Below, one piece after another: positions 1 through 38,108 of a stretch of 38,108 nucleotides of DNA. A program made the position numbers and the translations under genes. The notes under the pieces were generated by a model. That model did no database searches and was not told where the DNA came from. It worked only from the letters and a program-made list of their open reading frames with translations. This DNA comes from a virus. Its lineage: Duplodnaviria > Heunggongvirae > Uroviricota > Caudoviricetes. The DNA lies in the IMG/VR virus record IMGVR_UViG_2563366933_000009, positions 1-38,108 of that record. One strand, written 5' to 3'. Numbering within the stretch: the stretch's first letter is position 1; each line of letters opens with the position of its first letter.

Positions 1-94
1 CTTGAGTCTTGAGTCTTGAGTCTTGAGTCTTGAGTCTTGAGTCTTGAGTCTTGAGTCTTGAGTCTTGAGTCTTGAGTCTTGAGTCTTGAGTCTT
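1..94. repeat. Tandem heptanucleotide repeat (CTTGAGT) x13 plus partial unit, running to the window edge
   Basis: Direct reading: 13 perfect CTTGAGT units at 1-91 followed by CTT; the array may continue upstream of the window. Confidence 0.95.
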
Positions 95-172
95 AACATA
101 TTAGTATCCTACGTTATTTTACCACTAGTTACTTTTCTTGTCATTAAAAAGCATTTAAATTTTTATATTTAA

Positions 173-250
173 TTTCGTTGACGTCAATGTTTTTTGCCAA
201 TGTACTTACTTCTTTATGTGATCAGTTCATATTTTTGACGCCAACGAAAC
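173..250. repeat. Imperfect inverted repeat (TTTCGTTGACGTCAA ... TTGACGCCAACGAAA) around an AT-rich spacer just 3' of the tailspike stop; possible terminator or att-arm element
   Basis: 15-bp arms with one mismatch at about 173-187 and 236-250; TTGACGTCAA is itself palindromic; AT-rich context at the prophage end. Confidence 0.35.
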
Positions 251-252
251 AT

Positions 253-3198
253 TTAGTGCTTCCCTTCTATTAAGTCTAACCTAGCTTTTATTCTTTCTAT
301 TTCTCTGCGCTGCCATGCTGCCTCGATATAGAATAAGAGATCAGGTCTGACCCCCCATCTAGATCCTGCTGGCGTTATTTCAACGCGCTCAATGATGTCT
401 TCCATTACCATCACTGGATTATCATCCTCATCAACAATGATGCTCCCGTCATTATCAGTCAGCGGCATTTCCCTTTGGCCAGTAATGACGTCATCATATA
501 CTGCGGGATAATCGTCATAGCAAAGAAAGGCATAGCGGCATGTTGTGCTTTCTTCTTCCATGAGTCCGTGAGAAATAAGAACATCACGAAGTTGCTGCGC
601 GATTACACCATGATGTATCCTCGCCCCTTCTTCCCCCTTTATAGCGACAGCGTTCAGCCATTTATAAGCGATATACCTGACGTCACCCCAGGCATCCAGC
701 AATGCTTCGTCAGGAGAGACCGGCTCTGTCTTTAATGTTCCGTCACTGGTAACCACAGGATTGGAGCCAAGATAAACTGTCGAGAACCTGTTTCCCGGAC
801 CACCAAGAGCATTTACATTATCAAGATAAGGTTTAACATCTCCGTTCTCAAAAAGATGTTCGAGTGCGTTATATACCGCGCGACGTGGAGTACTGCTTCC
901 GGAACCATGCAACGTTATCATTGCACCATCTGCTGAAGACGTTGTTTCACCGCCGCTAACGATTAATCTCTGAGCGGTAACATCATCAGACGGTACTTTC
1001 TTCGCAATAATGGCGTAATTACCCTCAAGTTTGACTTCCGCGCGAACTTGTCCTGATGTACCTGCATGGACAGTCAGTGACTGGACGGCAACATCATCTG
1101 TGAAATCAACGGGTACAGGAACCGTCCTCACGCCTGACGTCGACATAAAAGTAGGAAGCGTTCTGTTAGGAGTGGCTCCGTAGACAAAATCCCTTGAAAC
1201 AAATTCTTCCTGTTTAATTTTCACCCTGAAACAATACAAATCAGCCGGGTGACCATCGTGAAAATAAGGATATTTTCTGTTGTTATCCCCTATGCTCCAT
1301 GGGTTTAGAAAGTCTTCCCCACCGAAAATGTAGTACAGCCAGTTGTCTTTGATACAAACTGAACCAACACCAACCGCAGAGTTAACTATTCCGCCCTGAT
1401 AAATCTGATCAGTAACATTAACCCACTCTACATTATCCAGACTCCACTCATTGACGTTAACTCTGGTCATAAATGTTCTTGGATAGTTTCCTGCATAACG
1501 GTTATCAGGTTCTCCTCCTTCCCACTCACCAAATGCGCGCTCACTGCCAAAAATAATCAGCTCATCGCCAACTTTGGCAAAAGGAAGGTTTGAGTGATGA
1601 ACATTATTTGGGAAGCGAAGAGAATTCCATGATGTACCTAAATCAGAGCTTCTGTGCAATGAACTACCGGGTTGAGTACTTAATGTCCCCCTGGTCGTCA
1701 GATACAGAATGCCATCATAATATTTTACACATGGCTCAGATGCATTCGCCTCATATTCTGCAGGTATGCGTCTGCGAACAAAGCTACCAGGAGAACCGAA
1801 AGCATCAGAGAAATAGAGTATCCCAAGCTCGCGTGGACCAATATCACCATTATGGTAGCCAACAGCAAAACTGTTATCGCTAATCGTCGCAAAACTGTGA
1901 ATCTCAGTAACAGGAGTGCTTCCGTCAACAAAAGAAGGAATAGTTCCAAGACTGGTTTTTCTCCATGGTGACGAGTGAAATGATGTACCAAAACTCCAGT
2001 ATCTACCCTCGTTATTCTGATCCACATCCTGGGTATTTTGCGTCGTAACTGTAAAAGTATTTTTATCAATAACAGTAGTCACCGTCATATTCCCGGTAAC
2101 ACCTGTAACACCAGAGTTTGAGAAGTTGACAAAATCACCAGCAAATAATCCGTGATCAGTAATGCGAATATAAGCGACTTGCTGATTTGCTGCTTTCGTT
2201 ATACCACCATAAACGCGAAGGCTGCGACTCATTGGGCGATCCCACAACTCTGCAACCTGCAGTTTATTTCCGCTCACAGTCCGCGTCTCAATTACAGCAA
2301 AAAGGCGATTTCTGACAACCCCCATACTCATGCAGTGATAGTTAACTGTGGGATAGTTTTCATGTAAATCTGTAAGCCATTCCGGCGTTGTCCAGGTCTT
2401 CCCGTCATCTCCTGAGCGAACCCATGCAACATGGAGGTTATTTACACCATGACGGTCTCCAGCCATAAAAGGCGCATAGATGACATTGTCATATACAAAC
2501 GTTTTATCCTGCGTCCAGGCGTTGTACCACGGTGTATCTGTAATTTTAAATAACTCTCCCTGGATAAAATCTTCAGAAGCATAAAAAAGAGGCTGGCCCG
2601 GTATTCTCTCAAATAAAAAACGAGCATTTTTAAATCGACTGACATCTGGAAGAGTTGATACTTTAAAAGTAAGCCCTCGCCCATCTATCTTTTCACCACC
2701 TGTTGCAACAGAAAGTAATTCTGATAGAGCTGATGTATCATCATGAACACCATCACCAATAGCCCCCCAACCTCTTACATCATAACTGTCTCTCCATCTT
2801 GCTATCTGAAGTTTTGGGTATTTATTCGCTCCATCTGGGTCTTCTAATTGCTGCCGTAACTGATCAGGATCATACTTCAGCACATTAGGAAAATAGAACT
2901 GCTGTGTACCATACGCATCATAAACAGCCATAGAATGGCCTTGCACGGTTACGAATTTGGCAATCTGTCCGTTATATACCGGATATCCAGCAGCGTTAAT
3001 GATTATTGGTTGCGAAACAGGAATGTGAGAACCGTCTTCGTTCTCTACATAAACCTGAATCTGGTTTTCAGGATTTACAGGGTCAGTGTCAATTTTACCG
3101 ATATAAATTTTGCCATTGGCTACGGCTTTAAAAGAACGAGCCATAGTGAAGAGTTGCGAAGGCATACTTACTACAACATTGGCTGTAATGTCTGTCAT
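253..3198 (-). CDS. Tailspike protein: P22 gp9-type N-terminal head-binding domain fused to a different beta-helix receptor-binding/depolymerase domain and a C-terminal intramolecular-chaperone-like domain
   Basis: 981-aa ORF; N-terminus [11 protein letters not shown]...[12 protein letters not shown]...VLKYDPDQ matches the P22 tailspike head-binding domain; [14 protein letters not shown] motif typical of pectate-lyase-like tailspikes; Shine-Dalgarno TGGAG upstream. Confidence 0.9.
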
Positions 3199-3330
3199 TT
3201 AATTTGCTCCAGATACAAGGAATCGCCGCAGCATGGCTACGGTTGGCATTTATTACATACCGAAACGGTACGATTGTTGATTTGTACAGTAGGTTTTACG
3301 ATGCCATTCCACCCATTTGGTGAGGCATTG

Positions 3331-3588
3331 ATGATGTACAGCAAATACGATGAGGCGCAGTTCCACTTGAGGCTTACACACGAGTTGCACGCTAAGATTA
3401 AGCAGCGTGCAAAAATGAATAACAGGTCTATCAATTCCGAAATTGTGGCTACGATGGAAGAATCACTCTCCAAACCATCACCTGTAAGCGGGTATCGTGA
3501 TGAAGAAGAGAGGCTGGCCTCATTAATCTCGGAACGAGTAAAAGAAGTTGCGGCTGAAATTCTAAGGAAAGAAAAAACCCGCGATTAA
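3331..3588 (+). CDS. mnt: Mnt-like ribbon-helix-helix repressor (Arc/MetJ family)
   Basis: Internal ATG of track ORF 2935-3588 preceded by GGTGAGG; product (85 aa) has NNRSINSEIV RHH motif and an SKPSPVSGYRDEEERLA segment resembling P22 Mnt. The upstream part of the track ORF is antisense to the tailspike 5' end and was discarded. Confidence 0.75.
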   Translation: MMYSKYDEAQFHLRLTHELHAKIKQRAKMNNRSINSEIVATMEESLSKPSPVSGYRDEEERLASLISERVKEVAAEILRKEKTRD

Positions 3589-3603
3589 GCGGGTTTAGTT
3601 TTC
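3572..3603. terminator. Bidirectional intrinsic terminator between convergent mnt-like and antirepressor genes
   Basis: Stem AACCCGC/GCGGGTT with 6-nt loop, flanked by an A-run on one side and a T-rich tract on the other. Confidence 0.55.
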
Positions 3604-3614
3604 ATTATAAAATG

Positions 3615-4343
3615 TTACGCCACATTTGAGCCATGTAGCAGGTGTTGTAGTGCTTTAACGCCTTCAGAATTGTAACGGAACGCCTCTACCTGTTTGCTGG
3701 AATGCGCCGATTTATCCAGGAAGAACTTCCCGTACTGCTCAGTTTTGAGGTTGTTTGCGTTAGCAATGCGACCAATCTTGTTGGCCGTTACTCCAAGCTG
3801 CTCTGCAACCTCCCCTGCTGAGTAGTAATGCTCTTCTATTGCCGGAAGAGGTATTGCATTAAAACCAACAAGCGGGTTGATTATACTTGCTGCCGCTGTC
3901 TGCTTTGCCTCAGGCGCAAGATTTGGCATCAGATCGAACAGATTGGTAACAGCTTCAACCGTCATTTTCAATGTTCGCGCTTGACGATACTCAACAAGTC
4001 CACTCGCTGATTTACCGCTTTTAATGTGCGCTTCTTGCATACTTTCAAGTTGGTCTACCAGTGAGCGGCGAACGGCTTTTGACTCGCGAGCGGCAACTCG
4101 CAATGCTTGCTTGATTGACATCTCAATGATAACCATCGAAGTTTTGTTCGCTTTTTGCACTACACTTTTTGTGTAGTGCTCTCCATCCAATTCATCTTCA
4201 ATTTTCTCGATGAATTTGTTATTACGAACCTCCGGCTCACCGCACTGTCTACGAGCCTGATTTACCATCTCAAGCAGGCGCTGGCTGTCAATGGTTTTAT
4301 CCGTGACAACGGATCCGATGTTTGCTACATTCTTAAAAGTCAT
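3615..4343 (-). CDS. Antirepressor-like protein, KilAC-type C-terminal domain
   Basis: Start taken at internal Met (MTFKNVANIG) with AAGGAA Shine-Dalgarno; C-terminal region has the HTH-like motif seen in phage antirepressor KilAC domains; lies in the ant position of an immI-like cluster. Confidence 0.65.
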   Translation of the reverse strand: MTFKNVANIGSVVTDKTIDSQRLLEMVNQARRQCGEPEVRNNKFIEKIEDELDGEHYTKSVVQKANKTSMVIIEMSIKQALRVAARESKAVRRSLVDQLESMQEAHIKSGKSASGLVEYRQARTLKMTVEAVTNLFDLMPNLAPEAKQTAAASIINPLVGFNAIPLPAIEEHYYSAGEVAEQLGVTANKIGRIANANNLKTEQYGKFFLDKSAHSSKQVEAFRYNSEGVKALQHLLHGSNVA

Positions 4344-4412
4344 TAGGCATTCCTTATGTGGTAGTAAGGGTGTGACATAGGCCGCCAGCAGCACACTGGC
4401 GGTTTTCTTTTT
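4338..4412 (+). ncRNA. Putative sar-like antisense RNA covering the translation start of the KilAC antirepressor gene
   Basis: Plus-strand promoter-like GTGACA -17 bp- TACATT at about 4303-4331 inside the antirepressor 5' coding region, and a plus-strand intrinsic terminator about 75 nt downstream; no plus-strand gene is served by this terminator. Confidence 0.3.
4382..4412 (+). terminator. Intrinsic terminator on the plus strand (antisense to the ant genes)
   Basis: Stem CCGCCAG/CTGGCGG with 7-nt loop followed by TTTTCTTTTT. Confidence 0.55.
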
Positions 4413-4431
4413 GCGCCGTCCGGCGCACCAA

Positions 4432-5070
4432 TCAATGAATCCATTCCTCGCCGCGCAGTTTTGCCAGCATTGGCTGAGCGTTCTTTACGACAAAATTGTT
4501 GGTATCAAGATTCTTCATTTCACGAAGAAGTGATTTCTTGGTTTCTTCTGACATATAGCGAGTCTCATATGCGATATCGTAAATCCTTCCTGAAAGCTCA
4601 GAACAAATTTGCTTCATTCCTGGGTAGATGTGTTTGCACATTTGTTGACTCTTCTCCATCCACAATTGTAAGTAGCAGAGATTAACCAGTTCTTCGTCAG
4701 TAAACTGTTTTGCAATCGGTGAGCATTCTGCCTGCCGATCCAAAATATCCAGCACCCAGCGGCGGAACTCTTTGGCCTTGGGCGTAGAAGCAAACATCGC
4801 CACCAAGTGAGCGCCTCGGAGCGAGTAAACTCTGACCGATTTGTTACGTAAGCTATTGTTTATTCCGTTGACCTTCATATTGAGGGTCAATGACATTGAG
4901 TCGGAAAATTCGTCAGCATTACGGGCATAAATTTGGCTGATGGCATCAGTTTTTTTATAGCCGAGAGCCTTAGCTAGTTCGGCGGAGGTGAACCAGATAG
5001 ACCCGCCCTCTGTTACAGGGTTAAAAGTGAATCCTTGGAAGTTATAATCTGATTTTGCTACAATATTCAT
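4432..5070 (-). CDS. Bro-N domain antirepressor-like protein
   Basis: Start taken at MNIVAKSDYNFQGF with AAGGAAA Shine-Dalgarno 5 nt upstream; N-terminal motif FQGFTF...IWFTSAELAKALGY is typical of Bro-N domains; immediately downstream of the arc-like gene. Confidence 0.7.
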   Translation of the reverse strand: MNIVAKSDYNFQGFTFNPVTEGGSIWFTSAELAKALGYKKTDAISQIYARNADEFSDSMSLTLNMKVNGINNSLRNKSVRVYSLRGAHLVAMFASTPKAKEFRRWVLDILDRQAECSPIAKQFTDEELVNLCYLQLWMEKSQQMCKHIYPGMKQICSELSGRIYDIAYETRYMSEETKKSLLREMKNLDTNNFVVKNAQPMLAKLRGEEWIH

Positions 5071-5143
5071 GTTAGTTTCCTTGCATACGGTTACTGACAT
5101 AGAGGCCCGGTTTGTGTTCGCGCACTGCCGGGCTTCACTATTT

Positions 5144-5320
5144 TTACTGGGCATTAGCTCTTTCCTCTCTCAGGCTTTTAGCCAGTCGCTGCACAATCGC
5201 AGAGTTGATAGAAATTCCATCCATTTCAGCTACGCGTCTGATCTCCTCCTTCATTCGCGCTGGCAAACGAAGCTGGAAACTCTGACTTTTACGACCACTG
5301 TAAAGAACATCGCTCATCAT
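5144..5320 (-). CDS. arc: Arc-like ribbon-helix-helix repressor
   Basis: 58-aa product from internal Met with GGAGA Shine-Dalgarno; FQLRLPARMKEEIRRVAEMDGISINSAIVQRL matches the Arc/Mnt RHH fold pattern; divergent from an mnt-like gene as in P22 immI. Confidence 0.7.
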   Translation of the reverse strand: MMSDVLYSGRKSQSFQLRLPARMKEEIRRVAEMDGISINSAIVQRLAKSLREERANAQ

Positions 5321-5336
5321 CAATATCTCCGTCATA

Positions 5337-5357
5337 ATGACATCACCATGATGTCAT
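5337..5357. promoter_or_regulatory. 21-bp operator-like palindrome in the arc / mnt-like divergent intergenic region
   Basis: ATGACATCA-CCA-TGATGTCAT, perfect 9-bp inverted arms; a second inverted pair CATTATG ... CATAATG lies just downstream. Confidence 0.5.
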
Positions 5358-5440
5358 GACACCATTATGATGCCATTGCTCATAATGTCAATATGATGCT
5401 ACTGTGTTTTTTATTGCTCATATGCCTTGCGAATAAGAAA

Positions 5441-5692
5441 ATGTCAGAAAAAGACGAATCAAATTTCATAGAAAGATTTACGGTTAGAATGCCTGACGGC
5501 ATGCGTAGTGCTATTGCGGAAAGGGCTAAACGAAACGGTCGATCTATGAACTCAGAGATAGTTCAAATTCTTGAGGATGCGTTATCATATGACGTCTCAT
5601 CAGTAGACAAATCATTAGATCTTAAACAAATAAAATCTTTACTTGATAAAATTTCCAACGAGTTACTGGATAGAATCCCAAAAGACACATAA
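5441..5692 (+). CDS. Second Mnt/Arc-family RHH repressor paralog
   Basis: Internal Met start (MSEKDESNFIERFTVRMPDGMRSAIAERAKRNGRSMNSEIVQILEDAL) with RHH signature RxxNGRSMNSEIV; divergent from arc. Confidence 0.6.
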   Translation: MSEKDESNFIERFTVRMPDGMRSAIAERAKRNGRSMNSEIVQILEDALSYDVSSVDKSLDLKQIKSLLDKISNELLDRIPKDT

Positions 5693-5738
5693 CAAAACAT
5701 TATCATCCGGTGTTCTGCTCAAAACTAAGGAGGTTGGT

Positions 5739-6059
5739 GTGTATATATCGCTATCTACCATTTTTTTCATCTGCTTAGCTATTTGGCTTTTAAGAATATG
5801 GCAGGATTGCTCTGTCAGCCATGCTGCTGCGGTGAGAAATAAAAACGCCCTCATAAAAGAAGCTGAAAACGTTGTTTTATCAATGGATCACCTTTCATGG
5901 ACCGAGATGACTACAGGGCAACAAGAGGTTTATGAGTGTGCGATTGAGCGGTTAAGGCTGCTTAAATCGTACAAAAAGAACCACGCACCCGACTCATTCC
6001 CATTCCTGAAAGAATGGCCGAGATGGTATGACCCGAGAAAAGCAACCATCAACCGCTAA
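5739..6059 (+). CDS. Small single-pass membrane protein, paralog of the cI-linked ORF at 30739-31053; function unknown
   Basis: GTG start 6 nt after AAGGAGG; hydrophobic N-terminus ISLSTIFFICLAIWLL; shares a YECAIERL-centred region and a W-P motif with the ORF at 30739-31053. Confidence 0.6.
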   Translation: MYISLSTIFFICLAIWLLRIWQDCSVSHAAAVRNKNALIKEAENVVLSMDHLSWTEMTTGQQEVYECAIERLRLLKSYKKNHAPDSFPFLKEWPRWYDPRKATINR

Positions 6060-6067
6060 CCAACTTT

Positions 6068-8074
6068 TTACTGCCGGGCTTTCTCACTTGAAGCCTGAAT
6101 TAGAGGTGTAAGAGTTTCAGATACCCGTCTGATCGCTCTATCATAAGCAGTACTTCCTTTTGGTGTGTTTGCTAACTTTAGTAATGCGTTCCTCATCGCG
6201 CGTGACTCATAGCCCCTGCCAGCCATACCGATACCAGCTCCAACTGCCGCAACTTTTGCAAACATTGGATTTGTAACAGACGCAAGAGCTGTTATCAGCG
6301 CTGCTGGACCAGCTACCATTTGCCCTGTTAGTGGGCTTGCGGCAGCAGTAGCTGCCTGTCTAGTGGAATCAAGATATTTCATTATCCCATCAAGCTGTTT
6401 CCCATGCTCTCCTCTGAAGAACGTCTCAGCCTGCTTCCGATTCCTTTTCATTTCATTAATAAACTTCTCAACGCTAAGCTTTCCTGAATCGCTTGTCGCC
6501 TTATCCATTGCACGCTGAACAAGTGCTGCTCTAGCATTTTGACGCCCACTATCATCAAGCAATCGATAAAGTTGCGCCCTTTCCGCTGGGCTTTGGCTGA
6601 ATACTAGTTTAGTGACATCTTCTGGCGTTGTTTTACCACTCTGAATAGCTTTTTGGACACGTGTATTGCTCATCATGTCGTTGAACTTTGCCCAAGAACG
6701 ATCAACACGCGACATGTTTTGCGCTTCCTTCGCACCTAGTTTTGCGCCAACCGCTTTTTTCATGTCTGTTGTGTATGCGTTATAAACAGACTGCGCAGCT
6801 TTCTCCAGCGTATCTCTATCGACCTCGTCAGGTGCTGCCATAAAGCGCTTACGTAAGTTTGTACGGTTTTCTCTAGCTAATTGCAGGTTATTTGGACCGC
6901 TGGTGATGTCATTTCTAAACTGTTGAAGGACAGAAACAGCTGAGCGGTCTTGCGATACTCCTGGGCGAGTTAACTTGGAAATCTGCTCATCAATTGCTTT
7001 CACTGTTCCAGTGATGTCAACAGGAGTATCCCCCATCAAACTGATGATCCTGTCGTACCGCTTGCCAGCAGCCTGAATAAATTGCTGCTGACCACGAGTA
7101 GCTGATTGGTAAAGTTGTGCGTCAGATATTCCACCAACATTATCGCTAAATGTTCTAACTAAATCTTCCCTGGCCTTTTGCTGTGCATTTCTTATCCCAC
7201 CTGTTCCGGCTATTGGGATTCGCTCAGCCATAGCTCGTGCTTGCTTACCAATATTTGTTCCCGGTTCCACAAGATCTGTTGTCATCAGTGGCAAGTTGTT
7301 CTGCTTGGCAAAGTCAATCTGAGCTTGTTTTTCAGGAGCTATCTTACCCATAGCAGAACGAGACACTGCGCTTGCGGTGTTTTCTACACCCTTCAGTACC
7401 CCACCAAGACCAGCAGAAATTGCAGTTTGAACTGGATTAACATTCTCACCGCCAGCGATCTTAGTGGCCCCCTGTAAAGCTAAATCAGTAGCGCCTGATT
7501 TTAGTGTTGCACCTACAACAGACGCAGCTCTACCTGCTGGAGTGAATGCAAGAGCATTTGCCAAGAATGACGTTATATCCTGCGGTGACAAACCAGGCTT
7601 GTTAAGTGCATATTCCCCTGAAGGAAGGGTGACTATGGAATTTCCCTTCTCATCCTTCCGGATTTTCCCGCCAATACTTTGCAGTATTTTCTCCTGTGAA
7701 GCGTCGGAACCAAATAGCTGCCCCAATCCAGCACGCAGCGCATCAGTGCTTAAGCTATTAAGCTCTGGAGCAGACCCAACATTTTGCAGTCTCTCCATTT
7801 CTGGTGTCATTCGGCTTTCACCGGTAACGGCATCGCGCATTGCAGCACCTAAAACAGCCCCTTGCTCAGCAGAGCGATCTAGTCCTTCCTTCTGCTGAGT
7901 GGCAAGCTGTGCATATCCTGATGCAAGTGAGTTGTCTGCTGGCGATTGCTGAACACCTTGTTGTGTTGGTGCTGACTGACCAGCAAAATACTCATCAATG
8001 GCGGTGCCAATATCTTCGGTGCTCGTACCATCAGGGAAGGTAAATGTCTTACCGTTTGCAGTAACTTTCATCAT
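6068..8074 (-). CDS. Ejection (injection) protein, P22 gp16-like
   Basis: 668-aa ORF at the gp16 position in a P22-type gene order; Gly/Ala-rich composition; overlaps the upstream gene stop. Confidence 0.8.
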
Positions 8075-9537
8075 TCCACCGTAAATTGAATGCCTGATTT
8101 TGAGGTATATGATCCGGATTGACTCTGCTGCTGTTGGGTATTTGTCGGTTGTTGGCTATTGCTCTGTTGTTGACTATTTGCAGCACTTGAAACCACCAAA
8201 GCATCATAAACGCGACCAGACTGACCACGTAATGAGTTATATTGGCCCTGCATTTTTCGCATTTTTGTTTCAGTAGCAGCCTTGGAATCACCGGGCTGAG
8301 GCAGGTACATTTTGGAATACTCCTGCATCTCTGGCAGAGTAATTGCTGCACCTGTTTCTGGGCGCAAAATTGCATACAAGGCGTCTCTCGCATTTACCAT
8401 ATATTGCTGCTCCGCTGGTGATAGGCTTAAATTTGCAATAGTCCCATCACCAAGAGAGCGATTTATTAATGCAACTCGCTTAGGGTCAATGCTTTTACTA
8501 AGCTGATTCATTGAGTCCATTGAATCTTTTAATCGCAAAGCAAATCCTGCCGCCTTCTTGGAACCCTCATTAGCCTTATCTATGATGCTTTGCGCTTGTG
8601 GCAAGCTAATTGGTTTAATGCCATCACCAGATATAGGTTGGTTTAGTTTTCCTGCTTCCTCGCTGCCATCGGTGTAATACTTAGTTACCGAGCCATCAGG
8701 ATTGGTTTCAACCTTAAGTAATTTCTTAGCATTGGGATTAATTCCCGCCGCTGCCGCAAATGCCGCTGCACCATCTGGATCCGCCTTTAACATTTGCGCG
8801 TACTGATTGTAATTCTGCATTGCGGCTGTTGGTGCATATGCTGACGTTAACGCATTTGCTCGGCTAATATCCTGCCCTCTCGCCTGAAGTGCCTCTCCTG
8901 CCTGATTGCTGCGGATTGTCTCTGCCAGTCTGCCTCGGTCAATCTCACGACCAGCCATCTTGTCCTGAACATTGAAGTAATCAATCGGACCAAGCGCAGC
9001 CATTCCAAGGTGATCAACAAACTCACCAAATCCTGAAGGATTCTGCTGATACATCTGAGCAACGTTATTAGGGTCAACACCGACGCGCGCCAGCTCATTG
9101 GCGTTGTTTTGCAGCCATGATTGCATTGCTTCTGGAGAAGATGACGCAAGACGTGCGCCAGCCGCTAATGTACCGATAGAATTACGCTGTTCTTCATCAA
9201 TGAATCCCATGCCTTTACGAACGGATTCAATCTGGTCTGGATATTGAGTAGCCAACTGACGCAAAGCACCGCGATCACCAGAAGCATAAGCATTAGCGTA
9301 TGCCTGCTGAAATTCTTTCTGCCGCTGAGCCTGCTTTTCCTGCTGAAACACCCCCGCAATACCTGAAAGGCCTTGCAAAGCAGTCAGCCCAACATTGTTA
9401 GCGCCTGAACGCTCAATATCATTGTTCTGCCTGATAAGCTGAAGCGTATTGCCGATGTCATTTACGCTCGGAGCGTTTGAGTTGACGCCGCCGATACCAG
9501 CCAACAATCCGCCATTTGATCCTTGCCAAGTAGCCAT
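8071..9537 (-). CDS. Ejection protein, P22 gp20-like
   Basis: 488-aa ORF in syntenic position between gp7-like and gp16-like genes; ATGA coupling to downstream gene. Confidence 0.8.
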
Positions 9538-9546
9538 GATTACCCC

Positions 9547-10239
9547 TTAAAACAACGAGCCAAGCAATCCGATACCAGCACCAATGCCAGCGCCCCAAGG
9601 TGTTGATGTTCCCAAAAGGCTGGCAAGACCTGCACCTGCAATCGCACCAGACGTGCCACCGCTAATTGCAGTCTGAAGACTTGATGGTTTATTGGCATTA
9701 GCAGCGGCAAGTGCTGCGCTTTGCTGTGCAATGCTGCTCATGTTGTTGGCGTATGTCTGCCCAGCGTTTGCCTGACCTTGCAGCGCGCCAAGCCCAACGT
9801 TTGCCAGATTGTTGTAATTGCTCATCTGATTTGATAACCAAGACTGACCGAGTGTCGGCGCGATCGTAGCCAGTTGATTGCTTGTAGCTGTCGAACCAAG
9901 TCCACCAGTCGCCTCCGCAGCAGCAAGACTCTGGTAACGCGCCTGACCTGCAAGGTCTTTATACTGCTGAGAGTTGTAATACTGATTAAGTGCCTGCCCC
10001 TGACCTTCTAAACTGGAAAGATTCTGAAGCTGGTTAACATACTGCTCCGCAAGCGGCGTGAACGGAGCAAGGTTTTTCATGATCGTCTGCCACTGCTGAT
10101 TTTGCAGGTCTGCGGCATACTTCTGAGCTTCTGCTGCATACTTTGCGCTTTTATCAGAGCTGCCACCTTTCCCGCCTTTTTCAGGGCAATAAGGTTCCTC
10201 GCCGCGCAGTTTTCTGCCCAGCTTAAATGCATATAACAT
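9547..10239 (-). CDS. Ejection protein, P22 gp7-like
   Basis: 230-aa ORF with Gly/Ala/Gln-rich low-complexity sequence and hydrophobic C-terminus, in the gp7 position. Confidence 0.75.
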   Translation of the reverse strand: MLYAFKLGRKLRGEEPYCPEKGGKGGSSDKSAKYAAEAQKYAADLQNQQWQTIMKNLAPFTPLAEQYVNQLQNLSSLEGQGQALNQYYNSQQYKDLAGQARYQSLAAAEATGGLGSTATSNQLATIAPTLGQSWLSNQMSNYNNLANVGLGALQGQANAGQTYANNMSSIAQQSAALAAANANKPSSLQTAISGGTSGAIAGAGLASLLGTSTPWGAGIGAGIGLLGSLF

Positions 10240-10241
10240 AG

Positions 10242-10697
10242 CTATCTCCCGTGATTCAGGAAGTCGATTAGTTCTTCGCGTGTGGCGCTGTAAAACGTCA
10301 CGTCATCCACGCCTTTGAAGTATTTCTTGATGGTTCCTACACGATTAAGGCCAATCATTGCGCAATACATCTGACCGTGGCGGAATTTGCGTGCAGCGAA
10401 CGATGTGACGCACTGAACGGTGGTGTTAGTCAGAATGTATCGCCAGAACGCCAGCCCGATTTCCTTGCTGAATCCGCGAACCTCTGGCAGGTACATGGCG
10501 TGGCAATCGAATGTAAGCGGCTGAATCTCCTGGTAGTAAACAATGCCGCCAAACTGACCGTGCACGTTAACCTCAAAGTAACGGCATTCAGGCTTGTAGT
10601 CGTATCCATCACCGTTGTTGCTTCCAGCAATAATGTCAGGGTGATTTCCTACTGCTTCTATCAGGTCGATGTTTCGCGTTGGTTTGAATGTAATCAT
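10242..10697 (-). CDS. Head/DNA stabilisation protein, P22 gp14-like
   Basis: 151-aa ORF in syntenic position between tail needle and gp7-like genes. Confidence 0.75.
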   Translation of the reverse strand: MITFKPTRNIDLIEAVGNHPDIIAGSNNGDGYDYKPECRYFEVNVHGQFGGIVYYQEIQPLTFDCHAMYLPEVRGFSKEIGLAFWRYILTNTTVQCVTSFAARKFRHGQMYCAMIGLNRVGTIKKYFKGVDDVTFYSATREELIDFLNHGR

Positions 10698-11398
10698 CAG
10701 TCAATCAGCCCATGTAATCTAAGTGCTGTTTCAAGCGCCAGAATACGCTGCCGCGCCTGCTGCAAACCTGTAGCGAGAGCTGCGACTTCGGATTGTGTGT
10801 ACGTAGCGCCGACTGTGTATGACTGGTTAGCGTTGAATGAGCCAAGAAGTGGCGTACCTGTGGCTGCAGTCCATCCGGTATTTCTTGCTCCAACAACCTG
10901 AATTCCATCAACTGAATATGATGTTTTTACATCCAGCGGTGACTCAAGAGACTGCAATTCGGTTACGGTTTTCGATACGTAATCACTCTTAATGCCAGAG
11001 ACATCGTTTTCTACGTCATCCAGTCTTTGGTCAACAGTGACCAGATGCCCCTGAATATCGATAACCTCATCCAGCAAGTAATCAACATCGCTACGCAGTA
11101 CGACTATCTTCCCTTCGGCGGTTGTTAACCTGACCTCAAGGAGATTTATCGCTTTTGTGTTTGCGGTGATTCTTGCGTCGTGATCAGCCAGTTCTACGTC
11201 CTGTTCATCGTTTTTTACCTGGGCATCGTAAGCGCCCTGACCAGCCTGATTTGCCTTCCCGGCAATTGCGCCGACATCAGCTCCCTGATTTATGACATAC
11301 AGCAGGTAAGACTGGCTGAATATATTGCGTGGCAAAATCGAAGCATCAAGGCGCGTAGCCTGAACCACGACAGGATCATTCAGTGATGAATCAACCAT
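10697..11398 (-). CDS. Tail needle protein, P22 gp26-like
   Basis: 233 aa; N-terminus [27 protein letters not shown]...[21 protein letters not shown] and C-terminal RLHGLID closely resemble P22 gp26. Confidence 0.9.
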
Positions 11399-12816
11399 TA
11401 CTCAATCCTTATCTGGCAGCCAGACAGAGTGACAGGTGACTTCGTGATAACGCGCAATTTGAAGCCGACATTTTTCCTTATTCGCCCGACGCGCTTCCAC
11501 AAAACGCGTTTGTCGTAAACGAACGGTTCATTCTGCTCAATCATCTGCTCACGTCCGTAATTGATGCCGTCAGTGGTTGCAGAGAGAAAAAGGCGGTCAG
11601 CATACTGCGCAACGCCAGTTGAAGATTCAACTTCAAGGTCGAAAACTCTGGCGTTATCTGCTTTGAACAACGGAGTAAACAGCAGGTGTTCCTGTTGCTT
11701 GTCGTACTGGCTGCTGATATCGAACTGCAATTTGCCGGTAACCGATTCCAGCTTATCGCCGCACGTTATCTGATTGCCTTCATAAATGAAGTCGATAGCG
11801 CGGTACACATCGTCATACAGGCCTGTTTTCAGTACACACCATTGCGGACCATTGGCGCTTGAAGATGCGTCGTACACAAGTACGTGGCGCGGAAGGTGGA
11901 TAATCAGCAACTCATGCGCATCAAATCGCAGAGACTCCATCACGCCATCAGCCAGTTCATCAGCAGTGTAGGAGCGTAGTATTTTCTCAATGCTCGCGCT
12001 GGCGATTGGTGATACCTGACCGGAACCGATGATGTACACAGACGGCGCACCTGTTGCCGGATTGCTGATAAACGCATACGAATCAGCGAATGGCGTTTTG
12101 CAGTAAGTTCCGGCAATGCCTTTCTGCACCATCAGCGATGGTTGTGCAACATACAAAGCGGCACCAACGGTTGTTGCACCTGTCAGGGAAAAATATTCAA
12201 TCGTCGATGAACCAAAGCAGACAATGAAGTCTCGCCATGTTCCGATTCCGATGATTCCGTCCGGCTGCGATTCTGCCCGATATTGTGCGCTGTAGCGGTC
12301 AGGATGCGATTCGTCTTCAAGGTCAGTGATAAACCATGAATCAGTTCCGTCTTTTGACCACGCATAACGCCCACGTAAGCGCGTAATGTCGCGAACCGAA
12401 CCTAACTCATACTGCGTGAATCCGCTGTCTGTAGGCCAGTTTGAGACGGTTTTAACCGTGCCATCATAGCGATACTCGACCAGTTGACCATTAACGCCTA
12501 CTGCCTGTGATGTCCTACCGTGCGCCATTGATACGCGGCCACTTCCGGCGACGTCACCGACTTCACTTTCGCCTTTGTAGAGCTTTCCACCACACACACG
12601 ATAAACAGCATTCTGCGCCATGTTGTACTCGACGCCGCGCGATATACCGTTCACATCAGAACGTTTGGCAATGCCCGGGAATGAGCGAAGATATCCGCTG
12701 CTGTTCAGGATTTCTTTGGGTGTAGCCAGCATATTCACTGGCAGATAGTCGATATAGTCGGCGTTTCTAAAGTCTTTGCCGACACCTTTCATAAGCGGAA
12801 GTTGCTGAATCGGCAT
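11398..12816 (-). CDS. Tail accessory/hub protein, P22 gp10-like
   Basis: 472 aa, same length and position as P22 gp10; start overlaps upstream stop. Confidence 0.85.
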
Positions 12817-12825
12817 TTATTCACC

Positions 12826-13287
12826 TCACGTACTCGGATCATCTTTCTCGATGTAAAACCGATTCCACGTAAACGCGCTTTTGTTACCACTACCGCGAGG
12901 CATGTCATTTCGCCGCTCAAGTGGTGGTATTTTGGTTAAAGCGATACAGATTGTCTGGTATGCGCTGTCAGCAGCGGTAAGGAGAGCATCTGACGGCTGA
13001 ATGACGTTATCCATGCACACTTGCACAGCGAGTTTCAAAGCGACGCCATCATTTGCCCATGCAGGGATACCTGAATCATCGTCAGGTAACGGCATGATGC
13101 CGTTTTCTGTATCCGCAAACTGATATCCAAGCTCGATACCTTTCGCCTGCCATGCTGCCATCATGTCTTCGAGGTCATTAATGGCATCTTCAATTGCCTG
13201 AGGGTCGGCATCTGTCAACGTGGCATTGGAATACAGCCCGGCTTTTCGTAAAGCCTTAAGAACGAGATCACCCTTCGTTTTCGCCAT
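12826..13287 (-). CDS. Head completion / tail adaptor protein, P22 gp4-like
   Basis: 153-aa ORF directly downstream of coat and upstream of the gp10-like gene. Confidence 0.8.
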   Translation of the reverse strand: MAKTKGDLVLKALRKAGLYSNATLTDADPQAIEDAINDLEDMMAAWQAKGIELGYQFADTENGIMPLPDDDSGIPAWANDGVALKLAVQVCMDNVIQPSDALLTAADSAYQTICIALTKIPPLERRNDMPRGSGNKSAFTWNRFYIEKDDPST

Positions 13288-13456
13288 CTTCTTCCGCCTT
13301 AGCCACTTTTTGCTTCGTTGCGGTTTCTTCAGGAGTTTTTACCCAGCCTTTTTTCAGGTGAGATTTAACTTCTTCGTCATCAACAATGATGTAATCGACA
13401 GCAAACTGACCACAGGTGATCATGTTGCCCGGCTTATAGAGCATTGTTCGTGCCAT
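13268..13456 (-). CDS. Small hypothetical protein between coat and gp4-like genes
   Basis: Internal Met (MARTMLYKPG) preceded by AGGGAGAA Shine-Dalgarno; 62 aa with acidic C-terminus. Confidence 0.45.
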   Translation of the reverse strand: MARTMLYKPGNMITCGQFAVDYIIVDDEEVKSHLKKGWVKTPEETATKQKVAKAEEDGENEG

Positions 13457-13470
13457 TGTCTTCTCCCTAT

Positions 13471-13490
13471 AAAAATGGGGCCGAAGCCCC
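13471..13490 (-). terminator. Intrinsic terminator after the coat gene
   Basis: Minus strand: stem GGGGC/GCCCC with TTCG loop followed by ATTTTTAT, 8 nt past the coat stop. Confidence 0.5.
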
Positions 13491-13497
13491 ACCAAAA

Positions 13498-14751
13498 TTA
13501 CTGCCCGGTAATAACGATGCCCGTATATTCAGGAACAAGTACAGAGCAACCATACAGAGTGGTGAAACGAGCAGTGGTTACACCTTTGATGTGGTCGAAG
13601 GCGTAAGACATGATCAGCGTAGCGCCCTGCTCGGTGGTTGCTGTCATTACCTGTGGACCCTGACCAGTCGGGAACGCCAGTTTGCCGTACATCAGCTCAA
13701 CAGAACCATCAGCCCAGAACAGGTTAGCAGGTGCTGCGTTCTTGTTGAGAATGGTGATTGCTGCTGATGCTGCCGGTTTGGCATCGACGTTTGCATATGG
13801 ACGACTCGCAACATCGGCATTTTCAACAGGGAGAATCTTTGGAGAGATTGTTACGGTAGTTCCGCTAACAGCCAGAACACGGAATACCTGCGGTTGCCCG
13901 GTGGTATCTTTTGTGATCTGGTGTACGGAATTCACACCGGCAATGGTGAACGCATCACCAACCTGCAAGCCAGATGCAGATACCGTAATAGTCCCCTGTC
14001 GGTTATCAACTGGCATACCATTTGAATCTTTCGCTTCAACCTTGTGTTCAGGTTGGCCTGATACTGTCAAGGATTCAGCGCTTCCTTTCGGTAATCGACC
14101 AGAAATATCGGTCTTGTAGCTATCAAAGGAAGCAACCGGAGGGATCTGCGCTTTTTCGTATGCTGTCAGGGTTGCGCCCTGAGCATAGGCACGGTGACCA
14201 AGCTCGCCAGCAAGATCTTTGTAGTTGAAGGGGTTCCAGAAAGAGCGACGGTTGATACCCTGAGGTACACCAATCGCCGTCATGGTGGCATCAATGCCTG
14301 CCGCACAGTTCCACAAATCACGGCCCTGTGTACCTGTGGTTGAGTCAGCCATCGTGATCACGTTAGTAGCACGCTGCGTGACCATGGAAATCAGGTCAGA
14401 GTCAATCTGTGCAGCAAGGCGCATACCTGCGGCGCGACCAGCTTCAGTTTTATGTTCCGGGTCACGCATTTCACGCGCATCCAGAGTGTACAGAATGTTT
14501 TTCGGCTCCTTGAACACAGAAGGAACAAGGCGCTGAACCAGTGCTGTTGGCGTTTTGCTGCTGAGGTCGAGGCCTTCCTCAATGTTCATGTGGTAATGCT
14601 GCGGACGATACAGAACATCACCTGCTCGCTGCATTGCTGTATCACCGGGACGGAATTTTTTAGCGTTACGGGAAACTACGCAGGCAGCCTCAAAGCCTTC
14701 AACGTAGTTTTCGAACATGATTTCAAGGTCTTTTGCTAATTGGTTAGCCAT
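13498..14751 (-). CDS. Major coat protein, P22 gp5-like
   Basis: 417-aa ORF following the scaffold gene, followed by a terminator; size and position match the P22-type coat protein. Confidence 0.85.
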   Translation of the reverse strand: MANQLAKDLEIMFENYVEGFEAACVVSRNAKKFRPGDTAMQRAGDVLYRPQHYHMNIEEGLDLSSKTPTALVQRLVPSVFKEPKNILYTLDAREMRDPEHKTEAGRAAGMRLAAQIDSDLISMVTQRATNVITMADSTTGTQGRDLWNCAAGIDATMTAIGVPQGINRRSFWNPFNYKDLAGELGHRAYAQGATLTAYEKAQIPPVASFDSYKTDISGRLPKGSAESLTVSGQPEHKVEAKDSNGMPVDNRQGTITVSASGLQVGDAFTIAGVNSVHQITKDTTGQPQVFRVLAVSGTTVTISPKILPVENADVASRPYANVDAKPAASAAITILNKNAAPANLFWADGSVELMYGKLAFPTGQGPQVMTATTEQGATLIMSYAFDHIKGVTTARFTTLYGCSVLVPEYTGIVITGQ

Positions 14752-14769
14752 GATTAATGCTCCGATAGG

Positions 14770-15663
14770 TTATTTTTTTGCCTTTTTAGCGGCGAAATAC
14801 GGCGTCCAGTCACCAGTTTCCAGCGCCTTGGCTTTCAGTTTGTCGAGGTTATTGATTACTGCGCCGTTGCTCCCCTTAACTGTCGGGGTTGTGGCTGCCG
14901 TGGTTTTTGCTTTTGGCATGATTCTGGCCTTCGATTCGATACGTTCCAGCAGACGACCAATTACTACGGGGTTGGTAGCTTCTGCCAGTTGCTTGCGCAG
15001 TTCAGCGTTGCGACCGAGCGCCAGAACAACGATTTCCGGCTTCTCTGACTCAAACAGGATCGCGTTTTGTGTCTCGATGGGGATTTCCTCGAGTACGGCC
15101 TGTTCAGCTTCCTGATAGCCAGGAACCTTGAGAGCCTTAACACGTTGCTGATATTTGGATAATCGCTCTTGATAGGCAGCCTGAAGCTCCTGCTCCTTCT
15201 GCTTGCGAGCCATCTCCTGTTGCTGGTATTTGCCGTTGTCCTCCGCCCACTTAGCCATGCGTTGCTGGTAGATTTCTTCATCGAAACCGATGTCCTCATC
15301 ATCCAGTTTTGGCATTCGCGGTGGTTGAGTGATTACCGGCTGCTGCTCGACGGGTTTCTGAGACTGACGCATCAGCTCTTTCAGCTCGCGGTCTTTCTCT
15401 TTAATCGTCTTGCGCAGGTGTTTTACCAGTCCATGCTCTGCGCCATCTTCGCTGGTTGGCGAATCCAGCTTTTCGTCACCAAAGTAGAATTCCTGTTCTG
15501 ATTCGTCGTCATCAGTTTCAGTAGCTTCCTCTGCATCATTGCCGGAGGACTCACTGCCATCTTCTGTTTCGACTTCTTCAGCCAGTTCGACATCATCAGG
15601 AATCTGCTCTGACGCGTCGGTTTCGATTTCAACTTCTGGTGTGTTTTCTGCCATCTGGTCCAT
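14770..15663 (-). CDS. Scaffolding protein
   Basis: 297 aa, highly acidic N-terminus, charged coiled-coil-like middle, basic C-terminal tail; between portal and coat genes. Confidence 0.8.
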   Translation of the reverse strand: MDQMAENTPEVEIETDASEQIPDDVELAEEVETEDGSESSGNDAEEATETDDDESEQEFYFGDEKLDSPTSEDGAEHGLVKHLRKTIKEKDRELKELMRQSQKPVEQQPVITQPPRMPKLDDEDIGFDEEIYQQRMAKWAEDNGKYQQQEMARKQKEQELQAAYQERLSKYQQRVKALKVPGYQEAEQAVLEEIPIETQNAILFESEKPEIVVLALGRNAELRKQLAEATNPVVIGRLLERIESKARIMPKAKTTAATTPTVKGSNGAVINNLDKLKAKALETGDWTPYFAAKKAKK

Positions 15664-15753
15664 TTGTTACCCCTGTTTACTCGATGTTCAGCCCATCGGA
15701 AGGCAATAGGGTGCCAGGCCTCATAAAGACAGCCATTGCACGTTATGGGTTAA

Positions 15754-17952
15754 TTACTGCTGTGGTTGTTGCTGAGTTGATTTTTGCAGGATGCTGCTGA
15801 TGTCCATGCGCTGCGCATGGCCCTGAGCCTGACTTTTCAGGACAAGCTCTGCATCAGCACGGGCATTATCTCCTTGCTGTTGCTGGAACTGTCCGAGCAG
15901 TTTCAGAGCCTCGCGGATATCAGATTTCTGCTGGCTATCGGCAGATGCGAGGATTTTCACAACATTTGCCGCTGCAACCTGAGCATCAGTCTGTGCCTGG
16001 AATGCTTTAACCTGAATGGCTGCCTGTTCGTTCTGCGCTTTCTGCAATTCAGCCTGACCAGCAAGAAGCTGACCTTGCGCAGCAACCATAGCCGGATCTG
16101 GCTGACTGGCCTGTTGTTGTTTCGCCTGTTCAACCATCTGCTGTTCTTCAGGCGTTCTCGGCTTGATAACGCCAGACAGAAGCAACTGATTGCGGTTGTA
16201 TTCTTTAAGGTCGTCCATCCCTTCGCCGTCCATATTGTCGAGAATCATCGACGATACAAGGTCGTGCTTCGGCGTTCCTGGTTGGATAAGTGCCAGCATG
16301 GAAAGTAACGACTTAACCGTTGCATCACGGCGAGTAGCGAACGACTGACCGACATCGACAGTCACTTCATAGTTACCCTGCGAAAGGTCGTTAAGCGCGA
16401 TAACCTGCCCTGTCTGACGGTCAACCACTTCACCAGTCATCAGCGCCACGTCATCGCTGCCGTCCTCATTAACGATGCGCATTGGCGTATCGCTGCCATA
16501 GACTTCACGCGCCATAGAAAGCCACACGACGCCAGCGCGGCGCATGGATTTAGCCATGTTGTCCATGTAGATATAGGACTGCGTGTCCATCCGGTTAAAG
16601 ATGCTATCAACGGTATCGGTAGCGACGTTGCTCGGCATGTTCTCAAGCTGCGACGCACCTGTAATTTGCTGAATAGCCGTTCCGGTGTACTGCAATAGCC
16701 CGGCAAGAGCTGGCGGCATTTGTGTCGGAGGTGTATAACTGCTGACCTGAGCCTGCGCAGTAATATCTCCGTTTTTGTTTTTCAGACTGACCATCGGCAG
16801 GAACGCCGGGCGCTTTTTGTTGCGCTCCGCCCAATGAGTGGCAAGAGGACCAGGAATCATGTCAACATCAACTACAGGAATGCCATCACCGCCAGCCTGA
16901 GTAGCGTTATCTGCAATCATGGAAACCATCAGGTTCTCAAGACGCTGTGCATCCATCGCTTTTGCTGCGTGGCCTTCGATTCGCTCCTGATTATCAACAA
17001 ATGAGCGACGCCCATATACCGGGATGAGAGGAATATGTTCGCCCGGAATACGCTTCGGCTCTTCCAGCCATTCAGCACCAGACAGAAGACCGCAATAAAC
17101 TCGGCGTTTCTTCACTGTCCGCTCACCAATCAGTTCGAATGCGCCATCGGTCAGCTCGTCAACAACATCTTTGATTTGCTCTTCATCATAGATTGCCGTT
17201 TCTCCGCTAACAGGGTTGCGCCACGCCGTGAGCTTCACCTTCTCTATGCGAACTTCGTAGTAGCGTCCAACATAGATGGCATCTGGCGTTGACCAGTCAT
17301 ATTGAGTGCCAGTGTCATCTCGAGAAAGGCTTGCCGCGATGGAATCAGGGTATTCAGCCTCGAACGCTTTAGGCGTCATGGAGAACATTTCCATAGCCCA
17401 CATAGCATCAGAGCGGTCATATTGCTTGCTGTCCTGATCAAAGAAGACGCATGTCGCTGGGTCGTAAACAGGGAGAAGGCTTATACGGCGTTGCTCGTTA
17501 CTCGGATCCATTTCATCTTCATAATCGGCACACATGCGGAAACAACCGAATCCGCCCGTTACGGCATCATCAAATGCGTTATCACACGCTTCGCCACCGG
17601 ATGTTTCCTGATAGTCAGCGCGGAATTTGCCGTTCATTTTTTCGGCTAACGCTTCCGATGCCTTGTCATCCTTCGGCCTGAATTTAACGCTGATGCGATT
17701 CTGTCGATACTCGCCAATGATGCGATCACATTCACGGGCAATCTTATTCAGTTCAAAGCGCGGGTAATGCTCAAACCTGCCTTCATCAAATGAGTAACCA
17801 GCGTTTGTGCTGCCTTCCCACTGTGCGCCGGACACCCGGACGAAACGCTGAGCCTCAATAATCTGCTCACGCATATCCTGCGTTGCTGACCAGGCATTAT
17901 CAAAGTTGCACAGCACCTTGCGATGCCAGTCAGTCATCTTTTTTTCTGCCAT
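15754..17952 (-). CDS. Portal protein, P22 gp1-like
   Basis: 732 aa; C-terminal region (KPRTPEEQQMVEQAKQ...PDPAMVAAQGQLLAGQAELQKAQ...RMDI) closely parallels the P22 portal barrel region. Confidence 0.95.
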   Translation of the reverse strand: MAEKKMTDWHRKVLCNFDNAWSATQDMREQIIEAQRFVRVSGAQWEGSTNAGYSFDEGRFEHYPRFELNKIARECDRIIGEYRQNRISVKFRPKDDKASEALAEKMNGKFRADYQETSGGEACDNAFDDAVTGGFGCFRMCADYEDEMDPSNEQRRISLLPVYDPATCVFFDQDSKQYDRSDAMWAMEMFSMTPKAFEAEYPDSIAASLSRDDTGTQYDWSTPDAIYVGRYYEVRIEKVKLTAWRNPVSGETAIYDEEQIKDVVDELTDGAFELIGERTVKKRRVYCGLLSGAEWLEEPKRIPGEHIPLIPVYGRRSFVDNQERIEGHAAKAMDAQRLENLMVSMIADNATQAGGDGIPVVDVDMIPGPLATHWAERNKKRPAFLPMVSLKNKNGDITAQAQVSSYTPPTQMPPALAGLLQYTGTAIQQITGASQLENMPSNVATDTVDSIFNRMDTQSYIYMDNMAKSMRRAGVVWLSMAREVYGSDTPMRIVNEDGSDDVALMTGEVVDRQTGQVIALNDLSQGNYEVTVDVGQSFATRRDATVKSLLSMLALIQPGTPKHDLVSSMILDNMDGEGMDDLKEYNRNQLLLSGVIKPRTPEEQQMVEQAKQQQASQPDPAMVAAQGQLLAGQAELQKAQNEQAAIQVKAFQAQTDAQVAAANVVKILASADSQQKSDIREALKLLGQFQQQQGDNARADAELVLKSQAQGHAQRMDISSILQKSTQQQPQQ

Positions 17953-17953
17953 A

Positions 17954-19369
17954 TCAACCTACACCACAAGGAATTGAGTAACTGGAATAGTCGGGTTGCG
18001 CAGCCGACTCCGGGCAATGCATACACATCATCAACGCATCAGCCAGGTTAGGAGATGGAATACCGAGCTTCTGCTTCATTTCGACCTTAGTCATAAGCTC
18101 CAGCTTCCCGTTGTTATTGAATTTGCGCTGAATCTGCGTCAGTTCTGCAAACAGCTTCTCCAGCATCTTCTCGCCTATCGCTTCTTTGTCAAAGCTCAGC
18201 ATGTCGTCGGGGTCTGCATACTCACCGTGAACAACCGCCCGATATGTCAGATACAGCCTGTCAGCCAGCGCGTAATAGAATTGCGCTCGCTTATTGCGGA
18301 ATACATCGCCAATAGTGCGAACGTTGTCGCCCTGCACGACTTCATCAGCCCATGCCCCGGCCTGATAAGGCGCATCTTCATCGAATGGCGATTCGCTGCC
18401 CTTGAACATCGTGGCGGTGATTTTCTTACCGGAGAACGCTTCCGTTGTCTGTCTGCGTAGCCCAGCACCGACACCATCACCATCCCACAGGTAATGGTCA
18501 GCGCCGTCTTCAATCGCCAGCGAAGTAGCCCAGTCAGCACCATCGTTGATGTCCATCAGCAGACCTTCGGCAATGCGCTTAACCACCGAACCGTGACGCG
18601 ATGCGTAACCTTTAGCATCTGGCCCTGTATCTGACGGGTCATGCGCAGAGACAACCGCGCCTTTCGCTTTCCATCCGAGTTTCTTGTGCGCATCGGTTGC
18701 GGCTTCAAGCCATTCACGTTTGATGATTGCCATATCACTTGCGCTTACTGGCTCACCAAGCCAGATGTGACGATACAGTGTCGGATTTCTGCGTTTGCAC
18801 TCTTCCATCTCCAGGCGGAGGACTTCAGGAAAGTGCGGGTTGTCGGTGTAGTTCACCGTCAGCAGGCAAATATCATCAGGAGGGTTTACGACGAATCGCT
18901 GATAGGTATCGTCGAGGATGTTTTTCGGGTTGAAGCTCACCCATATTTCAGAGAACGGCTTACGGATGGTTGGTATCAGGATATCCCATGATTCCTTCGT
19001 TACCGCTTCCGCTTCTTCCACCCAGCAGATATCAATGCCTTCGAGCGATTTAATCTTCGTCGGGTTGTTTTTGATGCCGTAGAACATGAACTCAGCATTC
19101 GTTCCGAGATGACGAATCATTGAACGCTGAATTTCAAACTCAGCCGAATACCCTTCACGCTCGATGGTGTCTTCAAGCAACCGGATTACCGAATCGCTGA
19201 TACTGTTTTGCAGTTCACGAGCGCAAAGAATACGCACAGGCTGCCGACGCGCCGCTTCAACAAGCAGCCTCGCAATTGCCCATGACTTACCGCTACCTCG
19301 ACCGCCTTTGGCGACTTTGTAGCGATGCGCCTCAATGAACGGTTCAAAGATAGGATTAATCGAGGTCAT
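17954..19369 (-). CDS. Terminase large subunit
   Basis: 471 aa with Walker A-like GGRGSGKS near the N-terminus; overlaps the small-subunit gene. Confidence 0.95.
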   Translation of the reverse strand: MTSINPIFEPFIEAHRYKVAKGGRGSGKSWAIARLLVEAARRQPVRILCARELQNSISDSVIRLLEDTIEREGYSAEFEIQRSMIRHLGTNAEFMFYGIKNNPTKIKSLEGIDICWVEEAEAVTKESWDILIPTIRKPFSEIWVSFNPKNILDDTYQRFVVNPPDDICLLTVNYTDNPHFPEVLRLEMEECKRRNPTLYRHIWLGEPVSASDMAIIKREWLEAATDAHKKLGWKAKGAVVSAHDPSDTGPDAKGYASRHGSVVKRIAEGLLMDINDGADWATSLAIEDGADHYLWDGDGVGAGLRRQTTEAFSGKKITATMFKGSESPFDEDAPYQAGAWADEVVQGDNVRTIGDVFRNKRAQFYYALADRLYLTYRAVVHGEYADPDDMLSFDKEAIGEKMLEKLFAELTQIQRKFNNNGKLELMTKVEMKQKLGIPSPNLADALMMCMHCPESAAQPDYSSYSIPCGVG

Positions 19370-19791
19370 TTTCCGAATAGAGTGCTCATCGGTGATGTTT
19401 CAATCTGAATTGCGCCGCCGTCCTTACCGACAAGCTCGTTAGTTACCTTGTCGCCATACTTACGGGGATTCATTCGGGCCAGCGCCCATTTGCGGGTATC
19501 AACGCGAAGTCTTGCCTTTGCCACCTCGGCGGCATCAGGGATTACGTCGTCAGCAATTTCGAATATCTCTTCGAAAATAGAGTCGGCCCGAGTCTCTGTT
19601 GCCTTCGCGTACTGGTCACGAAACTCCTGATGTTCAGCCAGCCAGCGAAAAACTGATGTTTTGCTCGGCATTCCTGGGCGTTCGCAAACTTTGCGCAGAC
19701 TCTCGCCGGAGGAAAGCAATGCGCAAATGTCATTAGCCACCTCCGGCATATAATCAGAGGGGCGACCACCTTTCTTTTTCTCAGTCGCCAT
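19366..19791 (-). CDS. Terminase small subunit (Sf6 gp1-like)
   Basis: 141 aa; GRPSDYMPEVA...LSSGESL...RMNPRKYGDKV matches the Sf6-type small terminase. Confidence 0.9.
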   Translation of the reverse strand: MATEKKKGGRPSDYMPEVANDICALLSSGESLRKVCERPGMPSKTSVFRWLAEHQEFRDQYAKATETRADSIFEEIFEIADDVIPDAAEVAKARLRVDTRKWALARMNPRKYGDKVTNELVGKDGGAIQIETSPMSTLFGK

Positions 19792-19870
19792 ATTGATTAT
19801 TTCCCTTCTGCTTGCTTATCCCATTCATCGCGGAATTTGGATGGGTTGTCGAAACCTTGAGTTGCCATGT

Positions 19871-20113
19871 TTATGCTCCGGTAGTAAACAGGTCTAACGC
19901 TTCCTTCGATTTACGTACCGCTTCGATTGTGCGGGTCGTGATATCTGAATTAGCGCCGCCTGACTGGAAGTGAATTTTAAATAGCTCAAGCTTCAGCTCG
20001 TCAGTACCAATGAACTGAAATGCTTCTTCTGCGGCTGCGTTCTGGTTCATGACCAGTTTGTAAATCTCTAACTGGAATTTCTGTTCTTCAGTCATGGGAA
20101 TAATCTCTGCCAT
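19871..20113 (-). CDS. Hypothetical protein
   Basis: 80-aa ORF upstream of the terminase genes, co-oriented with the late operon. Confidence 0.5.
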   Translation of the reverse strand: MAEIIPMTEEQKFQLEIYKLVMNQNAAAEEAFQFIGTDELKLELFKIHFQSGGANSDITTRTIEAVRKSKEALDLFTTGA

Positions 20114-20216
20114 TGTTGGCTCCGTTTATCCGTTAAAAGGGATATCAGTTAAGTTATCCCGTGTAGGGTATAAGCCATTATCAAAGCCACTCTGTAGGGA
20201 ATGGCTTTTGTAATAA

Positions 20217-20597
20217 CTACTGTTCGCTTAGCTTCTGCTTCAGCAAGTAACCTTCGAGCATCCAGATTTTGTTTACAGCATTTTGCCGGGCAATCTTCCG
20301 ACCAATTTCTGCATCAAAGTTTTCGGGGCTTGCACAGGCACTCTCTCCGGTGATGGTGAAGCCATTCTTCAGCACCAGTACGCAGAAAGTGAGCAACTTC
20401 AATGGTGATAAATCACGATCGCCTTCTTCTGGTTTTTCCCTGCCACAATATTCGTTGCTGGAAATGGCACCATTTCGTCCATCATAAGCAGTAAAGTAAT
20501 GCTCGCTTTTAATCACGTCTTCGATGTGCTGCGGGGTAACTCGCGGAGCGGTTTTGCCTTTCTCAACGATTTCTTTTTCGATTTGCTGGTCGTTCAT
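20217..20597 (-). CDS. Hypothetical protein
   Basis: 126-aa ORF co-oriented with late genes; no recognisable motif. Confidence 0.5.
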   Translation of the reverse strand: MNDQQIEKEIVEKGKTAPRVTPQHIEDVIKSEHYFTAYDGRNGAISSNEYCGREKPEEGDRDLSPLKLLTFCVLVLKNGFTITGESACASPENFDAEIGRKIARQNAVNKIWMLEGYLLKQKLSEQ

Positions 20598-20673
20598 AAT
20601 TATGACCTTGTTGGTTGTTAAAGATGTTTTTGTGATGGCGATAAAAAGGCCGCCTGAGCGACCTGTTAGTTGT

Positions 20674-20862
20674 TCACAACTTCCATTGCTGAAGGTTCAG
20701 CATGTCGAAAAATGAGCCGCATTTAGGGATATTTTCCATTCTTGCCCTCTCTTCAGCCGCTTTGTAATAAGCCATTGGCCTTTTCACACCATCAGCACCA
20801 GTGATGTATTCAACGCCTTCCTTCTGGTCTTTGTTTACGGAAACCATCGCAACATCTTCCAC
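20674..20862 (-). CDS. Hypothetical small protein, possibly a remnant of a larger gene
   Basis: 62-aa ORF followed upstream by about 270 bp with no long ORF. Confidence 0.3.
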   Translation of the reverse strand: MEDVAMVSVNKDQKEGVEYITGADGVKRPMAYYKAAEERARMENIPKCGSFFDMLNLQQWKL

Positions 20863-21133
20863 TTGTTCGTTATCGATTCAGCGGATGTCTTTCCATCAGT
20901 CCGCCACCACAAAGAATCTTTTTTGCCATAAGGCTGGAGGTTCATCTTTCAGTGGCTGCCAGTGTTATTTCCCCACTTACTGGCTTGGGTTGTTTCGCTG
21001 TACTGCTGTAACTGGCGGTGCACAGATTTAGTTAAATCTGTTCTCGCCTGAACTATCTTTTACATACCCGGATTGTGGGGATGTAAATCACGGTTTCATT
21101 ATCAAGCCCACCAGTAGATGGGCTTTGGAATGG

Positions 21134-21652
21134 TCACTTTGGCAGTCCGGGGATCGATATTTGCGCCTGCTGCTCAAGCCTTTCGATTCTTGCTATGAGT
21201 TGCGGTTTTTTGATCCTGCCCCAGCGGTTCAGCAAGCGTCCTGACATACTGGCAACATCCTTTTCCTTCATGAACTCCAGCATTAACTCGTTGTGCTCTC
21301 TTTGGTATGAGTGAGCCATCTCCATCAGCCTGTCACGCATCCAATTAAATGCTTTGATAAACGCCTCTTTGATGGCGGCAGCTTTTTTGCCGGTAAACGA
21401 CATGATGATGTACATCGCACCGTCTTTGGAAATTTCATATTCAACATACTGATTACCCTTGTGTTCATAGGTAACCCGCGAAAAGTTGCTGGTTAGAAAT
21501 TCATCCGAACAGTCTAGCTTTTCGATTTTCTGAATGATGTGGTGATGCTGCTTGTCGAAGTAAGCTGCTACCTTGCGGGAGGTTGTGATCACGCGATCAC
21601 CAGAAACAACCACCATGTCCCGGAAATCGAGATTAGCCAATTGATGATTCAT
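21134..21652 (-). CDS. rha: Rha-family phage regulatory protein
   Basis: Start taken at internal Met (MNHQLANLDFRDMVVVSGDRVITTSRKVAAYFDKQHHHIIQKIEKL), a typical Rha N-terminal domain. Confidence 0.75.
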   Translation of the reverse strand: MNHQLANLDFRDMVVVSGDRVITTSRKVAAYFDKQHHHIIQKIEKLDCSDEFLTSNFSRVTYEHKGNQYVEYEISKDGAMYIIMSFTGKKAAAIKEAFIKAFNWMRDRLMEMAHSYQREHNELMLEFMKEKDVASMSGRLLNRWGRIKKPQLIARIERLEQQAQISIPGLPK

Positions 21653-21794
21653 AGCGTCTTTACCTTTTAGAAAGTGAGCCTGTCTCACAGAAAAGCCGCC
21701 CGAGAGAGGTCGCCACCTATAACGGCATTTCTCAGGCTCGCTTACTGAAAGGCTCTCGTTAATATGCGCGTGAGATGCGCTGTGAAATTCAGAT

Positions 21795-21820
21795 ATAAAA
21801 AGCCCCGCGAATGCGAGGCT
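21795..21820 (-). terminator. Intrinsic terminator downstream of the lysis cassette
   Basis: Minus strand: stem AGCCTCGC/GCGGGGCT (one G-U) with 4-nt loop followed by TTTTTATATC. Confidence 0.5.
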
Positions 21821-21993
21821 AAATCCTGGTGTTTGTGATGACTGGCTCTTATCTCAACGCAGCCCCTTACCGCGCGCCAGATGCTCAATATCAAGCATCA
21901 GCAATGAGATATTTAATCTGGATTCACTCCAGAAGTGATCATCACCCTGTCTACAGAGCCAGATGTGAAGGATGATGAGTAAAATTATCGCTA

Positions 21994-22431
21994 TCATCGA
22001 AGGCATTGCGTCCTGATGTATTCCTGCAGGTAGTTAACCTGCGCGGTTATCCTGTCGATTCCGCTTCGGAGACGGTAATAATTGAGTTCAGCATCTGCTG
22101 TAAGTCTTGGGCTTTCTCCATCGCCCATGCTGCTGGCTCCGGTCGTTGACTTTGCACAGGTGGCGGCGACTTGCAGGCGCTTACGCCCAGCAGAAACATC
22201 AGCACGGAGACTTTCGATAGTCGCGTTAGCATCAGCAAGCTCCTTTGTATATCTGGCATCGAGTTCTGCTACGTCACGTTGACGCTTCTGCATGTCAGCG
22301 ATTGTGGATGTGGCCTTATCGCGCTGCTCTTTGTAGGCGATGGCGTTATCACGGTAATGATTAACAGCCCATGACAGGCAGACGATGATGCAGATAACCA
22401 GAGCGGAGATAATCGCGGTTACTCTGCTCAT
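21994..22431 (-). CDS. Rz: Rz i-spanin
   Basis: 145 aa with N-terminal TM segment and coiled-coil body; directly downstream of a lambda-R-like endolysin; contains the embedded Rz1 frame. Confidence 0.9.
22047..22232 (-). CDS. Rz1: Rz1 o-spanin (lipoprotein), embedded in the +1 frame of Rz
   Basis: Lipobox LLGVSAC followed by a proline-rich stretch; start taken at the internal Met ([15 protein letters not shown]). Confidence 0.7.
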
Positions 22432-22904
22432 ACCTCAATCTCTCTGACCGTTCCGCCTGCTTCTTTGAATTTTGCAATCAGGCTGTCAGCCTTATGCTCG
22501 AACTGACCATAACCAGCGCCCGGCAGTGAAGCCCAGATATTACTGCAACGGTCGATAGCCTGACGAATATCACCGCGATCAATCATCGGTAAAGCTCCAC
22601 GCTCTTTAATCTGTTGCAGTGCCACAGCGTCCTGGCTTTTCGGAGAGAAGTCTTTCAGGCCAAGCTGCTTACGATAGGCATCCCACCAACGGGAAAGAAG
22701 CTGGTAACGTCCGGCGGCTGTTGATTTGAGTTTGGGGTTTAGCGTGACAAGTTTGCGAGGGTGATCGGAGTAATCAGTGAATAGCTCTCCGCCAACAATG
22801 ACGTCATAACCATGATTTCTGGTTTTCTGACGTCCGTTATCTGTTCCCTCTGACCACGCCAGCATATCGAGGAACGCCTTACGTTGATTATTGATTTCCA
22901 CCAT
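22428..22904 (-). CDS. R: Endolysin, lambda R-type lytic transglycosylase
   Basis: 158 aa, near-identical over its length to lambda R ([28 protein letters not shown]...). Confidence 0.95.
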
Positions 22905-23211
22905 CTTCTACTCCGGCTTTTTTAGCAGCGAAGCGTTTGATAAGCGAACCAATCGAGTCAGTACCGATGTAGCCGATGAACACGCTTGTTATATAAGCGA
23001 GATTGCTACTTAGTCCGGCGAAGTCGAGAAGGTCACGAATGAACCAGGCGATAATGGCGCACATCGTTGCGTCGATTACTGTTTTTGTAAACGCACCGCC
23101 ATTATATCTGCCGCGAAGGTACGCCATTGCAAACGCAAGGATTGCCCCGATGCCTTGTTCCTTTGCCGCGAGAATGGCGGCTAACAGGTCATGTTTTTCT
23201 GGCATCTTCAT
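22888..23211 (-). CDS. S: Holin, lambda S-type class I with dual start
   Basis: 107 aa starting [14 protein letters not shown], essentially identical to lambda S107/S105. Confidence 0.95.
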
Positions 23212-23456
23212 GTCTTACCCCCAATAAGGGGATTTGCTCTATTTAATTAGGAATAAGGTCGATTACTGATAGAACAAATCCAGGCTACTGTGTTTAGCAA
23301 TCAGATTTGTTCGTGACCGATATGCACGGGCAAAACGGCAGGAGGTTGTTAGCGCGACCTCCTGCCACCCGCTTTCACGAAGATCATGTGTAGAAGGCAG
23401 CAGCGTAACTATCACTGATGAATTCAGGATAGCCAGTGGCTACGGCTCAGTTTGGG

Positions 23457-23583
23457 TTGTGGCGGCCGGAATCGAACCGGCTTCCATCGGTGCGCTGCCG
23501 ATTGCAGTACGCGCGGCGGTCAGCTACATGACTAGTATTTTCACTGTCGCCTATCTGCTAGCTCGCCATTGAGCTTCACCACA
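23457..23583 (-). ncRNA. Degenerate tRNA-like element (possible tRNA pseudogene or tRNA-derived structured RNA)
   Basis: Minus strand: 7-bp acceptor TGTGGTG/CGCCACA, D-arm GCTC-AATGGC-GAGC, anticodon-like arm ATCGG-CAGCGCA-CCGAT, T-arm GCCGG-TTCGATT-CCGGC, but about 50 nt inserted between D and anticodon arms and a non-canonical anticodon loop. Confidence 0.3.
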
Positions 23584-23703
23584 ACGATAAGAGCACTCGG
23601 TGCATTTAAGCCAAGCCCCATAAGGGAGAATGCTCTTACCTGTTGTGCAAACAAAAAAGCCACCGTCGCAACTTAAGAGTCACTAACGGCAGCTTATGCG
23701 AAT

Positions 23704-23733
23704 AGTGTTGCTCATTTGCTCAATGATGTCAAC
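23704..23733 (-). promoter_or_regulatory. Candidate Q-dependent late promoter (PR'-like) just downstream of the Q-like gene
   Basis: Perfect -35 TTGACA on the minus strand a few nt past the Q stop, with only a weak -10 (AACACT); position matches lambdoid PR'. Confidence 0.3.
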
Positions 23734-23738
23734 ACGTT

Positions 23739-24227
23739 CTATGCCACATGTTTAATTTTCTCTACACGTTTCCGGTTTTTAAACGCACTATCCAGAACCG
23801 GGTAAATCATAAACAACGAGGCATTGAGGATTTCGTCAACTTCCCGGCGACAGGTTGCGAGCGATGGTTTTTGAATGCGCCCGCCGCCCCGGCATAACAT
23901 CTTGCGAGGTCTTGCGACGCGATGATAGTAAGATGCAATGGCGTGTTTGGAAGATCCATGGGCGTAGTAGCTGAGGAGGATGCCAAAGGCTTTCTTGTCA
24001 ATGCACATGACGGAATCGACGACCTGAGAAATCAACATTCCATCATCATCATTACACATTGGCCTTGTCATAACTCTTCCCGGCTCTACGCTCTCCATGA
24101 ACTTCGCTATTACGCTGCTCATGCGCTTTTCCAGGCGGCCTGAATAAACCCATGCGCCCCACAGTTCAAGCCAGCCATTCAGCCACTCGTGCTGTTCTTT
24201 GGTGAGGTTTAGTTCTCTTATGCTCAT
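23739..24227 (-). CDS. Late-gene antiterminator Q-like protein (phage 82 / QuuD type)
   Basis: 162 aa; LELWGAWVYSG...RPMCNDDDGMLI resembles the QuuD-type Q signature; sits between the nin region and the lysis cassette. Confidence 0.75.
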   Translation of the reverse strand: MSIRELNLTKEQHEWLNGWLELWGAWVYSGRLEKRMSSVIAKFMESVEPGRVMTRPMCNDDDGMLISQVVDSVMCIDKKAFGILLSYYAHGSSKHAIASYYHRVARPRKMLCRGGGRIQKPSLATCRREVDEILNASLFMIYPVLDSAFKNRKRVEKIKHVA

Positions 24228-24412
24228 CGTCTTCCCCTTTTGCCCTGTTTGACCATCAGGACGCCGTTAACTATTACGTGACGCTCGCCTTTGCTGTCTC
24301 GGTTGTACTTGAGCACTGTTCCTCTTGCGCAGGAAAGCATCCTCGCCACTTCGGTCTGATTGCCTCGTGTCTGAATAAGAAGCTCTGGTATCGTTTGAAT
24401 TGTGGCGTTCAT
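24224..24412 (-). CDS. ninH: NinH-like small DNA-binding protein
   Basis: 62 aa, HTH-like QTEVARMLSCARGTVLKY; position upstream of Q as in lambda. Confidence 0.65.
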   Translation of the reverse strand: MNATIQTIPELLIQTRGNQTEVARMLSCARGTVLKYNRDSKGERHVIVNGVLMVKQGKRGRR

Positions 24413-24771
24413 GCGTTCTCCAGTTCGGTGATTTTTATTCCAAGCCTTCCACCTGGTACTTTCACGCCACGAATTACGCGAATGTCATCGAATTGCTCGT
24501 CGTCTTCCGCAAATCCGGCGTGGATAAGGGAGTCGAGTAAACCTTTCAGGATGTTGTCGAGGTCGCGGCGGCGGGAGTCTGGAACGTCTGCGATGACTTT
24601 GATACGGAGTCGTGATTTGGTGAAAATGTCTAACTTGAGTTGGCGAATGATTTGCTGAACGTCTTTTCGGTATTTCTGGCCTTTATCGCTGATGTAGTAT
24701 TGGCTTCCCCGTCTTCGCCAGTAGGTGTTCACCGACGGCGGGTATGGAAGCACAAACTGATATTCGTTCAT
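24409..24771 (-). CDS. rusA: RusA-type Holliday junction resolvase
   Basis: 120 aa; YPPSVNTYWRRRG...RRDLDNILKGLLDSL matches the RusA family. Confidence 0.9.
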   Translation of the reverse strand: MNEYQFVLPYPPSVNTYWRRRGSQYYISDKGQKYRKDVQQIIRQLKLDIFTKSRLRIKVIADVPDSRRRDLDNILKGLLDSLIHAGFAEDDEQFDDIRVIRGVKVPGGRLGIKITELENA

Positions 24772-25058
24772 GGCTTAATCTTCCCCTCCTTCAGCAGTAT
24801 CGCCTGCGTCCTGATCACGCCTTCCAGGTGGTAAAGTCTGGCGTCTTTGTTGTCGAGGTTATGGGTGCGTCGGTCGATTTCATCGTGACACGCGCTACAA
24901 GCCCATGCTCCGATCAGGTCGTCAGGTTTCATTCCCGTTCCGCAAATTCCAGCCATCCGGTAATGTGCCAGAACTGTAGTTTCAGGGTTGCCATTGCATA
25001 CGCCGTAAATACGTACCTGGCATTCTCTGCCGCGTGCTTCTTTGCGTAGGTTAGCCAT
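24768..25058 (-). CDS. YbcO-like protein (DUF1364, putative nuclease)
   Basis: 96 aa; RGRECQVRIYGVCNGNPETTVLAHY...CSACHDEIDRRTH resembles DLP12 YbcO. Confidence 0.7.
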   Translation of the reverse strand: MANLRKEARGRECQVRIYGVCNGNPETTVLAHYRMAGICGTGMKPDDLIGAWACSACHDEIDRRTHNLDNKDARLYHLEGVIRTQAILLKEGKIKP

Positions 25059-25263
25059 TTACCTTCCCTCGCAATTGAAGAATTGACTGAAGGTCTTTTT
25101 TAATAAATATGCGAGTGCGAATTGAGCAGTAGTTTTCCTTCATTCTGGCGTAGTAATAGTCCTTTCGTTGTTTAAGCTTGTTGGCATCCGCTGTCATCCA
25201 GTCTTTTACAGCAAACTTAATTAACCAGCGGTGGCAGAGATACCATTTCAGGTAATCACTCAT
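25051..25263 (-). CDS. Hypothetical nin-region protein
   Basis: 70-aa ORF with ATGA-type overlaps to neighbours in the nin operon. Confidence 0.45.
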   Translation of the reverse strand: MSDYLKWYLCHRWLIKFAVKDWMTADANKLKQRKDYYYARMKENYCSIRTRIFIKKDLQSILQLRGKVNG

Positions 25264-25468
25264 CGTCTTCTTCCTCGTACATTGAGCTATTCGGATCGCT
25301 CATCAGTTCTGCGCAGCAGTGCTCACACACATGAACTTCCAGCACATGCAGCCTCTGACCGCAGTTAGCGCACGTTAAAGCCCGCTCGACGCTTTCTTGT
25401 TCGTAACTTCGATTTGGGTCAATCACCTTGTATTCCTCGCGCGATGTCTTAGCCACCGGATATCCCAC
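25256..25468 (-). CDS. ninF: NinF-like protein
   Basis: [46 protein letters not shown] matches lambda NinF; true start may be internal. Confidence 0.7.
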
Positions 25469-25605
25469 AGGTGAGCCGTGTAGTTGAAGGTTTTTACGTC
25501 AGATTCTTTTGGGATTGGCTTGGGTTTATTTCTGGAGCGTTTCGTTGGAAGGTATTTGCAGTTTTCGCAGATGATGTCGGTGAAACTTCGTCGCTGTCGT
25601 CTCAT
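25423..25605 (-). CDS. ninE: NinE-like protein
   Basis: Internal Met start; [27 protein letters not shown]...[14 protein letters not shown] closely matches lambda NinE. Confidence 0.75.
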
Positions 25606-26012
25606 TCGTACCTCCTGTCGGTAAATCTGACACCCTGACCAACAGCCCATGCTGTCGTGTACTCAATCAGGCTTGCCATGCGCTTCACGCTCATCTGTGC
25701 GCTGCTTTCGCGAATGTTGACGTATTCACCTTCAAGGCCGGGCAAAACATCAGCTTCCTGTTTTGTTGCCACTGCATGACCGCTGATCAACAAAACCTTC
25801 CATTGTTCCGGTTTTAACCATTTGCCGCACCATTGAACCTGACGAGCGATATCCGCCAGCATCGCGTGAAATTTTGCGTTCTGGTCAAGGTTGCGCTTGT
25901 AGTCAATAATGCGGATGGTGACTGGCTTGTCTTTATCGAGTGGTGTTGCTAGGATGGCGTTGATTGCGGCTTGCTGTTGTTGCTTAGTTCGGAGGAATAT
26001 TGTTTGCTTCAC
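25602..26012 (-). CDS. ninB: NinB (Orf) recombination mediator
   Basis: 136 aa, lambda NinB-like sequence and position. Confidence 0.85.
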
Positions 26013-26023
26013 TGAACACTCCT

Positions 26024-26215
26024 TTATTTTTTATGCCTGTAACCCCATTCTTCCAGCAACCTTGCGGCGTACCACCCAAGAAACAAAGGAAAGAACATTA
26101 CAATGAGATATTCCCCGCCACGGTCAATGTTCGAAATTGACCAGATTACGATGTAACCAGTGCAGGACAGGAATATTACAAACCCCAAAAAGCTACTTCG
26201 TCGACTCATGCTCAC
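26024..26215 (-). CDS. Small hydrophobic protein
   Basis: 63 aa, two predicted hydrophobic segments; nin-region position. Confidence 0.45.
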   Translation of the reverse strand: MSMSRRSSFLGFVIFLSCTGYIVIWSISNIDRGGEYLIVMFFPLFLGWYAARLLEEWGYRHKK

Positions 26216-26520
26216 TCCTTCACTTTGATTCCAGCGGCGCGGATAGCCTCTACATCGCTTTCGTATTGCGATTCTGCACCTGAGTCATAGCCAATGTGAT
26301 AATCACCGGGAAGTGGGCCTTTCTTTGGCTTTTGCAGCTCAATCTCGATAACTGCTCGCGATGCCTGCCATAAAGTCCACCACTCATTTAAGGAGTGACG
26401 AATATCCATGCTTGAAAATGCGAAGTACCTATCACCATTTCTTGCCTCGGTTATCATCTCGAATTGTAATCTCAATTTTTTGGCAACGTATTCCTCAAAC
26501 TGCTTTCTTGATTCGTCCAT
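26212..26520 (-). CDS. Hypothetical protein
   Basis: 102-aa ORF overlapping the downstream gene start; co-oriented with early-right operon. Confidence 0.5.
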   Translation of the reverse strand: MDESRKQFEEYVAKKLRLQFEMITEARNGDRYFAFSSMDIRHSLNEWWTLWQASRAVIEIELQKPKKGPLPGDYHIGYDSGAESQYESDVEAIRAAGIKVKE

Positions 26521-26537
26521 CGATACTTACCCTCAGT

Positions 26538-26744
26538 TCAACTCACAAAACGCCACGCCACTTTTGCTATAGCGACAGGCGCAACACCGATAATCACCCA
26601 CAGGAGAATGCTACCGAACAGCACACCCACCAGGTCTTTACCTTCGCCTACCAACCGGACAAAACTTCCGACAACCACAATGAACGTCGCCACCATCCAC
26701 ATAGCACCGAGAAGCCTCAATGCAGAGAAAATTAACTCAGCCAC
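26538..26744 (-). CDS. Small hydrophobic membrane protein
   Basis: 68 aa, almost entirely hydrophobic (two TM-like segments). Confidence 0.45.
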   Translation of the reverse strand: MAELIFSALRLLGAMWMVATFIVVVGSFVRLVGEGKDLVGVLFGSILLWVIIGVAPVAIAKVAWRFVS

Positions 26745-26769
26745 GATTTACTCTCCCCCAAATAAAAAG

Positions 26770-26801
26770 GCCTGCGATTACCAGCAGGCCTGTTATTAGC
26801 T
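26770..26801 (-). terminator. Intrinsic terminator after the helicase gene (tR2-like position)
   Basis: Minus strand: stem AGGCCTGC/GCAGGCCT with 8-nt loop followed by TTTTTATTT. Confidence 0.5.
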
Positions 26802-26819
26802 CAGTGATGTAGATGGTCA

Positions 26820-28271
26820 TCAGAATCCTCCTTTCTTCTTGGATTGCGGTTCCTCGCGTTCACGGCGGCGCATTTCAGCAGACTGTTGGTCTGTGTCATA
26901 AATAGCGCCATTTGCCTGAATGCAATACACCGTGCCGGTATTGCCATGACGATTGAGACGAAGGATTAGTTCGGTTTCACCAGGTGGAACACTGTCATCA
27001 AAAGCGCCTTCACGATGGATCCCAACCCAATAATCGCAATCCTGTTCAATCTGCCCTGTATCTCGTGAGTCACTTGGTAATGGGCGTTTATTGGTTCGGC
27101 TTTCCAGTGCGCGGTTAAGCTGTGTCAGAAGCACAACAACGCAATCAAGCTCTTTGGCAAGGTTCTTCAGTCCTTTGGTGATCATGCCGTAAGCAAGGTC
27201 GTTGCGATCGGCCTTCTCAGCAGTCATTAGTGTCAGGTAATCGACCAGAATCATGCCAACACATCCTTTTTCTCGCTTGATTCGACGGCTTTCGCTGACG
27301 ATTTGAGCCAGAGATAATCCCGGCGTGTCGTCGATGTAAAGCATGTCGATTTCACTCAAGCGATTGGCTGTTTCGATCGCCCTGTTGAAGTCACCATCGT
27401 AATCACCCTGATAGCCGTCATCGGCGTCATTTGTCGCCGGAAGGTAAAAAATATTCGGGTTAACACCAGACTTCTGCCCTACCAGTTTTTCCAGTATCTG
27501 ATCACCTGGCATTTCAAGGCTGAACATCAGAGCGGGCTTTTTCTCATGCACTGCGCAATTGATTGCCATCTGGCTGTATAGCGTCGTTTTCCCCATCTTA
27601 GGGCGAGCGCCAATGACAAACAGAGAGCCTTTCACCAGACCTTTCGGTGACAGCATCCTGTCCAGCGATGGGATCCCTGTGCTCATTCCTCGCTGTTCGC
27701 CTGACGGGTCAAATCGCTTCTCAAGGTCGCTAACCCAGTCTTCCATGACCTCACCAAATGAGCGAAGGCCGCGACGCGATCCGGTTTTTGCATGGTCTGT
27801 CAGTTGCGTGAAAATCGCCTGAATAGCTTCGTACTTCTGCGTTGCAGTCATTCCGTTGCGGGAATAGAGCAATTCCGTCGCTTCAGTCATGCGGTTGATG
27901 GCGTAGCGTTCCATTGCGGTTTCACGAACCTGCATTGCATAGGCAACGATGTTTGCTGCGCTTGGCGTGTTCTTTGCGATCTCAGCGATATAAGCAAAAC
28001 CGCCAACAGACGCCGTTAACGATTTACGCTCCAGTTCATCGAAAAGCGTCAGGCCATCTACTGGCTTTTGCTCCCGGTGCATTCTGGTTATTTCTTCGAA
28101 AAGGATTTTGTGTGGTCGGCTGTAAAATGAGTCAGGCTTCAGCATCGCCAGAACCTTCTGGACGCGCTCACTGCTGTCATCATCCAGAAGCAATCCACCA
28201 ATCACCGCCTGCTCTGCCTCGATGCTATGGGGCGGCGCATAAAAATTATCGGTCATCGTGTTCACCCTCAC
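26820..28271 (-). CDS. Replicative DNA helicase, DnaB family (P22 gp12-like)
   Basis: 483 aa; Walker A GARPKMGKT and DnaB-type N- and C-terminal domain pattern. Confidence 0.95.
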   Translation of the reverse strand: MRVNTMTDNFYAPPHSIEAEQAVIGGLLLDDDSSERVQKVLAMLKPDSFYSRPHKILFEEITRMHREQKPVDGLTLFDELERKSLTASVGGFAYIAEIAKNTPSAANIVAYAMQVRETAMERYAINRMTEATELLYSRNGMTATQKYEAIQAIFTQLTDHAKTGSRRGLRSFGEVMEDWVSDLEKRFDPSGEQRGMSTGIPSLDRMLSPKGLVKGSLFVIGARPKMGKTTLYSQMAINCAVHEKKPALMFSLEMPGDQILEKLVGQKSGVNPNIFYLPATNDADDGYQGDYDGDFNRAIETANRLSEIDMLYIDDTPGLSLAQIVSESRRIKREKGCVGMILVDYLTLMTAEKADRNDLAYGMITKGLKNLAKELDCVVVLLTQLNRALESRTNKRPLPSDSRDTGQIEQDCDYWVGIHREGAFDDSVPPGETELILRLNRHGNTGTVYCIQANGAIYDTDQQSAEMRRREREEPQSKKKGGF

Positions 28272-29136
28272 GAACTTTCAGGTAGGTATTATCGTTAAGC
28301 AGGAAATCAAATCCCTTTTTGTGCCAGACAGTTCCGCGTTGATGGTTTGGGCGCTCTTCGAACATCCATCGGCAATTTTCGCCTACGTAGCTCAAATAAT
28401 TTCTCCAGTCCTGCATCGTGAAACCATGCCCGTCAAGCTGTCGGGTTATCACTCCGGCTTTGCGCCAGAACGTTCGGATCTGGTTTTTACGCTTGTCATT
28501 CAGTGCGCGGATTCTTGGCGCTTCAGGAAGGATTTCGTGGTAAGCATCGACAACATCCTGACAGCTAACGGAAGGTTTTTTCTTGTCAGACTTTTTGTCT
28601 GCTGTGGCACTCTCTAATACGTCAGTATTAGAGATATTATTTATATTATTGTTTATGGACAACCGTTGGACAACCGTTGGACAATCTCCGCTGAGAGCCG
28701 CGCCATTACTGGTGTTTGCGTTGGACAACCGTTGGACAACCGTTGGACAATTTTTTGCCTGAAAATCGTCATATTTAACGATTGTAAACAGGCTAAATTT
28801 CTTCCCCATCGAGCAAATATTAAGCATACCTTTCGACTCAAAAGTCCGTAATAAGCTCCGAACTTTGTTGTCGGGGATGAATGTTTCTCTGACCAGCGAC
28901 GGGCGTCCAGTTATCATCTGACCGCGATCAACAGTTATCGGACCGATATCCGTATTGACGACAGTAGATTCGTGATTAGCCTTGAGGATTAAGTGAAGCC
29001 AAAGATGTACTGCCTGAGAGTCCTTATAGAGCCTGCTGTCCATAAACTGGCGGTGTATAGAGACATACCCCATACTGGATGCCTCCTGATGTTGTACAGG
29101 GTTATGCCTGTAATCAGCTAACTTAACGACGCCCAT
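28246..29136 (-). CDS. Replication initiator (lambda O / P22 gp18 functional analogue) with ori iterons inside the gene
   Basis: 296-aa ORF upstream of the helicase; contains direct 11-bp iterons that translate to the repeated peptide PTVVQRLS. Confidence 0.8.
   Translation of the reverse strand: MGVVKLADYRHNPVQHQEASSMGYVSIHRQFMDSRLYKDSQAVHLWLHLILKANHESTVVNTDIGPITVDRGQMITGRPSLVRETFIPDNKVRSLLRTFESKGMLNICSMGKKFSLFTIVKYDDFQAKNCPTVVQRLSNANTSNGAALSGDCPTVVQRLSINNNINNISNTDVLESATADKKSDKKKPSVSCQDVVDAYHEILPEAPRIRALNDKRKNQIRTFWRKAGVITRQLDGHGFTMQDWRNYLSYVGENCRWMFEERPNHQRGTVWHKKGFDFLLNDNTYLKVREGEHDDR
28657..28750. repeat. Replication origin iterons: five direct copies of an 11-bp unit (CCGTTGGACAA) in two clusters, followed by an AT-rich tract
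   Basis: Two copies plus a partial copy at about 28657-28690 and three at about 28718-28750; AT-rich run at about 28751-28800. Confidence 0.8.
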
Positions 29137-29284
29137 GCTTCACTCCTGCTTTGGCTAGTCTGTAAACACCAACAAGGCGCTCTGCGAACGCCCTGTTATT
29201 TGCTGCGGCTACCACTAATCCCTCAGGTGAATCAGGGTGTCGAATCTCTTCTTTTTCCTGGTATTTCTTACGACGTTTTGTCAT
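29123..29284 (-). CDS. Small basic hypothetical protein between cII and the initiator gene
   Basis: 53-aa ORF (MTKRRKKYQEKEEIRH...) with AGGAG Shine-Dalgarno 6 nt upstream; overlaps the initiator start; below the ORF-track size cut-off. Confidence 0.35.
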   Translation of the reverse strand: MTKRRKKYQEKEEIRHPDSPEGLVVAAANNRAFAERLVGVYRLAKAGVKHGRR

Positions 29285-29318
29285 AATGACTCCTGTGGAT
29301 TGATCCAGTCTTTCTACA

Positions 29319-29600
29319 TCAGGCCTCGAAGAATTCGCCGTTCTTCGGGGCTTTTTCTTTTGTCAGGTAATTGGCAAGCCGCTTAGTCAGCTCAGCCATT
29401 TCATCGTCTTCGATTCCGTATTCCAGAACAGCCAGCATCATGCTTACCTGCGAGAAGAAACCATTCTTCCATCGGCTTACCTGATATTCAGGAACCCCCA
29501 TTGCTCGAGCGAATGTCTTCTGCCCCATCAGTGCCAGTTTGTTCAGCAAGGCTGACTCGATGCGAGCCGCTTTCTTGCTTTTAGTTGCAATAGTACCCAT
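29319..29600 (-). CDS. cII: CII-like lysogeny establishment activator
   Basis: 93 aa; RIESALLNKLA...SRWK...MLAVLEYG matches lambda CII. Confidence 0.9.
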   Translation of the reverse strand: MGTIATKSKKAARIESALLNKLALMGQKTFARAMGVPEYQVSRWKNGFFSQVSMMLAVLEYGIEDDEMAELTKRLANYLTKEKAPKNGEFFEA

Positions 29601-29676
29601 AGATAATTTCCTTAATTATTAGATAGAGTTGGCTTCGCAAAGAAACGCAAAACCATAGAGATTTGTTTCTGGTAAT

Positions 29677-29708
29677 GCCCTTTTTCAGGGCGGGGATGTG
29701 TAAGAGCG
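29677..29708 (-). promoter_or_regulatory. nutR-like site (boxA + boxB)
   Basis: Minus strand reads CGCTCTTACACA ... GCCCTGAAAAAGGGC, matching lambda nutR boxA and boxB, between cro and cII. Confidence 0.7.
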
Positions 29709-29716
29709 TTAATAAC

Positions 29717-29947
29717 TTAAGCGGCCATTAATTCAGGCCAGATGCTTTCCCAATCAACCGGATGAAGGTCTTTGCGAGTCACTTCACCATTGCTGAACTT
29801 CTCAATCAGAACACAAAGTGCTGCGCCCAATTCATGATTACGGCTAAGTGCTTTCCTCAAATAGCCGATAGAAGTTCCGCACTTGGTGGCAAATTCTCTC
29901 TGCTCTTCCAGTGAAAGGGAGTTCAGATACAAGCGGAGTTCTTCCAT
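29717..29947 (-). CDS. cro: Cro-like repressor
   Basis: 76-aa HTH protein (EQREFATKCGTSIGYLRKAL) divergent from the cI-like gene across an operator region. Confidence 0.8.
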   Translation of the reverse strand: MEELRLYLNSLSLEEQREFATKCGTSIGYLRKALSRNHELGAALCVLIEKFSNGEVTRKDLHPVDWESIWPELMAA

Positions 29948-29982
29948 TTGCTATCTCCTTCCCGTTGTTGAATAAGATGAGT

Positions 29983-30036
29983 TTACCTGTAGGTAAAAAG
30001 CAAATCAATACCCATAGGTTATTTACCGGCAGGTAA
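29983..30036. promoter_or_regulatory. OR operator region with divergent PR/PRM
   Basis: Two 14-bp dyad sites TTACCTGTAGGTAA and TTACCGGCAGGTAA in the 108-bp cro/cI intergenic region. Confidence 0.6.
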
Positions 30037-30055
30037 TCAAAGATAGAATTAAATC

Positions 30056-30742
30056 ATGGATAAATACGAACAAAGACGACTAAGGCTGATAGAGATAAGA
30101 GACCGATTCTGTAATGGAAAGGCCTCAGAGTTGGCTCGTCGAATAGAAAGGGAACCATCATACGTTTCCAGAATGCTGTATCCGGAAGGAAAAAGCGGAA
30201 AAAAACGCATTGCTGACGATATGATGGAGCTAATTGAAAAATCTTTTAATCTCCCACGCGGATGGATGGACATGCTTGCAGATGGTAAAGCTGGAGCTAC
30301 GGACCATCTTGAGTTTGCGGGTAACGTTCGTGCGGGTTTTGTTCCGGTAATTGGTGAAGCCGTTTTGGGAGTTGATGGCTCAGTGGATATGATTGAATTC
30401 AGATCCGGTTGGTTAAGCATCTACAGCGGCGATAAAGATGCTTACGGTCTGAAGGTTAAGGGTGACAGCATGTGGCCAAGGATTCAGTCAGGAGAATATG
30501 TTGTTATTGAACCAAATACGCCAGTACATCCAGGTGATGAAGTCTTTGTAAGGACCAAAGACGGTCACAACATGATAAAGATCATGAACAAAACAAGAGA
30601 CGGTGATTATCAGTTTAGTAGCATAAACAGTGATCACCGCCCAATCACTCTTCCTGTTGAAGAAGTTGATAAAATGCATTTTGTTTCAGCTATTGTGAAA
30701 CACACCAGGTACGTAGACCAGGACGATCTGCCAAAAGTTTGA
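30056..30742 (+). CDS. cI: CI-like prophage repressor (HTH plus S24 LexA-like autopeptidase domain)
   Basis: 228 aa; C-terminal GDSMWPRI...GEYVVIEP...GDEVFVR...KIM signature of S24 peptidase-type repressors. Confidence 0.9.
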   Translation: MDKYEQRRLRLIEIRDRFCNGKASELARRIEREPSYVSRMLYPEGKSGKKRIADDMMELIEKSFNLPRGWMDMLADGKAGATDHLEFAGNVRAGFVPVIGEAVLGVDGSVDMIEFRSGWLSIYSGDKDAYGLKVKGDSMWPRIQSGEYVVIEPNTPVHPGDEVFVRTKDGHNMIKIMNKTRDGDYQFSSINSDHRPITLPVEEVDKMHFVSAIVKHTRYVDQDDLPKV

Positions 30743-31053
30743 GGATAAAGCAGCAAATGTTTATACCCGGCATAGTAGTCGCTGTTGTAATCATCTGCTT
30801 CATATGGGCAAAGTTATCTCCTGTAAGCTCTAAGCATACAGCTGAACTCATGAGGAAGAAGCATCTTATACATGAGGCAGAATCGATAATTAAAAAGTTC
30901 AAAGGCATGTCATACGACGACATGTCATCAGAGCAGATTGCTATGTATAAATGCGCCATTGAGCGCCTTGACTACTTAAACGGACTCAAACCCAAACACA
31001 CCCCAGTAGAATCAAAATTGCCGCAATGGCCAAGCAATCCAAATAGCTTCTGA
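30739..31053 (+). CDS. Small single-pass membrane protein co-transcribed with cI (Rex-position gene), paralog of 5739-6059; function unknown
   Basis: ATGA-type overlap with the cI stop; hydrophobic N-terminus IPGIVVAVVIICFIWA; YKCAIERL motif shared with 5739-6059; followed by an intrinsic terminator. Confidence 0.6.
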   Translation: MRIKQQMFIPGIVVAVVIICFIWAKLSPVSSKHTAELMRKKHLIHEAESIIKKFKGMSYDDMSSEQIAMYKCAIERLDYLNGLKPKHTPVESKLPQWPSNPNSF

Positions 31054-31064
31054 CATCTCCTTTC

Positions 31065-31088
31065 AGCCCGCAAAGCGGGCTTTTTTAT
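31065..31088 (+). terminator. Intrinsic terminator ending the cI operon
   Basis: Stem AGCCCGC/GCGGGCT with AAA loop followed by TTTTTTAT. Confidence 0.6.
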
Positions 31089-31106
31089 ATCAATCCAAAA
31101 AATTAA

Positions 31107-31191
31107 TTACCTGAAAATTCAATCAGGTAAACTCTCACATCAATTTTATTTACCTACAGGTATAGACAGAGGTTTTACCTGTAGGTATATT
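31107..31191. promoter_or_regulatory. OL operator region and PL-like promoter
   Basis: Dyad sites TTACCTGA..TCAGGTAA, TTACCTACAGGTA and TTACCTGTAGGTA of the same family as OR; -35 TAGACA, 17-bp spacer, -10 TATATT reading toward N. Confidence 0.55.
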
Positions 31192-31232
31192 TTAAGCCAT
31201 CAGCAGGACGCACTGACCACCATTGAAGGTGA

Positions 31233-31263
31233 CGCTCTTAAAAATTAAGCCCTGAAGAAGGGC
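31233..31263 (+). promoter_or_regulatory. nutL (boxA CGCTCTTAA, boxB GCCCTGAAGAAGGGC)
   Basis: Matches lambda nutL boxA and boxB, upstream of the N gene. Confidence 0.8.
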
Positions 31264-31461
31264 AGCATTCAAAGCAGAAGGCTTTGGGATTGGATGAATG
31301 AGCAGGCTGATGCTCGACCAATGTATAAACAGCGCTCATGGCAAGCAGTAACCAATCTGCGCCTCAAGACAGCGTCACTGGTAGTGCGGGCGCTCTAACC
31401 AGTAAGCCGGGGTTCAGCGCCGGCCATCCAATCACCAAAGCTAACTGACAGGAGAATCCAG

Positions 31462-31788
31462 ATGGATGCACAAACACGCCGCCGCGAACGTCGCGCAGAG
31501 AAACAGGCTCAATGGAAAGCAGCAAATCCCCTGTTGGTTGGGGTAAGCGCAAAACCAGTTAACCGCCCTATTCTCTCGCTGAATCGCAAACCGAAATCAC
31601 GAGTAGAAAGCGCACTGAATCCGATAGACCTTACGGTGCTGGCTGAATACCACGAACAGATTGAAAGCAACCTGCAGCGTATTGAGCGCAAGAATCAGCG
31701 CACATGGTACAGCAAGCCACGCAGTGAAATGGGTGTGACTTGTGTTGGTCGCCAGAAAATGAAATTAGGCAGCAAACCACTTATTTGA
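31462..31788 (+). CDS. N: Antitermination protein N (lambda-type)
   Basis: MDAQTRRRERRAEKQAQWKAANPLLVGVSAKPVNRPILSLNRKPKSRVESALNPIDLTVLAEY... is near-identical to lambda N. Confidence 0.95.
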   Translation: MDAQTRRRERRAEKQAQWKAANPLLVGVSAKPVNRPILSLNRKPKSRVESALNPIDLTVLAEYHEQIESNLQRIERKNQRTWYSKPRSEMGVTCVGRQKMKLGSKPLI

Positions 31789-31796
31789 GGTGAGAT

Positions 31797-32060
31797 ATGG
31801 ACAAGAAAATTAAATCATTGAAGCCAGGAATTGTTATCAGAGACATAAGTGGTGATTACGATACAGAGACATATGATATTTTATATGTGCATGCAGATGG
31901 AAAATGTCAGTATTCGAACGACATTTTTAATAATAAAGGTGGTGCCGAAATTGCTGCCACCACAGTTAATAAAGAGTTAGTAGCTAACGAGTCGTGGGAT
32001 TATTTTATGCCATCATCCACTTCTATGAACTGGAAAGTGGTTTTGTACATTCCATCATAA
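31797..32060 (+). CDS. Hypothetical protein (AT-rich accessory gene after N)
   Basis: 87-aa ORF with markedly AT-rich codon usage relative to flanking genes; occupies the ral/ea-like position. Confidence 0.5.
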   Translation: MDKKIKSLKPGIVIRDISGDYDTETYDILYVHADGKCQYSNDIFNNKGGAEIAATTVNKELVANESWDYFMPSSTSMNWKVVLYIPS

Positions 32061-32244
32061 TTGTAGCTGCCGTTCAAAAATGAAAGTAAATCTAACATCA
32101 CAGGCCGCATACTCAGCCTTTATTTTTGGCATAAACAAGAGAATAAACACTGCACTGTGTATTCATTCCAACGAGTGAATACACGGAGCAATGTCGCTCG
32201 TAACTAAACAGGAGCCGACTTGTTCTGATTATTGGAAATCTTCT

Positions 32245-32272
32245 TTGCCCTCCGATGTGAGGGCAATTTTTT
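32245..32272 (+). terminator. Intrinsic terminator (tL1-like)
   Basis: Perfect 8-bp stem TTGCCCTC/GAGGGCAA with 6-nt loop followed by TTTTTT. Confidence 0.6.
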
Positions 32273-32292
32273 ATCTATGAGGATATGAATAG

Positions 32293-32661
32293 ATGTCAAA
32301 CATCAAAAAATACATCATTGATTACGACTGGAAAGCATCAATAGAAATTGAAATCGACCATGACGTAATGACAGAGGAAAAACTTCATCAGATTAATAAT
32401 TTCTGGTCAGGCTCTGAATACCGACTCAATAAACACGGCTCTGTATTAAATGCTGTATTAATCATGCTGGCGCAACATGCTCTGCTTATAGCAATTTCAA
32501 GCGACTTAAATGCATATGGTGTTGTGTGTGAGTTCGACTGGAATGATGGAAATGGTCAGGAAGGATGGCCTCCAATGGATGGTAGCGAAGGAATAAGAAT
32601 TACCGATATCGATACATCAGGAATATTTGATTCAGATGATATGGCTATCAAGGCCGCCTGA
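32293..32661 (+). CDS. Hypothetical acidic protein (moron-like ORF)
   Basis: 122-aa Asp/Glu-rich ORF, AT-rich, with a terminator upstream and a weaker hairpin plus T-run downstream; GAGGA Shine-Dalgarno. Confidence 0.55.
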   Translation: MSNIKKYIIDYDWKASIEIEIDHDVMTEEKLHQINNFWSGSEYRLNKHGSVLNAVLIMLAQHALLIAISSDLNAYGVVCEFDWNDGNGQEGWPPMDGSEGIRITDIDTSGIFDSDDMAIKAA

Positions 32662-32737
32662 GTGCGGCTTTACCGCATACCAATAACGCTTCACTCGAGG
32701 CGTTTTTCGTTATGCAATCAAATATAAGGAGTTACCC

Positions 32738-32872
32738 ATGATGCACTTTCAGCTCGCGGGTAGCGGCGTCATGTCCGCTTTCTACCCGCACGAATCTGAA
32801 TTATCACGCCGAGTTAAACAATTAATCAGAGCAGCAAAGAAACAACTGGAGGCGTTATGCGCAATGAAATAG
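32738..32872 (+). CDS. cIII: cIII-like FtsH inhibitor peptide
   Basis: 44 aa (MMHFQLAGSGVMSAFYPHESELSRRVKQLIRAAKKQL...) with TAAGGAG Shine-Dalgarno; pattern resembles lambda CIII; below the ORF-track size cut-off. Confidence 0.55.
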   Translation: MMHFQLAGSGVMSAFYPHESELSRRVKQLIRAAKKQLEALCAMK

Positions 32873-33009
32873 CCATCAATCACCAGATGCTTCGTGCTGC
32901 ACAGAACAAAGCAGTAATAGCCAGATTTATTGGTGATTCCAAAATGTGGCTTGAAGCAAATAAAGCGATGAAATCAGCTATCAACCTTCCGTGGTATCGC
33001 AGGAAATGA
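32857..33009 (+). CDS. Kil-like small protein (tentative)
   Basis: 50 aa with IARFIGDSKMW...EA motif reminiscent of lambda Kil; TGGAGG Shine-Dalgarno; overlaps the cIII-like stop. Confidence 0.4.
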   Translation: MRNEIAINHQMLRAAQNKAVIARFIGDSKMWLEANKAMKSAINLPWYRRK

Positions 33010-33090
33010 GTTTTACAGATAACTGGTCAGACGAAGAATTCATTCGTCAGATGAACAAAATGCTCAATCAGCACAAAGAACAGGAGAAAG

Positions 33091-33402
33091 ATGATGATTC
33101 TGACTCTGAATGATAAGCGTGAAATATCGCAAATAATCGCAAGTTTTACTGATGAAGATTACGAGCGAATCAACAGTGAAGTTGATCGCCTCTGCAAACG
33201 TTGCGACCCAATAAGCGAAATGCTTCGCTCATATAAACCAGATGAACACACTAAGGACGCTATCGACTGGCTGGAAGATGATGACTGTAACTATCAGGAA
33301 AAAGCCGCTGAATGGTTCTGGGATGCAATAACCGAAAGAGTTAAGGCTGAATATGCCTTCGCAATATTCAAACGCAGACATATTTATGGAGAAGCTGCAT
33401 GA
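33091..33402 (+). CDS. Hypothetical acidic protein upstream of recT
   Basis: 103-aa ORF, ATGA-coupled to recT. Confidence 0.55.
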   Translation: MMILTLNDKREISQIIASFTDEDYERINSEVDRLCKRCDPISEMLRSYKPDEHTKDAIDWLEDDDCNYQEKAAEWFWDAITERVKAEYAFAIFKRRHIYGEAA

Positions 33403-34301
33403 GCAATATCGTTGAATTCGTTAAACAGCAAGAGCAGTTATTCTGCGGAGCATTGACTGAACAGACGGTGACATGGGCTAAGGAAAGCCAGTTTGCAATT
33501 CAGTATTTCCAGAAAAACGATTACCTGGCTAAAACAGCACTGGCAAATCCAACCAGCGCACAGAACGCCATCATCAATGTTGCGGCGATCGGCATCACCT
33601 TAAACCCGGCCAGCAAACTGGCTTATCTGGTTCCTCGCGACGGCATGGTGTGCCTTGATATCAGTTACATGGGATTACTTCATCTTGCGCAATCGACAGG
33701 ATCAATTAAGTGGGGGCAATGCAAACTGGTGTACTCAAACGACACCTATGAATCAAATGGCCTTGATTCAGCACCAACTCACAAATACAACGCATTTGGT
33801 GAACGAGGCTCTATTGTTGGTGGTTATTGCACGGTTAAAACAGCAGATGGTGACTACCTGACTGAAGAAATGAGTCTGGCAGAAATTAAAGCTGTGGAGG
33901 CAACGAGCAAGGCAAAGAATGGACCGTGGAAGACATTCTGGGAAGAGATGGCGCGTAAAACCATAGTTAAACGCGCCAGCAAATACTGGCCTAAAGCCCA
34001 GCGACTGGATAATGCCATTCACCTGCTTAACGAAGATGAAGGTATGCATCAGGAACCAGTTATGCCGCACAAATCAGAGGAAGATATCCGCGAAGATGAA
34101 CGAAAACGCCAGCAGGAAATAACGGATAAAGCACAACTTCTTTGTGATGAAATGGCTCAGGCAGAAAACATGGATGATTTGAAGCGATATTTTGCAGAAG
34201 CATATCGCCTGACATCTGGAATGAAATTGCAGCAGAACGTACAAGCCATTTACGCAGAATGCAAAGCTAAACTGGAGGTTGCCAGTGAGCAAACTGTATG
34301 A
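33399..34301 (+). CDS. recT: RecT-family single-strand annealing recombinase
   Basis: 300 aa; conserved RecT-like core recognised from the translation (recall of Rac-type RecT). Confidence 0.85.
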   Translation: MSNIVEFVKQQEQLFCGALTEQTVTWAKESQFAIQYFQKNDYLAKTALANPTSAQNAIINVAAIGITLNPASKLAYLVPRDGMVCLDISYMGLLHLAQSTGSIKWGQCKLVYSNDTYESNGLDSAPTHKYNAFGERGSIVGGYCTVKTADGDYLTEEMSLAEIKAVEATSKAKNGPWKTFWEEMARKTIVKRASKYWPKAQRLDNAIHLLNEDEGMHQEPVMPHKSEEDIREDERKRQQEITDKAQLLCDEMAQAENMDDLKRYFAEAYRLTSGMKLQQNVQAIYAECKAKLEVASEQTV

Positions 34302-34767
34302 AATTGCCAATGAATACGCAAAATTGATGGATTCAGATTTAGAACCAGAGATGATTGCTGACACAATAGAAGGCATGGAAGGAGAATTTACCGATAAAAT
34401 AGAGCAACTTCTTGCCATTATTAAAAATGAGTCTGGTTATGCTGAACGCCTCAAGAAAGAGGCAAAGTCACTGAATGAAAGAGCAGCAGTAATTCAAAAT
34501 AAGATTGATAGCATTATGACGTATATAGCGTCATCGCTTGAAATGGTTGGAAAGAAAAAGATTCGAGCAGGTATTCACCAGGTAACAATCCGCAAACCGT
34601 CAGAAACTGTAGAAATCATCGACTCAAGCGCCCTTCCTCCTGAATACGTTGAGTTCGAAACGACAATTAAAGCCGACAAACTGGCAATCAAACACCAACT
34701 AAAAGCAGGAATAAATATCCCCGGTGCTCAACTCAAAGTTGGGAAACCTTCACTTCTTATCAAATAA
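34285..34767 (+). CDS. Hypothetical protein downstream of recT (possibly Gp157-like)
   Basis: GTG start 6 nt after GGAGG; coiled-coil-rich 160-aa product; family assignment is tentative. Confidence 0.5.
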   Translation: MSKLYEIANEYAKLMDSDLEPEMIADTIEGMEGEFTDKIEQLLAIIKNESGYAERLKKEAKSLNERAAVIQNKIDSIMTYIASSLEMVGKKKIRAGIHQVTIRKPSETVEIIDSSALPPEYVEFETTIKADKLAIKHQLKAGINIPGAQLKVGKPSLLIK

Positions 34768-34778
34768 CGGTATCGCCT

Positions 34779-35093
34779 ATGAAAAAGACTCCTTGGGAGA
34801 AATGGGAAGTCGATTTCTTACGCGAAGTAGCGGCGACAATGCCAGTTGAAGTTATCGCTGAAAAACTGGAAAGGACTGAAAAAGCAGTTATGGCGAAAGC
34901 AACAAGGATTGGCGCTGACATTGTTAGCCGACTTCGTGGAAGACGCTGGACAAGAGCCGAAGTATCACTTTTCGGTAAGTTCTCCGCAGAAGAAATAGCA
35001 ATTGCAACCTGCCGCTCAATTTATTCAGTAAGAGCTATGCGATACAAGCTAAAAAAACTCGATGAAGAAAGAGCAGGCATACGAATAAATTAA
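34779..35093 (+). CDS. Hypothetical protein
   Basis: 104-aa ORF with two Trp-containing repeats ([10 protein letters not shown]..., [11 protein letters not shown]...) suggestive of a SANT/Myb-like fold. Confidence 0.45.
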
Positions 35094-35109
35094 CAAAGAG
35101 GAATTAATC

Positions 35110-35274
35110 ATGAGAGGACTTGCATACAATCCCGGCATTCTTCCGGCAGAAATGATTATTCGCCAACGCGTAAAGCCAATGCCATCGAGAGAGGAATTGC
35201 TTAAGAGAAATAGTTTCGGTTCTGTTAATGACAACAAATATCTGAATGCGATGTGGCGGAGTGGGAAGAAATGA
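35110..35274 (+). CDS. Small hypothetical protein
   Basis: 54-aa ORF with AAAGAGGAA Shine-Dalgarno; stop overlaps the next gene's ATG; coordinates approximate to about 1 nt. Confidence 0.3.
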
Positions 35275-35789
35275 AACAAATTTCACTAATTGAGATGGAT
35301 GGATTTCTGAAAGGTAAATGCATCCCAAGTGATTTAAAGGTTAACGAAACAAACGCTGAATATCTGGTGCGTAAATTTGCTGAAGCGGAGGCCAAGTGCG
35401 CGGCGCTGGCAGCGGAGAATGCGTGGCTGAAGTCTGGCGCTATGGACGAAATCAAGGTTATCAACCGTGGAGGTCAGGCATATTGCGTAAAAGATGGAGT
35501 GCAAGTTAATCCCATGTATGCAAGAGGGTGGAATGACTATCGCGCAAAGTCTCTGCAATCAGACACCCCAGCCACCGATGCTTTCCTGGCTGAAGTACGG
35601 GCGCAGGGGGTGGATGCTGCTATAGAAGCTGCAAAAAATCTGGTGGCCCAAGAATATGAGTGTAAGGATTTCAAAGCGGCGCAGAGTGATTGCTGTATGC
35701 ACCCTGGTTCAGACCTGGTAGGGAAGGTTGAAATGACTGAGTGGTTAGTTGACTTTGCTGCCCAGCTTCGCAAAGGAGGCAACCAGTGA
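35271..35789 (+). CDS. Ea22-like family protein (first of tandem pair)
   Basis: Internal ATG coupled to the upstream stop; coiled-coil region with ENAWLKSG motif shared with the next ORF. Confidence 0.55.
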
Positions 35790-36202
35790 GCAAGATTGAC
35801 TATCAGGTACTGCGTGAGGCAGCAGTAGCAATTGAAACAGTAGCAACGCCTCAAAAATTGCTGGCATTTCGTATGAAAGTCACACCTCAGGTTGTGCTGG
35901 CACTGCTGGATGAACGGGAAAGAAACCAGCAATACATCAAACGCCGCGACCAGGAGAACGAGGATATTGCGTTAACGGTAGGGAAGTTGCGCGTTGAGCT
36001 TGAGGCAGAAAAACAGCGGGCAAAGGATCTGTTTATGGAAAATGCTCGGCTTAAGTCAGGTATAGCCGGTCTGATACACCTCGGTATTCGATATGCAGAT
36101 GTTGAGGTCATGAGAATTGCTGGAGATGCCCAGCTTTCTACCCCATGCACTGACAGCATCATAAACAGCATTGCAACAGGCATTCGCATCAAAGGAGAGT
36201 GA
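35786..36202 (+). CDS. Ea22-like family protein (second of tandem pair)
   Basis: N-terminus [18 protein letters not shown] typical of the Ead/Ea22-like family; ENARLKSG motif. Confidence 0.6.
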   Translation: MSKIDYQVLREAAVAIETVATPQKLLAFRMKVTPQVVLALLDERERNQQYIKRRDQENEDIALTVGKLRVELEAEKQRAKDLFMENARLKSGIAGLIHLGIRYADVEVMRIAGDAQLSTPCTDSIINSIATGIRIKGE

Positions 36203-36203
36203 T

Positions 36204-36353
36204 ATGGCTAAGTACATCGTGACTATCGAAGGATTTAATGATTGCAAGGTTGTTGAGTTTGAAGCAGACACGCCAGAGGATGCCGAAGAAATAGGCAGAG
36301 ACATATTCTATGAAGAATGCAACTACGGCGTATCACCTGCTACAGAGGACTAA
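36204..36353 (+). CDS. Small hypothetical acidic protein
   Basis: Internal Met (MAKYIVTIEGF) 4 nt after AAAGGAGAG; 49 aa. Confidence 0.4.
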   Translation: MAKYIVTIEGFNDCKVVEFEADTPEDAEEIGRDIFYEECNYGVSPATED

Positions 36354-36356
36354 CAC

Positions 36357-37049
36357 ATGATCACTATTACCAAAGAGCGACTACTGACAATCAAGCAGTG
36401 GCGCGAAACATACGGACCTGGTAGCAACGTTGTACTGCCAGCAGAAGAAGCGGAAGAACTGGCACGAATTGCACTGGCATCGCTGGAAGCAGAACCAGTT
36501 GCTTATATTTTCAAACATCCGGCCGGGAAATTATTCTGGGCTTTAACGGATGAAAGCAATAAAGAGCAAGCGGACGTTATTCCTGTTTATGCTGCCGCGC
36601 CTGCGTCGATTGTGCCGGATAATGCATCAGAGCCTCTCGCTTATGCTTACAAAGAGCTTACGCCTGAGATTATGCGCAACCATTTAGCTGTATTCGAGCG
36701 ATATGGAATAGCCCCAAACGATAGCTCTACCACAATTCAGGCACTGCGAATCGCGCTGGATGGCATAGAGCGGAGCGACGCCATGCTTCATGGTGCCGAA
36801 CCTGTAAGCCAGACTTACAAGTTGAACGAGCTGTCGGGCAACTATCCGGTAACTCCGGATGGTTGGATAAGCTGTAGTGAGCGAATGCCCGCTCAAGATG
36901 ATTGGATTTTAATTTATTCAAAGCACGGCGAGTATATGGCAGGACAGGTACAAGGGGAATACGTGGAGTTGAGCGACGGCACTTTATCGTGGTTAGGGAA
37001 CGCCTTGTACTGGATGCCTCTACCGGAACCGCCGCAGGAGGTTAATTGA
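36357..37049 (+). CDS. Hypothetical protein with DUF551-like C-terminal domain
   Basis: 230 aa; C-terminal W...SERMP...W...Y region resembles DUF551 found in enterobacterial prophage early regions. Confidence 0.55.
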   Translation: MITITKERLLTIKQWRETYGPGSNVVLPAEEAEELARIALASLEAEPVAYIFKHPAGKLFWALTDESNKEQADVIPVYAAAPASIVPDNASEPLAYAYKELTPEIMRNHLAVFERYGIAPNDSSTTIQALRIALDGIERSDAMLHGAEPVSQTYKLNELSGNYPVTPDGWISCSERMPAQDDWILIYSKHGEYMAGQVQGEYVELSDGTLSWLGNALYWMPLPEPPQEVN

Positions 37050-37333
37050 TGGTCTCCTTCGCGAAATATACGATTATTGACTGGATAGCATTCATTCAGG
37101 TTTTGCTCATCTGGTTTTATATGGCTTACAGGAGTGGACAGTGGATTGTCAGTGTAGCCTGTAGCAATGGATGGCGTTGGTGGAACCGAAAGAATAAAAA
37201 AGCGCTGGCCTTGGCTTCGTTTTACGAAGCATTCAATCTTAACAGTCTTCAGCCTGGTTCTGTCGTTGTAGTCACCACTCAAAGCGGCATGACGATACAA
37301 ATTCACAAGCCAAAGGAGGAAGGTCGTGGCTAA
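37046..37333 (+). CDS. Hypothetical protein with hydrophobic N-terminus
   Basis: 95-aa ORF; ATGA overlap with the upstream gene; predicted TM segment IDWIAFIQVLLIWFYMAY. Confidence 0.45.
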   Translation: MMVSFAKYTIIDWIAFIQVLLIWFYMAYRSGQWIVSVACSNGWRWWNRKNKKALALASFYEAFNLNSLQPGSVVVVTTQSGMTIQIHKPKEEGRG

Positions 37334-37610
37334 CCTGCAACTTGCCGTTAAAGGTGAATACTTCGATGCCATGATTCGCGGAGAGAAAACGGAAGAGTAT
37401 CGCCTGTGTAATGACTACTGGAATAAGCGAATTATGTTCCGCGAGTATGACCGCCTGATTATCACAAAGGGATATCCGAAGCGCGACGATTCCAGTCGCA
37501 GAATAGACGTCCCGTATAACGGATATGAAGTGAAAACAATCACACATCCGCACTTCGGCGATAAGCCGGTAAAGGTGTTCGCGATAAAGGTAAATATCGG
37601 AAATGAATAA
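37326..37610 (+). CDS. Hypothetical protein
   Basis: 94-aa ORF overlapping the upstream stop; no recognisable motif. Confidence 0.5.
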   Translation: MANLQLAVKGEYFDAMIRGEKTEEYRLCNDYWNKRIMFREYDRLIITKGYPKRDDSSRRIDVPYNGYEVKTITHPHFGDKPVKVFAIKVNIGNE

Positions 37611-37682
37611 CAATCCTCGCACTCGCGGGGATTTCTTTTATCTGAACTCGCTACGGCGAGTTTTGTTTTATGGAGATGATAA

Positions 37683-37850
37683 ATGCACTTCCGAGTCACA
37701 GGAGAATGGAATGGAGAGCCATTCAACAGGGTTATCGAAGCCGAGAACATCAACGACTGCTATGACCACTGGATGCTGTGGGCGCAGATAGCACATGCAG
37801 ACGTAACCAATATTCGAATTGAAGAACTGAAAGAACACCAAGCCGCCTGA
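37683..37850 (+). CDS. Small hypothetical protein
   Basis: 55-aa ORF with TGGAG Shine-Dalgarno 7 nt upstream, followed immediately by a terminator hairpin. Confidence 0.35.
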   Translation: MHFRVTGEWNGEPFNRVIEAENINDCYDHWMLWAQIAHADVTNIRIEELKEHQAA

Positions 37851-37865
37851 TGGCGGTTTTTTATT
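37843..37865 (+). terminator. Intrinsic terminator upstream of xis
   Basis: Stem GCCGCC/GGCGGT with 4-nt loop followed by TTTTTTATT. Confidence 0.5.
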
Positions 37866-37907
37866 GCCTGATTTGCAGGTTCGATTCCCTATTCGGAGAT
37901 AGCACTC

Positions 37908-38108
37908 ATGCAACACGAACTACAGCCTGATTCACTGGTTGATTTGAAATTCATCATGGCCGATACTGGCTTCGGTAAAACCTTCATCTACGACCGGATT
38001 AAGTCCGGCGACCTGCCAAAAGCCAAAGTTATCCACGGACGAGCAAGATGGTTATATCGTGACCATTGTGAATTCAAAAATAAGCTCTTAAGCCGCGCTA
38101 ATGGGTAA
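37908..38108 (+). CDS. xis: Excisionase-like (AlpA/Xis family) DNA-binding protein
   Basis: 66 aa; LVDLKFIMADTGFGKTFIYDRIKSGDLP...RWLYRDH fits the winged-helix excisionase/AlpA pattern; last gene before the expected integrase, which lies beyond the window. Confidence 0.6.
   Translation: MQHELQPDSLVDLKFIMADTGFGKTFIYDRIKSGDLPKAKVIHGRARWLYRDHCEFKNKLLSRANG

What the first reader, a model, noticed from the sequence alone, without database searches (positions are those of the whole stretch)
1..252. Heptanucleotide VNTR at the prophage/host junction
Thirteen perfect CTTGAGT repeats are cut by the window edge; they lie about 160 bp beyond the tailspike stop, where attR is expected. Short tandem arrays like this are hypervariable and may mark the integration site or a phase-variable locus. 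The adjacent 173-250 inverted repeat could be an att arm or terminator.
Basis: seen in the sequence. Interest (0 to 1): 0.45.

Follow-up and report, generated by a model that had tools for sequence, protein, structure and literature searches.

The report
Phase-variable repeat tract of neuO
The 7-base repeat is the well-known slippery coding tract at the start of neuO, a prophage gene that switches acetylation of the E. coli K1 capsule on and off; it is not the prophage's integration site, so the finding is real but already explained.

Summary
Window 1-94 holds 13 perfect CTTGAGT units plus 3 bases, cut by the window edge. A 15-nt inverted repeat lies at 173-187/235-249, and the tailspike stop is 158 bp from the array.

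Read on the minus strand, the array is ATG-TT-(AAGACTC)n, coding M-L-(RLKTQDS)n. [quoted passage not shown] Window 1-3243 is 99.2% identical to CUS-3, whose record annotates this array.

In 15 complete E. coli genomes the copy number ranges from 10 to 34. Only multiples of three give a full-length enzyme; other counts stop 3 or 18 codons after the array. This matches the published slipped-strand ON/OFF switch.

The att reading fails. To the left of the array relatives carry the neuO body, intS and argW with attL. The recombination core CTGCAGGGGACACCAT is absent from the window, and attR lies about 95 bp beyond the window's other end, after torI.

The inverted repeat stays with the tailspike 3' flank in a relative that lacks neuO, and it is not a canonical terminator.

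Verdict: already known, low interest.

The parts
1..94 (-). poly-psi VNTR of neuO: 13 full AAGACTC units plus 3 nt (AAG), truncated by the window edge. It encodes (RLKTQDS)n.
   Evidence: annotated as 'neuO poly(psi) domain' in CP000711
95..99 (-). neuO start codon ATG (99-97) plus the two bases TT that precede the first repeat unit
   Evidence: [quoted passage not shown]
107..110 (-). Shine-Dalgarno-like AGGA, 7 nt upstream of the ATG
   Evidence: read from the sequence; inferred
116..144 (-). sigma-70-like promoter candidate for neuO: -35 ATGACA, 17-nt spacer, TG-extended -10 TAAAAT (10 of 12 matches)
   Evidence: consensus match only, no transcript data
173..249 (.). inverted repeat TTTCGTTGACGTCAA / TTGACGCCAACGAAA with a 47-nt spacer, immediately 3' of the tailspike stop
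   Evidence: retained in phage 720R6, which lacks neuO
253..3198 (-). endosialidase tailspike (siaK1 type): P22 head-binding domain, endosialidase domains and an S74 chaperone domain
37873..37888 (+). TTGCAGGTTCGATTCC, a copy of part of the argW T-arm. It is annotated as the 'att core' in CP000711, but it is not the crossover site seen in an attP-form relative.
37908..38108 (+). torI-type excisionase gene (recombination directionality factor). It is the last gene before attR, and the window ends at its stop codon.
   Evidence: PMC2951348

Best explanation
The array is the poly-psi contingency tract of neuO, the acetyl-CoA-dependent O-acetyltransferase for the K1 polysialic acid capsule. The gene is carried as cargo by a CUS-3-like (P22-like) prophage, between its endosialidase tailspike gene and intS. 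neuO runs on the minus strand and leaves the window to the left. Its ATG is at 99-97, followed by TT and then tandem AAGACTC units. Three units (21 nt) encode one RLKTQDS heptad. The coding strand of the repeat has no stop in any frame, so translation always runs through the array. Slipped-strand mispairing during replication adds or removes units. Only when the unit number is a multiple of three does the reading frame continue into the 214-residue left-handed beta-helix catalytic body (ON). Otherwise translation stops 3 or 18 codons after the array (OFF). [quoted passage not shown] The resulting ON/OFF capsule acetylation changes susceptibility to K1-specific phages, neutrophils and serum. 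Shown here: the identity and reading frame of the array, its genomic position, the copy-number variation and the frame rule. Taken from the literature: the slippage mechanism, the enzyme activity and the phenotypes. Inferred: the neuO promoter at 116-144, and the view that the window's left end is an assembly break inside the array.
For: Minus-strand reading gives ATG TT (AAGACTC)13 AAG, translated M L (RLKTQDS)n. Window 1-3243 is 99.2% identical to CUS-3 CP000711 2274-5516, whose record annotates the array as 'neuO poly(psi) domain, 19 copies of AAGACTC'. The intergenic stretch 95-256 is 100% identical to CUS-3. Fifteen complete-genome loci with the same flanks have 19, 30, 28, 18, 13, 20, 16, 22, 10, 34, 12, 23, 29, 30 and 11 units. 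Nine viral contigs have 8-32 units. Translation of those 15 loci gives 244-286 aa with the 214-aa body when n mod 3 = 0. It stops after 3 aa for mod 1 and after 18 aa for mod 2. RefSeq annotates a full-length acyltransferase only in the four mod-0 loci. The full-length ORF matches PDB 3jqy, NeuO, at E = 1.8e-160 and the Hexapep family. The mechanism and phenotypes come from PMC3046976, PMC13001214 and PMC9659370.
Against: The window ends inside the array, so the neuO body, the total unit number and the ON/OFF state of this copy cannot be seen. No complete genome in the collection matches the whole window, because the prophage is a mosaic. The continuation is therefore inferred from relatives rather than read in the source genome. 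The promoter assignment rests on a consensus scan only.
Confidence: 0.96

Rival explanations
1. The array marks attR or the integration junction of the prophage, and the neighbouring inverted repeat is an att arm.
For: The array sits at the edge of the window, just beyond the last structural gene. In some P22-like phages attP does lie beyond the tailspike and conversion genes (own knowledge).
Against: In 13 of 15 relatives examined, the neuO body and intS follow the array, and argW follows in 11 of them. The experimentally defined 16-nt core CTGCAGGGGACACCAT (PMC2951348) is absent from the window at up to 3 mismatches, and the window has no tRNA. In GN06667 the core lies after torI, about 95 bp beyond the window's right end. 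An attP-form viral contig joins torI, the core and intS, with flanks matching attR-left at 118/120 and attL-right at 117/120.
Confidence: 0.01
2. The array is a relic. In this particular prophage neuO is disrupted or deleted beyond the window edge, so the tract is a neutral VNTR with no expression consequence.
For: CUS-3-like prophages decay. Only 158 of 207 genomes with a match keep at least 80% of the neuO body. IS elements sit in or near the module in some loci. One viral contig lacks the 12 nt that include the ATG (L144). Phage 720R6 lacks the whole neuO cassette.
Against: In the window the promoter-like site, the Shine-Dalgarno motif, the ATG and a perfect array are all intact and identical to CUS-3. 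The tailspike ORF is also intact. A perfect array of more than 13 units is what active slippage and selection maintain.
Confidence: 0.04
3. The array acts at the level of transcription, as a repeat that changes promoter spacing, rather than through the reading frame.
For: Promoter-spacer repeats are a known class of phase-variation switch (own knowledge). DsdC also affects neuO transcript levels (PMC9659370).
Against: The array lies downstream of the ATG, not between -35 and -10 elements. The three-fold periodicity of full-length ORFs fits frame control exactly. Published work ties ON to multiples of three.
Confidence: 0.01

Closest known systems
neuO poly-psi domain of prophage CUS-3 (E. coli K1 RS218; Deszo et al. 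2005, King et al. 2007, as cited in PMC3046976)
   Same: Same unit (AAGACTC), same placement 2 nt after the ATG, same upstream 162 bp (100% identical), same neighbouring endosialidase tailspike (99.2% over 3.2 kb).
   Different: Only the copy number (at least 13 here, 19 in RS218) and the mosaic remainder of the prophage. Window 3244-9522 and much of the early region do not match CUS-3.
Other intragenic short-repeat contingency loci switched by frame, such as Neisseria opa (CTCTT) and Haemophilus lic and mod genes (tetranucleotides); own knowledge
   Same: Slipped-strand mispairing in a 5' coding repeat switches translation in and out of frame.
   Different: Here the unit is a heptamer, and the translated repeat also tunes enzyme efficiency. 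The locus is carried by a prophage rather than the core genome.
Serotype-converting acetyltransferase cargo of P22-like phages, such as Sf6 oac; own knowledge
   Same: A surface-polysaccharide O-acetyltransferase carried as cargo next to the tailspike and integration module. It modifies the receptor that the phage's own tailspike recognises.
   Different: Oac is an integral membrane acyltransferase and has no repeat-based switch. NeuO is a soluble left-handed beta-helix enzyme (PDB 3jqy).
OatWY of Neisseria meningitidis W-135/Y (PDB 2wlc)
   Same: Closest solved structural and sequence relative of the NeuO body (E = 6.3e-31; PMC3046976).
   Different: It has no poly-psi N-terminal extension, a different acceptor polysaccharide, and a chromosomal capsule-locus context.

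Membership tests
neuO poly-psi contingency locus (CUS-3 type) | Perfect tandem copies of 5'-AAGACTC-3' on the coding strand | tested here: met
   13 full units plus 3 nt, 100% matches
neuO poly-psi contingency locus (CUS-3 type) | Array begins two nucleotides after the ATG and reads as RLKTQDS heptads | tested here: met
   ATG TT (AAGACTC)n translates to M L (RLKTQDS)n; definition in PMC3046976
neuO poly-psi contingency locus (CUS-3 type) | Array is followed by the hexapeptide-repeat (left-handed beta-helix) O-acetyltransferase body | tested here: inconclusive
   The window ends inside the array. All 15 complete-genome loci, and the viral contigs that keep the downstream flank, continue into the neuO body. 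That body matches PDB 3jqy at E = 1.8e-160 and the Hexapep family.
neuO poly-psi contingency locus (CUS-3 type) | Located in a P22-like prophage beside an endosialidase tailspike | tested here: met
   The tailspike at 253-3198 has Head_binding plus endosialidase domains. It is 99.2% identical to CUS-3.
neuO poly-psi contingency locus (CUS-3 type) | Unit number differs between strains | tested here: met
   10-34 units in 15 genomes and 8-32 in 9 viral contigs. Published ranges are 3-53 (PMC13001214) and 2-93 (PMC3046976).
neuO poly-psi contingency locus (CUS-3 type) | Full-length translation only when the unit number is a multiple of three | tested here: met
   Shown on 15 related loci. The state of this window's copy is unknown because the array is cut.
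attL/attR of the IntS/TorI (KplE1, HK620, CUS-3) recombination module | Contains the 16-nt core CTGCAGGGGACACCAT shared with the 3' end of argW | tested here: not met
   No match in the window at up to 3 mismatches. The core is defined in PMC2951348.
attL/attR of the IntS/TorI (KplE1, HK620, CUS-3) recombination module | Lies at the junction with host DNA, next to intS (attL) or torI (attR) | tested here: not met
   In relatives the array is separated from attL by the neuO body and intS, about 2.2 kb. attR follows torI at the other end.
Intrinsic (Rho-independent) terminator, considered for the 173-249 inverted repeat | G+C-rich stem with a short loop followed by a T/U run | tested here: not met
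   0 terminator-like sites in 1-600. The loop is 47 nt and no U tract follows. The RNA fold is nevertheless more stable than shuffles (z = -3.5).
Promoter-spacer repeat switches | Repeat lies between the -35 and -10 elements or upstream of the transcription start | tested here: not met
   The array is downstream of the ATG. The promoter-like hexamers lie at 116-144.

The most novel reading that the evidence does not exclude
The 15-nt inverted repeat at 173-249 could be a functional regulatory or insulating element. It lies between the tailspike stop and the neuO promoter, and each arm carries a TTGACG hexamer, within the 10-bp palindrome TTGACGTCAA in the left arm (TTGACGCCAA in the right). 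It might be an operator or an RNA 3'-end structure that separates late-operon read-through from lysogenic neuO expression. That would add a transcriptional layer to the known slippage switch. Nothing in my evidence excludes this, and nothing supports it beyond the fold stability and the position.
Probability: 0.12. Interest if true: 0.3.

Novelty: already known. Interest (0 to 1): 0.08.

Why it matters
For annotation, the result shows three things. The left end of this window lies inside a known virulence-associated contingency gene, not at a prophage boundary. The prophage is a CUS-3-type K1 capsule-modifying phage, so the host is very probably a K1-encapsulated ExPEC-type E. coli. The repeat count read from a truncated contig must not be used to call neuO ON or OFF. 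Biologically it adds nothing new. The locus, its mechanism, the enzyme structure and the phenotypes (resistance to K1 phage and neutrophils, serum sensitivity) are published.

Tried and rejected
1. attR or integration site: rejected.

2. Array continuing at the other end of the window, as in a circular permutation: no copies there.

3. Finding the source genome: no complete E. coli genome covers 80% or more of either 9.5-12 kb query, because the prophage is a mosaic. None of 18 viral contigs is identical to the window.

4. Inverted repeat as an intrinsic terminator: fails the pattern.

5. Inverted repeat or promoter region as a DsdC operator: no shared word longer than 8 nt with the dsdX-dsdC intergenic region. 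Dropped.

6. Inverted repeat shared with other tailspike modules: the 162-bp region occurs in only three phage records, all of CUS-3 type. There is therefore no covariation data.

7. The primary papers (PMC555961, PMC1951898) are not held in the library. Their content is cited second-hand through PMC3046976 and PMC13001214.

8. AAGACTC arrays in distant phyla: their flanks are unrelated and they are mostly intergenic. They are not homologues of neuO. A literature search for them found nothing relevant.

Full report
**1. The observation**

Window 1-94 is a perfect period-7 array of 13.4 copies of CTTGAGT, with 100% matches and TRF score 188. Two-unit matches occur 12 times against 0.24 expected, and 0 of 100 shuffles reach that number. 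The array begins at base 1, so the count is a lower bound. There are no further copies elsewhere in the window, including its far end. The tailspike ORF is 253-3198 on the minus strand, so its stop is 158 bp from the array. The inverted repeat is real: 173-187 and 235-249, 15 nt, 93% complementary, with a 47-nt spacer.

**2. What the array is**

On the minus strand the sequence reads ATG (99-97), TT, then (AAGACTC)13 and AAG. This translates to M-L-(RLKTQDS)n. An AGGA motif lies 7 nt upstream of the ATG.

A sigma-70-like site lies at 144-116 on the same strand: ATGACA, a 17-nt spacer, then TG-extended TAAAAT, matching 10 of 12 consensus positions.

The plus strand of the unit contains TGA, which falls in every frame. 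The minus strand is open in all three frames, as expected for coding sequence.

Megablast shows that window 1-3243 is 99.2% identical to Enterobacteria phage CUS-3 (CP000711) 2274-5516. That record annotates the array as 'neuO poly(psi) domain; 19 copies of heptanucleotide repeat AAGACTC', and the adjacent ORF as the endosialidase tailspike siaK1. Window 95-256 is 100% identical to CUS-3.

The tailspike carries the P22 head-binding domain, four endosialidase domains and the S74 chaperone domain.

The literature describes exactly this layout: a VNTR of 5'-AAGACTC-3' inserted two nucleotides after the neuO start codon. Three units encode one RLKTQDS heptad, and copy numbers of 2-93 are reported. 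Full-length translation occurs only at multiples of three. [quoted passage not shown]

**3. Extending the locus through relatives**

The neuO body occurs in 207 of 5,426 complete E. coli genomes, and 158 of them hold at least 80% of it.

I fetched 14 of these loci and added CUS-3 itself. The typical order is yfdC, tRNA-Arg (argW), intS, neuO (opposite strand), the array, then the tailspike. In a few genomes the module sits elsewhere, for example next to bioA-ybhB.

Unit numbers are 19, 30, 28, 18, 13, 20, 16, 22, 10, 34, 12, 23, 29, 30 and 11. Nine viral contigs with both flanks present have 8, 8, 9, 11, 11, 12, 13, 18 and 32.

Translating from the ATG gives the following:

| Unit number mod 3 | Product |
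|---|---|
| 0 | 244-286 aa, including the 214-aa body |
| 1 | stops 3 aa after the repeat |
| 2 | stops 18 aa after the repeat |

RefSeq annotates a full-length acyltransferase only in the four mod-0 loci. Elsewhere it annotates a 111-aa internal fragment.

The full-length product matches the NeuO crystal structure 3jqy at E = 1.8e-160, then OatWY (2wlc) at E = 6.3e-31. It also matches the Hexapep family.

That criterion is clearly not met.

**4. Where the att sites really are**

The IntS/TorI module of KplE1, HK620 and CUS-3 recombines at a 16-nt core, CTGCAGGGGACACCAT, which is the 3' end of argW (PMC2951348).

- The core is absent from the window at up to 3 mismatches, and the window has no tRNA.
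- In relatives, attL lies at argW. It is separated from the array by intS and the neuO body, about 2.2 kb.
- The last ORF of the window, 37908-38108, is torI. In strain GN06667 the core follows torI by about 95 bp, and dsdC comes next.
- A metagenomic viral contig (L148) shows the attP form: torI, the core, then intS. The left flank matches attR-left at 118/120, and the right flank matches attL-right at 117/120.

The window therefore lies wholly inside the prophage. It lacks both att cores, intS and the neuO body, about 2.3 kb in all.

Several IMG/VR proviral contigs end inside the array. Two end at the same torI stop as the window. This suggests that the left end is an assembly break in the repeat and the right end is a gene-boundary trim. 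That is an inference.

**5. The inverted repeat**

As RNA on the tailspike strand it forms a 16-bp stem with a large loop. The fold energy is -25 kcal/mol, with z = -3.5 against shuffles. No U tract follows, and the terminator scan finds nothing.

Phage vB_EcoP-720R6 lacks the whole neuO cassette. Relative to strain SW4848 it has a clean 878-bp gap, running from just 3' of the neuO stop to the -35 hexamer. It nevertheless keeps the inverted repeat. The repeat therefore belongs to the 3' flank of the tailspike.

My best guess is a 3'-end RNA structure or insulator between the late operon and the separately promoted cargo gene. This is inferred, not shown. It shares nothing with the dsdX-dsdC operator region.

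**6. Mechanism and novelty**

Shown here:
- identity of the array
- reading frame
- genomic position
- copy-number variation
- the mod-3 rule

Taken from the literature:
- slipped-strand mispairing, with +/-1 unit the most frequent event
- acetyl-CoA-dependent O-acetylation of polysialic acid at O7/O9
- heptad-dependent catalytic efficiency
- DsdC-dependent transcription
- protection against K1 phage and neutrophils, with increased serum sensitivity

This is the neuO contingency locus described in 2005, so it is already known. The only open points for this copy are its total unit number and its ON/OFF state, which the truncated window cannot give.

**7. Side observations**

These are listed separately: the discrepancy in the CUS-3 att annotation, the neuO presence/absence indel, an allele lacking the start codon, heptamer tracts with a GACTC core in distant phyla, and 11-nt repeats in the replication gene.

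Noticed in passing
window 37873-37888, and about 95 bp beyond window end (L017, L148): The 16-mer TTGCAGGTTCGATTCC, annotated as the attL/attR core in the CUS-3 record CP000711, lies upstream of torI. An attP-form relative (L148) and the KplE1 literature place the crossover at CTGCAGGGGACACCAT, downstream of torI. The CUS-3 record therefore probably ends about 300 bp short and omits its own excisionase gene. The two 16-mers together resemble an argW 3' half that is split by torI.
   Followed up: partly
L019 (phage vB_EcoP-720R6) versus L013 (strain SW4848), equivalent to window 1-139 and leftwards: The neuO cassette is present or absent as a discrete 878-bp unit, from just 3' of the neuO stop to the -35 hexamer. 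In these two genomes the tailspike/neuO module sits next to bioA-ybhB (the lambda att region) instead of argW.
   Followed up: partly
L144 (IMGVR_UViG_3300007747_000060), array start: In this allele the 12 nt TACTAATATGTT/C, which include the neuO start codon, are missing. The array follows ...AACGTAGGA directly, so the gene may be locked OFF.
   Followed up: no
L021-L140 (GTDB species representatives): Exact (AAGACTC)x4 occurs in at least 120 contigs from distant phyla, including Planctomycetota, Acidobacteriota, a Methylococcales sponge symbiont and Balneolaceae. Several genomes have many loci each. The copies sit in longer period-7 tracts of related units with a GACTC core (AGGACTC, AAGACTA, AAGGCTC and others). 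Their flanks are unrelated to neuO, and they are mostly intergenic, often within 150 nt upstream of an ORF start. I ran no control heptamer and found no relevant literature.
   Followed up: partly
window 28656-28684 and 28719-28750: Two perfect 11-nt tandem repeats (TGGACAACCGT x2.6 and CGTTGGACAAC x2.9) lie inside the 296-aa ORF 28246-29136 on the minus strand. That ORF neighbours a DnaB-like helicase gene. They are probably origin iterons inside a lambda-O-like replication gene.
   Followed up: no
window 3244-9522 and 25600-36800: These stretches do not match CUS-3 at megablast level, and no complete E. coli genome covers the whole window. The prophage is a new mosaic that carries the CUS-3 tailspike/neuO and torI ends with a different immI/ejection-protein region and a different early region.
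   Followed up: partly

What the first reader, a model, noticed from the sequence alone, without database searches (positions are those of the whole stretch)
253..3198. Chimeric tailspike: P22 head-binding domain on a different receptor-binding body with a probable self-cleaving C-terminal chaperone
The first ~110 aa match the P22 gp9 head-binding domain. The remaining ~870 aa differ from P22 and carry a pectate-lyase-like motif ([14 protein letters not shown]). The C-terminal ~150 aa resemble the S74-type intramolecular chaperone domain seen in endosialidase-like tail fibres. This implies a different polysaccharide receptor and a maturation step absent in P22.
Basis: partly seen in the sequence, partly recalled or inferred. 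Interest (0 to 1): 0.5.

Follow-up and report, generated by a model that had tools for sequence, protein, structure and literature searches.

The report
CUS-3-type K1 endosialidase tailspike gene

Summary
Window 253-3198 (minus strand) is one intact 981-aa ORF. Its DNA is 99.1% identical to siaK1 of phage CUS-3, annotated "endosialidase tailspike protein". The proteins differ at 10 of 981 residues. Pfam splits it cleanly:
- P22 head-binding domain, aa 1-113
- endosialidase N-terminal extension, 146-212
- six-bladed beta-propeller, 213-662, with an inserted beta-barrel at 324-406
- endosialidase stalk, 663-817
- Peptidase_S74 chaperone, starting at Ser818

Solved structures of phage K1F endosialidase match at E=0 for the catalytic part (66% identity). 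The intramolecular chaperone structure 3GW6 matches at 5.7e-96 (56% identity). All reported catalytic residues are conserved (H250, R456, E488, R503, R554), as is the Ser818/Lys823 self-cleavage dyad.

The "pectate-lyase-like" motif is only a 23-residue sub-threshold resemblance (PF12708, 13.9 bits against a cut-off of 27). It lies in the endosialidase N-terminal cap, and the enzyme body is a sialidase propeller, not a pectate-lyase beta-helix.

The gene sits at the P22 gene-9 position of a P22-like (Lederbergvirus) genome, next to the phase-variable neuO gene. At least 80% of the gene is present in 181 of 5426 complete E. coli genomes. Already known; low interest.

The parts
253..3198 (-). 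Complete tailspike gene (981 codons plus stop at 253-255). Orthologue of CUS-3 siaK1, the endosialidase tailspike. Precursor mass 109.3 kDa.
   Evidence: ORF. 99.1% DNA identity over 100% of the gene to CP000711 siaK1. 10 of 981 aa differ. Mass; PMC5380687 lists 109 kDa for the CUS-3 protein.
2860..3198 (-). aa 1-113: P22-type head-binding (virion attachment) domain.
   Evidence: PF09008 E=1.5e-66, full profile. Sf6 gp14 (7SG7) 92% identity and P22 gp9 76% identity. DNA similarity to other P22-like phages (Sf101, Kapi1, E212, Huey) starts at window 2857-2860, the end of this domain.
2764..2859 (-). aa 114-145: linker between the attachment domain and the enzyme. Covered by no Pfam profile.
   Evidence: Gap between PF09008 (1-113) and PF12218 (146-212). 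The Sf6/P22 alignments end at aa 115-127, and the endoNF crystal construct aligns from aa 145.
2563..2763 (-). aa 146-212: endosialidase N-terminal extension (cap).
   Evidence: PF12218 E=8.9e-37. PF12708 only 13.9 bits, below the cut-off of 27. Motif position.
1213..2562 (-). aa 213-662: six-bladed beta-propeller catalytic domain. The equivalents of endoNF H350, R549, E581, R596 and R647 are H250, R456, E488, R503 and R554.
   Evidence: PF12217 E=3.2e-233. 1V0E/3GVL E=0. Residues checked. Catalytic residue list from PMC12632334.
1981..2229 (-). aa 324-406: beta-barrel domain inserted in the propeller. In endoNF this is a polysialic-acid binding site.
   Evidence: PF12195 E=1.2e-46. Binding-site role in K1F from PMC12632334.
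748..1212 (-). aa 663-817: endosialidase stalk (triple beta-helix region), ending at Thr817, the predicted C-terminus of the mature protein (90.6 kDa).
   Evidence: PF12219 E=7.5e-78. The endoNF crystal chains end at the aligned '...GSNPIVT'. Mass.
256..747 (-). aa 818-981: C-terminal intramolecular chaperone / autoprotease domain (Peptidase S74). Ser818 and Lys823 form the dyad, Asp819 is the endoNF N912 equivalent and Gly864 the G956 equivalent. Predicted to be released as an 18.7 kDa fragment.
   Evidence: PF13884 starts exactly at aa 818. 3GW6 E=5.7e-96, where the crystal has Ala (VTANGERK) at the position aligned with window Ser818 (VTSDGTLK). Residues. Dyad and essential residues from PMC3742443.
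1..99 (-). Neighbour, not part of the tailspike: 5' end of neuO (ATG at 99-97) followed by at least 13.4 AAGACTC heptad repeats that run off the window edge.
   Evidence: Sequence. TRF: period 7, 100% match, window 1-94. CUS-3 annotates the poly(psi) neuO repeat directly downstream of siaK1. PMC8653822.

Best explanation
The ORF encodes the receptor-destroying tailspike of a CUS-3-like, P22-like temperate phage of E. coli K1.

Proposed mechanism:
1. A 109-kDa precursor is made.
2. Its C-terminal 164-aa chaperone domain nucleates trimerisation and folding of the triple-beta-helix stalk.
3. Once the trimer is folded, the Ser818/Lys823 dyad cuts the Thr817-Ser818 bond. This releases the 18.7-kDa chaperone and leaves a 90.6-kDa mature subunit.
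4. The N-terminal head-binding domain docks the trimers onto the tail hub, as in P22 and Sf6.
5. The six-bladed beta-propeller, helped by the beta-barrel and stalk binding sites, binds and cleaves alpha-2,8-polysialic acid. The virion can then tunnel through the K1 capsule to the outer membrane.

Shown here: the domain architecture, near-identity to the CUS-3 tailspike, conservation of every catalytic and cleavage residue, and the genomic position. Inferred by homology: cleavage, trimerisation, enzyme activity and K1 specificity.
For: - Intact 981-aa ORF.
- Pfam architecture: Head_binding, End_N_terminal, End_beta_propel (with End_beta_barrel), End_tail_spike and Peptidase_S74, all well above the gathering cut-offs.
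- PDB matches: endoNF 1V0E/3GVL at E=0 and phage phi92 endosialidase 4HIZ at 8.6e-273. The chaperone structure 3GW6 matches at 5.7e-96, and the Sf6/P22 head-binding structures at 1e-47 to 3e-67.
- Identities: 66% (catalytic part), 56% (chaperone), 92% (Sf6 N-terminus), 76% (P22 N-terminus).
- DNA is 99.1% identical to CUS-3 siaK1, whose annotation records endo-alpha-sialidase activity with direct-assay evidence. Only 10 aa differ.
- H250, R456, E488, R503, R554, S818, D819, K823 and G864 are all in place. Their roles come from PMC12632334 and PMC3742443.
- Genomic context is P22-like. The ejection-protein genes gp7, gp20 and gp16 are followed by an 'ant moron' with Arc-like repressors and antirepressors, then the tailspike, then neuO. 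Whole-window similarity to CUS-3 is 95.9% over 67% of the first 25 kb.
- The literature already describes this chimera (PMC5380687).
Against: Nothing in the sequence argues against it. The limits are these:
- No experiment was done on this allele.
- Two of the 10 substitutions relative to CUS-3 lie in the stalk (G767 versus R, T807 versus I) and one in the chaperone (A832 versus T). Their effect is untested.
- The primary papers on CUS-3 (Stummeyer 2006, King 2007, Parent 2014) could not be read here. Experimental activity of the CUS-3 protein therefore rests on the GenBank annotation and a review.
Confidence: 0.95

Rival explanations
1. The body is a pectate-lyase / rhamnogalacturonase-type beta-helix depolymerase acting on a non-sialic-acid polysaccharide, as the motif noted by the reader would suggest.
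For: The GAxGDGxxDDTxA-type motif at aa 144-157 gives a weak PF12708 match (E=0.048, 13.9 bits, 23 residues).
Against: - The PF12708 score is below the cut-off of 27 and covers only profile positions 4-26 of 213.
- The same residues belong to End_N_terminal (129 bits).
- They are followed by a sialidase beta-propeller (773.6 bits).
- The region aligns end to end with the endoNF crystal structures.
Confidence: 0.01
2. The gene is a decaying remnant in a defective prophage: a tailspike that is no longer active or no longer processed.
For: Related prophages do carry damaged copies. In phiv205-1 the homologous gene is interrupted by transposase genes within the head-binding region. The CUS-3-like element here is a mosaic, with only 67% of the first 25 kb matching CUS-3.
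Against: - The ORF is full length, with the same start, stop and length as CUS-3 siaK1.
- All catalytic and cleavage residues are intact.
- The structural gene set around it appears complete.
Confidence: 0.03
3. It is an endosialidase with altered substrate preference relative to CUS-3/K1F, for example for O-acetylated polysialic acid or the K92 alpha-2,8/2,9 polymer. The cause would be the 10 substitutions and the 7-residue insertion relative to endoNF.
For: - It is 66% rather than 100% identical to endoNF, with a 7-residue insertion at aa 422-428.
- neuO, which O-acetylates the same polymer, lies next door.
Against: - It is 99% identical to the CUS-3 enzyme, whose host is a K1 strain.
- The insertion is shared with CUS-3: the two proteins have equal length and no indels.
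- None of the substitutions touches a listed catalytic residue.
Confidence: 0.05

Closest known systems
Phage CUS-3 SiaK1 endosialidase tailspike (ABQ88383.1 / CAJ29292.1; GenBank CP000711)
   Same: Same length (981 aa), same domain order, 99.1% DNA identity and 99.0% protein identity. Same genomic position, between the ant region and neuO.
   Different: Ten substitutions: V9I, P43T, I59V, T98A, P121T, A207V, F646V, G767R, T807I, A832T (window residue first). 18 of the 26 nucleotide differences lie in the first 361 nt. The upstream ant region differs from CUS-3 beyond window position 3255.
Phage K1F endosialidase endoNF (PDB 1V0E, 3GVL, 3JU4; chaperone 3GW6)
   Same: Same catalytic propeller, inserted barrel, stalk and C-terminal chaperone. 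66% identity over aa 146-817 and 56% over aa 818-979. All catalytic residues, the Ser/Lys dyad and the essential Gly are conserved.
   Different: K1F carries a T7-tail-fibre-type N-terminal adaptor instead of the P22 head-binding domain (PMC5380687). The window protein has a 7-residue insertion at aa 422-428, a longer loop in the chaperone, and Asp at the N912 position.
P22 gp9 and Sf6 gp14 tailspikes
   Same: Head-binding domain aa 1-113: 76% identity to P22 and 92% to Sf6. Same gene position in a syntenic P22-like late operon.
   Different: The P22 and Sf6 chains match the query only in their N-terminal head-binding region. Nothing in them matches the endosialidase body or the S74 chaperone. 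That their bodies are right-handed beta-helix endorhamnosidases is from my own knowledge.
Tail fibre of Escherichia phage vB_EcoP_ZX5 (Uetakevirus, QTH80017.1)
   Same: The endosialidase body and chaperone are 99.6% identical in DNA over window-gene nt 522-2914. The aligned proteins are 96% identical over 847 aa, with the same four endosialidase Pfam domains plus S74.
   Different: It has a different, longer N-terminus of about 190 aa with no Head_binding domain. Near-identity begins only at about aa 175, inside the End_N_terminal cap, and the last ~15 residues also differ.

Membership tests
P22-type tailspike head-binding domain (Pfam PF09008) | N-terminal ~110 residues match the family profile above the curated cut-off | tested here: met
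   222.1 bits against a cut-off of 24; aa 1-113 cover profile positions 1-113 of 113.
P22-type tailspike head-binding domain (Pfam PF09008) | Close sequence homology to solved head-binding domains (P22 1LKT/2VNL, Sf6 7SG7) | tested here: met
   E=3.2e-67 for Sf6 (92% identity) and 1e-46 to 4e-53 for P22 (76% identity).
P22-type tailspike head-binding domain (Pfam PF09008) | Encoded at the gene-9 position of a P22-like late operon, after the ejection-protein genes and the ant region | tested here: met
   P22_gp7 (447 bits), Inj_translocase (gp20) and a DNA transfer protein (phrog_770), then Arc-like, Bro-N and P22_AR_C genes upstream of the ORF.
P22-type tailspike head-binding domain (Pfam PF09008) | Trimers physically bind the tail hub of the virion | not testable with these tools
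   Needs cryo-EM or binding assays. A CUS-3 virion reconstruction exists (Parent et al. 2014, cited), but the paper could not be read.
Phage endosialidase (endo-N-acetylneuraminidase; Pfam PF12217/PF12195/PF12219/PF12218) | Six-bladed beta-propeller catalytic domain with inserted beta-barrel, followed by the endosialidase stalk | tested here: met
   PF12217 773.6 bits, PF12195 157 bits, PF12219 260.5 bits, PF12218 125.1 bits. End-to-end alignment to 1V0E/3GVL at E=0.
Phage endosialidase (endo-N-acetylneuraminidase; Pfam PF12217/PF12195/PF12219/PF12218) | Conservation of the catalytic and substrate-binding residues reported for endoNF (H350, R549, E581, R596, R647) | tested here: met
   H250, R456, E488, R503 and R554 occupy the aligned positions. 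Residue list from PMC12632334.
Phage endosialidase (endo-N-acetylneuraminidase; Pfam PF12217/PF12195/PF12219/PF12218) | Hydrolysis of internal alpha-2,8 linkages of polysialic acid | not testable with these tools
   Only indirect evidence: the 99%-identical CUS-3 protein is annotated with endo-alpha-sialidase activity, evidence code IDA, PMID 16689790.
Peptidase S74 / C-terminal intramolecular chaperone domain (Pfam PF13884) | Profile match above the cut-off, located at the extreme C-terminus after a triple-beta-helix stalk | tested here: met
   41.5 bits against a cut-off of 22; aa 818-878, starting exactly at the predicted cleavage serine.
Peptidase S74 / C-terminal intramolecular chaperone domain (Pfam PF13884) | Catalytic Ser-Lys dyad (endoNF S911/K916 equivalents) and the essential Gly (G956 equivalent) | tested here: met
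   S818 and K823 lie in 'VVT|SDGTLK' and G864 in 'IHHGVIA'. Roles from PMC3742443. The N912 position is Asp819, the residue found at that position in MYRF (D579).
Peptidase S74 / C-terminal intramolecular chaperone domain (Pfam PF13884) | Homology to a solved chaperone-domain fold | tested here: met
   3GW6 E=5.7e-96 over aa 698-979. Also phi29 neck appendage 3GUD at 3.2e-10, and 9VVR, 7Y5S and 6EU4. 56% identity to the endoNF domain.
Peptidase S74 / C-terminal intramolecular chaperone domain (Pfam PF13884) | Autocatalytic release of the domain after trimer folding | not testable with these tools
   Needs SDS-PAGE of the expressed protein and an S818A control. Predicted products are 90.6 and 18.7 kDa.
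Pectate lyase 3 / rhamnogalacturonase A-like beta-helix (Pfam PF12708) | Profile match above the cut-off across the beta-helix domain | tested here: not met
   13.9 bits against a cut-off of 27, E=0.048. Only 23 residues matched, on profile positions 4-26 of 213. No PF12708 hit at all in the full-length scan at E<=0.01.

The most novel reading that the evidence does not exclude
The endosialidase-plus-chaperone cassette was exchanged very recently between different temperate podophage genera, through junctions that do not coincide. The genera are P22-like Lederbergvirus (this window, CUS-3) and epsilon15-like Uetakevirus (ZX5). On the P22-like side, similarity to other P22-like phages ends exactly at the head-binding domain border (codon 113/114, window 2857-2860). 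On the ZX5 side, 99.6% DNA identity begins only at about codon 175, inside the enzyme's N-terminal cap. The cap itself would then be a recombination-tolerant adaptor. The principle of module exchange is already published for CUS-3 and K1F, so only the specific junction would be new.
Probability: 0.3. Interest if true: 0.2.

Novelty: already known. Interest (0 to 1): 0.08.

Why it matters
It matters little as a discovery. The protein is the textbook example of tailspike module swapping and of the S74 intramolecular chaperone. The identification is still useful for annotation. It marks the window as a CUS-3-like prophage of a K1-capsulated E. coli, a lineage that includes neonatal-meningitis, extraintestinal pathogenic (ExPEC) and avian pathogenic (APEC) strains. 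It also links the tailspike to the adjacent neuO capsule O-acetylation switch. RefSeq names the near-identical genes in E. coli genomes only 'phage tailspike protein', so a more specific label of 'endosialidase tailspike' is justified.

Tried and rejected
- Pectate-lyase reading: tested with a permissive Pfam scan of aa 111-221. Only a sub-threshold 23-residue match was found, so it was rejected.
- Pseudogene or defective copy: rejected. The ORF length equals CUS-3 and the key residues are intact.
- Primary literature: Stummeyer 2006 (PMID 16689790), Parent 2014 (PMC4157081), King 2007 (PMC1951898) and Schwarzer 2009 (PMC2666599) are not held in the library. I relied on a review and on papers citing them.
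- tRNA scan for an attachment site in the window: none found.
- Structure prediction, fold search and the large protein-database searches were deliberately not run. Matches of 56-92% identity to solved structures already answer the fold question better than a model would.
- Antisense ORFs inside the gene (475-735, 1590-1883, 1725-2069 and others) have no support and are treated as chance ORFs.
Full report
**Observation**

Window 253-3198 holds one uninterrupted ORF of 981 codons on the minus strand, from an ATG at 3198 to a stop at 253-255. The other ORFs listed inside it are short antisense or out-of-frame ORFs with no support.

A Pfam scan divides the protein without gaps or overlaps, apart from one nested insertion:

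| Domain | Residues | E-value |
|---|---|---|
| Head_binding PF09008 | 1-113 | 1.5e-66 |
| End_N_terminal PF12218 | 146-212 | 8.9e-37 |
| End_beta_propel PF12217 | 213-662 | 3.2e-233 |
| End_beta_barrel PF12195 (nested) | 324-406 | 1.2e-46 |
| End_tail_spike PF12219 | 663-817 | 7.5e-78 |
| Peptidase_S74 PF13884 | 818-878 | 1.6e-10 (41.5 bits, cut-off 22) |

**Identity**

The gene is 99.1% identical in DNA over its whole length to siaK1 of Enterobacteria phage CUS-3 (CP000711). It is 99.4% identical to the tail fibre gene of Escherichia phage vB_EcoP-720R6.

The CUS-3 record annotates the product as 'endosialidase tailspike protein', with endo-alpha-sialidase activity supported by direct assay (PMID 16689790). 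The translated proteins have equal length and differ at 10 of 981 positions.

The precursor mass computed here, 109.3 kDa, equals the 109 kDa that a review lists for the CUS-3 protein (PMC5380687). That review already uses this protein as the example of tailspike module exchange. [quoted passage not shown]

Among 5426 complete E. coli genomes, 181 hold at least 80% of the gene. About a thousand more match only in part at 90-95% identity, most likely through the widespread head-binding module.

**Structural homology**

- Catalytic part: solved structures of phage K1F endosialidase (1V0E, 3GVL, 3GVJ, 3GVK) align from aa 145/146 to aa 817 at E=0. The phi92 endosialidase 4HIZ aligns at 8.6e-273. 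Identity to endoNF over aa 146-817 is 66%, with a single 7-residue insertion at aa 422-428.
- N-terminus: the first 113 residues are 92% identical to Sf6 gp14 (7SG7) and 76% identical to P22 gp9. The attachment module is therefore closer to Sf6 than to P22.
- C-terminus: aa 698-979 align with 3GW6, the crystal structure of the endoNF stalk plus intramolecular chaperone, at E=5.7e-96. Identity is 56% over the chaperone proper. Weaker matches to other solved chaperone-bearing proteins support family membership: phi29 neck appendage 3GUD, and 9VVR, 7Y5S and 6EU4.

The fold follows from strong homology to a solved structure.

**Functional residues**

The crystal chains of endoNF end at '...GSNPIVT'. 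In 3GW6 the next residues read 'ANGERK', and the window has 'SDGTLK' at the aligned positions. I take the Ala to be the Ser911-to-Ala substitution of the uncleaved crystal construct; that reading comes from the alignment and my own knowledge.

The predicted scissile bond is therefore Thr817-Ser818, with Ser818 and Lys823 as the dyad. In endosialidases the equivalent serine and lysine form the catalytic dyad of the auto-cleavage, and N912 and G956 are essential (PMC3742443). Here G864 is conserved. The N912 position is Asp819, the residue that MYRF has at that position.

The residues reported as catalytic or substrate-binding in endoNF are H350, R549, E581, R596 and R647 (PMC12632334). They correspond to H250, R456, E488, R503 and R554, and all are conserved. 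None of the 10 differences from CUS-3 touches them.

**The pectate-lyase motif**

[14 protein letters not shown] lies at aa 144-157. A permissive Pfam scan of aa 111-221 finds PF12708 (rhamnogalacturonase A / pectate lyase-like) at only 13.9 bits (cut-off 27, E=0.048). The match covers 23 residues on profile positions 4-26 of 213. End_N_terminal scores 129 bits on the same stretch.

The resemblance is thus a short shared N-terminal cap motif, not family membership. What follows it is a sialidase propeller, not a beta-helix.

**Surroundings**

The window is a P22-like (Lederbergvirus) genome. CUS-3 matches 67% of the first 25 kb at 95.9% identity. The early region is a lambdoid mosaic shared with many phages.

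Upstream of the tailspike in the direction of transcription lie:
- homologues of P22 gp7 (9547-10239)
- homologues of gp20 (8071-9537)
- a gp16-like DNA transfer protein (6068-8074)
- an 'ant moron' with three Arc-like ribbon-helix-helix genes, a Bro-N/P22_AR_C antirepressor (4432-5154) and a second antirepressor-family gene (3615-4394)

This is the canonical gene-9 position. The ant region is known to be the most fluid part of the late operon (PMC2629481). Consistent with that, similarity to CUS-3 ends at window ~3255.

Downstream, window 99-1 is the start of neuO, whose AAGACTC heptad repeat runs off the window edge. This matches CUS-3, where the poly(psi) repeat of neuO follows siaK1. NeuO O-acetylates the same polysialic acid and is phase-variable through this repeat (PMC8653822).

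**Module junctions**

DNA similarity to other P22-like phages with different tailspike bodies (Sf101, Kapi1, E212, Huey) starts at window 2857-2860. That is exactly the end of codon 113, the head-binding domain border.

Conversely, the Uetakevirus vB_EcoP_ZX5 carries the same endosialidase-plus-chaperone cassette. It is 99.6% identical in DNA over gene nt 522-2914, sits on a different ~190-aa N-terminus, and near-identity begins at about aa 175, inside the N-terminal cap.

PHROG matches show the same modularity. More than fifteen tailspike families match only aa 1-~125, while phrog_1171 matches aa 120-980. In phiv205-1 the homologous gene is interrupted by transposase genes in the head-binding part.

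**Mechanism**

These steps are inferred by homology; only the architecture and residue conservation are shown here.
1. A 109-kDa precursor is made.
2. The C-terminal domain chaperones trimerisation and triple-beta-helix folding, then removes itself at Thr817|Ser818. This yields 90.6-kDa mature subunits and an 18.7-kDa fragment.
3. The head-binding domain attaches the trimers to the tail.
4. The propeller depolymerises the K1 capsule so that the phage can reach the cell surface.

P22 gp9 matches this protein only in its N-terminal ~120 residues and shows no match to the S74 region. The maturation step is therefore indeed absent from P22.

**Verdict**

The object is a near-identical allele of a protein that has been cloned and assayed. 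Its homologues have solved structures, and a CUS-3 virion reconstruction has been published (Parent 2014, citation only). It is already known and of low interest.

Noticed in passing
window 1-99 (minus strand): The window begins inside the AAGACTC heptanucleotide repeat (at least 13.4 perfect copies) at the 5' end of neuO. Its ATG is at 99-97, and a promoter-like site lies at 144-116. neuO is the phase-variable polysialic-acid O-acetyltransferase contingency locus of CUS-3. The repeat number, and so the on/off phase, cannot be read because the window edge cuts the array. This may reflect an assembly break at the repeat.
   Followed up: partly
L003 (MW722083.1, phage vB_EcoP_ZX5) 1803-4922; window gene nt 522-2914: A Uetakevirus (epsilon15-like) temperate phage carries the same endosialidase-plus-chaperone cassette at 99.6% DNA identity, on a different ~190-aa N-terminus. 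The junction lies inside the End_N_terminal cap (about aa 175), not at a domain border.
   Followed up: partly
L004 (MN340231.1, phage phiv205-1) 1-5239: The homologous tailspike gene in phiv205-1 is split by an insertion carrying two transposase genes. Only gene nt 208-2946 match contiguously, and a separate small CDS annotated 'bifunctional tail protein' lies upstream. That prophage therefore probably has a disrupted tailspike.
   Followed up: no
window 3199-6060: The 'ant moron' between the gp16 homologue and the tailspike differs from that of CUS-3; similarity stops at about 3255. It holds three Arc-like ribbon-helix-helix genes (about 3334-3588 +, 5144-5335 -, 5393-5692 +), a Bro-N/P22_AR_C antirepressor (4432-5154 -) and a phrog_1726 antirepressor (3615-4394 -). 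A bidirectional terminator-like hairpin lies at 3575-3596.
   Followed up: partly
window 28656-28750: Two perfect arrays of an 11-bp repeat (TGGACAACCGT / CGTTGGACAAC; 2.6 and 2.9 copies) lie inside the 296-aa ORF at 28246-29136 (minus strand). That region matches lambdoid replication protein O genes. The arrays look like origin iterons within an O-type gene.
   Followed up: no
window 253-3198 versus RefSeq E. coli genomes: In RefSeq E. coli chromosomes the near-identical genes (99.5-99.6%) are named only 'phage tailspike protein', and in several phage records 'tail fibers protein'. The specific endosialidase identity is lost in routine annotation.
   Followed up: no

What the first reader, a model, noticed from the sequence alone, without database searches (positions are those of the whole stretch)
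3199..5440. Rearranged immI-like island: two Mnt-like repressors, Arc, and an antirepressor split into Bro-N and KilAC ORFs
P22 immI is mnt / arc-ant. Here arc is followed by a Bro-N ORF, then an 88-bp spacer, then a KilAC-domain ORF. One Mnt-like gene is convergent with the ant genes next to the tailspike, and a second Mnt-like gene is divergent from arc. This implies a different regulatory logic for antirepressor control.
Basis: partly seen in the sequence, partly recalled or inferred. Interest (0 to 1): 0.6.

Follow-up and report, generated by a model that had tools for sequence, protein, structure and literature searches.

The report
Composite P22-type antirepressor control region
This part of a P22-like E. 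coli K1 phage is a common but unstudied variant of the P22 "immunity I" region, with two complete antirepressor-family genes in one operon and two Mnt-like repressors on its flanks; it is not a broken antirepressor gene.

Summary
The "split antirepressor" reading is not supported.

- **Ant-1** (4432-5070, -) is a complete Bro-N + P22AR_C protein.
- **ORF-X** (3615-4343, -) is a full-length member of a separate ~242-aa family. It has no Pfam KilAC match, a Rha-related N-domain and a winged-helix C-domain. More than 2,000 homologs exist.
- **The arc/Ant-1 spacer** holds a clear homolog of P22 sar antisense RNA.
- **The 88-bp spacer** holds a second, analogous unit: an antisense promoter inside the first ORF-X codons plus an antisense terminator. 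This unit is conserved in four genera.
- **RHH-B** (5441-5692, +) sits where P22 mnt sits, next to Pant/Pmnt-like promoters with tandem 21-bp palindromes.
- **RHH-A** (3331-3588, +) is an orphan P22-type Mnt with its own promoter and palindrome. It is under strong purifying selection and is probably left over from a second immI module that relatives still carry whole.

The whole arrangement recurs in at least 23 complete E. coli genomes and many viral contigs. It is a new variant of a known kind, of modest interest. Every binding and RNA function proposed here is inferred.

The parts
253..3198 (-). Tailspike gene (context): P22 head-binding domain + K1 endosialidase + S74 chaperone. Its start is divergent from RHH-A.
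   Evidence: Pfam Head_binding 1.5e-66, End_beta_propel 3e-233, Peptidase_S74
3257..3271 (.). Candidate RHH-A operator: near-palindrome ATACCGAAACGGTAC (TACCG-AAA-CGGTA), 3 nt upstream of the -35 of P(RHH-A)
   Evidence: Only exact copy in the window. Relatives whose Mnt has a P22-like beta-strand carry AAGACCACTGTGGTCTT, similar to P22 Omnt, at the same spot. Binding is inferred.
3274..3302 (+). Weak promoter-like site for RHH-A: TTGTTG-17-TACGAT
   Evidence: Read from the sequence. It parallels P22 Pmnt TTGAGA-17-TATCAT and L093 TTGTGG-17-TATGAT. It scores below the threshold of the scanner.
3331..3588 (+). RHH-A: orphan P22-type Mnt repressor (85 aa)
   Evidence: Pfam Arc 3.2e-15. 41% identical to P22 Mnt over full length. 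Its C-terminal half matches all but one residue (E/D) of the corresponding part of the Mnt of a complete P22-type immI in L099. dN 0.036 / dS 1.02 against the VSe13 homolog.
3575..3596 (.). Bidirectional intrinsic-terminator-like hairpin between the convergent RHH-A and ORF-X genes
   Evidence: Detected on both strands
3615..4343 (-). ORF-X: second antirepressor-family protein (242 aa), with a Rha-related N-domain and a winged-helix C-domain
   Evidence: Full-length match to phrog_1726 'anti-repressor', 7e-101. 2,109 homologs, the top 120 all ~241-250 aa. Domain-shuffling partners include pRha, ORF6N, KilA-N, Bro-N and ANT. 12 of 26 relatives hit Phage_pRha. Foldseek matches phage antirepressor/KilAC-annotated models at E 1e-9 to 1e-4.
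4303..4331 (+). Antisense promoter-like site inside ORF-X codons 5-14: GTGACA-17-(TG)TACATT
   Evidence: The same motif is present in Proteus, Dryocola and Intestinirhabdus loci. It is retained where the encoded amino acids differ. Third-codon-position diversity is lowest in the first 45 nt of the gene.
4338..4413 (+). Predicted sar-like antisense RNA 2 (~76 nt), complementary to the ORF-X Shine-Dalgarno sequence and start codon. It fills most of the '88-bp spacer'.
   Evidence: Promoter plus + strand terminator 4379-4405 followed by TCTTTTT. Fold -25.1 kcal/mol, z -1.9. The terminator is conserved, with compensatory changes in L006. Not detected by a model built from sar1, so it is an analog and not a shown homolog. 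Transcription is not shown.
4432..5070 (-). Ant-1: complete antirepressor-family protein (212 aa), Bro-N + P22AR_C
   Evidence: Pfam Bro-N 1.4e-10 and P22_AR_C 3.5e-12. phrog_245 'anti-repressor Ant' 2e-49. The C-domain is 29% identical to the P22 Ant C-domain. The start at 5070 is supported by alignment with the P22 ant start.
5035..5064 (+). Psar-like promoter inside the first Ant-1 codons: TTGGAA-18-(TG)TACAAT
   Evidence: It aligns with the annotated P22 Psar and is conserved in 40 distinct sequences.
5071..5145 (+). sar1: homolog of P22 sar antisense RNA, lying between arc and Ant-1
   Evidence: Aligns with P22 sar. Same two-hairpin fold: -33.3 kcal/mol, z -5.6, against P22 -29.5, z -5.3. 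Four terminator-stem pairs show compensatory changes across 16 sequences including P22.
5144..5320 (-). Arc-type small RHH repressor (58 aa), first gene of the ant operon
   Evidence: Pfam Arc 8.7e-12; alignment with P22 Arc
5337..5376 (.). Two tandem 21-bp dyad sites at and just downstream of the Pant-like promoter. O1 5337-5357 is ATGACATCAccaTGATGTCAT (perfect). O2 5356-5376 has 2 mismatches and overlaps the -10. A degenerate third copy lies at about 5382-5402.
   Evidence: In loci with the same Arc beta-strand but a different RHH-B beta-strand, this palindrome is replaced by TTGGTTCTAGAACCAA. The sites are therefore assigned to RHH-B by inference.
5364..5391 (-). Pant-like promoter: TTGACA-16-CATAAT (11 of 12)
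5370..5397 (+). Pmnt-like promoter for RHH-B: ATGCCA-16-TATGAT (9 of 12), overlapping Pant back to back
5441..5692 (+). RHH-B: Mnt-analog repressor (83 aa), divergent from arc, in the position of P22 mnt
   Evidence: Pfam Arc 1.6e-17. 33% identical to P22 Mnt, with a different C-terminal tail.
5739..6059 (+). Small membrane-protein ORF downstream of RHH-B (context), in the position of P22 orf59a/sieA
   Evidence: phrog_10450, function unknown, 7e-52; P22 map

Best explanation
The region is a composite P22-type immI ('ant moron') made of two modules.

**Module 1** is a complete anti-immunity operon.
- RHH-B and the arc operon are transcribed divergently from overlapping Pmnt-like and Pant-like promoters.
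- The operon runs arc, sar1, Ant-1, sar2, ORF-X and ends at a bidirectional terminator.
- Proposed working, by analogy with P22: in the lysogen RHH-B occupies the tandem 21-bp dyads O1/O2 and shuts off Pant.
- On infection or derepression, Pant fires and makes Arc, Ant-1 and ORF-X. Arc then turns Pant down.
- Each antirepressor mRNA is additionally throttled by its own antisense RNA, which covers its ribosome-binding site.
- Ant-1 and ORF-X would then bind CI/C2-type repressors, such as the S24 repressor at 30056-30742 or those of co-resident prophages, and inactivate them.

**Module 2** is an orphan P22-type mnt (RHH-A) with its own weak promoter and a small palindrome.
- It is probably what remains of a second mnt-arc-ant module that some relatives still carry intact at the same place.
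- It is kept functional. It most likely autoregulates, and it may repress matching Pant promoters in trans or modulate late transcription entering the tailspike gene.

**Shown here:** the genes, domains, synteny, sar1 homology, conservation of the sar2 promoter and terminator, covariation of palindromes with repressor beta-strands, and purifying selection on RHH-A.

**Inferred:** all protein-DNA binding, transcription of the antisense RNAs, and antirepressor activity.
For: - **Position and synteny with P22 immI:**
- **RHH fold of all three small proteins:**
- **Promoters and terminators:**
- **sar1 homology, fold and covariation:**
- **sar2 unit:** found in the window and in three other genera. 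Mosaic boundaries fall just after the sar1 and sar2 T-tracts. Synonymous-site diversity is lowest in the first 45 nt of ORF-X.
- **Completeness of Ant-1 and ORF-X:**
- **Tandem pair across genera:** arc / Bro-N Ant / ORF-X with a divergent RHH is conserved in Proteus, Dryocola and Intestinirhabdus. Census.
- **Operator assignment to RHH-B:**
- **RHH-A as orphan Mnt:**
- **Published background:** this region is hypervariable in P22-like phages, and mnt-only versions exist (PMC2629481; PMC8022706).
- **Late transcription direction:** the Q-type antiterminator and the late genes lie on the same strand, so late transcription must cross this region to reach the tailspike.
Against: - No experiment or transcriptome was available.
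- The promoter and terminator scans are consensus matches whose counts are not far above shuffled expectation: 10 against 5.7±2.5, and 5 against 3.3±1.8.
- sar2 folds only marginally better than shuffles (z -1.9). Only its terminator hairpin is conserved, and its covariation comes from a single locus. A covariance model built from sar1 does not find it.
- No Rfam family matches either RNA.
- The Arc operator could not be identified.
- The RHH-A palindrome is short (5-3-5), has a one-base variant in many loci, and its promoter is weak.
- ORF-X has no characterised homolog. 'Anti-repressor' is an annotation, not a tested function.
Confidence: 0.7

Rival explanations
1. Split gene: Ant-1 and ORF-X are the N- and C-terminal halves of one antirepressor, separated by a frameshift, a sequencing error or decay.
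For: The ORF-X reading frame stays open for 47 codons upstream of its ATG and overlaps the end of Ant-1. The two genes are adjacent in most loci.
Against: - Ant-1 already has a complete C-terminal P22AR_C domain.
- ORF-X aligns from residue 1 with a 264-position family profile and with more than 100 homologs of the same length.
- ORF-X has its own N-domain, which elsewhere is fused to ANT domains.
- Each gene occurs without the other.
- The spacer is conserved in dozens of independent assemblies.
- There is no XXXYYYZ slippery site.
- An open frame of ~29 codons across the spacer is expected by chance about one time in four (own estimate).
Confidence: 0.03
2. Two-subunit antirepressor: Ant-1 and ORF-X are separate proteins that act only together, as reported for two-protein antirepressors of other phages (N15 AntA/AntB, P1 Ant1/Ant2; from my own knowledge, not checked here).
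For: The tandem pair is conserved across four genera and in 64 of 84 loci. Two relatives of ORF-X carry an AntA/AntB N-domain.
Against: - ORF-X follows at least three unrelated kinds of ant gene: Bro-N/P22AR_C, another Bro-N protein, and P22-type Ant.
- Ant-1 occurs alone in SPN3UB-like phages.
- Separate antisense units suggest independent dosing.
- The survey is biased towards close relatives.
Confidence: 0.15
3. ORF-X is not an antirepressor but a Rha-like DNA-binding regulator, or a host-directed moron, that merely rides in the ant operon.
For: - The N-domain is related to Phage_pRha in 12 of 26 relatives.
- The C-domain is a winged HTH resembling RacA/MerR DNA-binding domains.
- There is no Pfam ANT match.
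- The 'antirepressor' label is annotation only.
Against: - Both domains shuffle with the classic antirepressor domain set: Bro-N, KilA-N, ORF6N, ANT.
- The best structural matches are proteins annotated as antirepressor or KilAC.
- It is co-transcribed with ant and appears to be controlled in the same way as ant.
Confidence: 0.2
4. The hairpin in the 88-bp spacer is not part of an antisense RNA. It could be a sense-strand attenuator, an mRNA-stability or processing element, or a barrier against stray + strand transcription. The 'promoter' would then be a coding-sequence coincidence.
For: Weak fold z-score. Only the hairpin is conserved. The sar1 model gives no hit. Low diversity in the first codons is also expected from translation-initiation constraints.
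Against: - The T-tract follows the stem only on the + strand.
- The -35 and extended -10 persist where the protein sequence changes, and even where the N-domain is swapped (L008).
- The geometry matches P22 Psar/sar.
Confidence: 0.25
5. RHH-A is a non-functional remnant of a degraded immI.
For: No arc or ant lies next to it. The Pant-like -10 facing the tailspike is degenerate. The phage L paper raises the same possibility for its mnt-like gene.
Against: - dN/dS is about 0.035 against the VSe13 homolog, with dS about 1.
- The gene is intact at 96-100% amino-acid identity in about 50 loci.
- Mnt-only arrangements persist in Sf101, VSe13 and L/ST64T.
- The promoter and palindrome are retained.
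Confidence: 0.08

Closest known systems
Salmonella phage P22 immI region (mnt / Pmnt-Pant / arc - sar - ant), between gene 16 and gene 9
   Same: - Same genomic slot.
- A divergent RHH repressor, with Arc as the first gene of the operon.
- Overlapping promoters with dyad operators.
- A sar antisense RNA with a promoter inside the first ant codons and a terminator at the end of arc.
- The P22AR_C domain in Ant-1.

   Different: - Ant-1 has a Bro-N domain instead of the P22 Ant N-domain.
- There is a second antirepressor-family gene with its own antisense unit.
- Operator sequences and numbers differ: tandem 21-bp dyads instead of one Omnt plus one Oarc.
- An extra mnt lies next to the tailspike.
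- RHH-B has a different C-terminal tail from Mnt.
'ant moron' types of P22-like phages (Villafane et al. 2008, PMC2629481), including CUS-3, UTI-1 and APEC-1, and the mnt-only types of ST64T/L and Sf101
   Same: - The hypervariable cassette sits at the same site.
- CUS-3 also has two mnt genes, and its backbone and K1 endosialidase tailspike are those of this window.
- Mnt-only remnants next to the tailspike occur in Sf101, VSe13 and L.
   Different: - In CUS-3 the two mnt genes are in tandem and divergent from a single ant, and no arc is annotated.
- Here the two Mnt-like genes flank a two-antirepressor operon that does have an arc.
- I found no description of this type in the searchable literature.
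Escherichia phage JEP4 (MT740315, Lederbergvirus)
   Same: 95% DNA identity over 3186-5150. Same order: RHH-A, ORF-X, Ant-1.
   Different: - A C2-like HTH repressor and an unrelated small ORF replace RHH-B and Arc.
- An extra 73-aa ORF lies between RHH-A and ORF-X.
- Its annotators labelled ORF-X 'KilA' and Ant-1 'Rha', which the domain searches do not bear out.
Modular phage antirepressor / BRO-type proteins (Bro-N, KilA-N, Rha, ORF6N N-domains combined with ANT/KilAC or P22AR_C C-domains)
   Same: Both Ant-1 and ORF-X show the N-domain plus C-domain architecture. The domains of ORF-X recombine with members of this set.
   Different: The C-domain of ORF-X is not Pfam ANT/KilAC by sequence. 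Its N-domain itself falls below the Phage_pRha threshold.

Membership tests
P22-type immI / 'ant moron' | Located between the gene-16 homolog and the tailspike gene of a P22-like late operon | tested here: met
   Gene-16-like ORF at 6068-8074(-) and tailspike at 253-3198(-) flank the region. P22 map. The backbone is CUS-3-like.
P22-type immI / 'ant moron' | Mnt-type RHH repressor transcribed divergently from an arc-ant operon | tested here: met
   RHH-B 5441-5692(+) against arc 5144-5320(-). Pfam Arc 63.5 bits. Divergent promoter-like sites.
P22-type immI / 'ant moron' | Arc-type small RHH as the first gene of the operon | tested here: met
   58 aa, Pfam Arc 45.1 bits; aligned with P22 Arc
P22-type immI / 'ant moron' | sar antisense RNA across the ant ribosome-binding site | tested here: met
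   5071-5145(+) aligns with P22 sar, has the same fold, and shows compensatory changes. No Rfam family matched.
P22-type immI / 'ant moron' | Repressors bind dyad operators that overlap Pant/Pmnt | not testable with these tools
   Palindromes are present at the expected positions and covary with the RHH-B beta-strand. Binding needs EMSA or footprinting.
P22 Ant (P22_AR_N + P22_AR_C) | Homology over both domains of P22 Ant | tested here: not met
   Only the C-domain is related: 29% identity over 69 aa, Pfam P22_AR_C. The N-domain is Bro-N.
Bro-N domain proteins | Pfam PF02498 above the gathering score (Ant-1) | tested here: met
   42.1 bits against a 25.6-bit cut-off
ANT / KilAC domain (PF03374) | Sequence match of ORF-X to the ANT profile | tested here: not met
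   No match at E<0.1 for ORF-X, and none among 26 relatives at E<1
ANT / KilAC domain (PF03374) | Fold-level resemblance of the ORF-X C-domain | tested here: inconclusive
   The model has pLDDT 68. Foldseek hits to phage proteins annotated antirepressor/KilAC reach E 1e-9 to 1e-4, but TM-scores are low (0.2-0.4). In the PDB only generic winged-HTH matches appear, at E about 0.1.
Phage_pRha (PF09669) | Match of the ORF-X N-domain | tested here: inconclusive
   The window protein has no match. 12 of 26 full-length relatives match (best 3e-17). In L008 a canonical Rha-type N-domain replaces it.
Arc/Mnt ribbon-helix-helix family | Pfam PF03869 above the gathering score for all three small ORFs | tested here: met
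   56.1, 45.1 and 63.5 bits against a 20.4-bit cut-off
Mnt subfamily (RHH + C-terminal oligomerisation tail) | Full-length similarity to P22 Mnt, including the linker and tail | tested here: met
   This result is for RHH-A: 41% identity, SKPSPVSGYR linker, and a tail shared with the P22-type Mnt of L099. For RHH-B the result is inconclusive: the RHH part is similar but the tail is unrelated.
Pseudogene / frameshifted gene | Truncated domains relative to family profiles, or absence of intact homologs | tested here: not met
   Both proteins cover their profiles end to end and have many same-length homologs

The most novel reading that the evidence does not exclude
The operon encodes two independently dosed antirepressors, each gated by its own cis-antisense RNA. 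They would be aimed at different repressors: the phage's own S24 repressor and those of co-resident prophages. The orphan Mnt next to the tailspike would be a retained trans-acting guard that silences the Pant of incoming P22-type relatives, or that sets tailspike dosage by blocking late read-through. This would be a layered, multi-target anti-immunity switch built from stacked immI modules.
Probability: 0.25. Interest if true: 0.55.

Novelty: new variant of a known kind. Interest (0 to 1): 0.38.

Why it matters
P22 immI is a textbook case of layered control: two RHH repressors plus an antisense RNA. Its relatives, however, have mostly only been catalogued as a hypervariable "ant moron". This window shows a version that is widespread in E. 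coli prophages, including K1-capsule phages of the CUS-3 type.

In this version the P22 scheme has been extended by a second antirepressor cassette that brings its own antisense unit. A Mnt repressor also survives without its operon, under strong purifying selection.

If confirmed, this would give three things:
- a natural example of modular stacking of anti-immunity cassettes, with mosaic joints at the antisense-RNA terminators;
- a new family of roughly 240-aa antirepressor-like proteins to test;
- a lead on why orphan mnt genes persist next to tailspike genes.

It also corrects database labels: "KilA" and "Rha" in JEP4, and "partition protein ATPase" for Mnt homologs in PHROGs and RefSeq.

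Tried and rejected
- **Rfam.** Searches at gathering score and at E≤10 over 3150-5800 gave no meaningful family. The weak RyhB, SymR and leader hits are just the terminator hairpins.
- **sar1 covariance model.** The model found only sar1 in the window and not the sar2 locus. I therefore do not claim sar2 is homologous to sar.
- **sar2 consensus folding.** It recovered only the terminator stem, and the first hairpin is not conserved.
- **PDB.** The sequence-profile search with the ORF-X family gave only marginal CAP-type HTH hits. Foldseek against the PDB gave only generic winged-HTH hits.
- **AlphaFold database.** The afdb50 library was unavailable.
- **NCBIfam.** It gave nothing useful for any of the six proteins.
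- **P22 Rha.** ORF-X shows no pairwise similarity to P22 Rha.
- **Arc operator.** I looked for one shared by loci with identical Arc beta-strands. Only a short common motif (AATGG at a fixed distance from the -35) emerged, too weak to call.
- **Tailspike promoter.** I looked for a strong promoter facing the tailspike in 3199-3330. None passed the scanner, and the Pant-like -10 looks degenerate.
- **Other copies of the palindromes.** A search of the rest of the window found none that was convincing.
- **Programmed frameshift fusing Ant-1 to ORF-X.** Rejected for lack of a slippery site, and because both proteins are complete.
- **LexA box.** I read the Pant region by eye for one and saw none. 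This was not formally scanned.

Full report
**What is there.** From low to high coordinates, reading, the region holds:

| Coordinates | Strand | Feature |
|---|---|---|
| 253-3198 | - | tailspike gene |
| 3331-3588 | + | RHH-A, 85-aa ORF |
| 3615-4343 | - | ORF-X, 242-aa ORF |
| 4432-5070 | - | Ant-1, 212-aa ORF |
| 5144-5320 | - | Arc, 58-aa ORF |
| 5441-5692 | + | RHH-B, 83-aa ORF |
| 5739-6059 | + | small membrane ORF |
| 6068-8074 | - | gene-16-like ejection protein |

- All three small proteins match Pfam Arc (PF03869) well above its cut-off.
- The tailspike combines a P22 head-binding domain with a K1 endosialidase and an S74 chaperone.
- The backbone is about 95% identical to CUS-3, phiv205-1 and other E. 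coli Lederbergvirus phages.
- The window also carries an S24-type repressor, CII, N, a Q-type antiterminator and DnaB. It is therefore a complete lambdoid P22-like genome.
- The spacer between Ant-1 and ORF-X is exactly 88 bp.

**The antirepressor is not split.**
- Ant-1 has both a Bro-N domain (E 1.4e-10) and a complete P22AR_C domain (profile 5-72 of 73, E 3.5e-12).
- Its C-domain is 29% identical to the C-domain of P22 Ant.
- ORF-X has no Pfam ANT/KilAC match.
- ORF-X covers the whole 264-position profile of phrog_1726 "anti-repressor" (7e-101).
- A search of 5.8 billion proteins found 2,109 homologs. The best 120 are all about 241-250 aa, from E. coli, Salmonella, Serratia, Morganella, Proteus and Pantoea.
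- The exhaustive search of cluster representatives shows that ORF-X is itself modular.
- Its C-domain (about residues 110-240) is found behind Phage_pRha, ORF6N, KilA-N and Bro-N domains. Its N-domain (about residues 14-110) is found in front of genuine ANT/KilAC domains.
- Twelve of 26 full-length relatives match Phage_pRha in the N-domain, and none matches ANT.
- An AlphaFold model of moderate quality (pLDDT 68) shows a β-α-α-β-β-α N-domain and a winged helix-turn-helix C-domain.
- Its best matches among predicted viral structures are proteins annotated as antirepressor or KilAC (E 1e-9 to 1e-4, low TM-scores). In the PDB only generic winged-HTH domains appear.
- "KilAC" is therefore at best a loose fold-level description.
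- Each gene occurs without the other: SPN3UB-like Salmonella phages have only Ant-1, and Klebsiella phage phiKp_30 has only RHH-A plus ORF-X.
- ORF-X also follows other kinds of ant gene: a true P22-type Ant in L029 and a different Bro-N protein in L093.
- The ORF-X frame happens to stay open for 47 codons upstream of its ATG. There is no slippery heptamer, and both proteins are complete.

**The spacers are antisense-RNA units.** P22 carries sar, a 70-nt antisense RNA. Its promoter lies in the first ant codons and its terminator lies at the end of arc (annotation).

*sar1 (arc / Ant-1 spacer).*
- The spacer aligns with that P22 segment.
- Its + strand (5071 to about 5145) folds into the same two hairpins: -33.3 kcal/mol, z -5.6, against -29.5, z -5.3 for P22.
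- A Psar-like extended -10 promoter lies at 5035-5064.
- Across 40 distinct sequences from related loci the promoter and both hairpins persist.
- In a 16-sequence alignment that includes P22, four terminator-stem pairs show compensatory changes.

*sar2 (the 88-bp spacer).*
- It has the same design: a + strand promoter GTGACA-17-(TG)TACATT inside ORF-X codons 5-14 (4303-4331), and a + strand terminator at 4379-4405 followed by TCTTTTT.
- This predicts an RNA of about 76 nt that covers the ORF-X Shine-Dalgarno sequence and start codon.
- The same promoter-plus-terminator pair is present in Proteus faecis, Dryocola and Intestinirhabdus loci.
- It persists where the encoded residues differ.
- It also persists in L008, where the ORF-X N-domain has been replaced by a Rha-type domain after the first ~14 codons.
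- In L006 the terminator stem differs by compensatory changes.
- Third-codon-position diversity is lowest in the first 45 nt of ORF-X: 0.07, against 0.11-0.39 elsewhere in the gene.
- Sequence immediately beyond the T-tracts of both units switches between unrelated contexts. Each antisense unit therefore travels with its downstream ant gene.

*Caveats.*
- sar2 folds only marginally better than shuffles (z -1.9).
- Only its terminator is conserved.
- A covariance model built from sar1 does not find it.
- No Rfam family matches either unit.
- sar2 is therefore an analog predicted from sequence, not a demonstrated RNA.

**The arc / RHH-B control region.**
- A near-consensus promoter, TTGACA-16-CATAAT, points into arc (5391-5364). 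A weaker one, ATGCCA-16-TATGAT, points into RHH-B (5370-5397).
- A perfect 21-bp palindrome, ATGACATCAccaTGATGTCAT (5337-5357), lies just downstream of the -10, where P22 has Omnt.
- A second copy with two mismatches (5356-5376) overlaps the -10, and a degenerate third copy follows.
- Some related loci have the same Arc beta-strand (QSFQLRLP) but a different RHH-B beta-strand (DRFNIRLP instead of ERFTVRMP). In these the palindrome at that position is replaced by TTGGTTCTAGAACCAA.
- The dyads therefore track RHH-B, and I assign them to it by inference.
- I could not identify the Arc operator.

**RHH-A is an orphan P22-type Mnt.**
- It is 41% identical to P22 Mnt along its whole length.
- In IMG/VR locus L099 the gene at the same place, convergent with ORF-X, is a Mnt with the N-terminus of P22 Mnt and a C-terminal half that differs from RHH-A's at a single residue. 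It is followed by the P22 Oarc/Omnt operators, arc, a P22-type ant and the tailspike. L038 and L039 are similar.
- Relatives thus carry two complete immI modules in tandem, whereas the window keeps only the mnt of the second.
- Mnt-only arrangements next to the tailspike are known in Sf101, VSe13 and L/ST64T.
- The RHH-A/tailspike intergenic region retains a Pmnt-like TTGTTG-17-TACGAT (3274-3302). Just upstream lies a small palindrome, TACCG-AAA-CGGTA (3257-3271).
- In loci L093-L095 the Mnt has a P22-like beta-strand, and the same spot holds AAGACCACTGTGGTCTT, close to P22 Omnt AGGTCCACGGTGGACCT.
- RHH-A is under strong purifying selection (dN 0.036, dS 1.02 against the VSe13 homolog). It is therefore not a decaying remnant.
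- What it controls is unknown. Candidates are autoregulation, trans-repression of matching Pant promoters, and modulation of late read-through into the tailspike gene.
- The last idea echoes a suggestion made for P22 in PMC2629481.

**Distribution and literature.**
- The full arrangement occurs at 94-98% identity in at least 23 of 5,426 complete E. coli genomes. PGAP annotates it there as three "Arc family DNA-binding proteins", a "P22AR C-terminal domain-containing protein" and a hypothetical protein.
- Among 84 surveyed loci with full-length ORF-X:
  - 64 have a Bro-N Ant immediately upstream.
  - 10 have a P22-type Ant immediately upstream.
  - 49 have the convergent RHH-A, followed by a tailspike in all but one.
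- This survey is biased towards close relatives.
- In JEP4 and many viral contigs the same Ant-1/ORF-X cassette sits under a C2-like HTH repressor instead of RHH-B and Arc.
- Villafane et al. 2008 describe this slot as a hypervariable "ant moron", with ten types in sixteen genomes. CUS-3 itself has two tandem mnt genes.
- I found no paper that describes this type, its tandem antirepressors or a second antisense unit.

**Verdict.**
- The headline interpretation, a split antirepressor, is wrong.
- The claim of a different regulatory logic is half right.
- The region is a composite of a complete, extended P22-style anti-immunity operon and an orphan, functional mnt.
- It is a new variant of a well-known kind, common in nature and uncharacterised, and of modest interest.
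- The more interesting points all await experiment: dual antisense gating, the function of ORF-X, and the role of the orphan Mnt.

Noticed in passing
window 1-94: The window opens inside a perfect heptanucleotide array, (CTTGAGT) x 13.4, the reverse complement of AAGACTC. In CUS-3 this is annotated as the neuO poly-psi phase-variation repeat downstream of the endosialidase tailspike. The copy number is unknown because the array is cut by the window start.
   Followed up: partly
window 253-3198 (-): The tailspike is a chimera: a P22 head-binding domain, K1 endosialidase domains and an S74 intramolecular chaperone. Only its first ~100 nt and the 45 nt upstream are shared with HK620, epsilon34 and others (the 'boundary sequence' of CUS-3).
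   Followed up: partly
window 5739-6059 (+): A 106-aa predicted membrane protein lies downstream of RHH-B, in the position of P22 orf59a/sieA. It matches phrog_10450, of unknown function. It is a candidate prophage-expressed moron or exclusion protein.
   Followed up: no
window 29321-29361 (+): A terminator-like hairpin with a U-tract lies on the strand opposite the 3' end of the cII gene (29319-29600, -). This is the position of lambda/P22 oop antisense RNA. It turned up as a weak hit of the sar model.
   Followed up: partly
window 28656-28750: Two adjacent sets of perfect 11-nt direct repeats (TGGACAACCGT and CGTTGGACAAC) lie inside the ORF upstream of the DnaB-like helicase gene. They are probably replication-origin iterons.
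   Followed up: no
L099 3001-6084; also L038, L039: Some IMG/VR relatives carry two complete immI modules in tandem. An Ant-1/ORF-X cassette is followed by P22-type mnt, Oarc/Omnt, arc and ant, and then the tailspike.
   Followed up: partly
L001 (JEP4) 5164-6078, and many IMG/VR loci without Arc or RHH-B hits: The same sar1 / Ant-1 / sar2 / ORF-X cassette is placed under a C2-like HTH repressor and an unrelated small ORF instead of RHH-B and Arc. The joint lies right after the sar1 T-tract.
   Followed up: partly
L008 4001-4705: In Intestinirhabdus the ORF-X homolog keeps the first ~14 codons, which hold the antisense promoter, and the C-domain. Its N-domain is replaced by a canonical Rha-type sequence.
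   Followed up: partly
L001 3418-3639, and loci where RHH-A lies ~210 bp further from ORF-X (e.g. L030, L040): About half of the related loci have an extra ~210-bp insert between ORF-X and RHH-A. In JEP4 it is annotated as a 73-aa hypothetical protein. The insert is absent from the window.
   Followed up: no
window 4344-4487 (-): The ORF-X reading frame is open for 47 codons upstream of its ATG and overlaps the end of Ant-1 in another frame. There is no slippery site, so this is probably a by-product of the conserved RNA element.
   Followed up: yes
PHROGs phrog_795 / RefSeq NC_002371 mnt: Mnt homologs, including P22 Mnt itself in RefSeq, are labelled 'partition protein ATPase'. This is an evident annotation error that propagates to Sf101 and others.
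   Followed up: no

What the first reader, a model, noticed from the sequence alone, without database searches (positions are those of the whole stretch)
4303..4412. Putative sar-like antisense RNA against the KilAC antirepressor start
A plus-strand -35/-10 pair (GTGACA, 17 bp, TACATT) lies inside the 5' end of the minus-strand antirepressor gene. About 75 nt downstream is a strong plus-strand hairpin with a T-run that serves no plus-strand ORF. The predicted RNA would be complementary to the antirepressor RBS and start codon, like P22 sar, but it targets the second ant ORF rather than the arc-ant junction.
Basis: inference. Interest (0 to 1): 0.6.

Follow-up and report, generated by a model that had tools for sequence, protein, structure and literature searches.

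The report
Second sar-like antisense RNA gene
Between the two antirepressor genes of this K1-type P22-like prophage lies an unannotated gene for a roughly 75-nt antisense RNA, with its own promoter and terminator, that should block translation of the second antirepressor; the same cassette is conserved in many enterobacterial prophages.

Summary
On the + strand lie GTGACA (4303-4308), a 17-bp spacer, TGcTACATT (4323-4331) and a strong intrinsic terminator (4379-4412). They bracket the start codon (4341-4343) and Shine-Dalgarno sequence of the minus-strand gene 3615-4343.

In this window alone the pair is not significant. Related sequences make the case.
- In 19 non-redundant homologues found through the protein body only, the only invariant third codon positions among codons 2-45 are codons 2, 5, 6, 7, 12 and 13. 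These are the predicted +1, the -10, the TG and the -35 (p about 2e-7).
- 48 of 48 leader-bearing homologues have both promoter and terminator. 0 of 27 P1-type homologues have either.
- The terminator stem shows compensatory changes at 6 of 8 pairs.
- Homology ends right after the T-run.
- The 13-14-codon leader that holds the promoter is fused to at least four unrelated antirepressor N-terminal domains.

The window also has an orthodox sar homologue at the arc-ant1 junction, so this is a second antisense RNA. It works like P22 sar but fails the Rfam sar model. The target is a P1-Ant-like antirepressor, not a Pfam KilAC protein. No transcript data exist.

The parts
4303..4308 (+). -35 hexamer GTGACA of the antisense promoter ('Psar2'), inside codons 12-14 of the minus-strand gene
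   Evidence: Found by the scan. The third positions of codons 12 and 13 (-35 positions 6 and 3) are invariant in all non-redundant homologues even where the amino acid changes. The third position of codon 14, just outside the hexamer, varies.
4323..4331 (+). Extended -10, TGcTACATT, 17-bp spacer from the -35; lies in codons 5-7
   Evidence: Found. The third positions of codons 5, 6 and 7 are invariant. Family variants are TACATT, TAAATT, TACAGT and TAAAGT, and all keep A2 and T6.
4338..4338 (+). Predicted transcription start (A), 7 nt after the -10; third position of codon 2
   Evidence: Inferred from the spacing. This position is invariant in the body-ascertained set and is A in 46 of 48 diverse cassettes.
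4338..4412 (+). Predicted antisense sRNA, about 73-75 nt, complementary to positions about -67 to +6 of the ant2 mRNA
   Evidence: Fold. The covariance model built from 48 family members matches 4338-4414 at 57.7 bits and nothing else in the window above noise.
4339..4376 (+). Predicted 5' stem-loop of the sRNA, containing the anti-Shine-Dalgarno UCCUU
   Evidence: MFE fold. It is not conserved as one consensus structure across family classes. The 5' parts fold better as the sRNA strand than as the mRNA strand in 45 of 62 cases, which is partly a base-composition effect.
4379..4412 (+). Intrinsic terminator: stem 4379-4388/4396-4405, loop 4389-4395, U-tract to 4412
   Evidence: Six of 8 stem pairs show compensatory changes, in 25 cells, reached by 0 of 500 shuffles. 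Homology between loci ends right after the T-run.
4341..4355 (-). Target: Shine-Dalgarno AAGGA (4355-4351), 7-nt spacer, start codon ATG (4343-4341) of the second antirepressor gene
   Evidence: Read from the sequence. The start is conserved in all homologues.
3615..4343 (-). Second antirepressor gene (ant2), 242 aa: a 13-14-codon leader, then a P1-Ant-like N-domain, then a C-domain shared with Rha-type relatives
   Evidence: PHROG 1726 anti-repressor, E = 7e-101. 77% identity to P1-type Ant1 residues 112-204. No Pfam hit.
4432..5070 (-). First antirepressor gene (ant1), BRO-N plus P22_AR_C; its stop lies 20 nt from the sRNA 3' end
   Evidence: Pfam. In most family loci the cassette follows a first antirepressor gene within 0-20 nt.
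5035..5145 (+). Orthodox sar homologue at the arc-ant1 junction: TTGGAA (5035-5040), 18 nt, TGcTACAAT (5056-5064), CAT 5068-5070, hairpin 5104-5134, tail TTCACTATTTTT
   Evidence: Scan. Fold z = -4.1. Aligns to the annotated P22 Psar/sar. It does not reach the Rfam sar threshold.
5144..5335 (-). arc-like gene, first gene of the Pant operon (arc-ant1-ant2)
   Evidence: Pfam Arc PF03869, E = 1e-11.
5364..5391 (-). Pant-like promoter TTGACA-16-CATAAT (11/12), presumed to make the target mRNA
   Evidence: A perfect 9-nt inverted repeat at 5337-5357 next to it is a likely operator.

Best explanation
This is a cis-encoded antisense small-RNA gene, a second sar-type RNA of the prophage's immI region. 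Its sigma-70 promoter is GTGACA, 17 bp, TGcTACATT, and it is embedded in the first 14 codons of the second antirepressor gene. It fires on the + strand at about A4338. The transcript runs back across the start codon, the Shine-Dalgarno sequence and the leader of that gene. It stops at the intrinsic terminator at 4379-4412, 20 nt short of the ant1 stop codon. The resulting RNA of about 75 nt is perfectly complementary to the translation-initiation region of ant2 on the arc-ant1-ant2 mRNA. By analogy with P22 sar, it most likely pairs with that region and blocks ribosome binding, possibly with duplex cleavage. This would give ant2 its own post-transcriptional brake beside the sar homologue that covers ant1. 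What is shown: the sequence elements, selection on them at the nucleotide level, their strict co-occurrence, and their movement as one cassette. What is inferred: that the promoter is active, where the RNA ends, and that the RNA represses translation.
For: (1) Anatomy. The promoter and the one-way terminator bracket the RBS and ATG. It is the only promoter followed by a terminator in 38 kb. (2) Promoter under DNA-level selection. In 19 non-redundant homologues found through body peptides only, the only invariant third positions in codons 2-45 are codons 2, 5, 6, 7, 12 and 13. These are the +1, -10, TG and -35. That is 6 of 6 against 0 of 37 (Fisher p = 1.6e-7). An independent set of 18 gives 6 of 6 against 1 of 37. 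The bases are kept even when the residue changes (N/T, V/L, V/N/S/I), and third positions in the spacer vary freely. (3) Co-occurrence. In the body-ascertained set, 48 of 48 leader-bearing loci have promoter and terminator, and 0 of 27 P1-type loci have either. Among pattern hits, 82 of 82 true family members have the terminator against 2 of 142 chance matches. An accidental off-by-one spacing control gave 0 of 52. (4) Terminator. Six of 8 pairs show compensatory changes. Internal G.U pairs, as in GCCGGCAG/CTGTCGGC, pair only on the + strand. The T-run is always 3' of the stem on the + strand. (5) Cassette behaviour. Homology between loci ends just after the T-run, and at least 7 different flanks are seen. 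The leader is fused to P1-Ant-like, Rha (the Pfam domain starts at residue 15/16), Rha+KilAC and ORF6N bodies. (6) The layout is the same as the annotated P22 Psar/sar, which is GTGTTA-17-TGcTATACT inside the first ant codons with a 70-nt RNA. The sar mechanism is taken from PMC7968456 and PMC2629481.
Against: No transcript, transcription start or phenotype data exist, and nothing is annotated here in RefSeq or GenBank. The match in this one sequence is ordinary: 9/12, with 10 promoter-like sites found against 7.4 expected. A promoter-terminator pair arises by chance about 0.17 times per window. The Rfam sar model does not match. A model of this family does not find P22 sar or site 1, so homology to sar is unproven. 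The set used for the covariation count was selected for perfect stems. The 5' stem-loop is not conserved as one structure. The homologues are related by descent, so the p-values overstate independence. The leader peptide could also have a role as protein.
Confidence: 0.78

Rival explanations
1. The antisense promoter is real but acts mainly by transcriptional interference. Polymerases starting at 4338 collide with, or occlude, Pant-derived transcription entering ant2. The terminator only stops them from running into ant1, and the RNA product has no role of its own.
For: The promoter faces the operon's direction of transcription. The comparative signatures show that promoter and terminator are kept, not that the RNA pairs with its target.
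Against: The overlap is only about 75 bp, and the terminator sits at a fixed short distance. The RNA always spans the Shine-Dalgarno sequence and the ATG. The P22 paradigm acts through RNA pairing at the RBS.
Confidence: 0.1
2. The conserved hairpin works on the minus-strand mRNA, as a processing or stability element between ant1 and ant2 or as a structure that sequesters the Shine-Dalgarno sequence. On this view the promoter-like motif is a by-product of a conserved N-terminal peptide.
For: A hairpin can form on either strand. Energies of the terminator hairpin do not differ between the strands. The leader peptide is conserved.
Against: The invariant positions are third codon positions, and they stay fixed across amino-acid changes at exactly the -35, TG, -10 and +1 positions. 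The conserved T-run is 3' of the stem only on the + strand. Internal G.U pairs would be C.A mismatches on the mRNA. The leader is attached to four unrelated domains.
Confidence: 0.05
3. The terminator is an insulator that stops + strand read-through, for example from the convergent Arc-family gene at 3331-3588, from reaching ant1, arc and Pant. The upstream promoter-like match is chance.
For: A + strand gene lies downstream of ant2. The promoter match in this one sequence is ordinary.
Against: That gene has its own bidirectional terminator at 3575-3596. The cassette keeps its promoter-to-terminator spacing in contexts that lack that gene, such as KP12, Midgardsormr38 and Proteus. Promoter positions are under selection.
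Confidence: 0.04
4. The cassette is only a recombination linker, a conserved joint used in mosaic exchange between antirepressor modules, and has no regulatory role.
For: Mosaic boundaries fall at both ends of the cassette, after the T-run and after codon 14.
Against: A linker needs sequence identity, not compensatory stem changes. It also does not explain selective conservation of only the promoter hexamer positions while the spacer drifts.
Confidence: 0.03

Closest known systems
P22 sar RNA and Psar (immI region; Rfam RF00262)
   Same: A cis-antisense RNA of about 70 nt. Its extended -10 promoter lies inside the first 12-14 codons of an antirepressor gene: P22 has GTGTTA-17-TGcTATACT and this site has GTGACA-17-TGcTACATT. 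It is transcribed back over the RBS and has two hairpins, the 3' one being the terminator. It sits in a Pant-type operon with arc and mnt relatives.
   Different: It lies between two antirepressor genes, not between arc and ant. It includes the start codon (+1 in codon 2), whereas P22 sar starts just upstream of the ATG. Its target is a P1-Ant-like protein unrelated to P22 Ant. It gets no significant score with the Rfam sar model, and the reverse search also fails. It coexists with a sar-position homologue in the same operon.
IS10 RNA-OUT / RNA-IN
   Same: (From my own knowledge.) An antisense promoter inside the 5' end of the target gene makes an RNA of about 70 nt that covers the start codon and RBS and blocks ribosome binding.
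   Different: It controls a transposase, not an antirepressor. It has no sequence relationship and a different hairpin architecture. Not tested here.
P1/P7 c4 RNA controlling icd-ant1/2 (and N15 CA RNA)
   Same: An RNA regulator of an antirepressor. The protein controlled here is homologous to P1 Ant1 (77% identity over 93 residues).
   Different: (From my own knowledge.) c4 is encoded upstream on the same strand, is processed from the operon transcript and acts in trans on short complementary boxes. The 27 P1-type loci sampled here lack both the leader promoter and the terminator.
Other phage cis-antisense RNAs (lambda/P22 oop, P22 sas, P22 anti-23)
   Same: Short, terminator-ended antisense transcripts annotated in P22.
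   Different: They have different targets and positions and are not embedded in a portable coding leader.

Membership tests
Rfam sar RNA (RF00262) | Scores at or above the family's gathering threshold (43 bits) with the Rfam covariance model | tested here: not met
   There is no hit in the window at gathering score, and no sar hit in 3300-5800 at E <= 10. The P22 control scores 97.8 bits. A model of this family does not find P22 sar.
sar-type cis-antisense regulator (functional kind) | Promoter inside the 5' end of an antirepressor gene, on the opposite strand, with the RNA covering its RBS | tested here: met
   Searches show the layout. Searches show selection on the -35, TG, -10 and +1 positions. 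The layout matches the P22 annotation.
sar-type cis-antisense regulator (functional kind) | Located in the arc-ant intercistronic region | tested here: not met
   The site lies between ant1 (stop at 4432) and ant2 (start at 4343). The arc-ant1 junction is occupied by a separate element at 5035-5145.
sar-type cis-antisense regulator (functional kind) | The transcript exists and represses antirepressor translation | not testable with these tools
   No expression data are available. No paper in the library prints the sequence or describes a second sar.
Intrinsic (Rho-independent) terminator | G+C-rich hairpin directly followed by a U-tract on the transcribed strand, with the structure conserved | tested here: met
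   Ten pairs plus UUUUCUUUUU. Six of 8 pairs covary. There is no U-tract on the minus strand.
Sigma-70 extended -10 promoter | TGn plus a -10 with A2 and T6, a -35-like hexamer, a 17-bp spacer, and activity in vivo or in vitro | tested here: inconclusive
   The sequence features are met and evolutionarily constrained. Activity was not tested.
   There is no Pfam family at E <= 0.01. The gene is PHROG 1726 'anti-repressor' and P1 Ant1-like. Other genes carrying the same cassette do contain PF03374.

The most novel reading that the evidence does not exclude
The element is one member of a large, undescribed family of portable 'antisense-braked leader cassettes'. Each is a module of about 110 bp holding an sRNA terminator, a 5' UTR and a 13-14-codon leader that carries the sRNA promoter. 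Phages shuffle this module onto antirepressor genes of unrelated folds. The divergent 5' parts of the RNAs would define RNA specificity classes, so the sRNA of one prophage could silence in trans the antirepressor of a co-resident or superinfecting phage with the same class. That would be an RNA layer of immunity and cross-talk beyond P22 sar.
Probability: 0.25. Interest if true: 0.75.

Novelty: new variant of a known kind. Interest (0 to 1): 0.58.

Why it matters
Antirepressors decide whether a prophage stays silent. P22 sar has been the textbook case, and essentially the only one, of an antisense RNA guarding such a gene. This result shows that operons with two antirepressors carry one antisense RNA gene per antirepressor. 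The second one belongs to a widespread family that is unannotated and absent from Rfam. It was seen in Escherichia, Klebsiella, Salmonella, Erwinia, Proteus, Dryocola and Intestinirhabdus, in 77 of 5,426 complete E. coli genomes, and in many IMG/VR and metagenome contigs. It also explains why unrelated antirepressors share the same 13-residue N-terminus: those codons are kept because they are a promoter on the other strand. The prediction can be tested directly with synonymous mutations. It would improve prophage annotation and models of induction and cross-immunity.

Tried and rejected
(1) Rfam found nothing at gathering score. The weak hits (SgrS, SymR, RyhB, at E of 0.2-5) are terminator-driven noise.

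(2) Two IMG/VR pattern scans used the wrong spacing, N15 instead of N14. They found only chance matches, and I reused them as a null control.

(3) I compared hairpin energies between the two strands to decide which strand is selected. For the terminator there was no difference. For the 5' part the sRNA strand is favoured, but base composition confounds this.

(4) I tested whether site 2 is a diverged copy of sar. The family model scores site 1 at 11.7 bits (E about 5) and misses P22 sar. Only short motifs are shared (TTTGCTACA, TGACATAG). Common ancestry is unresolved.

(5) I had the idea that this matches the P1 kilA antisense promoter P53as. I dropped it because the protein is unrelated to P1 KilA and matches P1 Ant1 instead.

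(6) A BLAST search of a Rha-type cassette against isolated phages found only terminator matches in SPN3UB-like phages. No well-studied phage with expression data was found.

(7) Single-linkage clustering of the RNA 5' parts chained too much to define specificity classes.

(8) Literature searches found only the classical arc-ant sar. Schaefer & McClure 1997 is not held in the library.

Full report
**Context.** The window is a P22-like (Lederbergvirus-type) prophage whose late operon runs on the minus strand. Around the finding, the genes run as follows:
- a gp16-like DNA-transfer gene, 6068-8074 (-);
- an mnt-like Arc-family gene, 5393-5692 (+);
- an arc-like gene, 5144-5335 (-);
- a first antirepressor gene, ant1, 4432-5070 (-), with BRO-N and P22_AR_C domains;
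- a second gene, ant2, 3615-4343 (-);
- an extra Arc-family gene, 3331-3588 (+);
- an endosialidase tailspike, 253-3198 (-).

A strong Pant-like promoter (TTGACA-16-CATAAT) at 5391-5364 (-) precedes arc. This is an immI-type 'ant moron' with two antirepressor genes.

**The observation.** The scan reports on the + strand GTGACA (4303-4308), 17 nt, TACATT (4326-4331), preceded by TG (an extended -10). It also reports a terminator at 4379-4405 (10 pairs, 6 G-C) followed by a T-run to 4412. Between them lie the complements of the ATG (4341-4343) and of the AAGGA Shine-Dalgarno sequence (4351-4355) of the minus-strand gene. An RNA spanning 4338-4412 folds into a 5' stem-loop plus the terminator. 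On the minus strand the hairpin has no U-tract.

On its own it is not compelling. Promoter-like matches are about as frequent as in shuffled sequence. A promoter followed by a terminator is expected 0.17 times per window by chance, and exactly one is observed, this one.

**A canonical sar is also present.** The annotated P22 record places sar at 15021-15090 and Psar (GTGTTA-17-TGcTATACT) inside the first ant codons. The arc-ant1 junction of the window aligns with this region. It has TTGGAA-18-TGcTACAAT (5035-5064), CAT at 5068-5070, a stable hairpin at 5104-5134 (z = -4.1) and a T-rich tail overlapping the arc stop. The finding is therefore a second, additional element.

Rfam's sar model scores P22 at 97.8 bits. 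It scores neither window site, even at E <= 10.

**The target gene.** The 242-aa product has no Pfam match, so the KilAC label is not supported. It matches PHROG 1726 'anti-repressor' at E = 7e-101. Residues 14-106 are 77% identical to residues 112-204 of P1-type Ant1. It is unrelated to P1 KilA and to P22 Ant.

**Comparative evidence 1: a mobile cassette.** Homologous regions occur in the following places:
- phages JEP4, phiKp_30, KP12, KpnBHU6, Erwinia Midgardsormr38 and SPN3UB;
- 77 complete E. coli genomes;
- Proteus, Dryocola and Intestinirhabdus genomes;
- many IMG/VR and metagenome contigs.

Across these loci the stretch from the -35 to the end of the T-run is retained. The sequence immediately beyond the T-run switches between at least seven unrelated flanks. 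At the other end, the first 13-14 codons (M-x3-[NT]-[VL]-A-x4-x-V-T) are shared by genes whose bodies differ:
- P1-Ant-like;
- Rha (PF09669, with the domain starting at residue 15/16);
- Rha plus KilAC (PF03374);
- ORF6N (SPN3UB gp22).

In most loci the cassette follows a first antirepressor gene within 0-20 nt. That gene is of the BRO/P22AR type or the genuine P22-Ant type. ant1-cassette-ant2 operons are therefore common.

**Comparative evidence 2: the promoter.** I retrieved homologues using only body peptides (DEL[DE]GE[FHT]Y and QALRVAARE), so the leader played no part in finding them. In 19 representatives below 95% identity, the only codons among 2-45 with an invariant third position are 2, 5, 6, 7, 12 and 13. 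These map exactly to the predicted +1, -10 positions 4 and 1, the T of the TG, and -35 positions 6 and 3. That is 6 of 6 against 0 of 37 (p = 1.6e-7).

A separate set of 18 gave the same six codons plus one other. The bases persist through amino-acid replacements: AAT/ACT, GTA/TTA, and GTT/AAT/TCT/ATT. Third positions in the spacer, and the one just outside the -35, vary. This is the signature of a promoter, not of a peptide.

The orthodox sar position in ant1-type genes shows a weaker version of the same signature: the third positions under -10 position 1 and under one -35 base are invariant, while the TG is not conserved.

**Comparative evidence 3: promoter and terminator go together.**
- In the body-ascertained set, 48 of 48 loci with the short leader have both the promoter motif and an antisense terminator. 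All 27 P1-type loci, where the homologous region is internal to Ant1, have neither.
- Among IMG/VR hits to the promoter pattern, 82 of 82 genuine family members have the terminator, against 2 of 142 chance matches.
- The mis-spaced control patterns gave 0 of 52.

**Comparative evidence 4: the terminator.** On 48 diverse cassettes, 6 of 8 stem pairs show double compensatory changes, in 25 cells, reached by 0 of 500 shuffles. Sliding the partner columns abolishes pairing. As a caveat, this set had been selected for perfect stems. However, homologues found by similarity alone already show the changes: CAG/CTG to CAA/TTG in Midgardsormr38, C-G to G.U in KpnBHU6, and G-C to A-U plus C-G to G.U in Proteus. 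The G.U pairs and the T-run place the functional strand on +.

**Mechanism.** The most economical reading is an sRNA of about 75 nt that starts in codon 2 of ant2. It is fully complementary to the ant2 start codon, Shine-Dalgarno sequence and leader, and it ends 20 nt from the ant1 stop. [quoted passage not shown]

Transcriptional interference is a possible contributor. Roles on the mRNA strand, insulation from + strand read-through and a pure recombination-linker role are each contradicted by at least one of the comparative signatures.

**Novelty.** The site is not annotated in RefSeq or GenBank records and is not in Rfam. I found no description of it in the searchable literature. A covariance model of the family is specific to this site (57.7 bits) and does not detect sar. 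I class it as a new variant of a known kind: a sar-like regulator built as a portable cassette that includes a coding leader. The main limitation is that no expression evidence exists.

Noticed in passing
window 5035-5145 (+): An orthodox sar/Psar homologue lies at the arc-ant1 junction: TTGGAA-18-TGcTACAAT, a hairpin at 5104-5134, and a tail overlapping the arc stop. It aligns to the P22 sar region but falls below the Rfam sar threshold. It is unannotated in RefSeq.
   Followed up: partly
window 253-3198 (-): The tailspike combines a P22 head-binding domain with the full set of endosialidase domains and the S74 chaperone. The prophage is therefore a K1-capsule-specific, CUS-3-like phage.
   Followed up: partly
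window 3331-3588 (+) and 3575-3596: An extra Arc-family gene lies between ant2 and the tailspike gene, convergent with ant2. It shares a bidirectional terminator with ant2 (AAACCCGC...GCGGGTTT flanked by A- and T-runs). P22 has no gene at this position, and its target is unknown.
   Followed up: no
window 5332-5387: Nested inverted repeats lie between the arc-like and mnt-like genes. They include a perfect 9-nt pair, ATGACATCA/TGATGTCAT (5337-5357), and TCATAATG/CATTATGA copies. They overlap the divergent Pant and Pmnt-like promoters and are likely Arc/Mnt operators.
   Followed up: partly
L091-L094 (IMG/VR), upstream of match start 2501: A variant of the ant2 family (83% identity) has a longer leader, MVNNIANHSSFPAVT. 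It keeps an extended -10 (TGcAATATT), but the -35-like GTTACA is displaced to 22 bp. The hairpin is different and the T-run is weak. It may be a decayed or alternative version of the cassette.
   Followed up: partly
L005 (Erwinia phage Midgardsormr38) 2663-2710: The upstream antirepressor ORF18 reads through the sRNA terminator hairpin. Here the terminator is also coding sequence on the other strand.
   Followed up: no
L399 (E. coli HS) 843-2644; L418 (metagenome): In E. coli HS the ant2 gene is cut by an IS3 element, and in L418 its start codon is ATG to ACG. In both cases the antisense promoter, leader and terminator are intact.
   Followed up: no
window 4412-4425 (+): A small palindrome, GCGCCGTCCGGCGC, lies just after the T-run and belongs to the 3' flank of ant1. 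Variants in other loci break the pairing, so it is probably not a conserved structure.
   Followed up: partly
L011, L280 and related loci (cassette-bearing Rha-type genes): The C-terminal half of ant2 (from about residue 107, ...GLVEYRQARTLKMTVEAV...) is shared with Rha-type antirepressors that have a different N-domain. This points to domain shuffling among these antirepressors. This C-domain has no Pfam family.
   Followed up: no

What the first reader, a model, noticed from the sequence alone, without database searches (positions are those of the whole stretch)
5441..6059. Second copy of the small membrane protein, again directly downstream of a repressor (Mnt-like RHH)
The ORF at 5739-6059 is homologous to the cI-linked ORF (shared TM N-terminus, YECAIERL vs YKCAIERL, W-P motif near the C-terminus) and sits downstream of the second Mnt-like gene, in the position of P22 sieA. 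Two diverged paralogs each wired to a lysogeny repressor suggests a selected host-protection or exclusion role.
Basis: partly seen in the sequence, partly recalled or inferred. Interest (0 to 1): 0.75.

Follow-up and report, generated by a model that had tools for sequence, protein, structure and literature searches.

The report
Small membrane protein in sieA slot
A P22-like E. coli prophage carries two diverged copies of an uncharacterised 100-residue membrane-anchored protein, one in the exact slot where phage P22 keeps its superinfection-exclusion gene sieA and one behind the cI repressor, which makes this a plausible but untested new family of prophage host-protection proteins.

Summary
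ORF 5739-6059 (+, GTG start, strong ribosome-binding site) is a real gene. It is a paralog of the ORF behind cI at 30757-31053 (BLASTP E=3e-14; both match phrog_10450, function unknown).

The family is tiny: about 13 clusters among 1.84 billion representative proteins. It has no Pfam, NCBIfam or PADLOC match and no structural neighbour. All members have one N-terminal transmembrane helix followed by a helical hairpin of about 80 residues, predicted to be cytoplasmic.

The cI-linked copy always follows the same type of cI repressor. The target copy is different. Its constant partner is the 3' end of injection gene 16, while the upstream side varies. Mnt is directly upstream only here and in two other loci.

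The ORF starts behind the same 19-nt leader (AACTAAGGAGGTTGGTGTG) that precedes P22 sieA, hkcB and at least nine other unrelated cargo genes, most of them membrane or secreted proteins. It is therefore one cassette at a cassette-exchange site.

It is not a SieA homolog. No other genome or viral contig examined carries both copies, so the pairing looks like a rare mosaic and not a selected duo.

An exclusion or defence role fits the location and architecture but is unproven.

The parts
5739..6059 (+). Target gene (called famA in this report): 106 aa, GTG start, phrog_10450, subfamily found next to gene 16
   Evidence: AlphaFold2 mean pLDDT 88.6, helices 5-48, 59-77 and 99-103.
5745..5801 (+). 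Codons 3-21: the only hydrophobic, transmembrane-type segment
   Evidence: Kyte-Doolittle mean 2.05, next best window 0.29. No K/R before it and 2-6 K/R in the 15 residues after it in all 14 members, which by the positive-inside rule predicts N-out/C-in. This topology is inferred.
5723..5741 (+). 19-nt cassette leader AACTAAGGAGGTTGGTGTG (ribosome-binding site plus GTG start), shared with P22 sieA and other cargo genes
   Evidence: Identical in front of P22 sieA, epsilon34 gp14 (hkcB) and the MNCRE44 cargo gene. At least 120 exact matches in IMG/VR, followed by at least 12 unrelated ORF families. The mosaic breakpoint in E. coli genomes lies at about 5716-5721.
5441..5692 (+). Mnt-like ribbon-helix-helix gene, 46 nt upstream of the target ORF with no hairpin between them
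   Evidence: Pfam Arc 1.6e-17. 55% identity over 38 aa to the P22 Mnt N-terminal domain. No terminator-like site between the two genes.
5364..5397 (.). Overlapping divergent promoter-like sites: Pant-like on the minus strand (5391-5364, 11/12 match) and Pmnt-like on the plus strand (5370-5397, 9/12 match)
   Evidence: The layout matches the annotated P22 Pant/Pmnt arrangement. Promoter function is inferred.
5337..5357 (.). Operator-like palindrome ATGACATCA-CCA-TGATGTCAT between arc and the Mnt-like gene
   Evidence: Read directly from the sequence.
6068..8074 (-). Gene 16-type injection protein, convergent, ending 8 nt after the target ORF's stop
   Evidence: Its 3' third occurs in 57 E. coli genomes, the same number as famA. 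A convergent gp16 follows the family member in the 24 IMG/VR loci and in all but two (L008, L014) of the other loci examined.
30056..30742 (+). cI repressor (S24 peptidase type), upstream partner of the paralog
   Evidence: Pfam Peptidase_S24 1.4e-17. Same arrangement in mEp043.
30757..31053 (+). Paralog (called famB in this report): 98 aa, 97% identical to mEp043 gp49, in the lambda rexAB position
   Evidence: AlphaFold2 mean pLDDT 77 with the same helix pattern.
31065..31087 (+). Intrinsic terminator that ends the cI-famB unit, upstream of the operator-like repeats, a PL-like site and N
   Evidence: Present after famB in all 28 IMG/VR loci.

Best explanation
ORF 5739-6059 encodes a small single-pass inner-membrane protein: a transmembrane helix at residues 2-21 and a helical hairpin domain of about 80 residues, predicted to face the cytoplasm. 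It is one of many interchangeable cargo cassettes at the sieA slot of P22-like prophages. That slot is bounded by a conserved ribosome-binding-site and start-codon leader on one side and by the stop codon of injection gene 16 on the other.

In this prophage it is most likely transcribed together with the Mnt-like repressor from the Pmnt-like promoter, and so would be expressed in the lysogen. Its paralog is expressed with cI from the maintenance promoter, in the slot that holds rexAB in lambda.

I think the most likely function is protection of the lysogen against incoming phages at the inner membrane. It would act as a functional analog of SieA, not a homolog, interfering with the gp16/gp20 DNA-delivery conduit or its exit.

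Shown here: the gene is real and constrained, the paralogy, the membrane anchor, both slot positions, and the shared leader. Inferred: topology, expression in the lysogen, and the exclusion function and its target.
For: Real, constrained gene.

Paralogy and family assignment.

Architecture: a single N-terminal transmembrane segment with a K/R-rich C-terminal flank in 14 of 14 members, and a confident helical hairpin model.

Exact sieA slot: identical 19-nt leader with P22 sieA. [quoted passage not shown]

No SieA homolog in the loci where cargo genes were checked: BLAST and the FxRYPxEA motif were both negative, so the two look like alternative occupants.

The cassette census at this leader (membrane, secreted or soluble judged by eye from the sequences, not computed): most families look membrane or secreted, including sieA itself, and one is soluble.

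The paralog sits between cI and N, a known hotspot for prophage defence genes such as rexAB and bstA (PMC8585504), and is followed by a terminator.

famB has diverged much faster than its repressor: 42-43% identity against 84-85% for cI.

famA is linked 1:1 with one gp16 lineage.

There is no hairpin between the Mnt-like gene and the ORF here.
Against: There are no functional data of any kind.

There is no homology to SieA (hhalign probability 0.4%), no match to any PADLOC defence model, and no structural neighbour.

The architecture differs from SieA, which is multi-pass. If the C-terminal domain is cytoplasmic, it is not obvious how it would block a conduit that spans the periplasm.

The slot also holds secreted and soluble cargo, so position alone does not dictate an exclusion function.

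In many relatives no convincing promoter was found upstream, and some have hairpins or opposite-strand genes between mnt and the ORF. Expression in the lysogen is therefore inferred only for this window.

The linkage to gp16 could be plain adjacency: hkcB and sieA occur with several gp16 types.
Confidence: 0.4

Rival explanations
1. It is a phage-defence protein that works after DNA entry. A membrane-anchored abortive-infection effector or sensor would collapse membrane function when a superinfecting phage is detected, as proposed for RexB.
For: The paralog occupies the rexAB/bstA slot behind cI (PMC8585504). The protein has a membrane anchor and a cytoplasmic helical domain that could sense cytoplasmic phage products. 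It diverges faster than its neighbours.
Against: No PADLOC model matched at E<=10. There is no partner sensor gene: famB is the only gene between cI and the terminator, and famA has no conserved same-strand partner. A single transmembrane helix gives no evidence of a channel.
Confidence: 0.17
2. It is a lysogenic-conversion factor unrelated to phage defence. A small membrane protein would modulate a host inner-membrane transporter, sensor kinase or protease, or host fitness or virulence.
For: The slot holds very diverse envelope cargo, including secreted proteins and a Rap1a-like T6SS-immunity-type protein in related immI arrays. Many small bacterial membrane proteins act as regulators of larger membrane proteins (general knowledge). 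The carriers include pathogenic E. coli lineages.
Against: In every locus with informative flanking sequence, the family was found in prophage slots or next to phage injection genes. It shows strict long-term linkage to injection gene 16 or to cI. The divergence is rapid, which is more typical of a phage-host arms race.
Confidence: 0.2
3. It serves the phage's own gene 16 module. For example, it could protect the producing cell from its own membrane-inserting gp16, or assist or regulate injection, and it would be inherited with gp16 for that reason.
For: famA and this gp16 lineage are linked 1:1 in 57 E. coli genomes, in 24 of 24 IMG/VR loci, and in diverged relatives, with roughly parallel divergence.
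Against: The gene lies on the opposite strand to the late operon and faces convergent late transcription. The paralog famB sits in mEp043, which is classified in a different genus (Aguilavirus) from P22-like phages (Lederbergvirus); whether mEp043 has a gp16 homolog was not checked. Other cassettes at the same leader, hkcB and sieA, pair with two or three gp16 types, so adjacency is enough to explain the linkage.
Confidence: 0.08
4. It is a conserved but non-functional or untranslated ORF, that is, an annotation artefact.
For: The protein is short and has no known domain. PGAP leaves the cI-linked paralog unannotated in 49 of 52 E. coli genomes.
Against: Amino-acid identity exceeds nucleotide identity, and synonymous sites are saturated while dN is 0.23-0.26. 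Close alleles differ mostly by synonymous changes, and the ribosome-binding site and start codon are conserved with ATG/GTG swaps. There are 8 invariant and 6 nearly invariant alignment columns across relatives that are 30-77% identical to the target. The AlphaFold2 model is confident from only 13 sequences.
Confidence: 0.03

Closest known systems
P22 SieA (phrog_7745), an inner-membrane superinfection-exclusion protein
   Same: Same slot to the nucleotide: convergent with and abutting gene 16, and behind the identical leader AACTAAGGAGGTTGGTGTG. Both are inner-membrane-type proteins encoded by a prophage. SieA was absent from the loci whose cargo genes were checked.
   Different: No sequence homology (hhalign probability 0.4%). 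106 aa with one transmembrane segment, against 164 aa and multi-pass for SieA. It lacks the FxRYPxEAxxFNK motif. SieA has its own annotated promoter. Function has been demonstrated only for SieA (PMC10883804).
HkcB of HK620, CUS-3 and epsilon34 (phrog_5962, function unknown)
   Same: Same slot and, in epsilon34, the same leader; CUS-3 has one mismatch. Almost the same size (107 aa), with a hydrophobic N-terminal stretch from about residue 2 (read from the sequence); the rest was not modelled.
   Different: No detectable homology, even profile against profile (probability 2.5%). HkcB is found with two or three gp16 types, whereas famA has been found with one lineage only.
mEp043 gp49 (YP_007111549, hypothetical protein)
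   Same: 97% identical to the cI-linked paralog and in the same position, between cI and PL/N. It belongs to the same family as the target ORF.
   Different: Only about 37% identical to the target ORF. It lies in a lambdoid phage of a different genus (Aguilavirus) and in a different slot.
Lambda RexAB and BTP1 BstA (defence genes in the cI-N slot)
   Same: The paralog occupies the same slot, co-oriented with cI and ended by a terminator (PMC8585504).
   Different: No PADLOC defence model matched. It is a single small gene, not a two-gene system or a large DNA-binding protein.
HK97 gp15 (a YebO-like small inner-membrane exclusion protein)
   Same: A small inner-membrane protein expressed from a prophage moron and thought to block DNA entry (PMC3594210).
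   Different: Different genomic slot and phage type. No Pfam family matched the target at E<=1 apart from one sub-threshold hit to an unrelated domain. gp15 itself was not compared directly.

Membership tests
phrog_10450 (unknown function) | Full-length match to the family HMM | tested here: met
   E=7.1e-52 over residues 1-103 for the target and 7.8e-55 over residues 1-98 for the paralog.
SieA (phrog_7745) | Sequence homology to SieA types A, B or C | tested here: not met
   hhalign of the family profile against P22 SieA gave probability 0.4%. Only phrog_10450 matched the target. Types B and C were not compared directly.
SieA (phrog_7745) | Multi-pass membrane topology and the conserved motif FxRYPxEAxxFNK | tested here: not met
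   The target has one hydrophobic segment only, and the motif is absent from the target sequence. The defining features are taken from PMC10883804.
SieA (phrog_7745) | Location between genes 16 and 9 of a P22-like prophage, abutting gene 16 | tested here: met
   The leader is identical to that of P22 sieA.
SieA (phrog_7745) | Blocks DNA injection by P22-like phages, with escape mutations in gp16 and gp20 | not testable with these tools
   This needs plating, K+ efflux and escape-mutant experiments.
HkcB (phrog_5962) | Sequence homology | tested here: not met
   Profile-profile probability 2.5%. HkcB matches phrog_5962 and not phrog_10450.
Known anti-phage defence systems (PADLOC-DB v2) | Match to any defence-protein model | tested here: not met
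   No family matched at E<=10 for either paralog.
Moron / lysogenic-conversion cassette | An independent insertion bounded by mosaic junctions, variable between otherwise related phages | tested here: met
   Breakpoint at about 5716-5721. At least 8 upstream architectures. At least 12 alternative cargo families behind the same leader.
Moron / lysogenic-conversion cassette | Expressed from the repressed prophage | tested here: inconclusive
   In this window the ORF lies 46 nt after the Mnt-like gene with no terminator, and a Pmnt-like site is present. No transcript data are available, and promoter scans in related loci were uninformative.
Lipoprotein or cleaved secreted protein | A lipobox, or a positively charged n-region with an AxA cleavage site | tested here: not met
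   No K/R before the hydrophobic segment in 13 of 14 members. The cysteine inside the segment is not conserved and has no lipobox context. No dedicated predictor was available.

The most novel reading that the evidence does not exclude
phrog_10450 is a previously unrecognised family of single-pass inner-membrane superinfection-exclusion proteins. It has colonised both canonical prophage-expressed slots, the sieA slot and the cI-N slot. The copy next to gene 16 co-evolves with, and acts on, one lineage of gp16 injection proteins. More broadly, the sieA slot would be a cassette-exchange site defined by a universal 19-nt leader, through which P22-like phages shuffle at least a dozen envelope-acting protection genes.
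Probability: 0.3. Interest if true: 0.7.

Novelty: new variant of a known kind. Interest (0 to 1): 0.55.

Why it matters
About two thirds of sequenced P22-like phages lack sieA (PMC10883804), and what fills that slot in them is mostly unannotated.

This work shows the slot is a precise cassette site behind one shared leader. One cassette family, phrog_10450, also has a paralog in the repressor operon of lambdoid prophages. Together these give a short, concrete list of candidate envelope-level protection genes that can be tested with the existing P22, CUS-3 and HK620 hybrid-phage systems.

If famA excludes phages through gp16, it would be a second, structurally unrelated probe of how the ejection-protein conduit crosses the inner membrane. 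That question is still open.

Tried and rejected
- **Homology to SieA:** rejected.
- **Homology to HkcB:** rejected.
- **Known families:** Pfam, NCBIfam and PADLOC gave nothing above threshold.
- **Genome scan:** The search for related loci on genome contigs with the broad alignment failed because no stretch was conserved enough. It was not repeated, because IMG/VR and the E. coli genomes answered the question.
- **Wider relatives:** the exhaustive profile search found about 13 clusters with a full or partial family-type match; the only other hits were local matches in two much longer proteins (676 and 4419 aa).
- **Lipoprotein or cleaved signal peptide:** considered and rejected from the sequence.
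- **Long TTG ORF 5643-6059:** rejected as the true start.
- **Promoters upstream of famA in other loci:** promoter scans were uninformative.
- **RNA families:** Rfam found none anywhere in the window.
- **Literature:** accession numbers and the PHROG id appear in no searchable paper.
- **Selected co-occurrence of the two paralogs:** rejected. There is no overlap among E. coli genomes or IMG/VR contigs, and about 0.5 shared genomes would be expected by chance.

Full report
**What the window is**

The window is a P22-like (Lederbergvirus-type) E. coli prophage, closest to CUS-3: 67% of bases 1-25000 match at 95.9% identity. The late operon runs on the minus strand.

The region around the finding reads as follows:
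- endosialidase-type tailspike, 253-3198 (-)
- full-length Mnt-like gene, 3337-3588 (+)
- two ant-like genes, 3615-4394 and 4432-5154 (-)
- arc, 5144-5335 (-)
- a second Mnt-like ribbon-helix-helix gene, 5441-5692 (+)
- the target ORF, 5739-6059 (+)
- a gene 16-type injection protein, 6068-8074 (-)

This matches the order in P22: 16, sieA, (orf59a), mnt, arc, ant, 9.

**Check of the observation**

- Its start is the GTG at 5739, 5 nt after TAAGGAGG. Relatives start at the same codon with ATG or GTG and keep the ribosome-binding site. The 138-aa TTG ORF listed mechanically is therefore not the gene.
- BLASTP against the ORF behind cI (30757-31053) gives 37% identity over 70 residues, E=3e-14.
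- Both proteins match phrog_10450, a family of unknown function, over their full length at E=7e-52 and 8e-55.

Coding constraint is clear.
- Against relatives from other contigs, amino-acid identity (67-71%) is equal to or higher than nucleotide identity (64-67%).
- dN is 0.23-0.26 while synonymous sites are saturated.
- Close alleles differ by 3-4 synonymous changes to 1 non-synonymous.

**The protein**

- All 14 members examined have one hydrophobic segment at residues 2-21 and no second one.
- There is no K/R before the segment in 13 of 14 members, and 2-6 K/R in the 15 residues after it. By the positive-inside rule this predicts an N-out/C-in single-pass protein with a cytoplasmic C-terminal domain. 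This is an inference; no dedicated topology predictor was available.
- AlphaFold2 gives a confident model for the target (mean pLDDT 88.6): one long helix at 5-48 (transmembrane plus juxtamembrane), a second helix at 59-77, an ordered extended segment that carries the W-P motif, and a short terminal helix.
- The paralog gives the same helix pattern at mean pLDDT 77.
- Foldseek against PDB and BFVD found nothing significant.
- Pfam, NCBIfam and PADLOC gave no match above threshold.
- An exhaustive profile search of 1.84 billion representative proteins found only about 13 true clusters. The word-based searches found 14 and 5 clusters at 90% identity; every source name they carry is enterobacterial (E. 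coli, E. fergusonii, Salmonella), and most clusters carry no name.

The family is real, small and uncharacterised. Its accession numbers and PHROG id appear in no searchable paper.

**Where family members sit: two loci, both conserved**

Subfamily B, the cI-linked copy:
- In mEp043 (gp49, 97% identical) it lies between cI and PL/N, exactly where lambda has rexAB.
- All 28 IMG/VR loci show cro, cI, famB, a terminator, then N.
- Two diverged relatives (42-43% identical) also lie 3-4 nt after an S24 cI.
- In those two loci cI is 84-85% identical to the window's cI. famB has therefore diverged far faster than the repressor it travels with.
- The cI-N interval is a recognised hotspot for prophage defence genes such as rexAB and bstA (PMC8585504).

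Subfamily A, the target:
- It abuts the 3' end of a gp16 homolog, convergently, in phage N7, in two annotated E. coli prophages, in seven of the nine contigs recovered for diverged relatives (36-71% identical; the exceptions, L008 and L014, are described below) and in 24 of 24 IMG/VR loci.
- The upstream side is variable. Mnt is directly upstream only in this window, in E. coli KSC207 and in L006.
- Elsewhere there are one or two unrelated same-strand ORFs in between (the N7 type, L007, L015, L017), opposite-strand genes in between (the A3019 type, L009), no Mnt at all (L012), or no immI genes at all, with the order tailspike, famA, gp16 (L019).
- In E. coli genomes the similarity breaks at about 5716-5721, just 5' of the ribosome-binding site.
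- One member (L008) sits in an odd context, next to gp7- and gp20-like genes and T6SS genes.
- One more member (P0020, locus L014) was recovered only on a 569-bp contig, too short to show its neighbours.

**The slot is a cassette site**

The 19 nt that include the ribosome-binding site and the GTG start (AACTAAGGAGGTTGGTGTG, 5723-5741) are identical in front of four unrelated genes:
- P22 sieA itself
- epsilon34 gp14 (hkcB)
- the cargo gene of E. coli MNCRE44
- famA

CUS-3 hkcB has one mismatch.

The ORFs that start at that GTG fall into at least 12 unrelated families:

| Cassette family | Loci |
|---|---|
| hkcB type | 35 |
| secreted protein of about 122 aa | 16 |
| 62-aa membrane protein | 12 |
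| sieA | 11 |
| famA | 9 |
| 75-aa membrane protein | 9 |
| 140-aa soluble protein | 8 |
| 116-aa multi-pass membrane protein | 6 |
| 99-aa secreted protein | 5 |
| 149-aa single-pass membrane protein | 4 |
| 68-aa secreted protein | 2 |
| 42-aa membrane protein | 1 |

The membrane, secreted and soluble labels in this table are my reading of the N-terminal and hydrophobic stretches by eye; no topology predictor was run on these proteins.

- Most of these families look like membrane or secreted proteins.
- Where a convergent gp16 was detected downstream, the cassette ends 4-29 nt from its stop, with one exception at 407 nt; for 21 loci, including all tm75 and sec99 loci, none of the reference gp16 types matched.
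- The target ORF is therefore a replacement of the sieA coding sequence at the sieA start codon.
- It is not a SieA homolog (hhalign probability 0.4%; one transmembrane segment instead of several; no FxRYPxEA motif).
- It is not an HkcB homolog either (profile-profile probability 2.5%), although HkcB is almost the same size and also begins with a hydrophobic stretch.
- None of the other cargo genes in the famA loci that were checked is SieA-like.

**Linkage to gene 16**

- In complete E. coli genomes, famA occurs in 57 of 5426, and the 3' third of this gp16 allele also occurs in 57; wherever both searches list the same genome the two matches lie 2-3 bp apart.
- Among the leader-scan loci, famA is found only with window-type gp16 (8 of 8). 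hkcB pairs with two or three gp16 types and sieA with two.
- In diverged relatives, gp16 identity to the window's protein runs 85, 66, 63 and 35%, against famA identities of 67, 70, 71 and 41%.
- This fits long co-inheritance and could reflect a functional link. However, the genes are 8 nt apart, so adjacency alone may explain it.

**Do the two paralogs travel together?**

No.
- famB is in 52 and famA in 57 of 5426 E. coli genomes, with no accession in common.
- About 0.5 shared genomes would be expected by chance.
- None of the 24 famA contigs and 28 famB contigs in IMG/VR coincide.
- The double carriage in this window is a rare mosaic. It gives no evidence that the pair is selected.

**Expression**

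- In this window the Mnt-like gene ends 46 nt before the GTG, with no hairpin in between.
- Overlapping divergent promoter-like sites and a 9-3-9 palindrome lie between arc and the Mnt-like gene, as at P22 Pant/Pmnt.
- Co-transcription with the Mnt-like gene in the lysogen is therefore likely here, but it is inferred.
- P22 sieA has its own annotated promoter just upstream of the shared leader. In the window that stretch is replaced by the end of the Mnt-like gene.
- Promoter scans in other famA loci were uninformative.
- famB is co-oriented with cI, starts 14 nt after it, and is followed by a strong terminator.

**Interpretation**

What is shown:
- a real, constrained, membrane-anchored protein family with two subfamilies
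- each subfamily fixed in a classical prophage-expressed slot
- the target sitting exactly in the sieA cassette site

What is inferred:
- the topology
- expression in the lysogen
- the function

The most likely function is protection of the lysogen at the inner membrane. The protein would be a SieA analog acting on DNA delivery by gp16/gp20-type conduits. I put this at about 0.4, or about 0.55-0.6 for any phage-defence role.

The rivals are a post-entry abortive-infection role, a lysogenic-conversion role unrelated to phages, a role serving the phage's own gp16 module, and a non-functional ORF, which is essentially excluded.

**Verdict**

- The finding is an uncharacterised variant of a known kind, a prophage moron or exclusion-type cassette.
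- It has a clear experimental path, using the system already published for SieA (PMC10883804).

Noticed in passing
window 5723-5741; loci L005, L013, L018, L071, L072-L191: The 19-nt leader AACTAAGGAGGTTGGTGTG precedes at least 12 unrelated cargo gene families at the gene 16-proximal slot of P22-like phages, including sieA and hkcB. This looks like a universal boundary sequence for cassette exchange. I found no description of it in the papers I read.
   Followed up: partly
window 3337-3588, 5144-5335, 5441-5692, 3615-4394, 4432-5154: The immI region is unusually elaborate. It has three ribbon-helix-helix genes: a full-length Mnt-like gene next to the tailspike with a bidirectional terminator at 3575-3596, arc, and a second Mnt-like gene that shares only the N-terminal domain with P22 Mnt. 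It also has two tandem antirepressor-like genes.
   Followed up: partly
window 30757-31053 and its E. coli genome matches: RefSeq/PGAP leaves the cI-linked paralog unannotated in 49 of 52 complete E. coli genomes, although the gene is conserved and has a terminator.
   Followed up: no
L005 4440-4829 (E. coli MNCRE44): The annotated 122-aa cargo ORF probably starts 21 nt further upstream, at the leader GTG. That start adds residues (VKQFLTA...) that make a signal-peptide-like N-terminus, so the RefSeq start looks truncated.
   Followed up: partly
window 30056-31053 compared with L010 and L011: cI is 84-85% identical between these loci and the operator-like repeats look alike, yet famB is only 42-43% identical. 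The accessory gene evolves much faster than the immunity module that carries it.
   Followed up: partly
L018 6604-6927 (CUS-3 hkcB); L071 2659-2982 (epsilon34 gp14): HkcB is almost the same length as the target protein, also begins with V/M-Y followed by a hydrophobic stretch, and occupies the same slot, but shows no detectable homology. It could be convergent or diverged beyond recognition.
   Followed up: yes
L015 4641-4988; L009 963-1280; L003 3438-3938; L017 4528-4989: Other genes in the Mnt-to-gene 16 arrays of related prophages are also envelope proteins. They include a Rap1a-like (T6SS-immunity-type) protein, small signal-peptide proteins, and coiled-coil proteins with one hydrophobic segment, C-terminal in L007 and L017 and central in L003.
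   Followed up: no
L008 5975-6319: One family member lies outside both canonical slots. It sits next to gp7-like and truncated gp20-like genes on one side and T6SS Hcp/Tlde1 genes on the other, possibly at the edge of a decayed prophage.
   Followed up: no
window 253-3198: The tailspike combines the P22-type head-binding N-terminus with an endosialidase-like body carrying Asp-box motifs, as in the K1-specific phage CUS-3. The host is therefore probably a K1-capsulated E. coli.
   Followed up: no
window 31107-31191: Operator-like repeats (TTACCTG...CAGGTAA, TTACCTACAGGTATA, TTACCTGTAGGTATA) overlap a PL-like promoter directly after the famB terminator. Closely similar repeats occur in L010 and L011.
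   Followed up: no

What the first reader, a model, noticed from the sequence alone, without database searches (positions are those of the whole stretch)
23457..23583. tRNA-like element with an expanded region between the D and anticodon arms, between Q and the holin
On the minus strand there is a 7-bp acceptor stem, a canonical D-arm, a canonical T-arm with TTCGATT loop, and an anticodon-like stem-loop, but about 50 extra nt after the D-arm and a non-canonical anticodon loop (A at 33, C at 37). Lambdoid phages often carry tRNA genes at this position. This could be a decayed tRNA, an unusual tRNA-like RNA, or a remnant integration target.
Basis: seen in the sequence. Interest (0 to 1): 0.55.

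Follow-up and report, generated by a model that had tools for sequence, protein, structure and literature searches.

The report
tRNA-shaped phage RNA with extra arm
Between the late-gene activator Q and the lysis genes of this lambda-like prophage lies a 130-base element that folds like a transfer RNA carrying one extra long arm; compensating mutations preserve the fold in many phages of enteric bacteria, it cannot be an ordinary decoding tRNA, and it belongs to an RNA family that I could not find described and whose job is unknown.

Summary
Window 23585-23456 (minus strand) folds into a five-arm cloverleaf. It has an acceptor-like stem, a D arm, a 55-nt extra arm inserted between the D arm and a short anticodon-like arm, and a canonical T arm.

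It is neither chance nor decay. I found 66 distinct versions in phages and prophages of Escherichia, Salmonella, Klebsiella, Enterobacter, Superficieibacter and Pantoea. They keep 96.7% of pairs, against 29-48% when partners are slid, and 16 pairs show two-sided compensatory changes.

It is not a decoding tRNA:
- A8, A33 and C37 replace the canonical bases.
- Positions -1:73 and -2:74 are base-paired and covary.
- CCA is not consistently encoded.
- ARAGORN finds no tRNA in the window; Rfam's only match near the element is a sub-threshold tmRNA hit.

A hexamer in the loop of the extra arm is self-complementary in all 66 versions, once through G-U pairs. That suggests kissing-loop dimers.

Relatives occupy operon leaders. 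They lie between Q and holin as here, or between nutL and N, where a 20-bp closing stem is sequence-homologous to lambda's N-leader stem. Others sit beside real tRNA genes in Salmonella siphoviruses.

Best reading: a tRNA-derived, probably tRNA-Arg-derived, structured RNA released from leader transcripts and acting as a tRNA mimic. Its function is unproven.

The parts
23456..23597 (-). Whole conserved module: a 12-nt leader plus the five-arm tRNA-like fold. Homology to other phages starts and stops at these borders.
   Evidence: BLAST blocks end at 23597/23586 and at 23456. Covariance model R1 scores 164.6 bits on 23590-23449.
23586..23597 (-). Single-stranded leader AGUGCUCUUAUC. It contains GCUCUUA, the boxA core of this phage's own nutL. 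Its role is inferred only.
   Evidence: The leader is conserved as AGUGCUCUU(U/A)(C/U)C in subfamily A copies whose upstream flanks are otherwise unrelated. The boxA consensus GYTCTTTAANA comes from PMC5725501. The nutL boxA CGCTCTTAA lies near window 31233.
23577..23585 (-). 5' strand of the acceptor-like stem, GUUGUGGUG (9 bp; the inner 7 bp correspond to tRNA positions 1-7).
   Evidence: Nine pairs, 98% paired, four with two-sided changes, including the two outermost pairs (-2:74 and -1:73).
23561..23574 (-). D arm GCUC-AAUGGC-GAGC, with the GG of a tRNA D loop.
   Evidence: 99% paired and nearly invariant. RNAalifold adds an A-U fifth pair.
23504..23558 (-). Extra 55-nt arm. It consists of basal helix GCAG/CUGC, internal loop AUA / GCGCGUA, helix GGCG-A-CAG / CUG-AC-CGCC, and a 20-nt apical loop.
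   Evidence: Helices 3 and 4: eight of 11 pairs have two-sided changes (for example CG:36 GC:25 AU:2 UA:1, and AU:36 GC:30). Several arm types swap between relatives.
23531..23536 (-). Self-complementary hexamer ACUAGU in the apical loop; a candidate kissing-loop dimerisation site.
   Evidence: All 66 variants are self-complementary: ACUAGU 36, UCUAGA 13, UCGCGA 11, UCUGGA 3 (through G-U pairs), GCUAGC 2, ACCGGU 1. No other window of the RNA is a consistent partner.
23508..23514 (-). Near-invariant GCGCGUA, the 3' side of the internal loop of the extra arm (opposite AUA at 23552-23554). Its role is unknown.
   Evidence: Alignments A1, A2 and A5.
23486..23502 (-). Short, invariant anticodon-like arm AUCGG-CAGCGCA-CCGAU (A33, G34 C35 G36, C37). 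It resembles the anticodon arm of tRNA-Arg(ACG).
   Evidence: 100% paired. Only loop positions 32-34 vary. The arm is also invariant in hits found with a D-arm pattern only. One assembly annotates the element as tRNA-Arg.
23465..23481 (-). T arm GCCGG-UUCGAUU-CCGGC with a canonical T loop.
   Evidence: 99% paired, two pairs with two-sided changes. This arm drives the weak tmRNA match in Rfam.
23456..23464 (-). 3' strand of the acceptor-like stem, CGCCACAAC. It is followed by CCAAAC and has no free discriminator-CCA end.
23650..23695 (-). Context: a terminator-like hairpin (17-bp stem plus a U run) about 30 nt downstream of a TTGACA hexamer (23732-23727). It is the likely early stop of the late-promoter transcript, upstream of the element.
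   Evidence: Fold. Not called by the consensus scan. The position after Q is shown.
23331..23366 (-). Context: a second terminator-like hairpin, GGCAGGAGGU...ACCUCCUGCC followed by GUUUUG, between the element and the holin gene.
   Evidence: Fold (z = -4.2).

Best explanation
The element is a gene-like module for a structured, tRNA-derived RNA. It is a tRNA body, most like tRNA-Arg, that has gained a 55-nt arm between the D arm and the anticodon arm. It has lost the features needed for decoding (A8, A33, C37), and its acceptor stem is lengthened and closed.

It has no conserved promoter of its own. It is transcribed as part of a strong phage leader, here the late transcript that Q lets through the first terminator. 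I infer that host RNases then release it as a stable L-shaped RNA. In copies in the N leader the enzyme would be RNase III, acting on a 20-bp closing stem. In this copy, whose stem is only 9 bp, it would be RNase P and/or other tRNA-processing enzymes.

I also infer that the RNA acts in trans as a tRNA mimic, binding or titrating a protein that recognises tRNA, possibly tRNA-Arg. I infer further that two molecules pair through the self-complementary hexamer of the extra arm.

Shown here: the fold, its conservation and covariation, the loss of decoder features, the self-complementary loop, the leader and tRNA-cluster contexts, and the homology of the closing stem to lambda's N-leader stem.

Inferred: transcription, processing, dimerisation and the trans-acting mimic role.
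For: - Fold and covariation.
- Sharp module borders, in at least four unrelated contexts.
- No protein gene is shared by all contexts; the most frequent cluster is in 39 of 129 loci. This argues for an RNA that works with host or distant factors.
- In gmqsjt-1, Seszw1, Akira and L084 the element lies on the strand opposite to the tail genes. It follows a promoter-like site and is followed about 100 nt later by real tRNA-Ile/Met and tRNA-Arg genes. That is where a co-processed RNA gene would sit. Phage T4 shows the same layout: tRNAs, two stable RNAs of 139 and 119 nt, and a homing endonuclease.
- The canonical D-loop GG and the T loop UUCGAUU are kept invariant, as expected if the tRNA elbow is what gets recognised.
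- In the short arm only loop positions 32-34 vary, while C35 and G36 stay fixed. From general knowledge, C35 and G36 are identity nucleotides for arginyl-tRNA synthetase.
- The hexamer is self-complementary in 66 of 66 variants, with four or more independent double changes and one G-U version. That marks it as an RNA-level feature, not a DNA-level one.
- N-leader copies have a covarying 9+11-bp stem. Its sequence continues into that of the lambda N leader. From my own knowledge of Steege 1987, Kameyama 1991 and Wilson 2002, RNase III cuts there; PMC5725501 says only that this leader is highly structured.
- A stable 96-nt RNA from the equivalent P22 leader has been detected (PMC13397905).
Against: - No transcript, processing site or phenotype for this element was available to me, and I found no paper that describes it.
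- In most lambdoid copies it sits in a leader directly upstream of a regulated gene, so a purely cis role would explain the position equally well.
- CCA is not consistently encoded, and the end of the stem is paired. RNase P processing and aminoacylation are therefore doubtful.
- The similarity to tRNA-Arg is modest. argQ ranks first of 15 tRNAs compared, but by a small margin.
- The family is narrow and its core is very similar everywhere. Part of the conservation may therefore reflect recent horizontal spread.
Confidence: 0.5

Rival explanations
1. It is a cis-acting leader module. The fold exists to shape the leader transcript. It could bring an upstream Nus/N loading site (nutL, or the boxA-like leader here) next to the downstream ribosome-binding site. 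It could offer an RNase III or RNase P cut that uncouples them, or stabilises the downstream message. It could also help RNA polymerase read through the next terminator. On this view the tRNA-like shape is only a robust folding scaffold.
For: - In subfamily B the element lies exactly between the nutL boxB and the Shine-Dalgarno sequence of N. In L011 and Ecol_545 it replaces the interior of lambda's N-leader hairpin while keeping lambda's closing-stem sequence.
- That 20-bp stem covaries.
- This window's own N leader carries a different, equally structured cassette in the same stem. The interior therefore looks exchangeable.
- In the window the element lies between two terminator-like hairpins of the late leader and is preceded by a boxA-like heptamer.
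- Nus factors plus a structured leader repress N translation (PMC5725501).
Against: - The same module, with the same invariant loops, occurs in siphoviruses on the strand opposite to the neighbouring genes and next to tRNA genes. No regulated gene follows there.
- In the window the holin start codon is 245 nt away, with another hairpin in between.
- An exchangeable spacer would not need an invariant D/T elbow, an invariant short arm, or a covarying self-complementary loop.
Confidence: 0.3
2. It is a working, if odd, tRNA-Arg (anticodon GCG or UCG) that decodes CGN codons. The extra arm is either tolerated or removed.
For: - One RefSeq assembly annotates the 127 nt as tRNA-Arg.
- The short arm has a 5-bp stem and a 7-nt loop with C35 G36, position 34 varies G/U, and a 4-nt variable region precedes a canonical T arm.
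- Lambdoid phages carry Arg and Ile tRNA genes at this position (general knowledge; compare).
Against: - A33 occurs in nearly all variants and C37 in all, where tRNAs have U33 and a purine at 37. Position 8 is A instead of U.
- Positions 73 and 74 are base-paired and covary.
- CCA is absent in many relatives.
- ARAGORN finds nothing. No tRNA or tRNA-Sec model matches even at E<=10.
- No splicing system is known for a hairpin at position 26/27 in bacteria (general knowledge).
Confidence: 0.04
3. The conservation is at the DNA level. The element would be a landing pad or cargo of homing endonucleases, or a recombination hot spot, and the RNA fold would be a relic of the tRNA gene from which it came.
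For: - An HNH_3+AP2 endonuclease gene lies within 1 kb in 25 of 129 loci, in four different contexts.
- Module borders are sharp and arm types are exchanged between relatives, as after gene conversion.
- T4's tRNA cluster likewise holds the homing endonuclease SegB.
Against: - Compensatory changes keep 16 RNA pairs. G-U pairs are tolerated, including in the loop hexamer UCUGGA, which is not a DNA palindrome.
- Most loci, this window included, have no endonuclease gene nearby.
- Homing would explain the spread but not the maintenance of the structure.
Confidence: 0.06
4. It is a decaying tRNA pseudogene or a leftover attachment site, with no function.
For: It is not annotated in 174 of 175 E. 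coli genomes that carry it. It also has non-canonical tRNA positions.
Against: - Covariation is strong and the paired fraction is high.
- The family is present in phages of six host genera with an invariant core.
- It occupies several different positions, no integrase was among the shared neighbouring genes, and no partner half-site was seen.
Confidence: 0.02

Closest known systems
Canonical bacterial or phage tRNA, specifically tRNA-Arg(ACG/NCG)
   Same: It has acceptor, D, anticodon-like and T arms in tRNA order. The D loop has GG and the T loop is UUCGAUU with G53-C61. The variable region is 4 nt. The short arm UCGG-C..CG.A-CCGA resembles the arm of E. coli argQ, and one RefSeq assembly annotates the element as tRNA-Arg.
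   Different: It is 127-130 nt long, with a 55-nt arm at position 26/27. It has A8, A33 and C37. Pairs -1:73 and -2:74 are formed. No CCA is reliably encoded. ARAGORN and the Rfam tRNA models do not detect it.
Phage T4 stable RNAs species 1 and 2 (rnaC, rnaD)
   Same: These are stable RNAs of 139 and 119 nt with unknown function, encoded in a phage tRNA cluster next to tRNA-Arg and a homing endonuclease. rnaC ends in a T-arm-like hairpin, CCGGGUUCGAAUCCCGG. The element shows the same genomic logic in Seszw, Akira and gmqsjt-1.
   Different: There is no specific sequence or structure homology. Model R1 gives rnaC 14.4 bits, less than it gives T4's real tRNAs. No D arm and no self-complementary loop are evident. 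rnaD does not fold significantly.
Lambda N-leader hairpin (the RNase III processing site between nutL and N)
   Same: Subfamily B copies sit at the same place. They share lambda's closing-stem sequence, GGCUUUGGGGUGUG / CACACCACCAAAGCU, and the flanking nutL and N sequences. The stem is 20 bp long and covaries.
   Different: Lambda's interior is unrelated: R1 gives 8.7 bits, the same as for the reverse strand. The copy in this window is in the late leader, has only the 9-bp stem, and has lost the leader-trailer pairing. RNase III cleavage in lambda is taken from my knowledge of the literature, not from a tool result.
tRNA-like domain of tmRNA
   Same: T arm plus acceptor 3' strand. This is the only Rfam match (RF00023, 11.4 bits, E = 0.014). 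Model R1 in turn scores a real ssrA gene at 25.9 bits.
   Different: The score is far below the gathering threshold of 47 bits. There is no tag reading frame, no pseudoknots and no G3-U70, and the element is one third of the length of a tmRNA. ARAGORN reports no tmRNA.
Dimerisation-initiation kissing loops (for example HIV-1 DIS)
   Same: A six-base self-complementary sequence is displayed in a hairpin loop and flanked by purine-rich spacers. Its identity changes between lineages while self-complementarity is kept.
   Different: This is an analogy of mechanism only. No dimer has been shown, the loop here is larger (14-20 nt), and the host molecule is unrelated.

Membership tests
Decoding tRNA | Detected by tRNA gene finders and by the Rfam tRNA models | tested here: not met
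   ARAGORN finds 0 genes in the window. Rfam gives no tRNA or tRNA-Sec match, even at E<=10. One RefSeq annotation does call it tRNA-Arg.
Decoding tRNA | Seven-nucleotide anticodon loop with U33 and a purine at position 37 | tested here: not met
   The loop is CAGCGCA: A33 (U in one variant only) and C37 in all variants.
Decoding tRNA | Single-stranded discriminator base and 3' CCA end | tested here: not met
   Positions equivalent to 73 and 74 pair with -1 and -2 and covary (GC 56/AU 5/GU 4; UA 37/GC 17/AU 9). CCA is absent in many relatives.
Decoding tRNA | Cloverleaf with D-loop GG, T-loop UUCRANY and a length of 73-93 nt | tested here: inconclusive
   The elbow elements are present and invariant. 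The length, however, is 127-130 nt because of the 55-nt extra arm, and position 8 is A.
Decoding tRNA | Aminoacylation and use on the ribosome | not testable with these tools
   This needs charging assays or tRNA-seq.
tmRNA (RF00023) | Score at or above the Rfam gathering threshold; tag-peptide reading frame; pseudoknots | tested here: not met
   11.4 bits against a threshold of 47, and only the 3' T-arm/acceptor part aligns. ARAGORN finds no tmRNA.
Lambda-type N-leader RNase III hairpin | Position between nutL and the N ribosome-binding site, with a long closing stem homologous to lambda's | tested here: not met
   The window copy lies between Q and holin and has a 9-bp stem. Relatives in subfamily B do meet this feature.
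Lambda-type N-leader RNase III hairpin | Cleavage by RNase III | not testable with these tools
   This needs an rnc mutant comparison or in vitro cleavage.
T4-type stable tRNA-cluster RNAs (rnaC/rnaD) | Sequence or structure homology to rnaC or rnaD | tested here: not met
   R1 gives rnaC 14.4 bits, less than it gives T4 tRNAs.
T4-type stable tRNA-cluster RNAs (rnaC/rnaD) | Encoded beside phage tRNA genes and co-processed with them into a stable RNA | tested here: inconclusive
   Adjacency to tRNA genes holds in four siphovirus loci but not in this window. Stability and processing were not testable.
Any Rfam 15 family | Match at the gathering score | tested here: not met
   0 matches in the whole window.

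The most novel reading that the evidence does not exclude
The RNA is a phage counter-defence or host-takeover decoy. On this reading it is a dimeric tRNA-Arg mimic made in bulk from the strongest early (pL) or late (pR') leaders. It would soak up a tRNA-directed host or rival-prophage enzyme. Candidates are an anticodon-arm nuclease of the P2 Old type, an Arg-specific anticodon nuclease, or arginyl-tRNA synthetase. Its release from the leader by RNase III would be the same event that tunes N expression. The window-type arm even carries paired CAG/CUG at the equivalent of positions 28-30 and 40-42, the motif that P2 Old cuts in tRNA anticodon stems (PMC12445682). Other arm types lack that motif.
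Probability: 0.12. Interest if true: 0.8.

Novelty: new variant of a known kind. Interest (0 to 1): 0.6.

Why it matters
Phage-encoded tRNAs and tRNA look-alikes are now central to the arms race around tRNA-cleaving defence systems. Even so, non-decoding tRNA-shaped RNAs of phages, such as T4 species 1 and 2, have remained unexplained for fifty years.

This family has three useful properties. It is small. It is common: 175 of 5426 complete E. coli genomes carry it, as do cultured phages such as HK75, Akira, Skate/Seszw, PdC23 and a P22-like phage. It is also backed by unusually clear covariation, which makes it an accessible model.

It also ties a classic regulatory site, the RNase III-processed leader of lambda N, to a family of exchangeable structured RNA cassettes. 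One of these cassettes is tRNA-shaped and appears built to dimerise.

On the practical side, genome annotation either ignores the element or calls it tRNA-Arg. A covariance model would settle that.

Tried and rejected
- ARAGORN on the window found nothing. Rfam gave nothing at gathering thresholds and only a sub-threshold tmRNA tail at permissive ones.
- The D-arm pattern scan of one genome per species returned 84 stretches. About 79 were chance matches inside coding sequence. Only five were real, all enterobacterial apart from one probable contaminant.
- I compared the core without the extra arm against E. coli genomes, hoping to identify the parent tRNA. It found only the element itself, because the database is too large for short tRNA similarities. 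A small local comparison put argQ first, but weakly.
- I tested whether lambda's own N-leader interior is a degenerate copy. It is not: 8.7 bits, the same as for the reverse strand.
- I tested whether one prophage carries both an N-leader copy and a late-leader copy. In Ecol_545 it does not, and no viral locus had two copies.
- I looked for an intramolecular partner for the loop hexamer. There is none.
- I looked for a protein gene that always accompanies the element. There is none.
- Literature searches turned up the prophage Pas sRNAs (PasD relates to STnc100, a different RNA just downstream of Q), phage tRNA-like RNAs, and the lambda N leader. None describes this element.
- The key lambda papers (Wilson 2002, PMC126142) were not held.
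- The 40-aa ORF at 23541-23663, and the 'polyubiquitin' or 'hypothetical protein' calls over the element in some phage records, are spurious. The region is constrained as paired RNA and carries four UAG triplets.

Full report
**What is there.** On the minus strand, window 23585-23456 reads as follows:

- GUUGUGGUG, the 5' strand of the acceptor-like stem
- AA
- GCUC-AAUGGC-GAGC, the D arm
- UA
- a 55-nt hairpin (23558-23504)
- A
- AUCGG-CAGCGCA-CCGAU, the short anticodon-like arm
- GGAA
- GCCGG-UUCGAUU-CCGGC, the T arm
- CGCCACAAC, the 3' strand of the acceptor-like stem

The element lies 153 nt downstream of the stop codon of a Q antiterminator (Pfam Phage_antitermQ). It lies 245 nt upstream of a lambda-family holin gene.

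A TTGACA hexamer (23732-23727) and a terminator-like hairpin with a U run (about 23695-23650) precede it. A second terminator-like hairpin (about 23366-23331) follows it. The element therefore sits in the leader of the late operon, after the first stop signal.

**Is it more than chance?** The single-sequence fold yields the cloverleaf, but with a modest z-score of -2.5. The comparative evidence is decisive.

BLAST finds the module in 95 phage records and in 175 of 5426 complete E. coli genomes, always on the chromosome. Homology starts at 23597/23586 and stops at 23456. A pattern scan of IMG/VR gave more than 119 further viral contigs. Together these gave 66 distinct versions.

On that alignment the hand-drawn structure pairs 96.7% of cells, against 29-48% when the 3' partners are slid by 1-3 columns. 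Sixteen of 37 pairs change on both sides while staying paired. None of 500 column shuffles reaches the observed covariation score.

RNAalifold, given no structure, predicts the same five arms, with 11 compensated pairs.

A scan of one genome per bacterial and archaeal species with a D-arm pattern recovered true copies only in Klebsiella, Enterobacter, Superficieibacter and an unnamed Enterobacteriaceae. One further contig was a likely contaminant. With Pantoea phage PdC23 and the Salmonella phages, the family is confined to phages of Enterobacterales.

**It is not a decoding tRNA, a pseudogene or an att remnant.**

- ARAGORN reports nothing. No Rfam family reaches its threshold in the whole window. 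At E<=10 only the 3' end of tmRNA aligns, with 11.4 bits against a threshold of 47.
- Position 8 is A. Position 33 is A in nearly all variants, and position 37 is C in all.
- The two base pairs beyond the canonical seven, equivalent to -1:73 and -2:74, covary strongly (GC 56/AU 5/GU 4 and UA 37/GC 17/AU 9). There is therefore no free discriminator-CCA end, and CCA is missing in many relatives.
- The 'defects' are themselves conserved. The extra arm keeps its helices through many double changes, and the short arm and the internal loop AUA/GCGCGUA are nearly invariant. That excludes decay.
- The module occurs at several different places in different phages, with no integrase or any other protein shared by all contexts. 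That excludes an attachment-site remnant.
- One recent RefSeq assembly annotates the identical 127 nt as tRNA-Arg, while the other 174 genomes leave it blank.

The tRNA-Arg call is understandable. The short arm UCGG-C..CG.A-CCGA resembles the anticodon arm of E. coli tRNA-Arg(ACG), and argQ was the best of 15 tRNAs compared, though by a small margin. Across the family only loop positions 32-34 vary (C/U, A/U, G/U), while C35 and G36 stay fixed.

**The extra arm.** It consists of a 3-4-bp basal helix, the conserved internal loop, a 7-10-bp helix and a 14-20-nt apical loop. At least three sequence types of this arm exist. They are found combined with different acceptor types, so relatives have recombined.

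In the middle of the apical loop lies a hexamer that is self-complementary in all 66 versions: ACUAGU (36), UCUAGA (13), UCGCGA (11), UCUGGA (3), GCUAGC (2) and ACCGGU (1). Moving between these forms needs paired changes. UCUGGA is self-complementary only through G-U pairs, so the constraint acts on RNA, not on DNA.

No other segment of the molecule is a consistent partner. The next best averages 4.65 of 6 and is fully complementary in 1.5% of sequences. A six-base palindrome cannot fold on itself. The simplest reading is therefore a loop-loop (kissing) homodimer. This is an inference.

**Where relatives live**:

- (a) *Between Q and the holin.* This is the window's type. The most common version has a single-stranded leader AGUGCUCUU(A/U)(U/C)C.
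- (b) *In the early-left leader of lambdoid phages.* Here the element lies directly after the nutL boxB hairpin, and where an N gene is present it ends 10-30 nt before the gene's start. In this subfamily the 9-bp stem is prolonged by another 10-11 bp (CUUUGG.../...CCAAAG) past one bulged A. The extension is 94.6% paired, with five pairs changed on both sides.
- (c) *In Salmonella siphoviruses* (Seszw/Skate, Akira, gmqsjt-1, ST1UNAM). The element lies on the strand opposite to the flanking tail genes and downstream of a promoter-like site. In four of these loci it is followed about 100 nt later by real tRNA-Ile/Met and tRNA-Arg(UCU) genes.
- (d) *In other positions,* in PdC23 and several uncultured phages.

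A given prophage seems to carry one copy. In Ecol_545 it is in the N leader only.

**Link to the lambda N leader.** Two relatives, L011 and the Ecol_545 prophage, have lambda's own nutL and lambda's N start. The element sits exactly where lambda has the interior of its N-leader hairpin. The flanking stem sequence, GGCUUUGGGGUGUG...CACACCACCAAAGCU, is shared with lambda.

From my knowledge of the literature (Steege 1987; Kameyama 1991; Wilson 1997, 2002), this stem is the RNase III processing site that modulates N's self-repression of translation. The one paper I could read on the point says only that the sequence between nutL and N is highly structured and that N plus Nus factors repress N translation (PMC5725501).

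Lambda's interior is not related to the element (8.7 bits, as for the reverse strand). This window's own N leader (31283-31440, plus strand) has yet another interior in the same kind of stem. P22's equivalent leader yields a stable 96-nt RNA that ends in the same ACCAAAG motif (PMC13397905). The N leader is thus a slot for exchangeable structured cassettes, and the tRNA-shaped element is one of them.

**How it most likely works.** Shown here are the conserved tRNA-like fold, the loss of decoder features, the closed and sometimes 20-bp stem, the self-complementary loop, and the residence in strong leaders or tRNA clusters without a dedicated promoter or partner gene. The rest is inference.

I infer that the RNA is cut out of the leader transcript. 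RNase III would act where the stem is long. RNase P or other tRNA-maturation enzymes would act where it is short, as here. The released RNA would persist as an L-shaped, possibly dimeric, tRNA mimic that engages something which recognises tRNA.

Three observations favour a trans-acting product over a purely cis device:
- the siphovirus copies lie beside tRNA genes;
- the tRNA elbow and the Arg-like arm are invariant;
- the layout parallels the T4 tRNA cluster, which holds two unexplained stable RNAs and a homing endonuclease.

The main rival is a cis role, and the two are not exclusive. Such a role could be to bring a Nus or N loading site next to the downstream ribosome-binding site, to provide a processing site, or to assist read-through. 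It fits the lambdoid positions and the boxA-like heptamer in the leader (GCUCUUA, identical to the core of this phage's nutL boxA).

**Comparison with known families, and novelty.** The element works like a tRNA-derived mimic. It fails the membership tests for decoding tRNA, tmRNA and every Rfam 15 family. It is not homologous to T4 rnaC or rnaD.

I found no description of it in the searchable literature. A description in a paper the library does not hold cannot be excluded.

I class it as a new variant of a known kind, namely phage-encoded tRNA-like RNAs. Two features are unusual: an extra arm at position 26/27 with a covarying self-complementary loop, and a genetic link to the lambda N-leader processing stem.

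**Most adventurous reading not excluded.** It may be a decoy against tRNA-directed defence nucleases. The window-type arm carries paired CAG/CUG at the equivalent of anticodon-stem positions 28-30 and 40-42, the motif cleaved by P2 Old during P2-lambda interference (PMC12445682). Other arm types lack it, so this is a lead, not a finding.

Noticed in passing
window 31283-31440 (+), with nutL near 31233-31265 and N at 31462-31788: This phage has lambda's pL/nutL and lambda's N (Pfam N36). Its N leader, however, holds a multi-hairpin cassette of about 130 nt that differs from lambda's. The cassette is closed by GGCUUUGGGAUUGGAUG / CAUCCAAUC-A-CCAAAGCU. Model R1 scores it 19.6 bits, about what real tRNAs and tmRNA score. 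Its last hairpin abuts the 3' strand as a T arm would. Fold z = -5.7.
   Followed up: partly
L011 7862-8052, L004/L218 (Ecol_545), L213 (lambda 35380-35504): The base of lambda's N-leader hairpin is sequence-identical to the extended closing stem of N-leader copies of the element. Only the interior differs. The N leader therefore behaves as a slot for exchangeable structured RNA cassettes.
   Followed up: yes
L018, L027, L033, L064, L076, L090 (upstream); L003, L006, L009, L044 (downstream): An HNH_3+AP2 homing-type endonuclease gene (161-198 aa) lies within 1 kb of the element in 25 of 129 loci, in four different genomic contexts. This suggests that the conserved RNA gene serves as a landing pad, as SegB does in the T4 tRNA cluster.
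   Followed up: partly
L001 1734-1892, L009 1732-1808, L006 1733-1809, L084 8097-8173; L091 8704-8774: Real tRNA genes (Ile/Met, Arg-UCU) follow the element by about 100 nt in Salmonella siphoviruses. In L091 an odd 71-nt 'tRNA-Ser(UGA)' lies about 140 nt upstream of an N-leader-type copy.
   Followed up: partly
window 23586-23597 (-): The conserved single-stranded leader AGUGCUCUUAUC contains GCUCUUA, which matches the boxA core of this phage's nutL (CGCTCTTAA). It sits directly before the 5' strand of a long-range helix, as boxA does before the 16S RNase III stem in rRNA operons.
   Followed up: partly
L216 604-730 (NZ_CM160040.1): One RefSeq assembly annotates the identical sequence as a 127-nt tRNA-Arg. 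The other 174 E. coli genomes that carry the element have no feature there. Some phage records place spurious ORFs over it ('polyubiquitin-A', 'hypothetical protein').
   Followed up: yes
window 23555-23558 with 23504-23507 (-): The basal helix of the extra arm is G-CAG / CUG-C, that is, paired CNG motifs at the equivalent of tRNA positions 28-30 and 40-42. P2 Old is reported to cut this motif in tRNA anticodon stems. Other arm types (GGG/CCC, GAG/CUC, GUGU/ACAC) lack it.
   Followed up: no
window 23650-23695 and 23331-23366 (-): Two terminator-like hairpins bracket the element in the late leader. Neither was called by the simple consensus scan, and no Rfam match (STnc100 included) was returned for the first one.
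   Followed up: partly
L215 (E. coli 4750), Q-holin gap of about 970 nt; L218 7500-8096: Other prophages with the same Q/holin flanks carry different inserts of about 570-600 nt at this position. These inserts contain no tRNA (ARAGORN) and no copy of the element.
   Followed up: partly
L143 (contig of a 'Cellvibrionaceae' MAG): It carries the E. coli-type copy with identical flanks. This is probably contamination or mis-binning of enterobacterial prophage DNA.
   Followed up: no

Follow-up and report, generated by a model that had tools for sequence, protein, structure and literature searches.

A small protein encoded behind cI in a P22-like Escherichia coli prophage is a candidate membrane-anchored phage-exclusion factor

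Described exclusion systems and the repressor operon

The interval between cI and N has been described as a hotspot, and it holds both rexAB of phage lambda and bstA of the Salmonella prophage BTP1. RexB has several membrane spans and needs RexA; BstA acts at phage DNA replication sites and carries a self-immunity DNA element. The sieA gene of P22 is an entry-block gene and not an abortive-infection gene, and the three types of SieA share a multi-helix transmembrane prediction together with the motif FxRYPxEAxxFNK, for which a cytoplasmic location is predicted. The small exclusion protein gp15 of HK97 resides in the inner membrane, is produced from the prophage and prevents genome entry. It is already well established that an accessory gene behind a repressor is a candidate defence gene; what is new here is a protein family and its distribution over two gene slots.

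The stretch of DNA analysed here (the window; 38,108 nucleotides) is an E. coli prophage of the P22-like kind, with genes for a P22-type portal, coat, gp7 and gp20. Its tailspike has a P22 head-binding domain followed by an endosialidase (K1 capsule) catalytic module. The late genes and the PR operon are on the minus strand, and cI and the PL operon are on the plus strand. The repressor operon and its surroundings contain the following features:

29983-29996, 30009-30021 and 30023-30036 (span 29983-30036), no strand assigned: OR operator cluster, TTACC-N4-GGTA palindromes between cro and cI
30022-30049, plus strand: PRM-like promoter, TTTACC-16-TAGAAT, 9/12, by consensus match only
30056-30742, plus strand: cI-type repressor, 228 aa, with an S24 (LexA-like) self-cleavage domain (Peptidase_S24 PF00717, E 1.4e-17; phrog_4)
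30741-30745, plus strand: putative ribosome-binding site GAGGA of the small ORF, overlapping the cI stop TGA (30740-30742), 11 nt before ATG 30757
30757-31053, plus strand: small ORF, type A, 98 aa (phrog_10450, E 7.8e-55, profile 1-98 of 98)
31065-31088, plus strand: intrinsic terminator, equivalent of lambda timm; stem-loop 31065-31081 and T-run, closing the cI-ORF unit
31107-31188, no strand assigned: OL region; palindrome TTACCTG-N10-CAGGTAA at 31107-31130, operators at 31150-31163 and 31175-31188
31163-31191, plus strand: PL-like promoter directed towards N
31462-31788, plus strand: N (PF11438, E 1.5e-26)

Matches to TTACC-N4-GGTA number 19 in the window, compared with 3.4 expected, and form clusters only at OR and OL. 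The cI gene and the small ORF occupy the interval from OR (29983-30036) to OL (31150-31188), that is, they lie within the immunity region, and the small ORF is the only one between cI and the terminator. The -10 hexamer of the PRM-like site ends 7 nt upstream of the cI ATG (30056), a position that would leave the cI mRNA without a leader, as in lambda; this site is presumably the working cI promoter. Another promoter-like site, inside cI (30365-30393), was set aside because the scan returns 4 sites when 3.5 are expected from shuffled sequence. The scan placed no terminator-like site in the 14 nt that separate cI from the small ORF, so that the layout still suggests co-transcription of the small ORF with cI and hence synthesis of its product in lysogens. 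The terminator that closes the unit starts 11 nt past the stop of the small ORF and has a stem of 7 bp, 6 of them G-C pairs; its folding energy (-12.6 kcal/mol, z -2.83) beats that of all 200 shuffles. A preliminary description of this DNA had placed a cI repressor ahead of the small ORF and an intrinsic terminator directly after it, and had equated the position with the lambda rexAB slot. The first of these statements is confirmed by the Peptidase_S24 match, the second by the hairpin and T-run downstream of the stop codon, and the third by the operators that flank cI and the ORF together with the terminator that closes the unit.

Like rexA-rexB in lambda, the small ORF would be the distal part of the repressor transcript; it is located within the immunity region and followed by a terminator before OL/PL. 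The products differ, however, in that rex comprises two genes, whereas here there is one 98-aa single-pass protein with one hydrophobic helix; moreover, the small ORF has no Pfam or PADLOC match and so is not a member of the RexA or RexB families. The bstA gene is also located directly downstream of the repressor, with a presumably shared promoter and its own terminator, but BstA differs in its action at phage DNA replication sites and in its self-immunity element. Scans with PADLOC and Pfam revealed no similarity between the small ORF and BstA, which is roughly three times longer than the 98-aa protein.

The immunity region of the window shows 98.4% DNA identity to that of coliphage mEp043, and the window cI is of the mEp043 immunity type, the homologous gene being annotated as cI in that phage. 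Since mEp043 is a lambda-like siphovirus, in which a tape measure and lambda-type tail genes are present, the common immunity region implies that the same repressor module travels between phages of different virion types. The submitters of the mEp043 GenBank record annotated the type A ORF as a hypothetical protein, and we found no study of it in the literature on mEp043 and other mEp phages. The G+C content of the small ORF is 41.8%, compared with 43.4% for cI and 47.1% for the window, and its composition is unremarkable.

The small ORF and its predicted product

The preliminary description gave the ORF as 30739-31053, with a length of about 104 aa and an overlap with the cI stop. These values describe the mechanical ORF correctly, which runs from a TTG at 30739 that overlaps the cI stop to 31053 (104 aa), but not the probable coding sequence, which starts at 30757 without any overlap and for which a length of 98 aa is better supported. 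The phrog_10450 profile (98 positions) aligns from position 1 to 98 onto residues 1-98 counted from ATG 30757, full-length homologues begin at an equivalent M-[FY]-I, and codon 30757 toggles only between ATG and GTG in 10 DNA alleles. Taken with the GAGGA site, these observations make ATG 30757 the best-supported start, and the coding sequence probably begins 14 nt after the cI stop. The TTG at 30739 was rejected as a start; it has no upstream Shine-Dalgarno sequence and reaches beyond the N-termini of the family.

The small ORF is a real gene, as is evident from its full-length match to phrog_10450, from the existence of a paralog in the window and from polymorphism at third codon positions, which account for 11/18 variable type A sites in alleles from related loci. 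Several of the replacements in these alleles are conservative (K/R, S/T, D/E, I/V/L). In RefSeq, however, the NCBI pipeline gives the ORF no feature in 50 of the 52 ORF-carrying complete E. coli genomes.

The trio of cro (76 aa), cI (228 aa) and the ORF (98 aa) is constant in 10/10 distinct mosaic prophage contexts, with a cI gene call of 189 aa in two of the ten type A loci, and it is surrounded by replication genes, N alleles and PL-operon content that vary. A query region spanning cro, cI, the ORF and N is covered to at least 80% in 52/52 complete E. coli genomes carrying the ORF. Moreover, the position of the ORF behind cI is conserved over deep divergence. Two relatives with 42% identity to the type A ORF (P0023 and P0024) lie immediately after a 231-aa S24 repressor that is 84-85% identical to the window cI, and their cro is 88-92% identical. 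The gap between the cI and ORF gene calls of these relatives is 3-4 nt (loci L060 and L061), and in L061 a hairpin and T-run follow the ORF too. Comparison of the same three loci gives dN values of 0.48-0.61 for the small ORF and 0.07-0.10 for cI and cro, with synonymous sites being saturated in all three genes. This contrast implies that the ORF has been kept in place while its protein has changed at about five to six times the rate of cI and cro.

The single N-terminal transmembrane helix proposed in the preliminary description is supported by a hydrophobic stretch with a mean Kyte-Doolittle hydropathy of 2.4-2.5 over 19 residues. The hydrophobic helix starts at residues 1-3 in 14/14 aligned members; no lysine or arginine is N-terminal of the scored hydrophobic window in any of the 14, and between one and four such residues occur within 15 residues after the helix. 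By these sequence criteria, the type A protein is membrane-anchored, residues ~1-19 being the predicted anchor, and the segment that follows is predicted to form a helical hairpin in the cytoplasm. The positive-inside rule predicts an N-out/C-in orientation of this anchor, with the remainder of the protein cytoplasmic. An AlphaFold2 model built from a nine-sequence alignment (pLDDT 83.6) shows residues 5-47 as one unbroken helix, against which a second helix (58-76) packs back, and an ordered tail. Positions K34, I38, E40, A41, A67, L71, W91 and P92 are invariant in the family. A metal site composed of H27, C66 and H81 was considered and rejected, these residues not being invariant across the wider family.

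In its predicted architecture the protein is like HK97 gp15 (62 aa), which also has an N-terminal hydrophobic anchor without preceding positive charge and a charged helical tail, and whose gene is also directly followed by an intrinsic terminator. HK97 gp15 differs in being shorter, in being encoded by a stand-alone moron in the tail operon and in its derivation from the host YebO family, and homology between the two was rejected on the basis of an hhalign probability of 1.2% against the 14-sequence family alignment.

The preliminary description also stated that the protein matches no family. This is incorrect in that the protein is a full-length member of phrog_10450, although that family has no assigned function. 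All 14 family sequences tested match phrog_10450, and it is their sole match in Pfam and PHROGs scans. Pfam contains no family matching the small ORF at E <= 0.1, and no consistent match for the 14 members at E <= 1; PADLOC gives no match to the paralogs at E <= 1, and an NCBIfam scan of both paralogs returned nothing. Profile searches of PDB sequences gave a best E-value of 0.61, to designed helical filaments, which is uninformative, and no fold relative of the type A protein was detectable among PDB or BFVD structures. Comparisons with known exclusion and defence proteins (PADLOC, and hhalign against SieA and HK97 gp15) likewise revealed no similarity.

A family in two accessory slots

A second member of the family is encoded elsewhere in the window, in the following setting:

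5441-5692, plus strand: Mnt-like ribbon-helix-helix repressor of the immI region (PF03869 Arc, E 2.4e-17), 46 nt upstream of the paralog
5739-6059, plus strand: paralog, type B, 106 aa, with a GTG start behind AAGGAGG (phrog_10450, E 5.3e-51)
6068-8074, minus strand: ejection-protein gene 16, on which the paralog converges

Both the presence of a paralog in the prophage and the conserved core YKCAIERL had been proposed in the preliminary description, and both are borne out: the type A and type B proteins have 37% identity over 70 aa (tblastn E 2.5e-11), and the core reads YECAIERL in the paralog. Of the variable sites of type B, 15/19 are third codon positions. Within 5100-6150, which includes the mnt-like gene and the paralog, the scan gave no terminator-like site.

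In the P22 map, the position of type B beside gene 16 is occupied by sieA. The paralog is therefore like P22 SieA in lying in the sieA slot, converging on gene 16 and being encoded downstream of mnt. The proteins also have in common an inner-membrane location and a conserved part that is predicted to be cytoplasmic, this being a prediction for both. SieA is unlike the single-pass small ORF, however, in having 164 aa and several transmembrane helices. Homology to SieA was rejected, hhalign giving a probability of 0.2% and the SieA motif being absent from the window and the loci scanned; in addition, tblastn found no sieA homologue in the window or in loci L001-L057, and neither did a search of the same sequences for FxRYPxEAxxFNK.

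The location between gene 16 and the tailspike gene is a property of the paralog and the diverged type B relatives, and not of the type A ORF. Type B is the last plus-strand gene before gene 16 in the window, in N7 (ORF14) and in the loci L062, L064 and L066/L067, and in four of these five contexts (the window, N7, L064 and L066) it is downstream of mnt on the same strand. Outside the window it ends gene runs that consist of mnt, a 96-aa gene, a 153-aa gene and type B, or of mnt, a Rap1a gene and type B. It has at least seven different upstream neighbours, some of them on the opposite strand or divergent, and one type B locus has no immI genes at all. Homology among type B loci starts only ~20-45 nt upstream of the start codon. 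Because the upstream neighbour varies and homology begins just before the start codon, the constant feature of type B is its slot at the gene 16 end and not mnt.

The family is very small and evolves fast, and its members are confined to two accessory slots in temperate phages of enterobacteria. When 1.84 billion representative proteins were searched exhaustively with HMMER, a profile built from the two paralogs gave 15 matches at E <= 0.001. These comprise ~13 related clusters, 12 of which are found at E <= 1e-5; the remaining two matches are very long proteins aligned over short stretches and were rejected as family members. The clusters have lengths of 55-150 aa, complete members having ~97-114 aa, and every source record, whether from E. 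coli, Shigella flexneri or Salmonella enterica, uses the name "hypothetical protein". In the phage genome collection the family occurs only in mEp043, N7 and HZ41. A scan of 100,044 species-representative genomes with degenerate peptide patterns, which reach close relatives only, gave one locus, in Escherichia sp. E1V33, and a word-indexed protein search with the type A ORF returned near-identical sequences only. The family is nevertheless common in prophages of clinical E. coli, Shigella and Salmonella: in the assembly collection, 702 index blocks contain the exact 98-aa type A protein, and about 1000 contigs carry one particular type B sequence.

Wherever enough flanking DNA is available, the context is a prophage of lambdoid or P22-like type or what remains of such a prophage, and the family is essentially absent outside phage-derived DNA. 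Nearly all relatives with a visible context are encoded either directly after cI or as the last gene before gene 16. The two slots are cI-to-OL, which holds rexAB in lambda and bstA in BTP1, and gene 16-to-tailspike, which holds sieA in P22. Relative P0022 adjoins Hcp and Tlde1-domain genes in a decayed prophage, and relative P0025 is in an mnt operon beside a Rap1a-family type VI secretion immunity protein. As a separate observation, lysogen-expressed slots also carry cargo other than exclusion genes, the Rap1a-type protein being the case at hand, and this runs counter to the function that we favour below.

Both types are present in the window. However, the 52 complete E. coli chromosomes that have type A do not overlap with the 55 listed chromosomes and plasmids that have full-length type B, and the type A and type B lists of IMG/VR contigs have no entry in common. 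This separate occurrence implies that the pairing in the window is an uncommon mosaic and not a fixed two-gene design.

Possible functions

We tentatively favour an explanation in which the repressor operon of a P22-like E. coli prophage has two genes, the small ORF being the second. It would be transcribed with cI from PRM, and also from PRE during the establishment of lysogeny, and translated from its own GAGGA site overlapping the cI stop. The unit would end at the terminator (31065-31088), so that the protein would be made continuously in lysogens. Its product is predicted to be a single-pass inner-membrane protein that uses its extreme N-terminus as an anchor, and a domain of ~75 residues built from the helical hairpin would face the cytoplasm. 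This protein may serve to shield the lysogen from other phages at the inner membrane, most probably by interfering with DNA delivery by a superinfecting phage, as in the case of the unrelated SieA and HK97 gp15. We regard this explanation, taken as a whole, as the best available, although it falls short of even odds.

Support for an anti-phage function is provided by the fact that both positions of the family hold proven exclusion or abortive-infection genes (rexAB, bstA and sieA), by the precedent of small inner-membrane exclusion proteins (HK97 gp15 and SieA) and by the fast evolution of the protein, as is expected of a factor in conflict with other phages. Such a function seems well motivated by position, and the functional reading draws on position, membrane anchoring and fast evolution only. 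An entry block is favoured over abortive infection because the protein appears to be single-pass, because it has no partner gene and because a sister clade is found in the sieA slot. In layout the small ORF corresponds to cI-rex of lambda and its action likely resembles that of SieA and HK97 gp15, but in sequence and fold it is none of these. If this function is confirmed, phrog_10450 would be a new family of prophage-encoded phage-exclusion proteins with only ~100 residues. The restriction of the family to the rex and sieA slots makes it an unusually clean case of guilt by association, and as one prophage naturally contains two paralogs, the specificities of the two copies can be compared directly.

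A broader proposal, which we consider speculative and on balance somewhat doubtful, is that phrog_10450 as a whole is a hitherto unrecognised, self-contained family of single-pass inner-membrane exclusion proteins that act on DNA delivery by incoming phages at the cytoplasmic face of the membrane, that it has colonised both slots and that its divergence reflects an arms race with ejection or tail-tip proteins. Were this true, the present prophage, unusual in having a copy in both slots, would keep out two distinct groups of phages.

The main rival is that the small ORF is lysogenic-conversion cargo unrelated to phages, such as an immunity protein against a membrane-targeting bacteriocin or a secretion-system toxin, or a factor that improves host fitness by modulating a protease or an inner-membrane protein of the host. 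We consider this unlikely but viable because type VI immunity can be encoded in these operons too: the lysogen-expressed slots are varied, with P0025 next to its Rap1a-family neighbour and P0022 next to Hcp and Tlde1-domain genes, and the literature describes many moron functions besides phage exclusion. The virtual absence of the family outside phage-derived DNA (~13 clusters in the exhaustive search) argues against a role of this kind, however, as do the exclusively lambdoid or P22-like setting of every sufficiently flanked member and the presence of experimentally proven phage-exclusion genes at both conserved positions.

An abortive-infection effector, which would be inert in the lysogen and on infection would damage or depolarise the membrane so that the cell dies before progeny are released, would act like RexB or other single-protein membrane Abi factors. 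The slot is common to rexAB and bstA, which are both abortive-infection systems, and membrane anchoring and fast evolution are also consistent with an effector of this type. We nevertheless judge it rather improbable, since the small ORF has one transmembrane helix and no partner gene, whereas RexB is polytopic and RexA-dependent, since it lacks a Pfam or PADLOC match and since the second position of the family is that of sieA, an entry-block gene. A precedent in favour comes from a Staphylococcus prophage, in which, as outlined in PMC10127798, a membrane-anchored protein causes abortive infection.

It is quite improbable, in our view, that the protein is a regulatory accessory of the phage itself, meaning a membrane-tethered factor that adjusts how lysogeny is maintained or induced, perhaps through sequestration or stabilisation of a regulator or a protease. 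Such a factor would explain the copies in both immunity regions (immC with cI and immI with mnt), the strict linkage of type A to one cI type and the location of type B downstream of mnt on the same strand in the window, N7, L064 and L066. Type B is, however, tied to the gene 16 end and not to mnt, as its seven or more upstream neighbours indicate. Moreover, divergence of the ORF at 5-6 times that of cI and cro would be unusual for a partner of conserved regulators, and mEp043, N7 and HZ41 are the only phage records among those searched to carry a member, so that the family is not part of a core circuit. The last alternative, a chance ORF or decaying remnant between cI and OL, would explain the missing NCBI annotation, but is already contradicted by the full-length family match and paralog, by synteny that is kept despite saturated synonymous sites, by third-position variation with a preserved start codon and by the confident AlphaFold2 model.

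Because type A is missed by the NCBI pipeline in 50 of 52 genomes, surveys of prophage cargo will systematically overlook it. Finally, the prophage that hosts both genes has a K1-capsule endosialidase tailspike, and exclusion determinants in such prophages bear on phage therapy against K1 strains.

Annotation and co-occurrence of the two family types

The conserved 98-aa gene that directly follows cI (type A, 30757-31053) is left unannotated by the NCBI pipeline in 50 of the 52 complete E. coli carriers in RefSeq. Genes of the paralogous type (type B), by contrast, are annotated, albeit as hypothetical proteins. None of the complete E. coli genomes among those listed contains both types, and comparison of the contig lists gives no IMG/VR contig in which they occur together. 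A single prophage that carries both family types, as here at 5739-6059 and 30757-31053, appears to be rare. The profile built from the two types also matches two long proteins, P0028 (676 aa) and P0031 (4419 aa), with E values of 1e-8 and 7.5e-5, respectively. The matches cover short repeated stretches and probably reflect coiled-coil structure or composition rather than kinship with the family.

Other genes between mnt and the family member

In several related loci, further genes lie between the repressor gene mnt and the type B gene or its diverged relative:

L066 4641-4988 and L067 971-1318: Rap1a family match (type VI secretion immunity protein), in a diverged P22-like prophage
L050 1468-2322 (-), opposite strand: HicA-like 65-aa ORF and 217-aa partner ORF
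L003 (phage N7) 3008-3848: two further small ORFs
L064 4237-4989: two further small ORFs

The Rap1a match between mnt and the family member suggests that the mnt operon carries anti-competitor cargo. The two ORFs of L050, which were identified by eye only, resemble a toxin-antitoxin pair that has inserted into this same variable position. In both N7 and L064, one of the two extra small ORFs encodes a hydrophobic stretch, located in the middle of the 170-aa N7 protein and at the C-terminus of the 153-aa L064 protein, and these ORFs may represent additional lysogen-expressed membrane cargo or partners.

Tailspike, gene 16 and operator-region features of the window

Four further features of the window were considered:

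253-3198 (-): tailspike
3615-4394 (-): 258-aa ORF flanked by the Ant-like gene and the tailspike gene
6068-8074 (-): gene 16 equivalent, 667 aa
31107-31130: palindrome TTACCTG-N10-CAGGTAA, located after the terminator and ahead of OL

The tailspike consists of a P22 head-binding domain fused with a complete endosialidase module that includes the chaperone domain. This composition points to a probable specificity of the prophage for E. coli with a K1 capsule, as in CUS-3. The neighboring 258-aa ORF is without a Pfam match and may be a second cargo gene of the antirepressor region. The gene 16 equivalent likewise has no Pfam match at E <= 0.001, whereas the gene 16 proteins adjoining diverged type B relatives match PF26808, a difference that fits the extreme diversity reported for gp16. 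Finally, the half-sites of the palindrome resemble those of an operator and are unusually spaced. The palindrome may be a bidirectional terminator or, alternatively, a third site of OL; a near-identical palindrome is present downstream of the corresponding ORF in the diverged relative L060.
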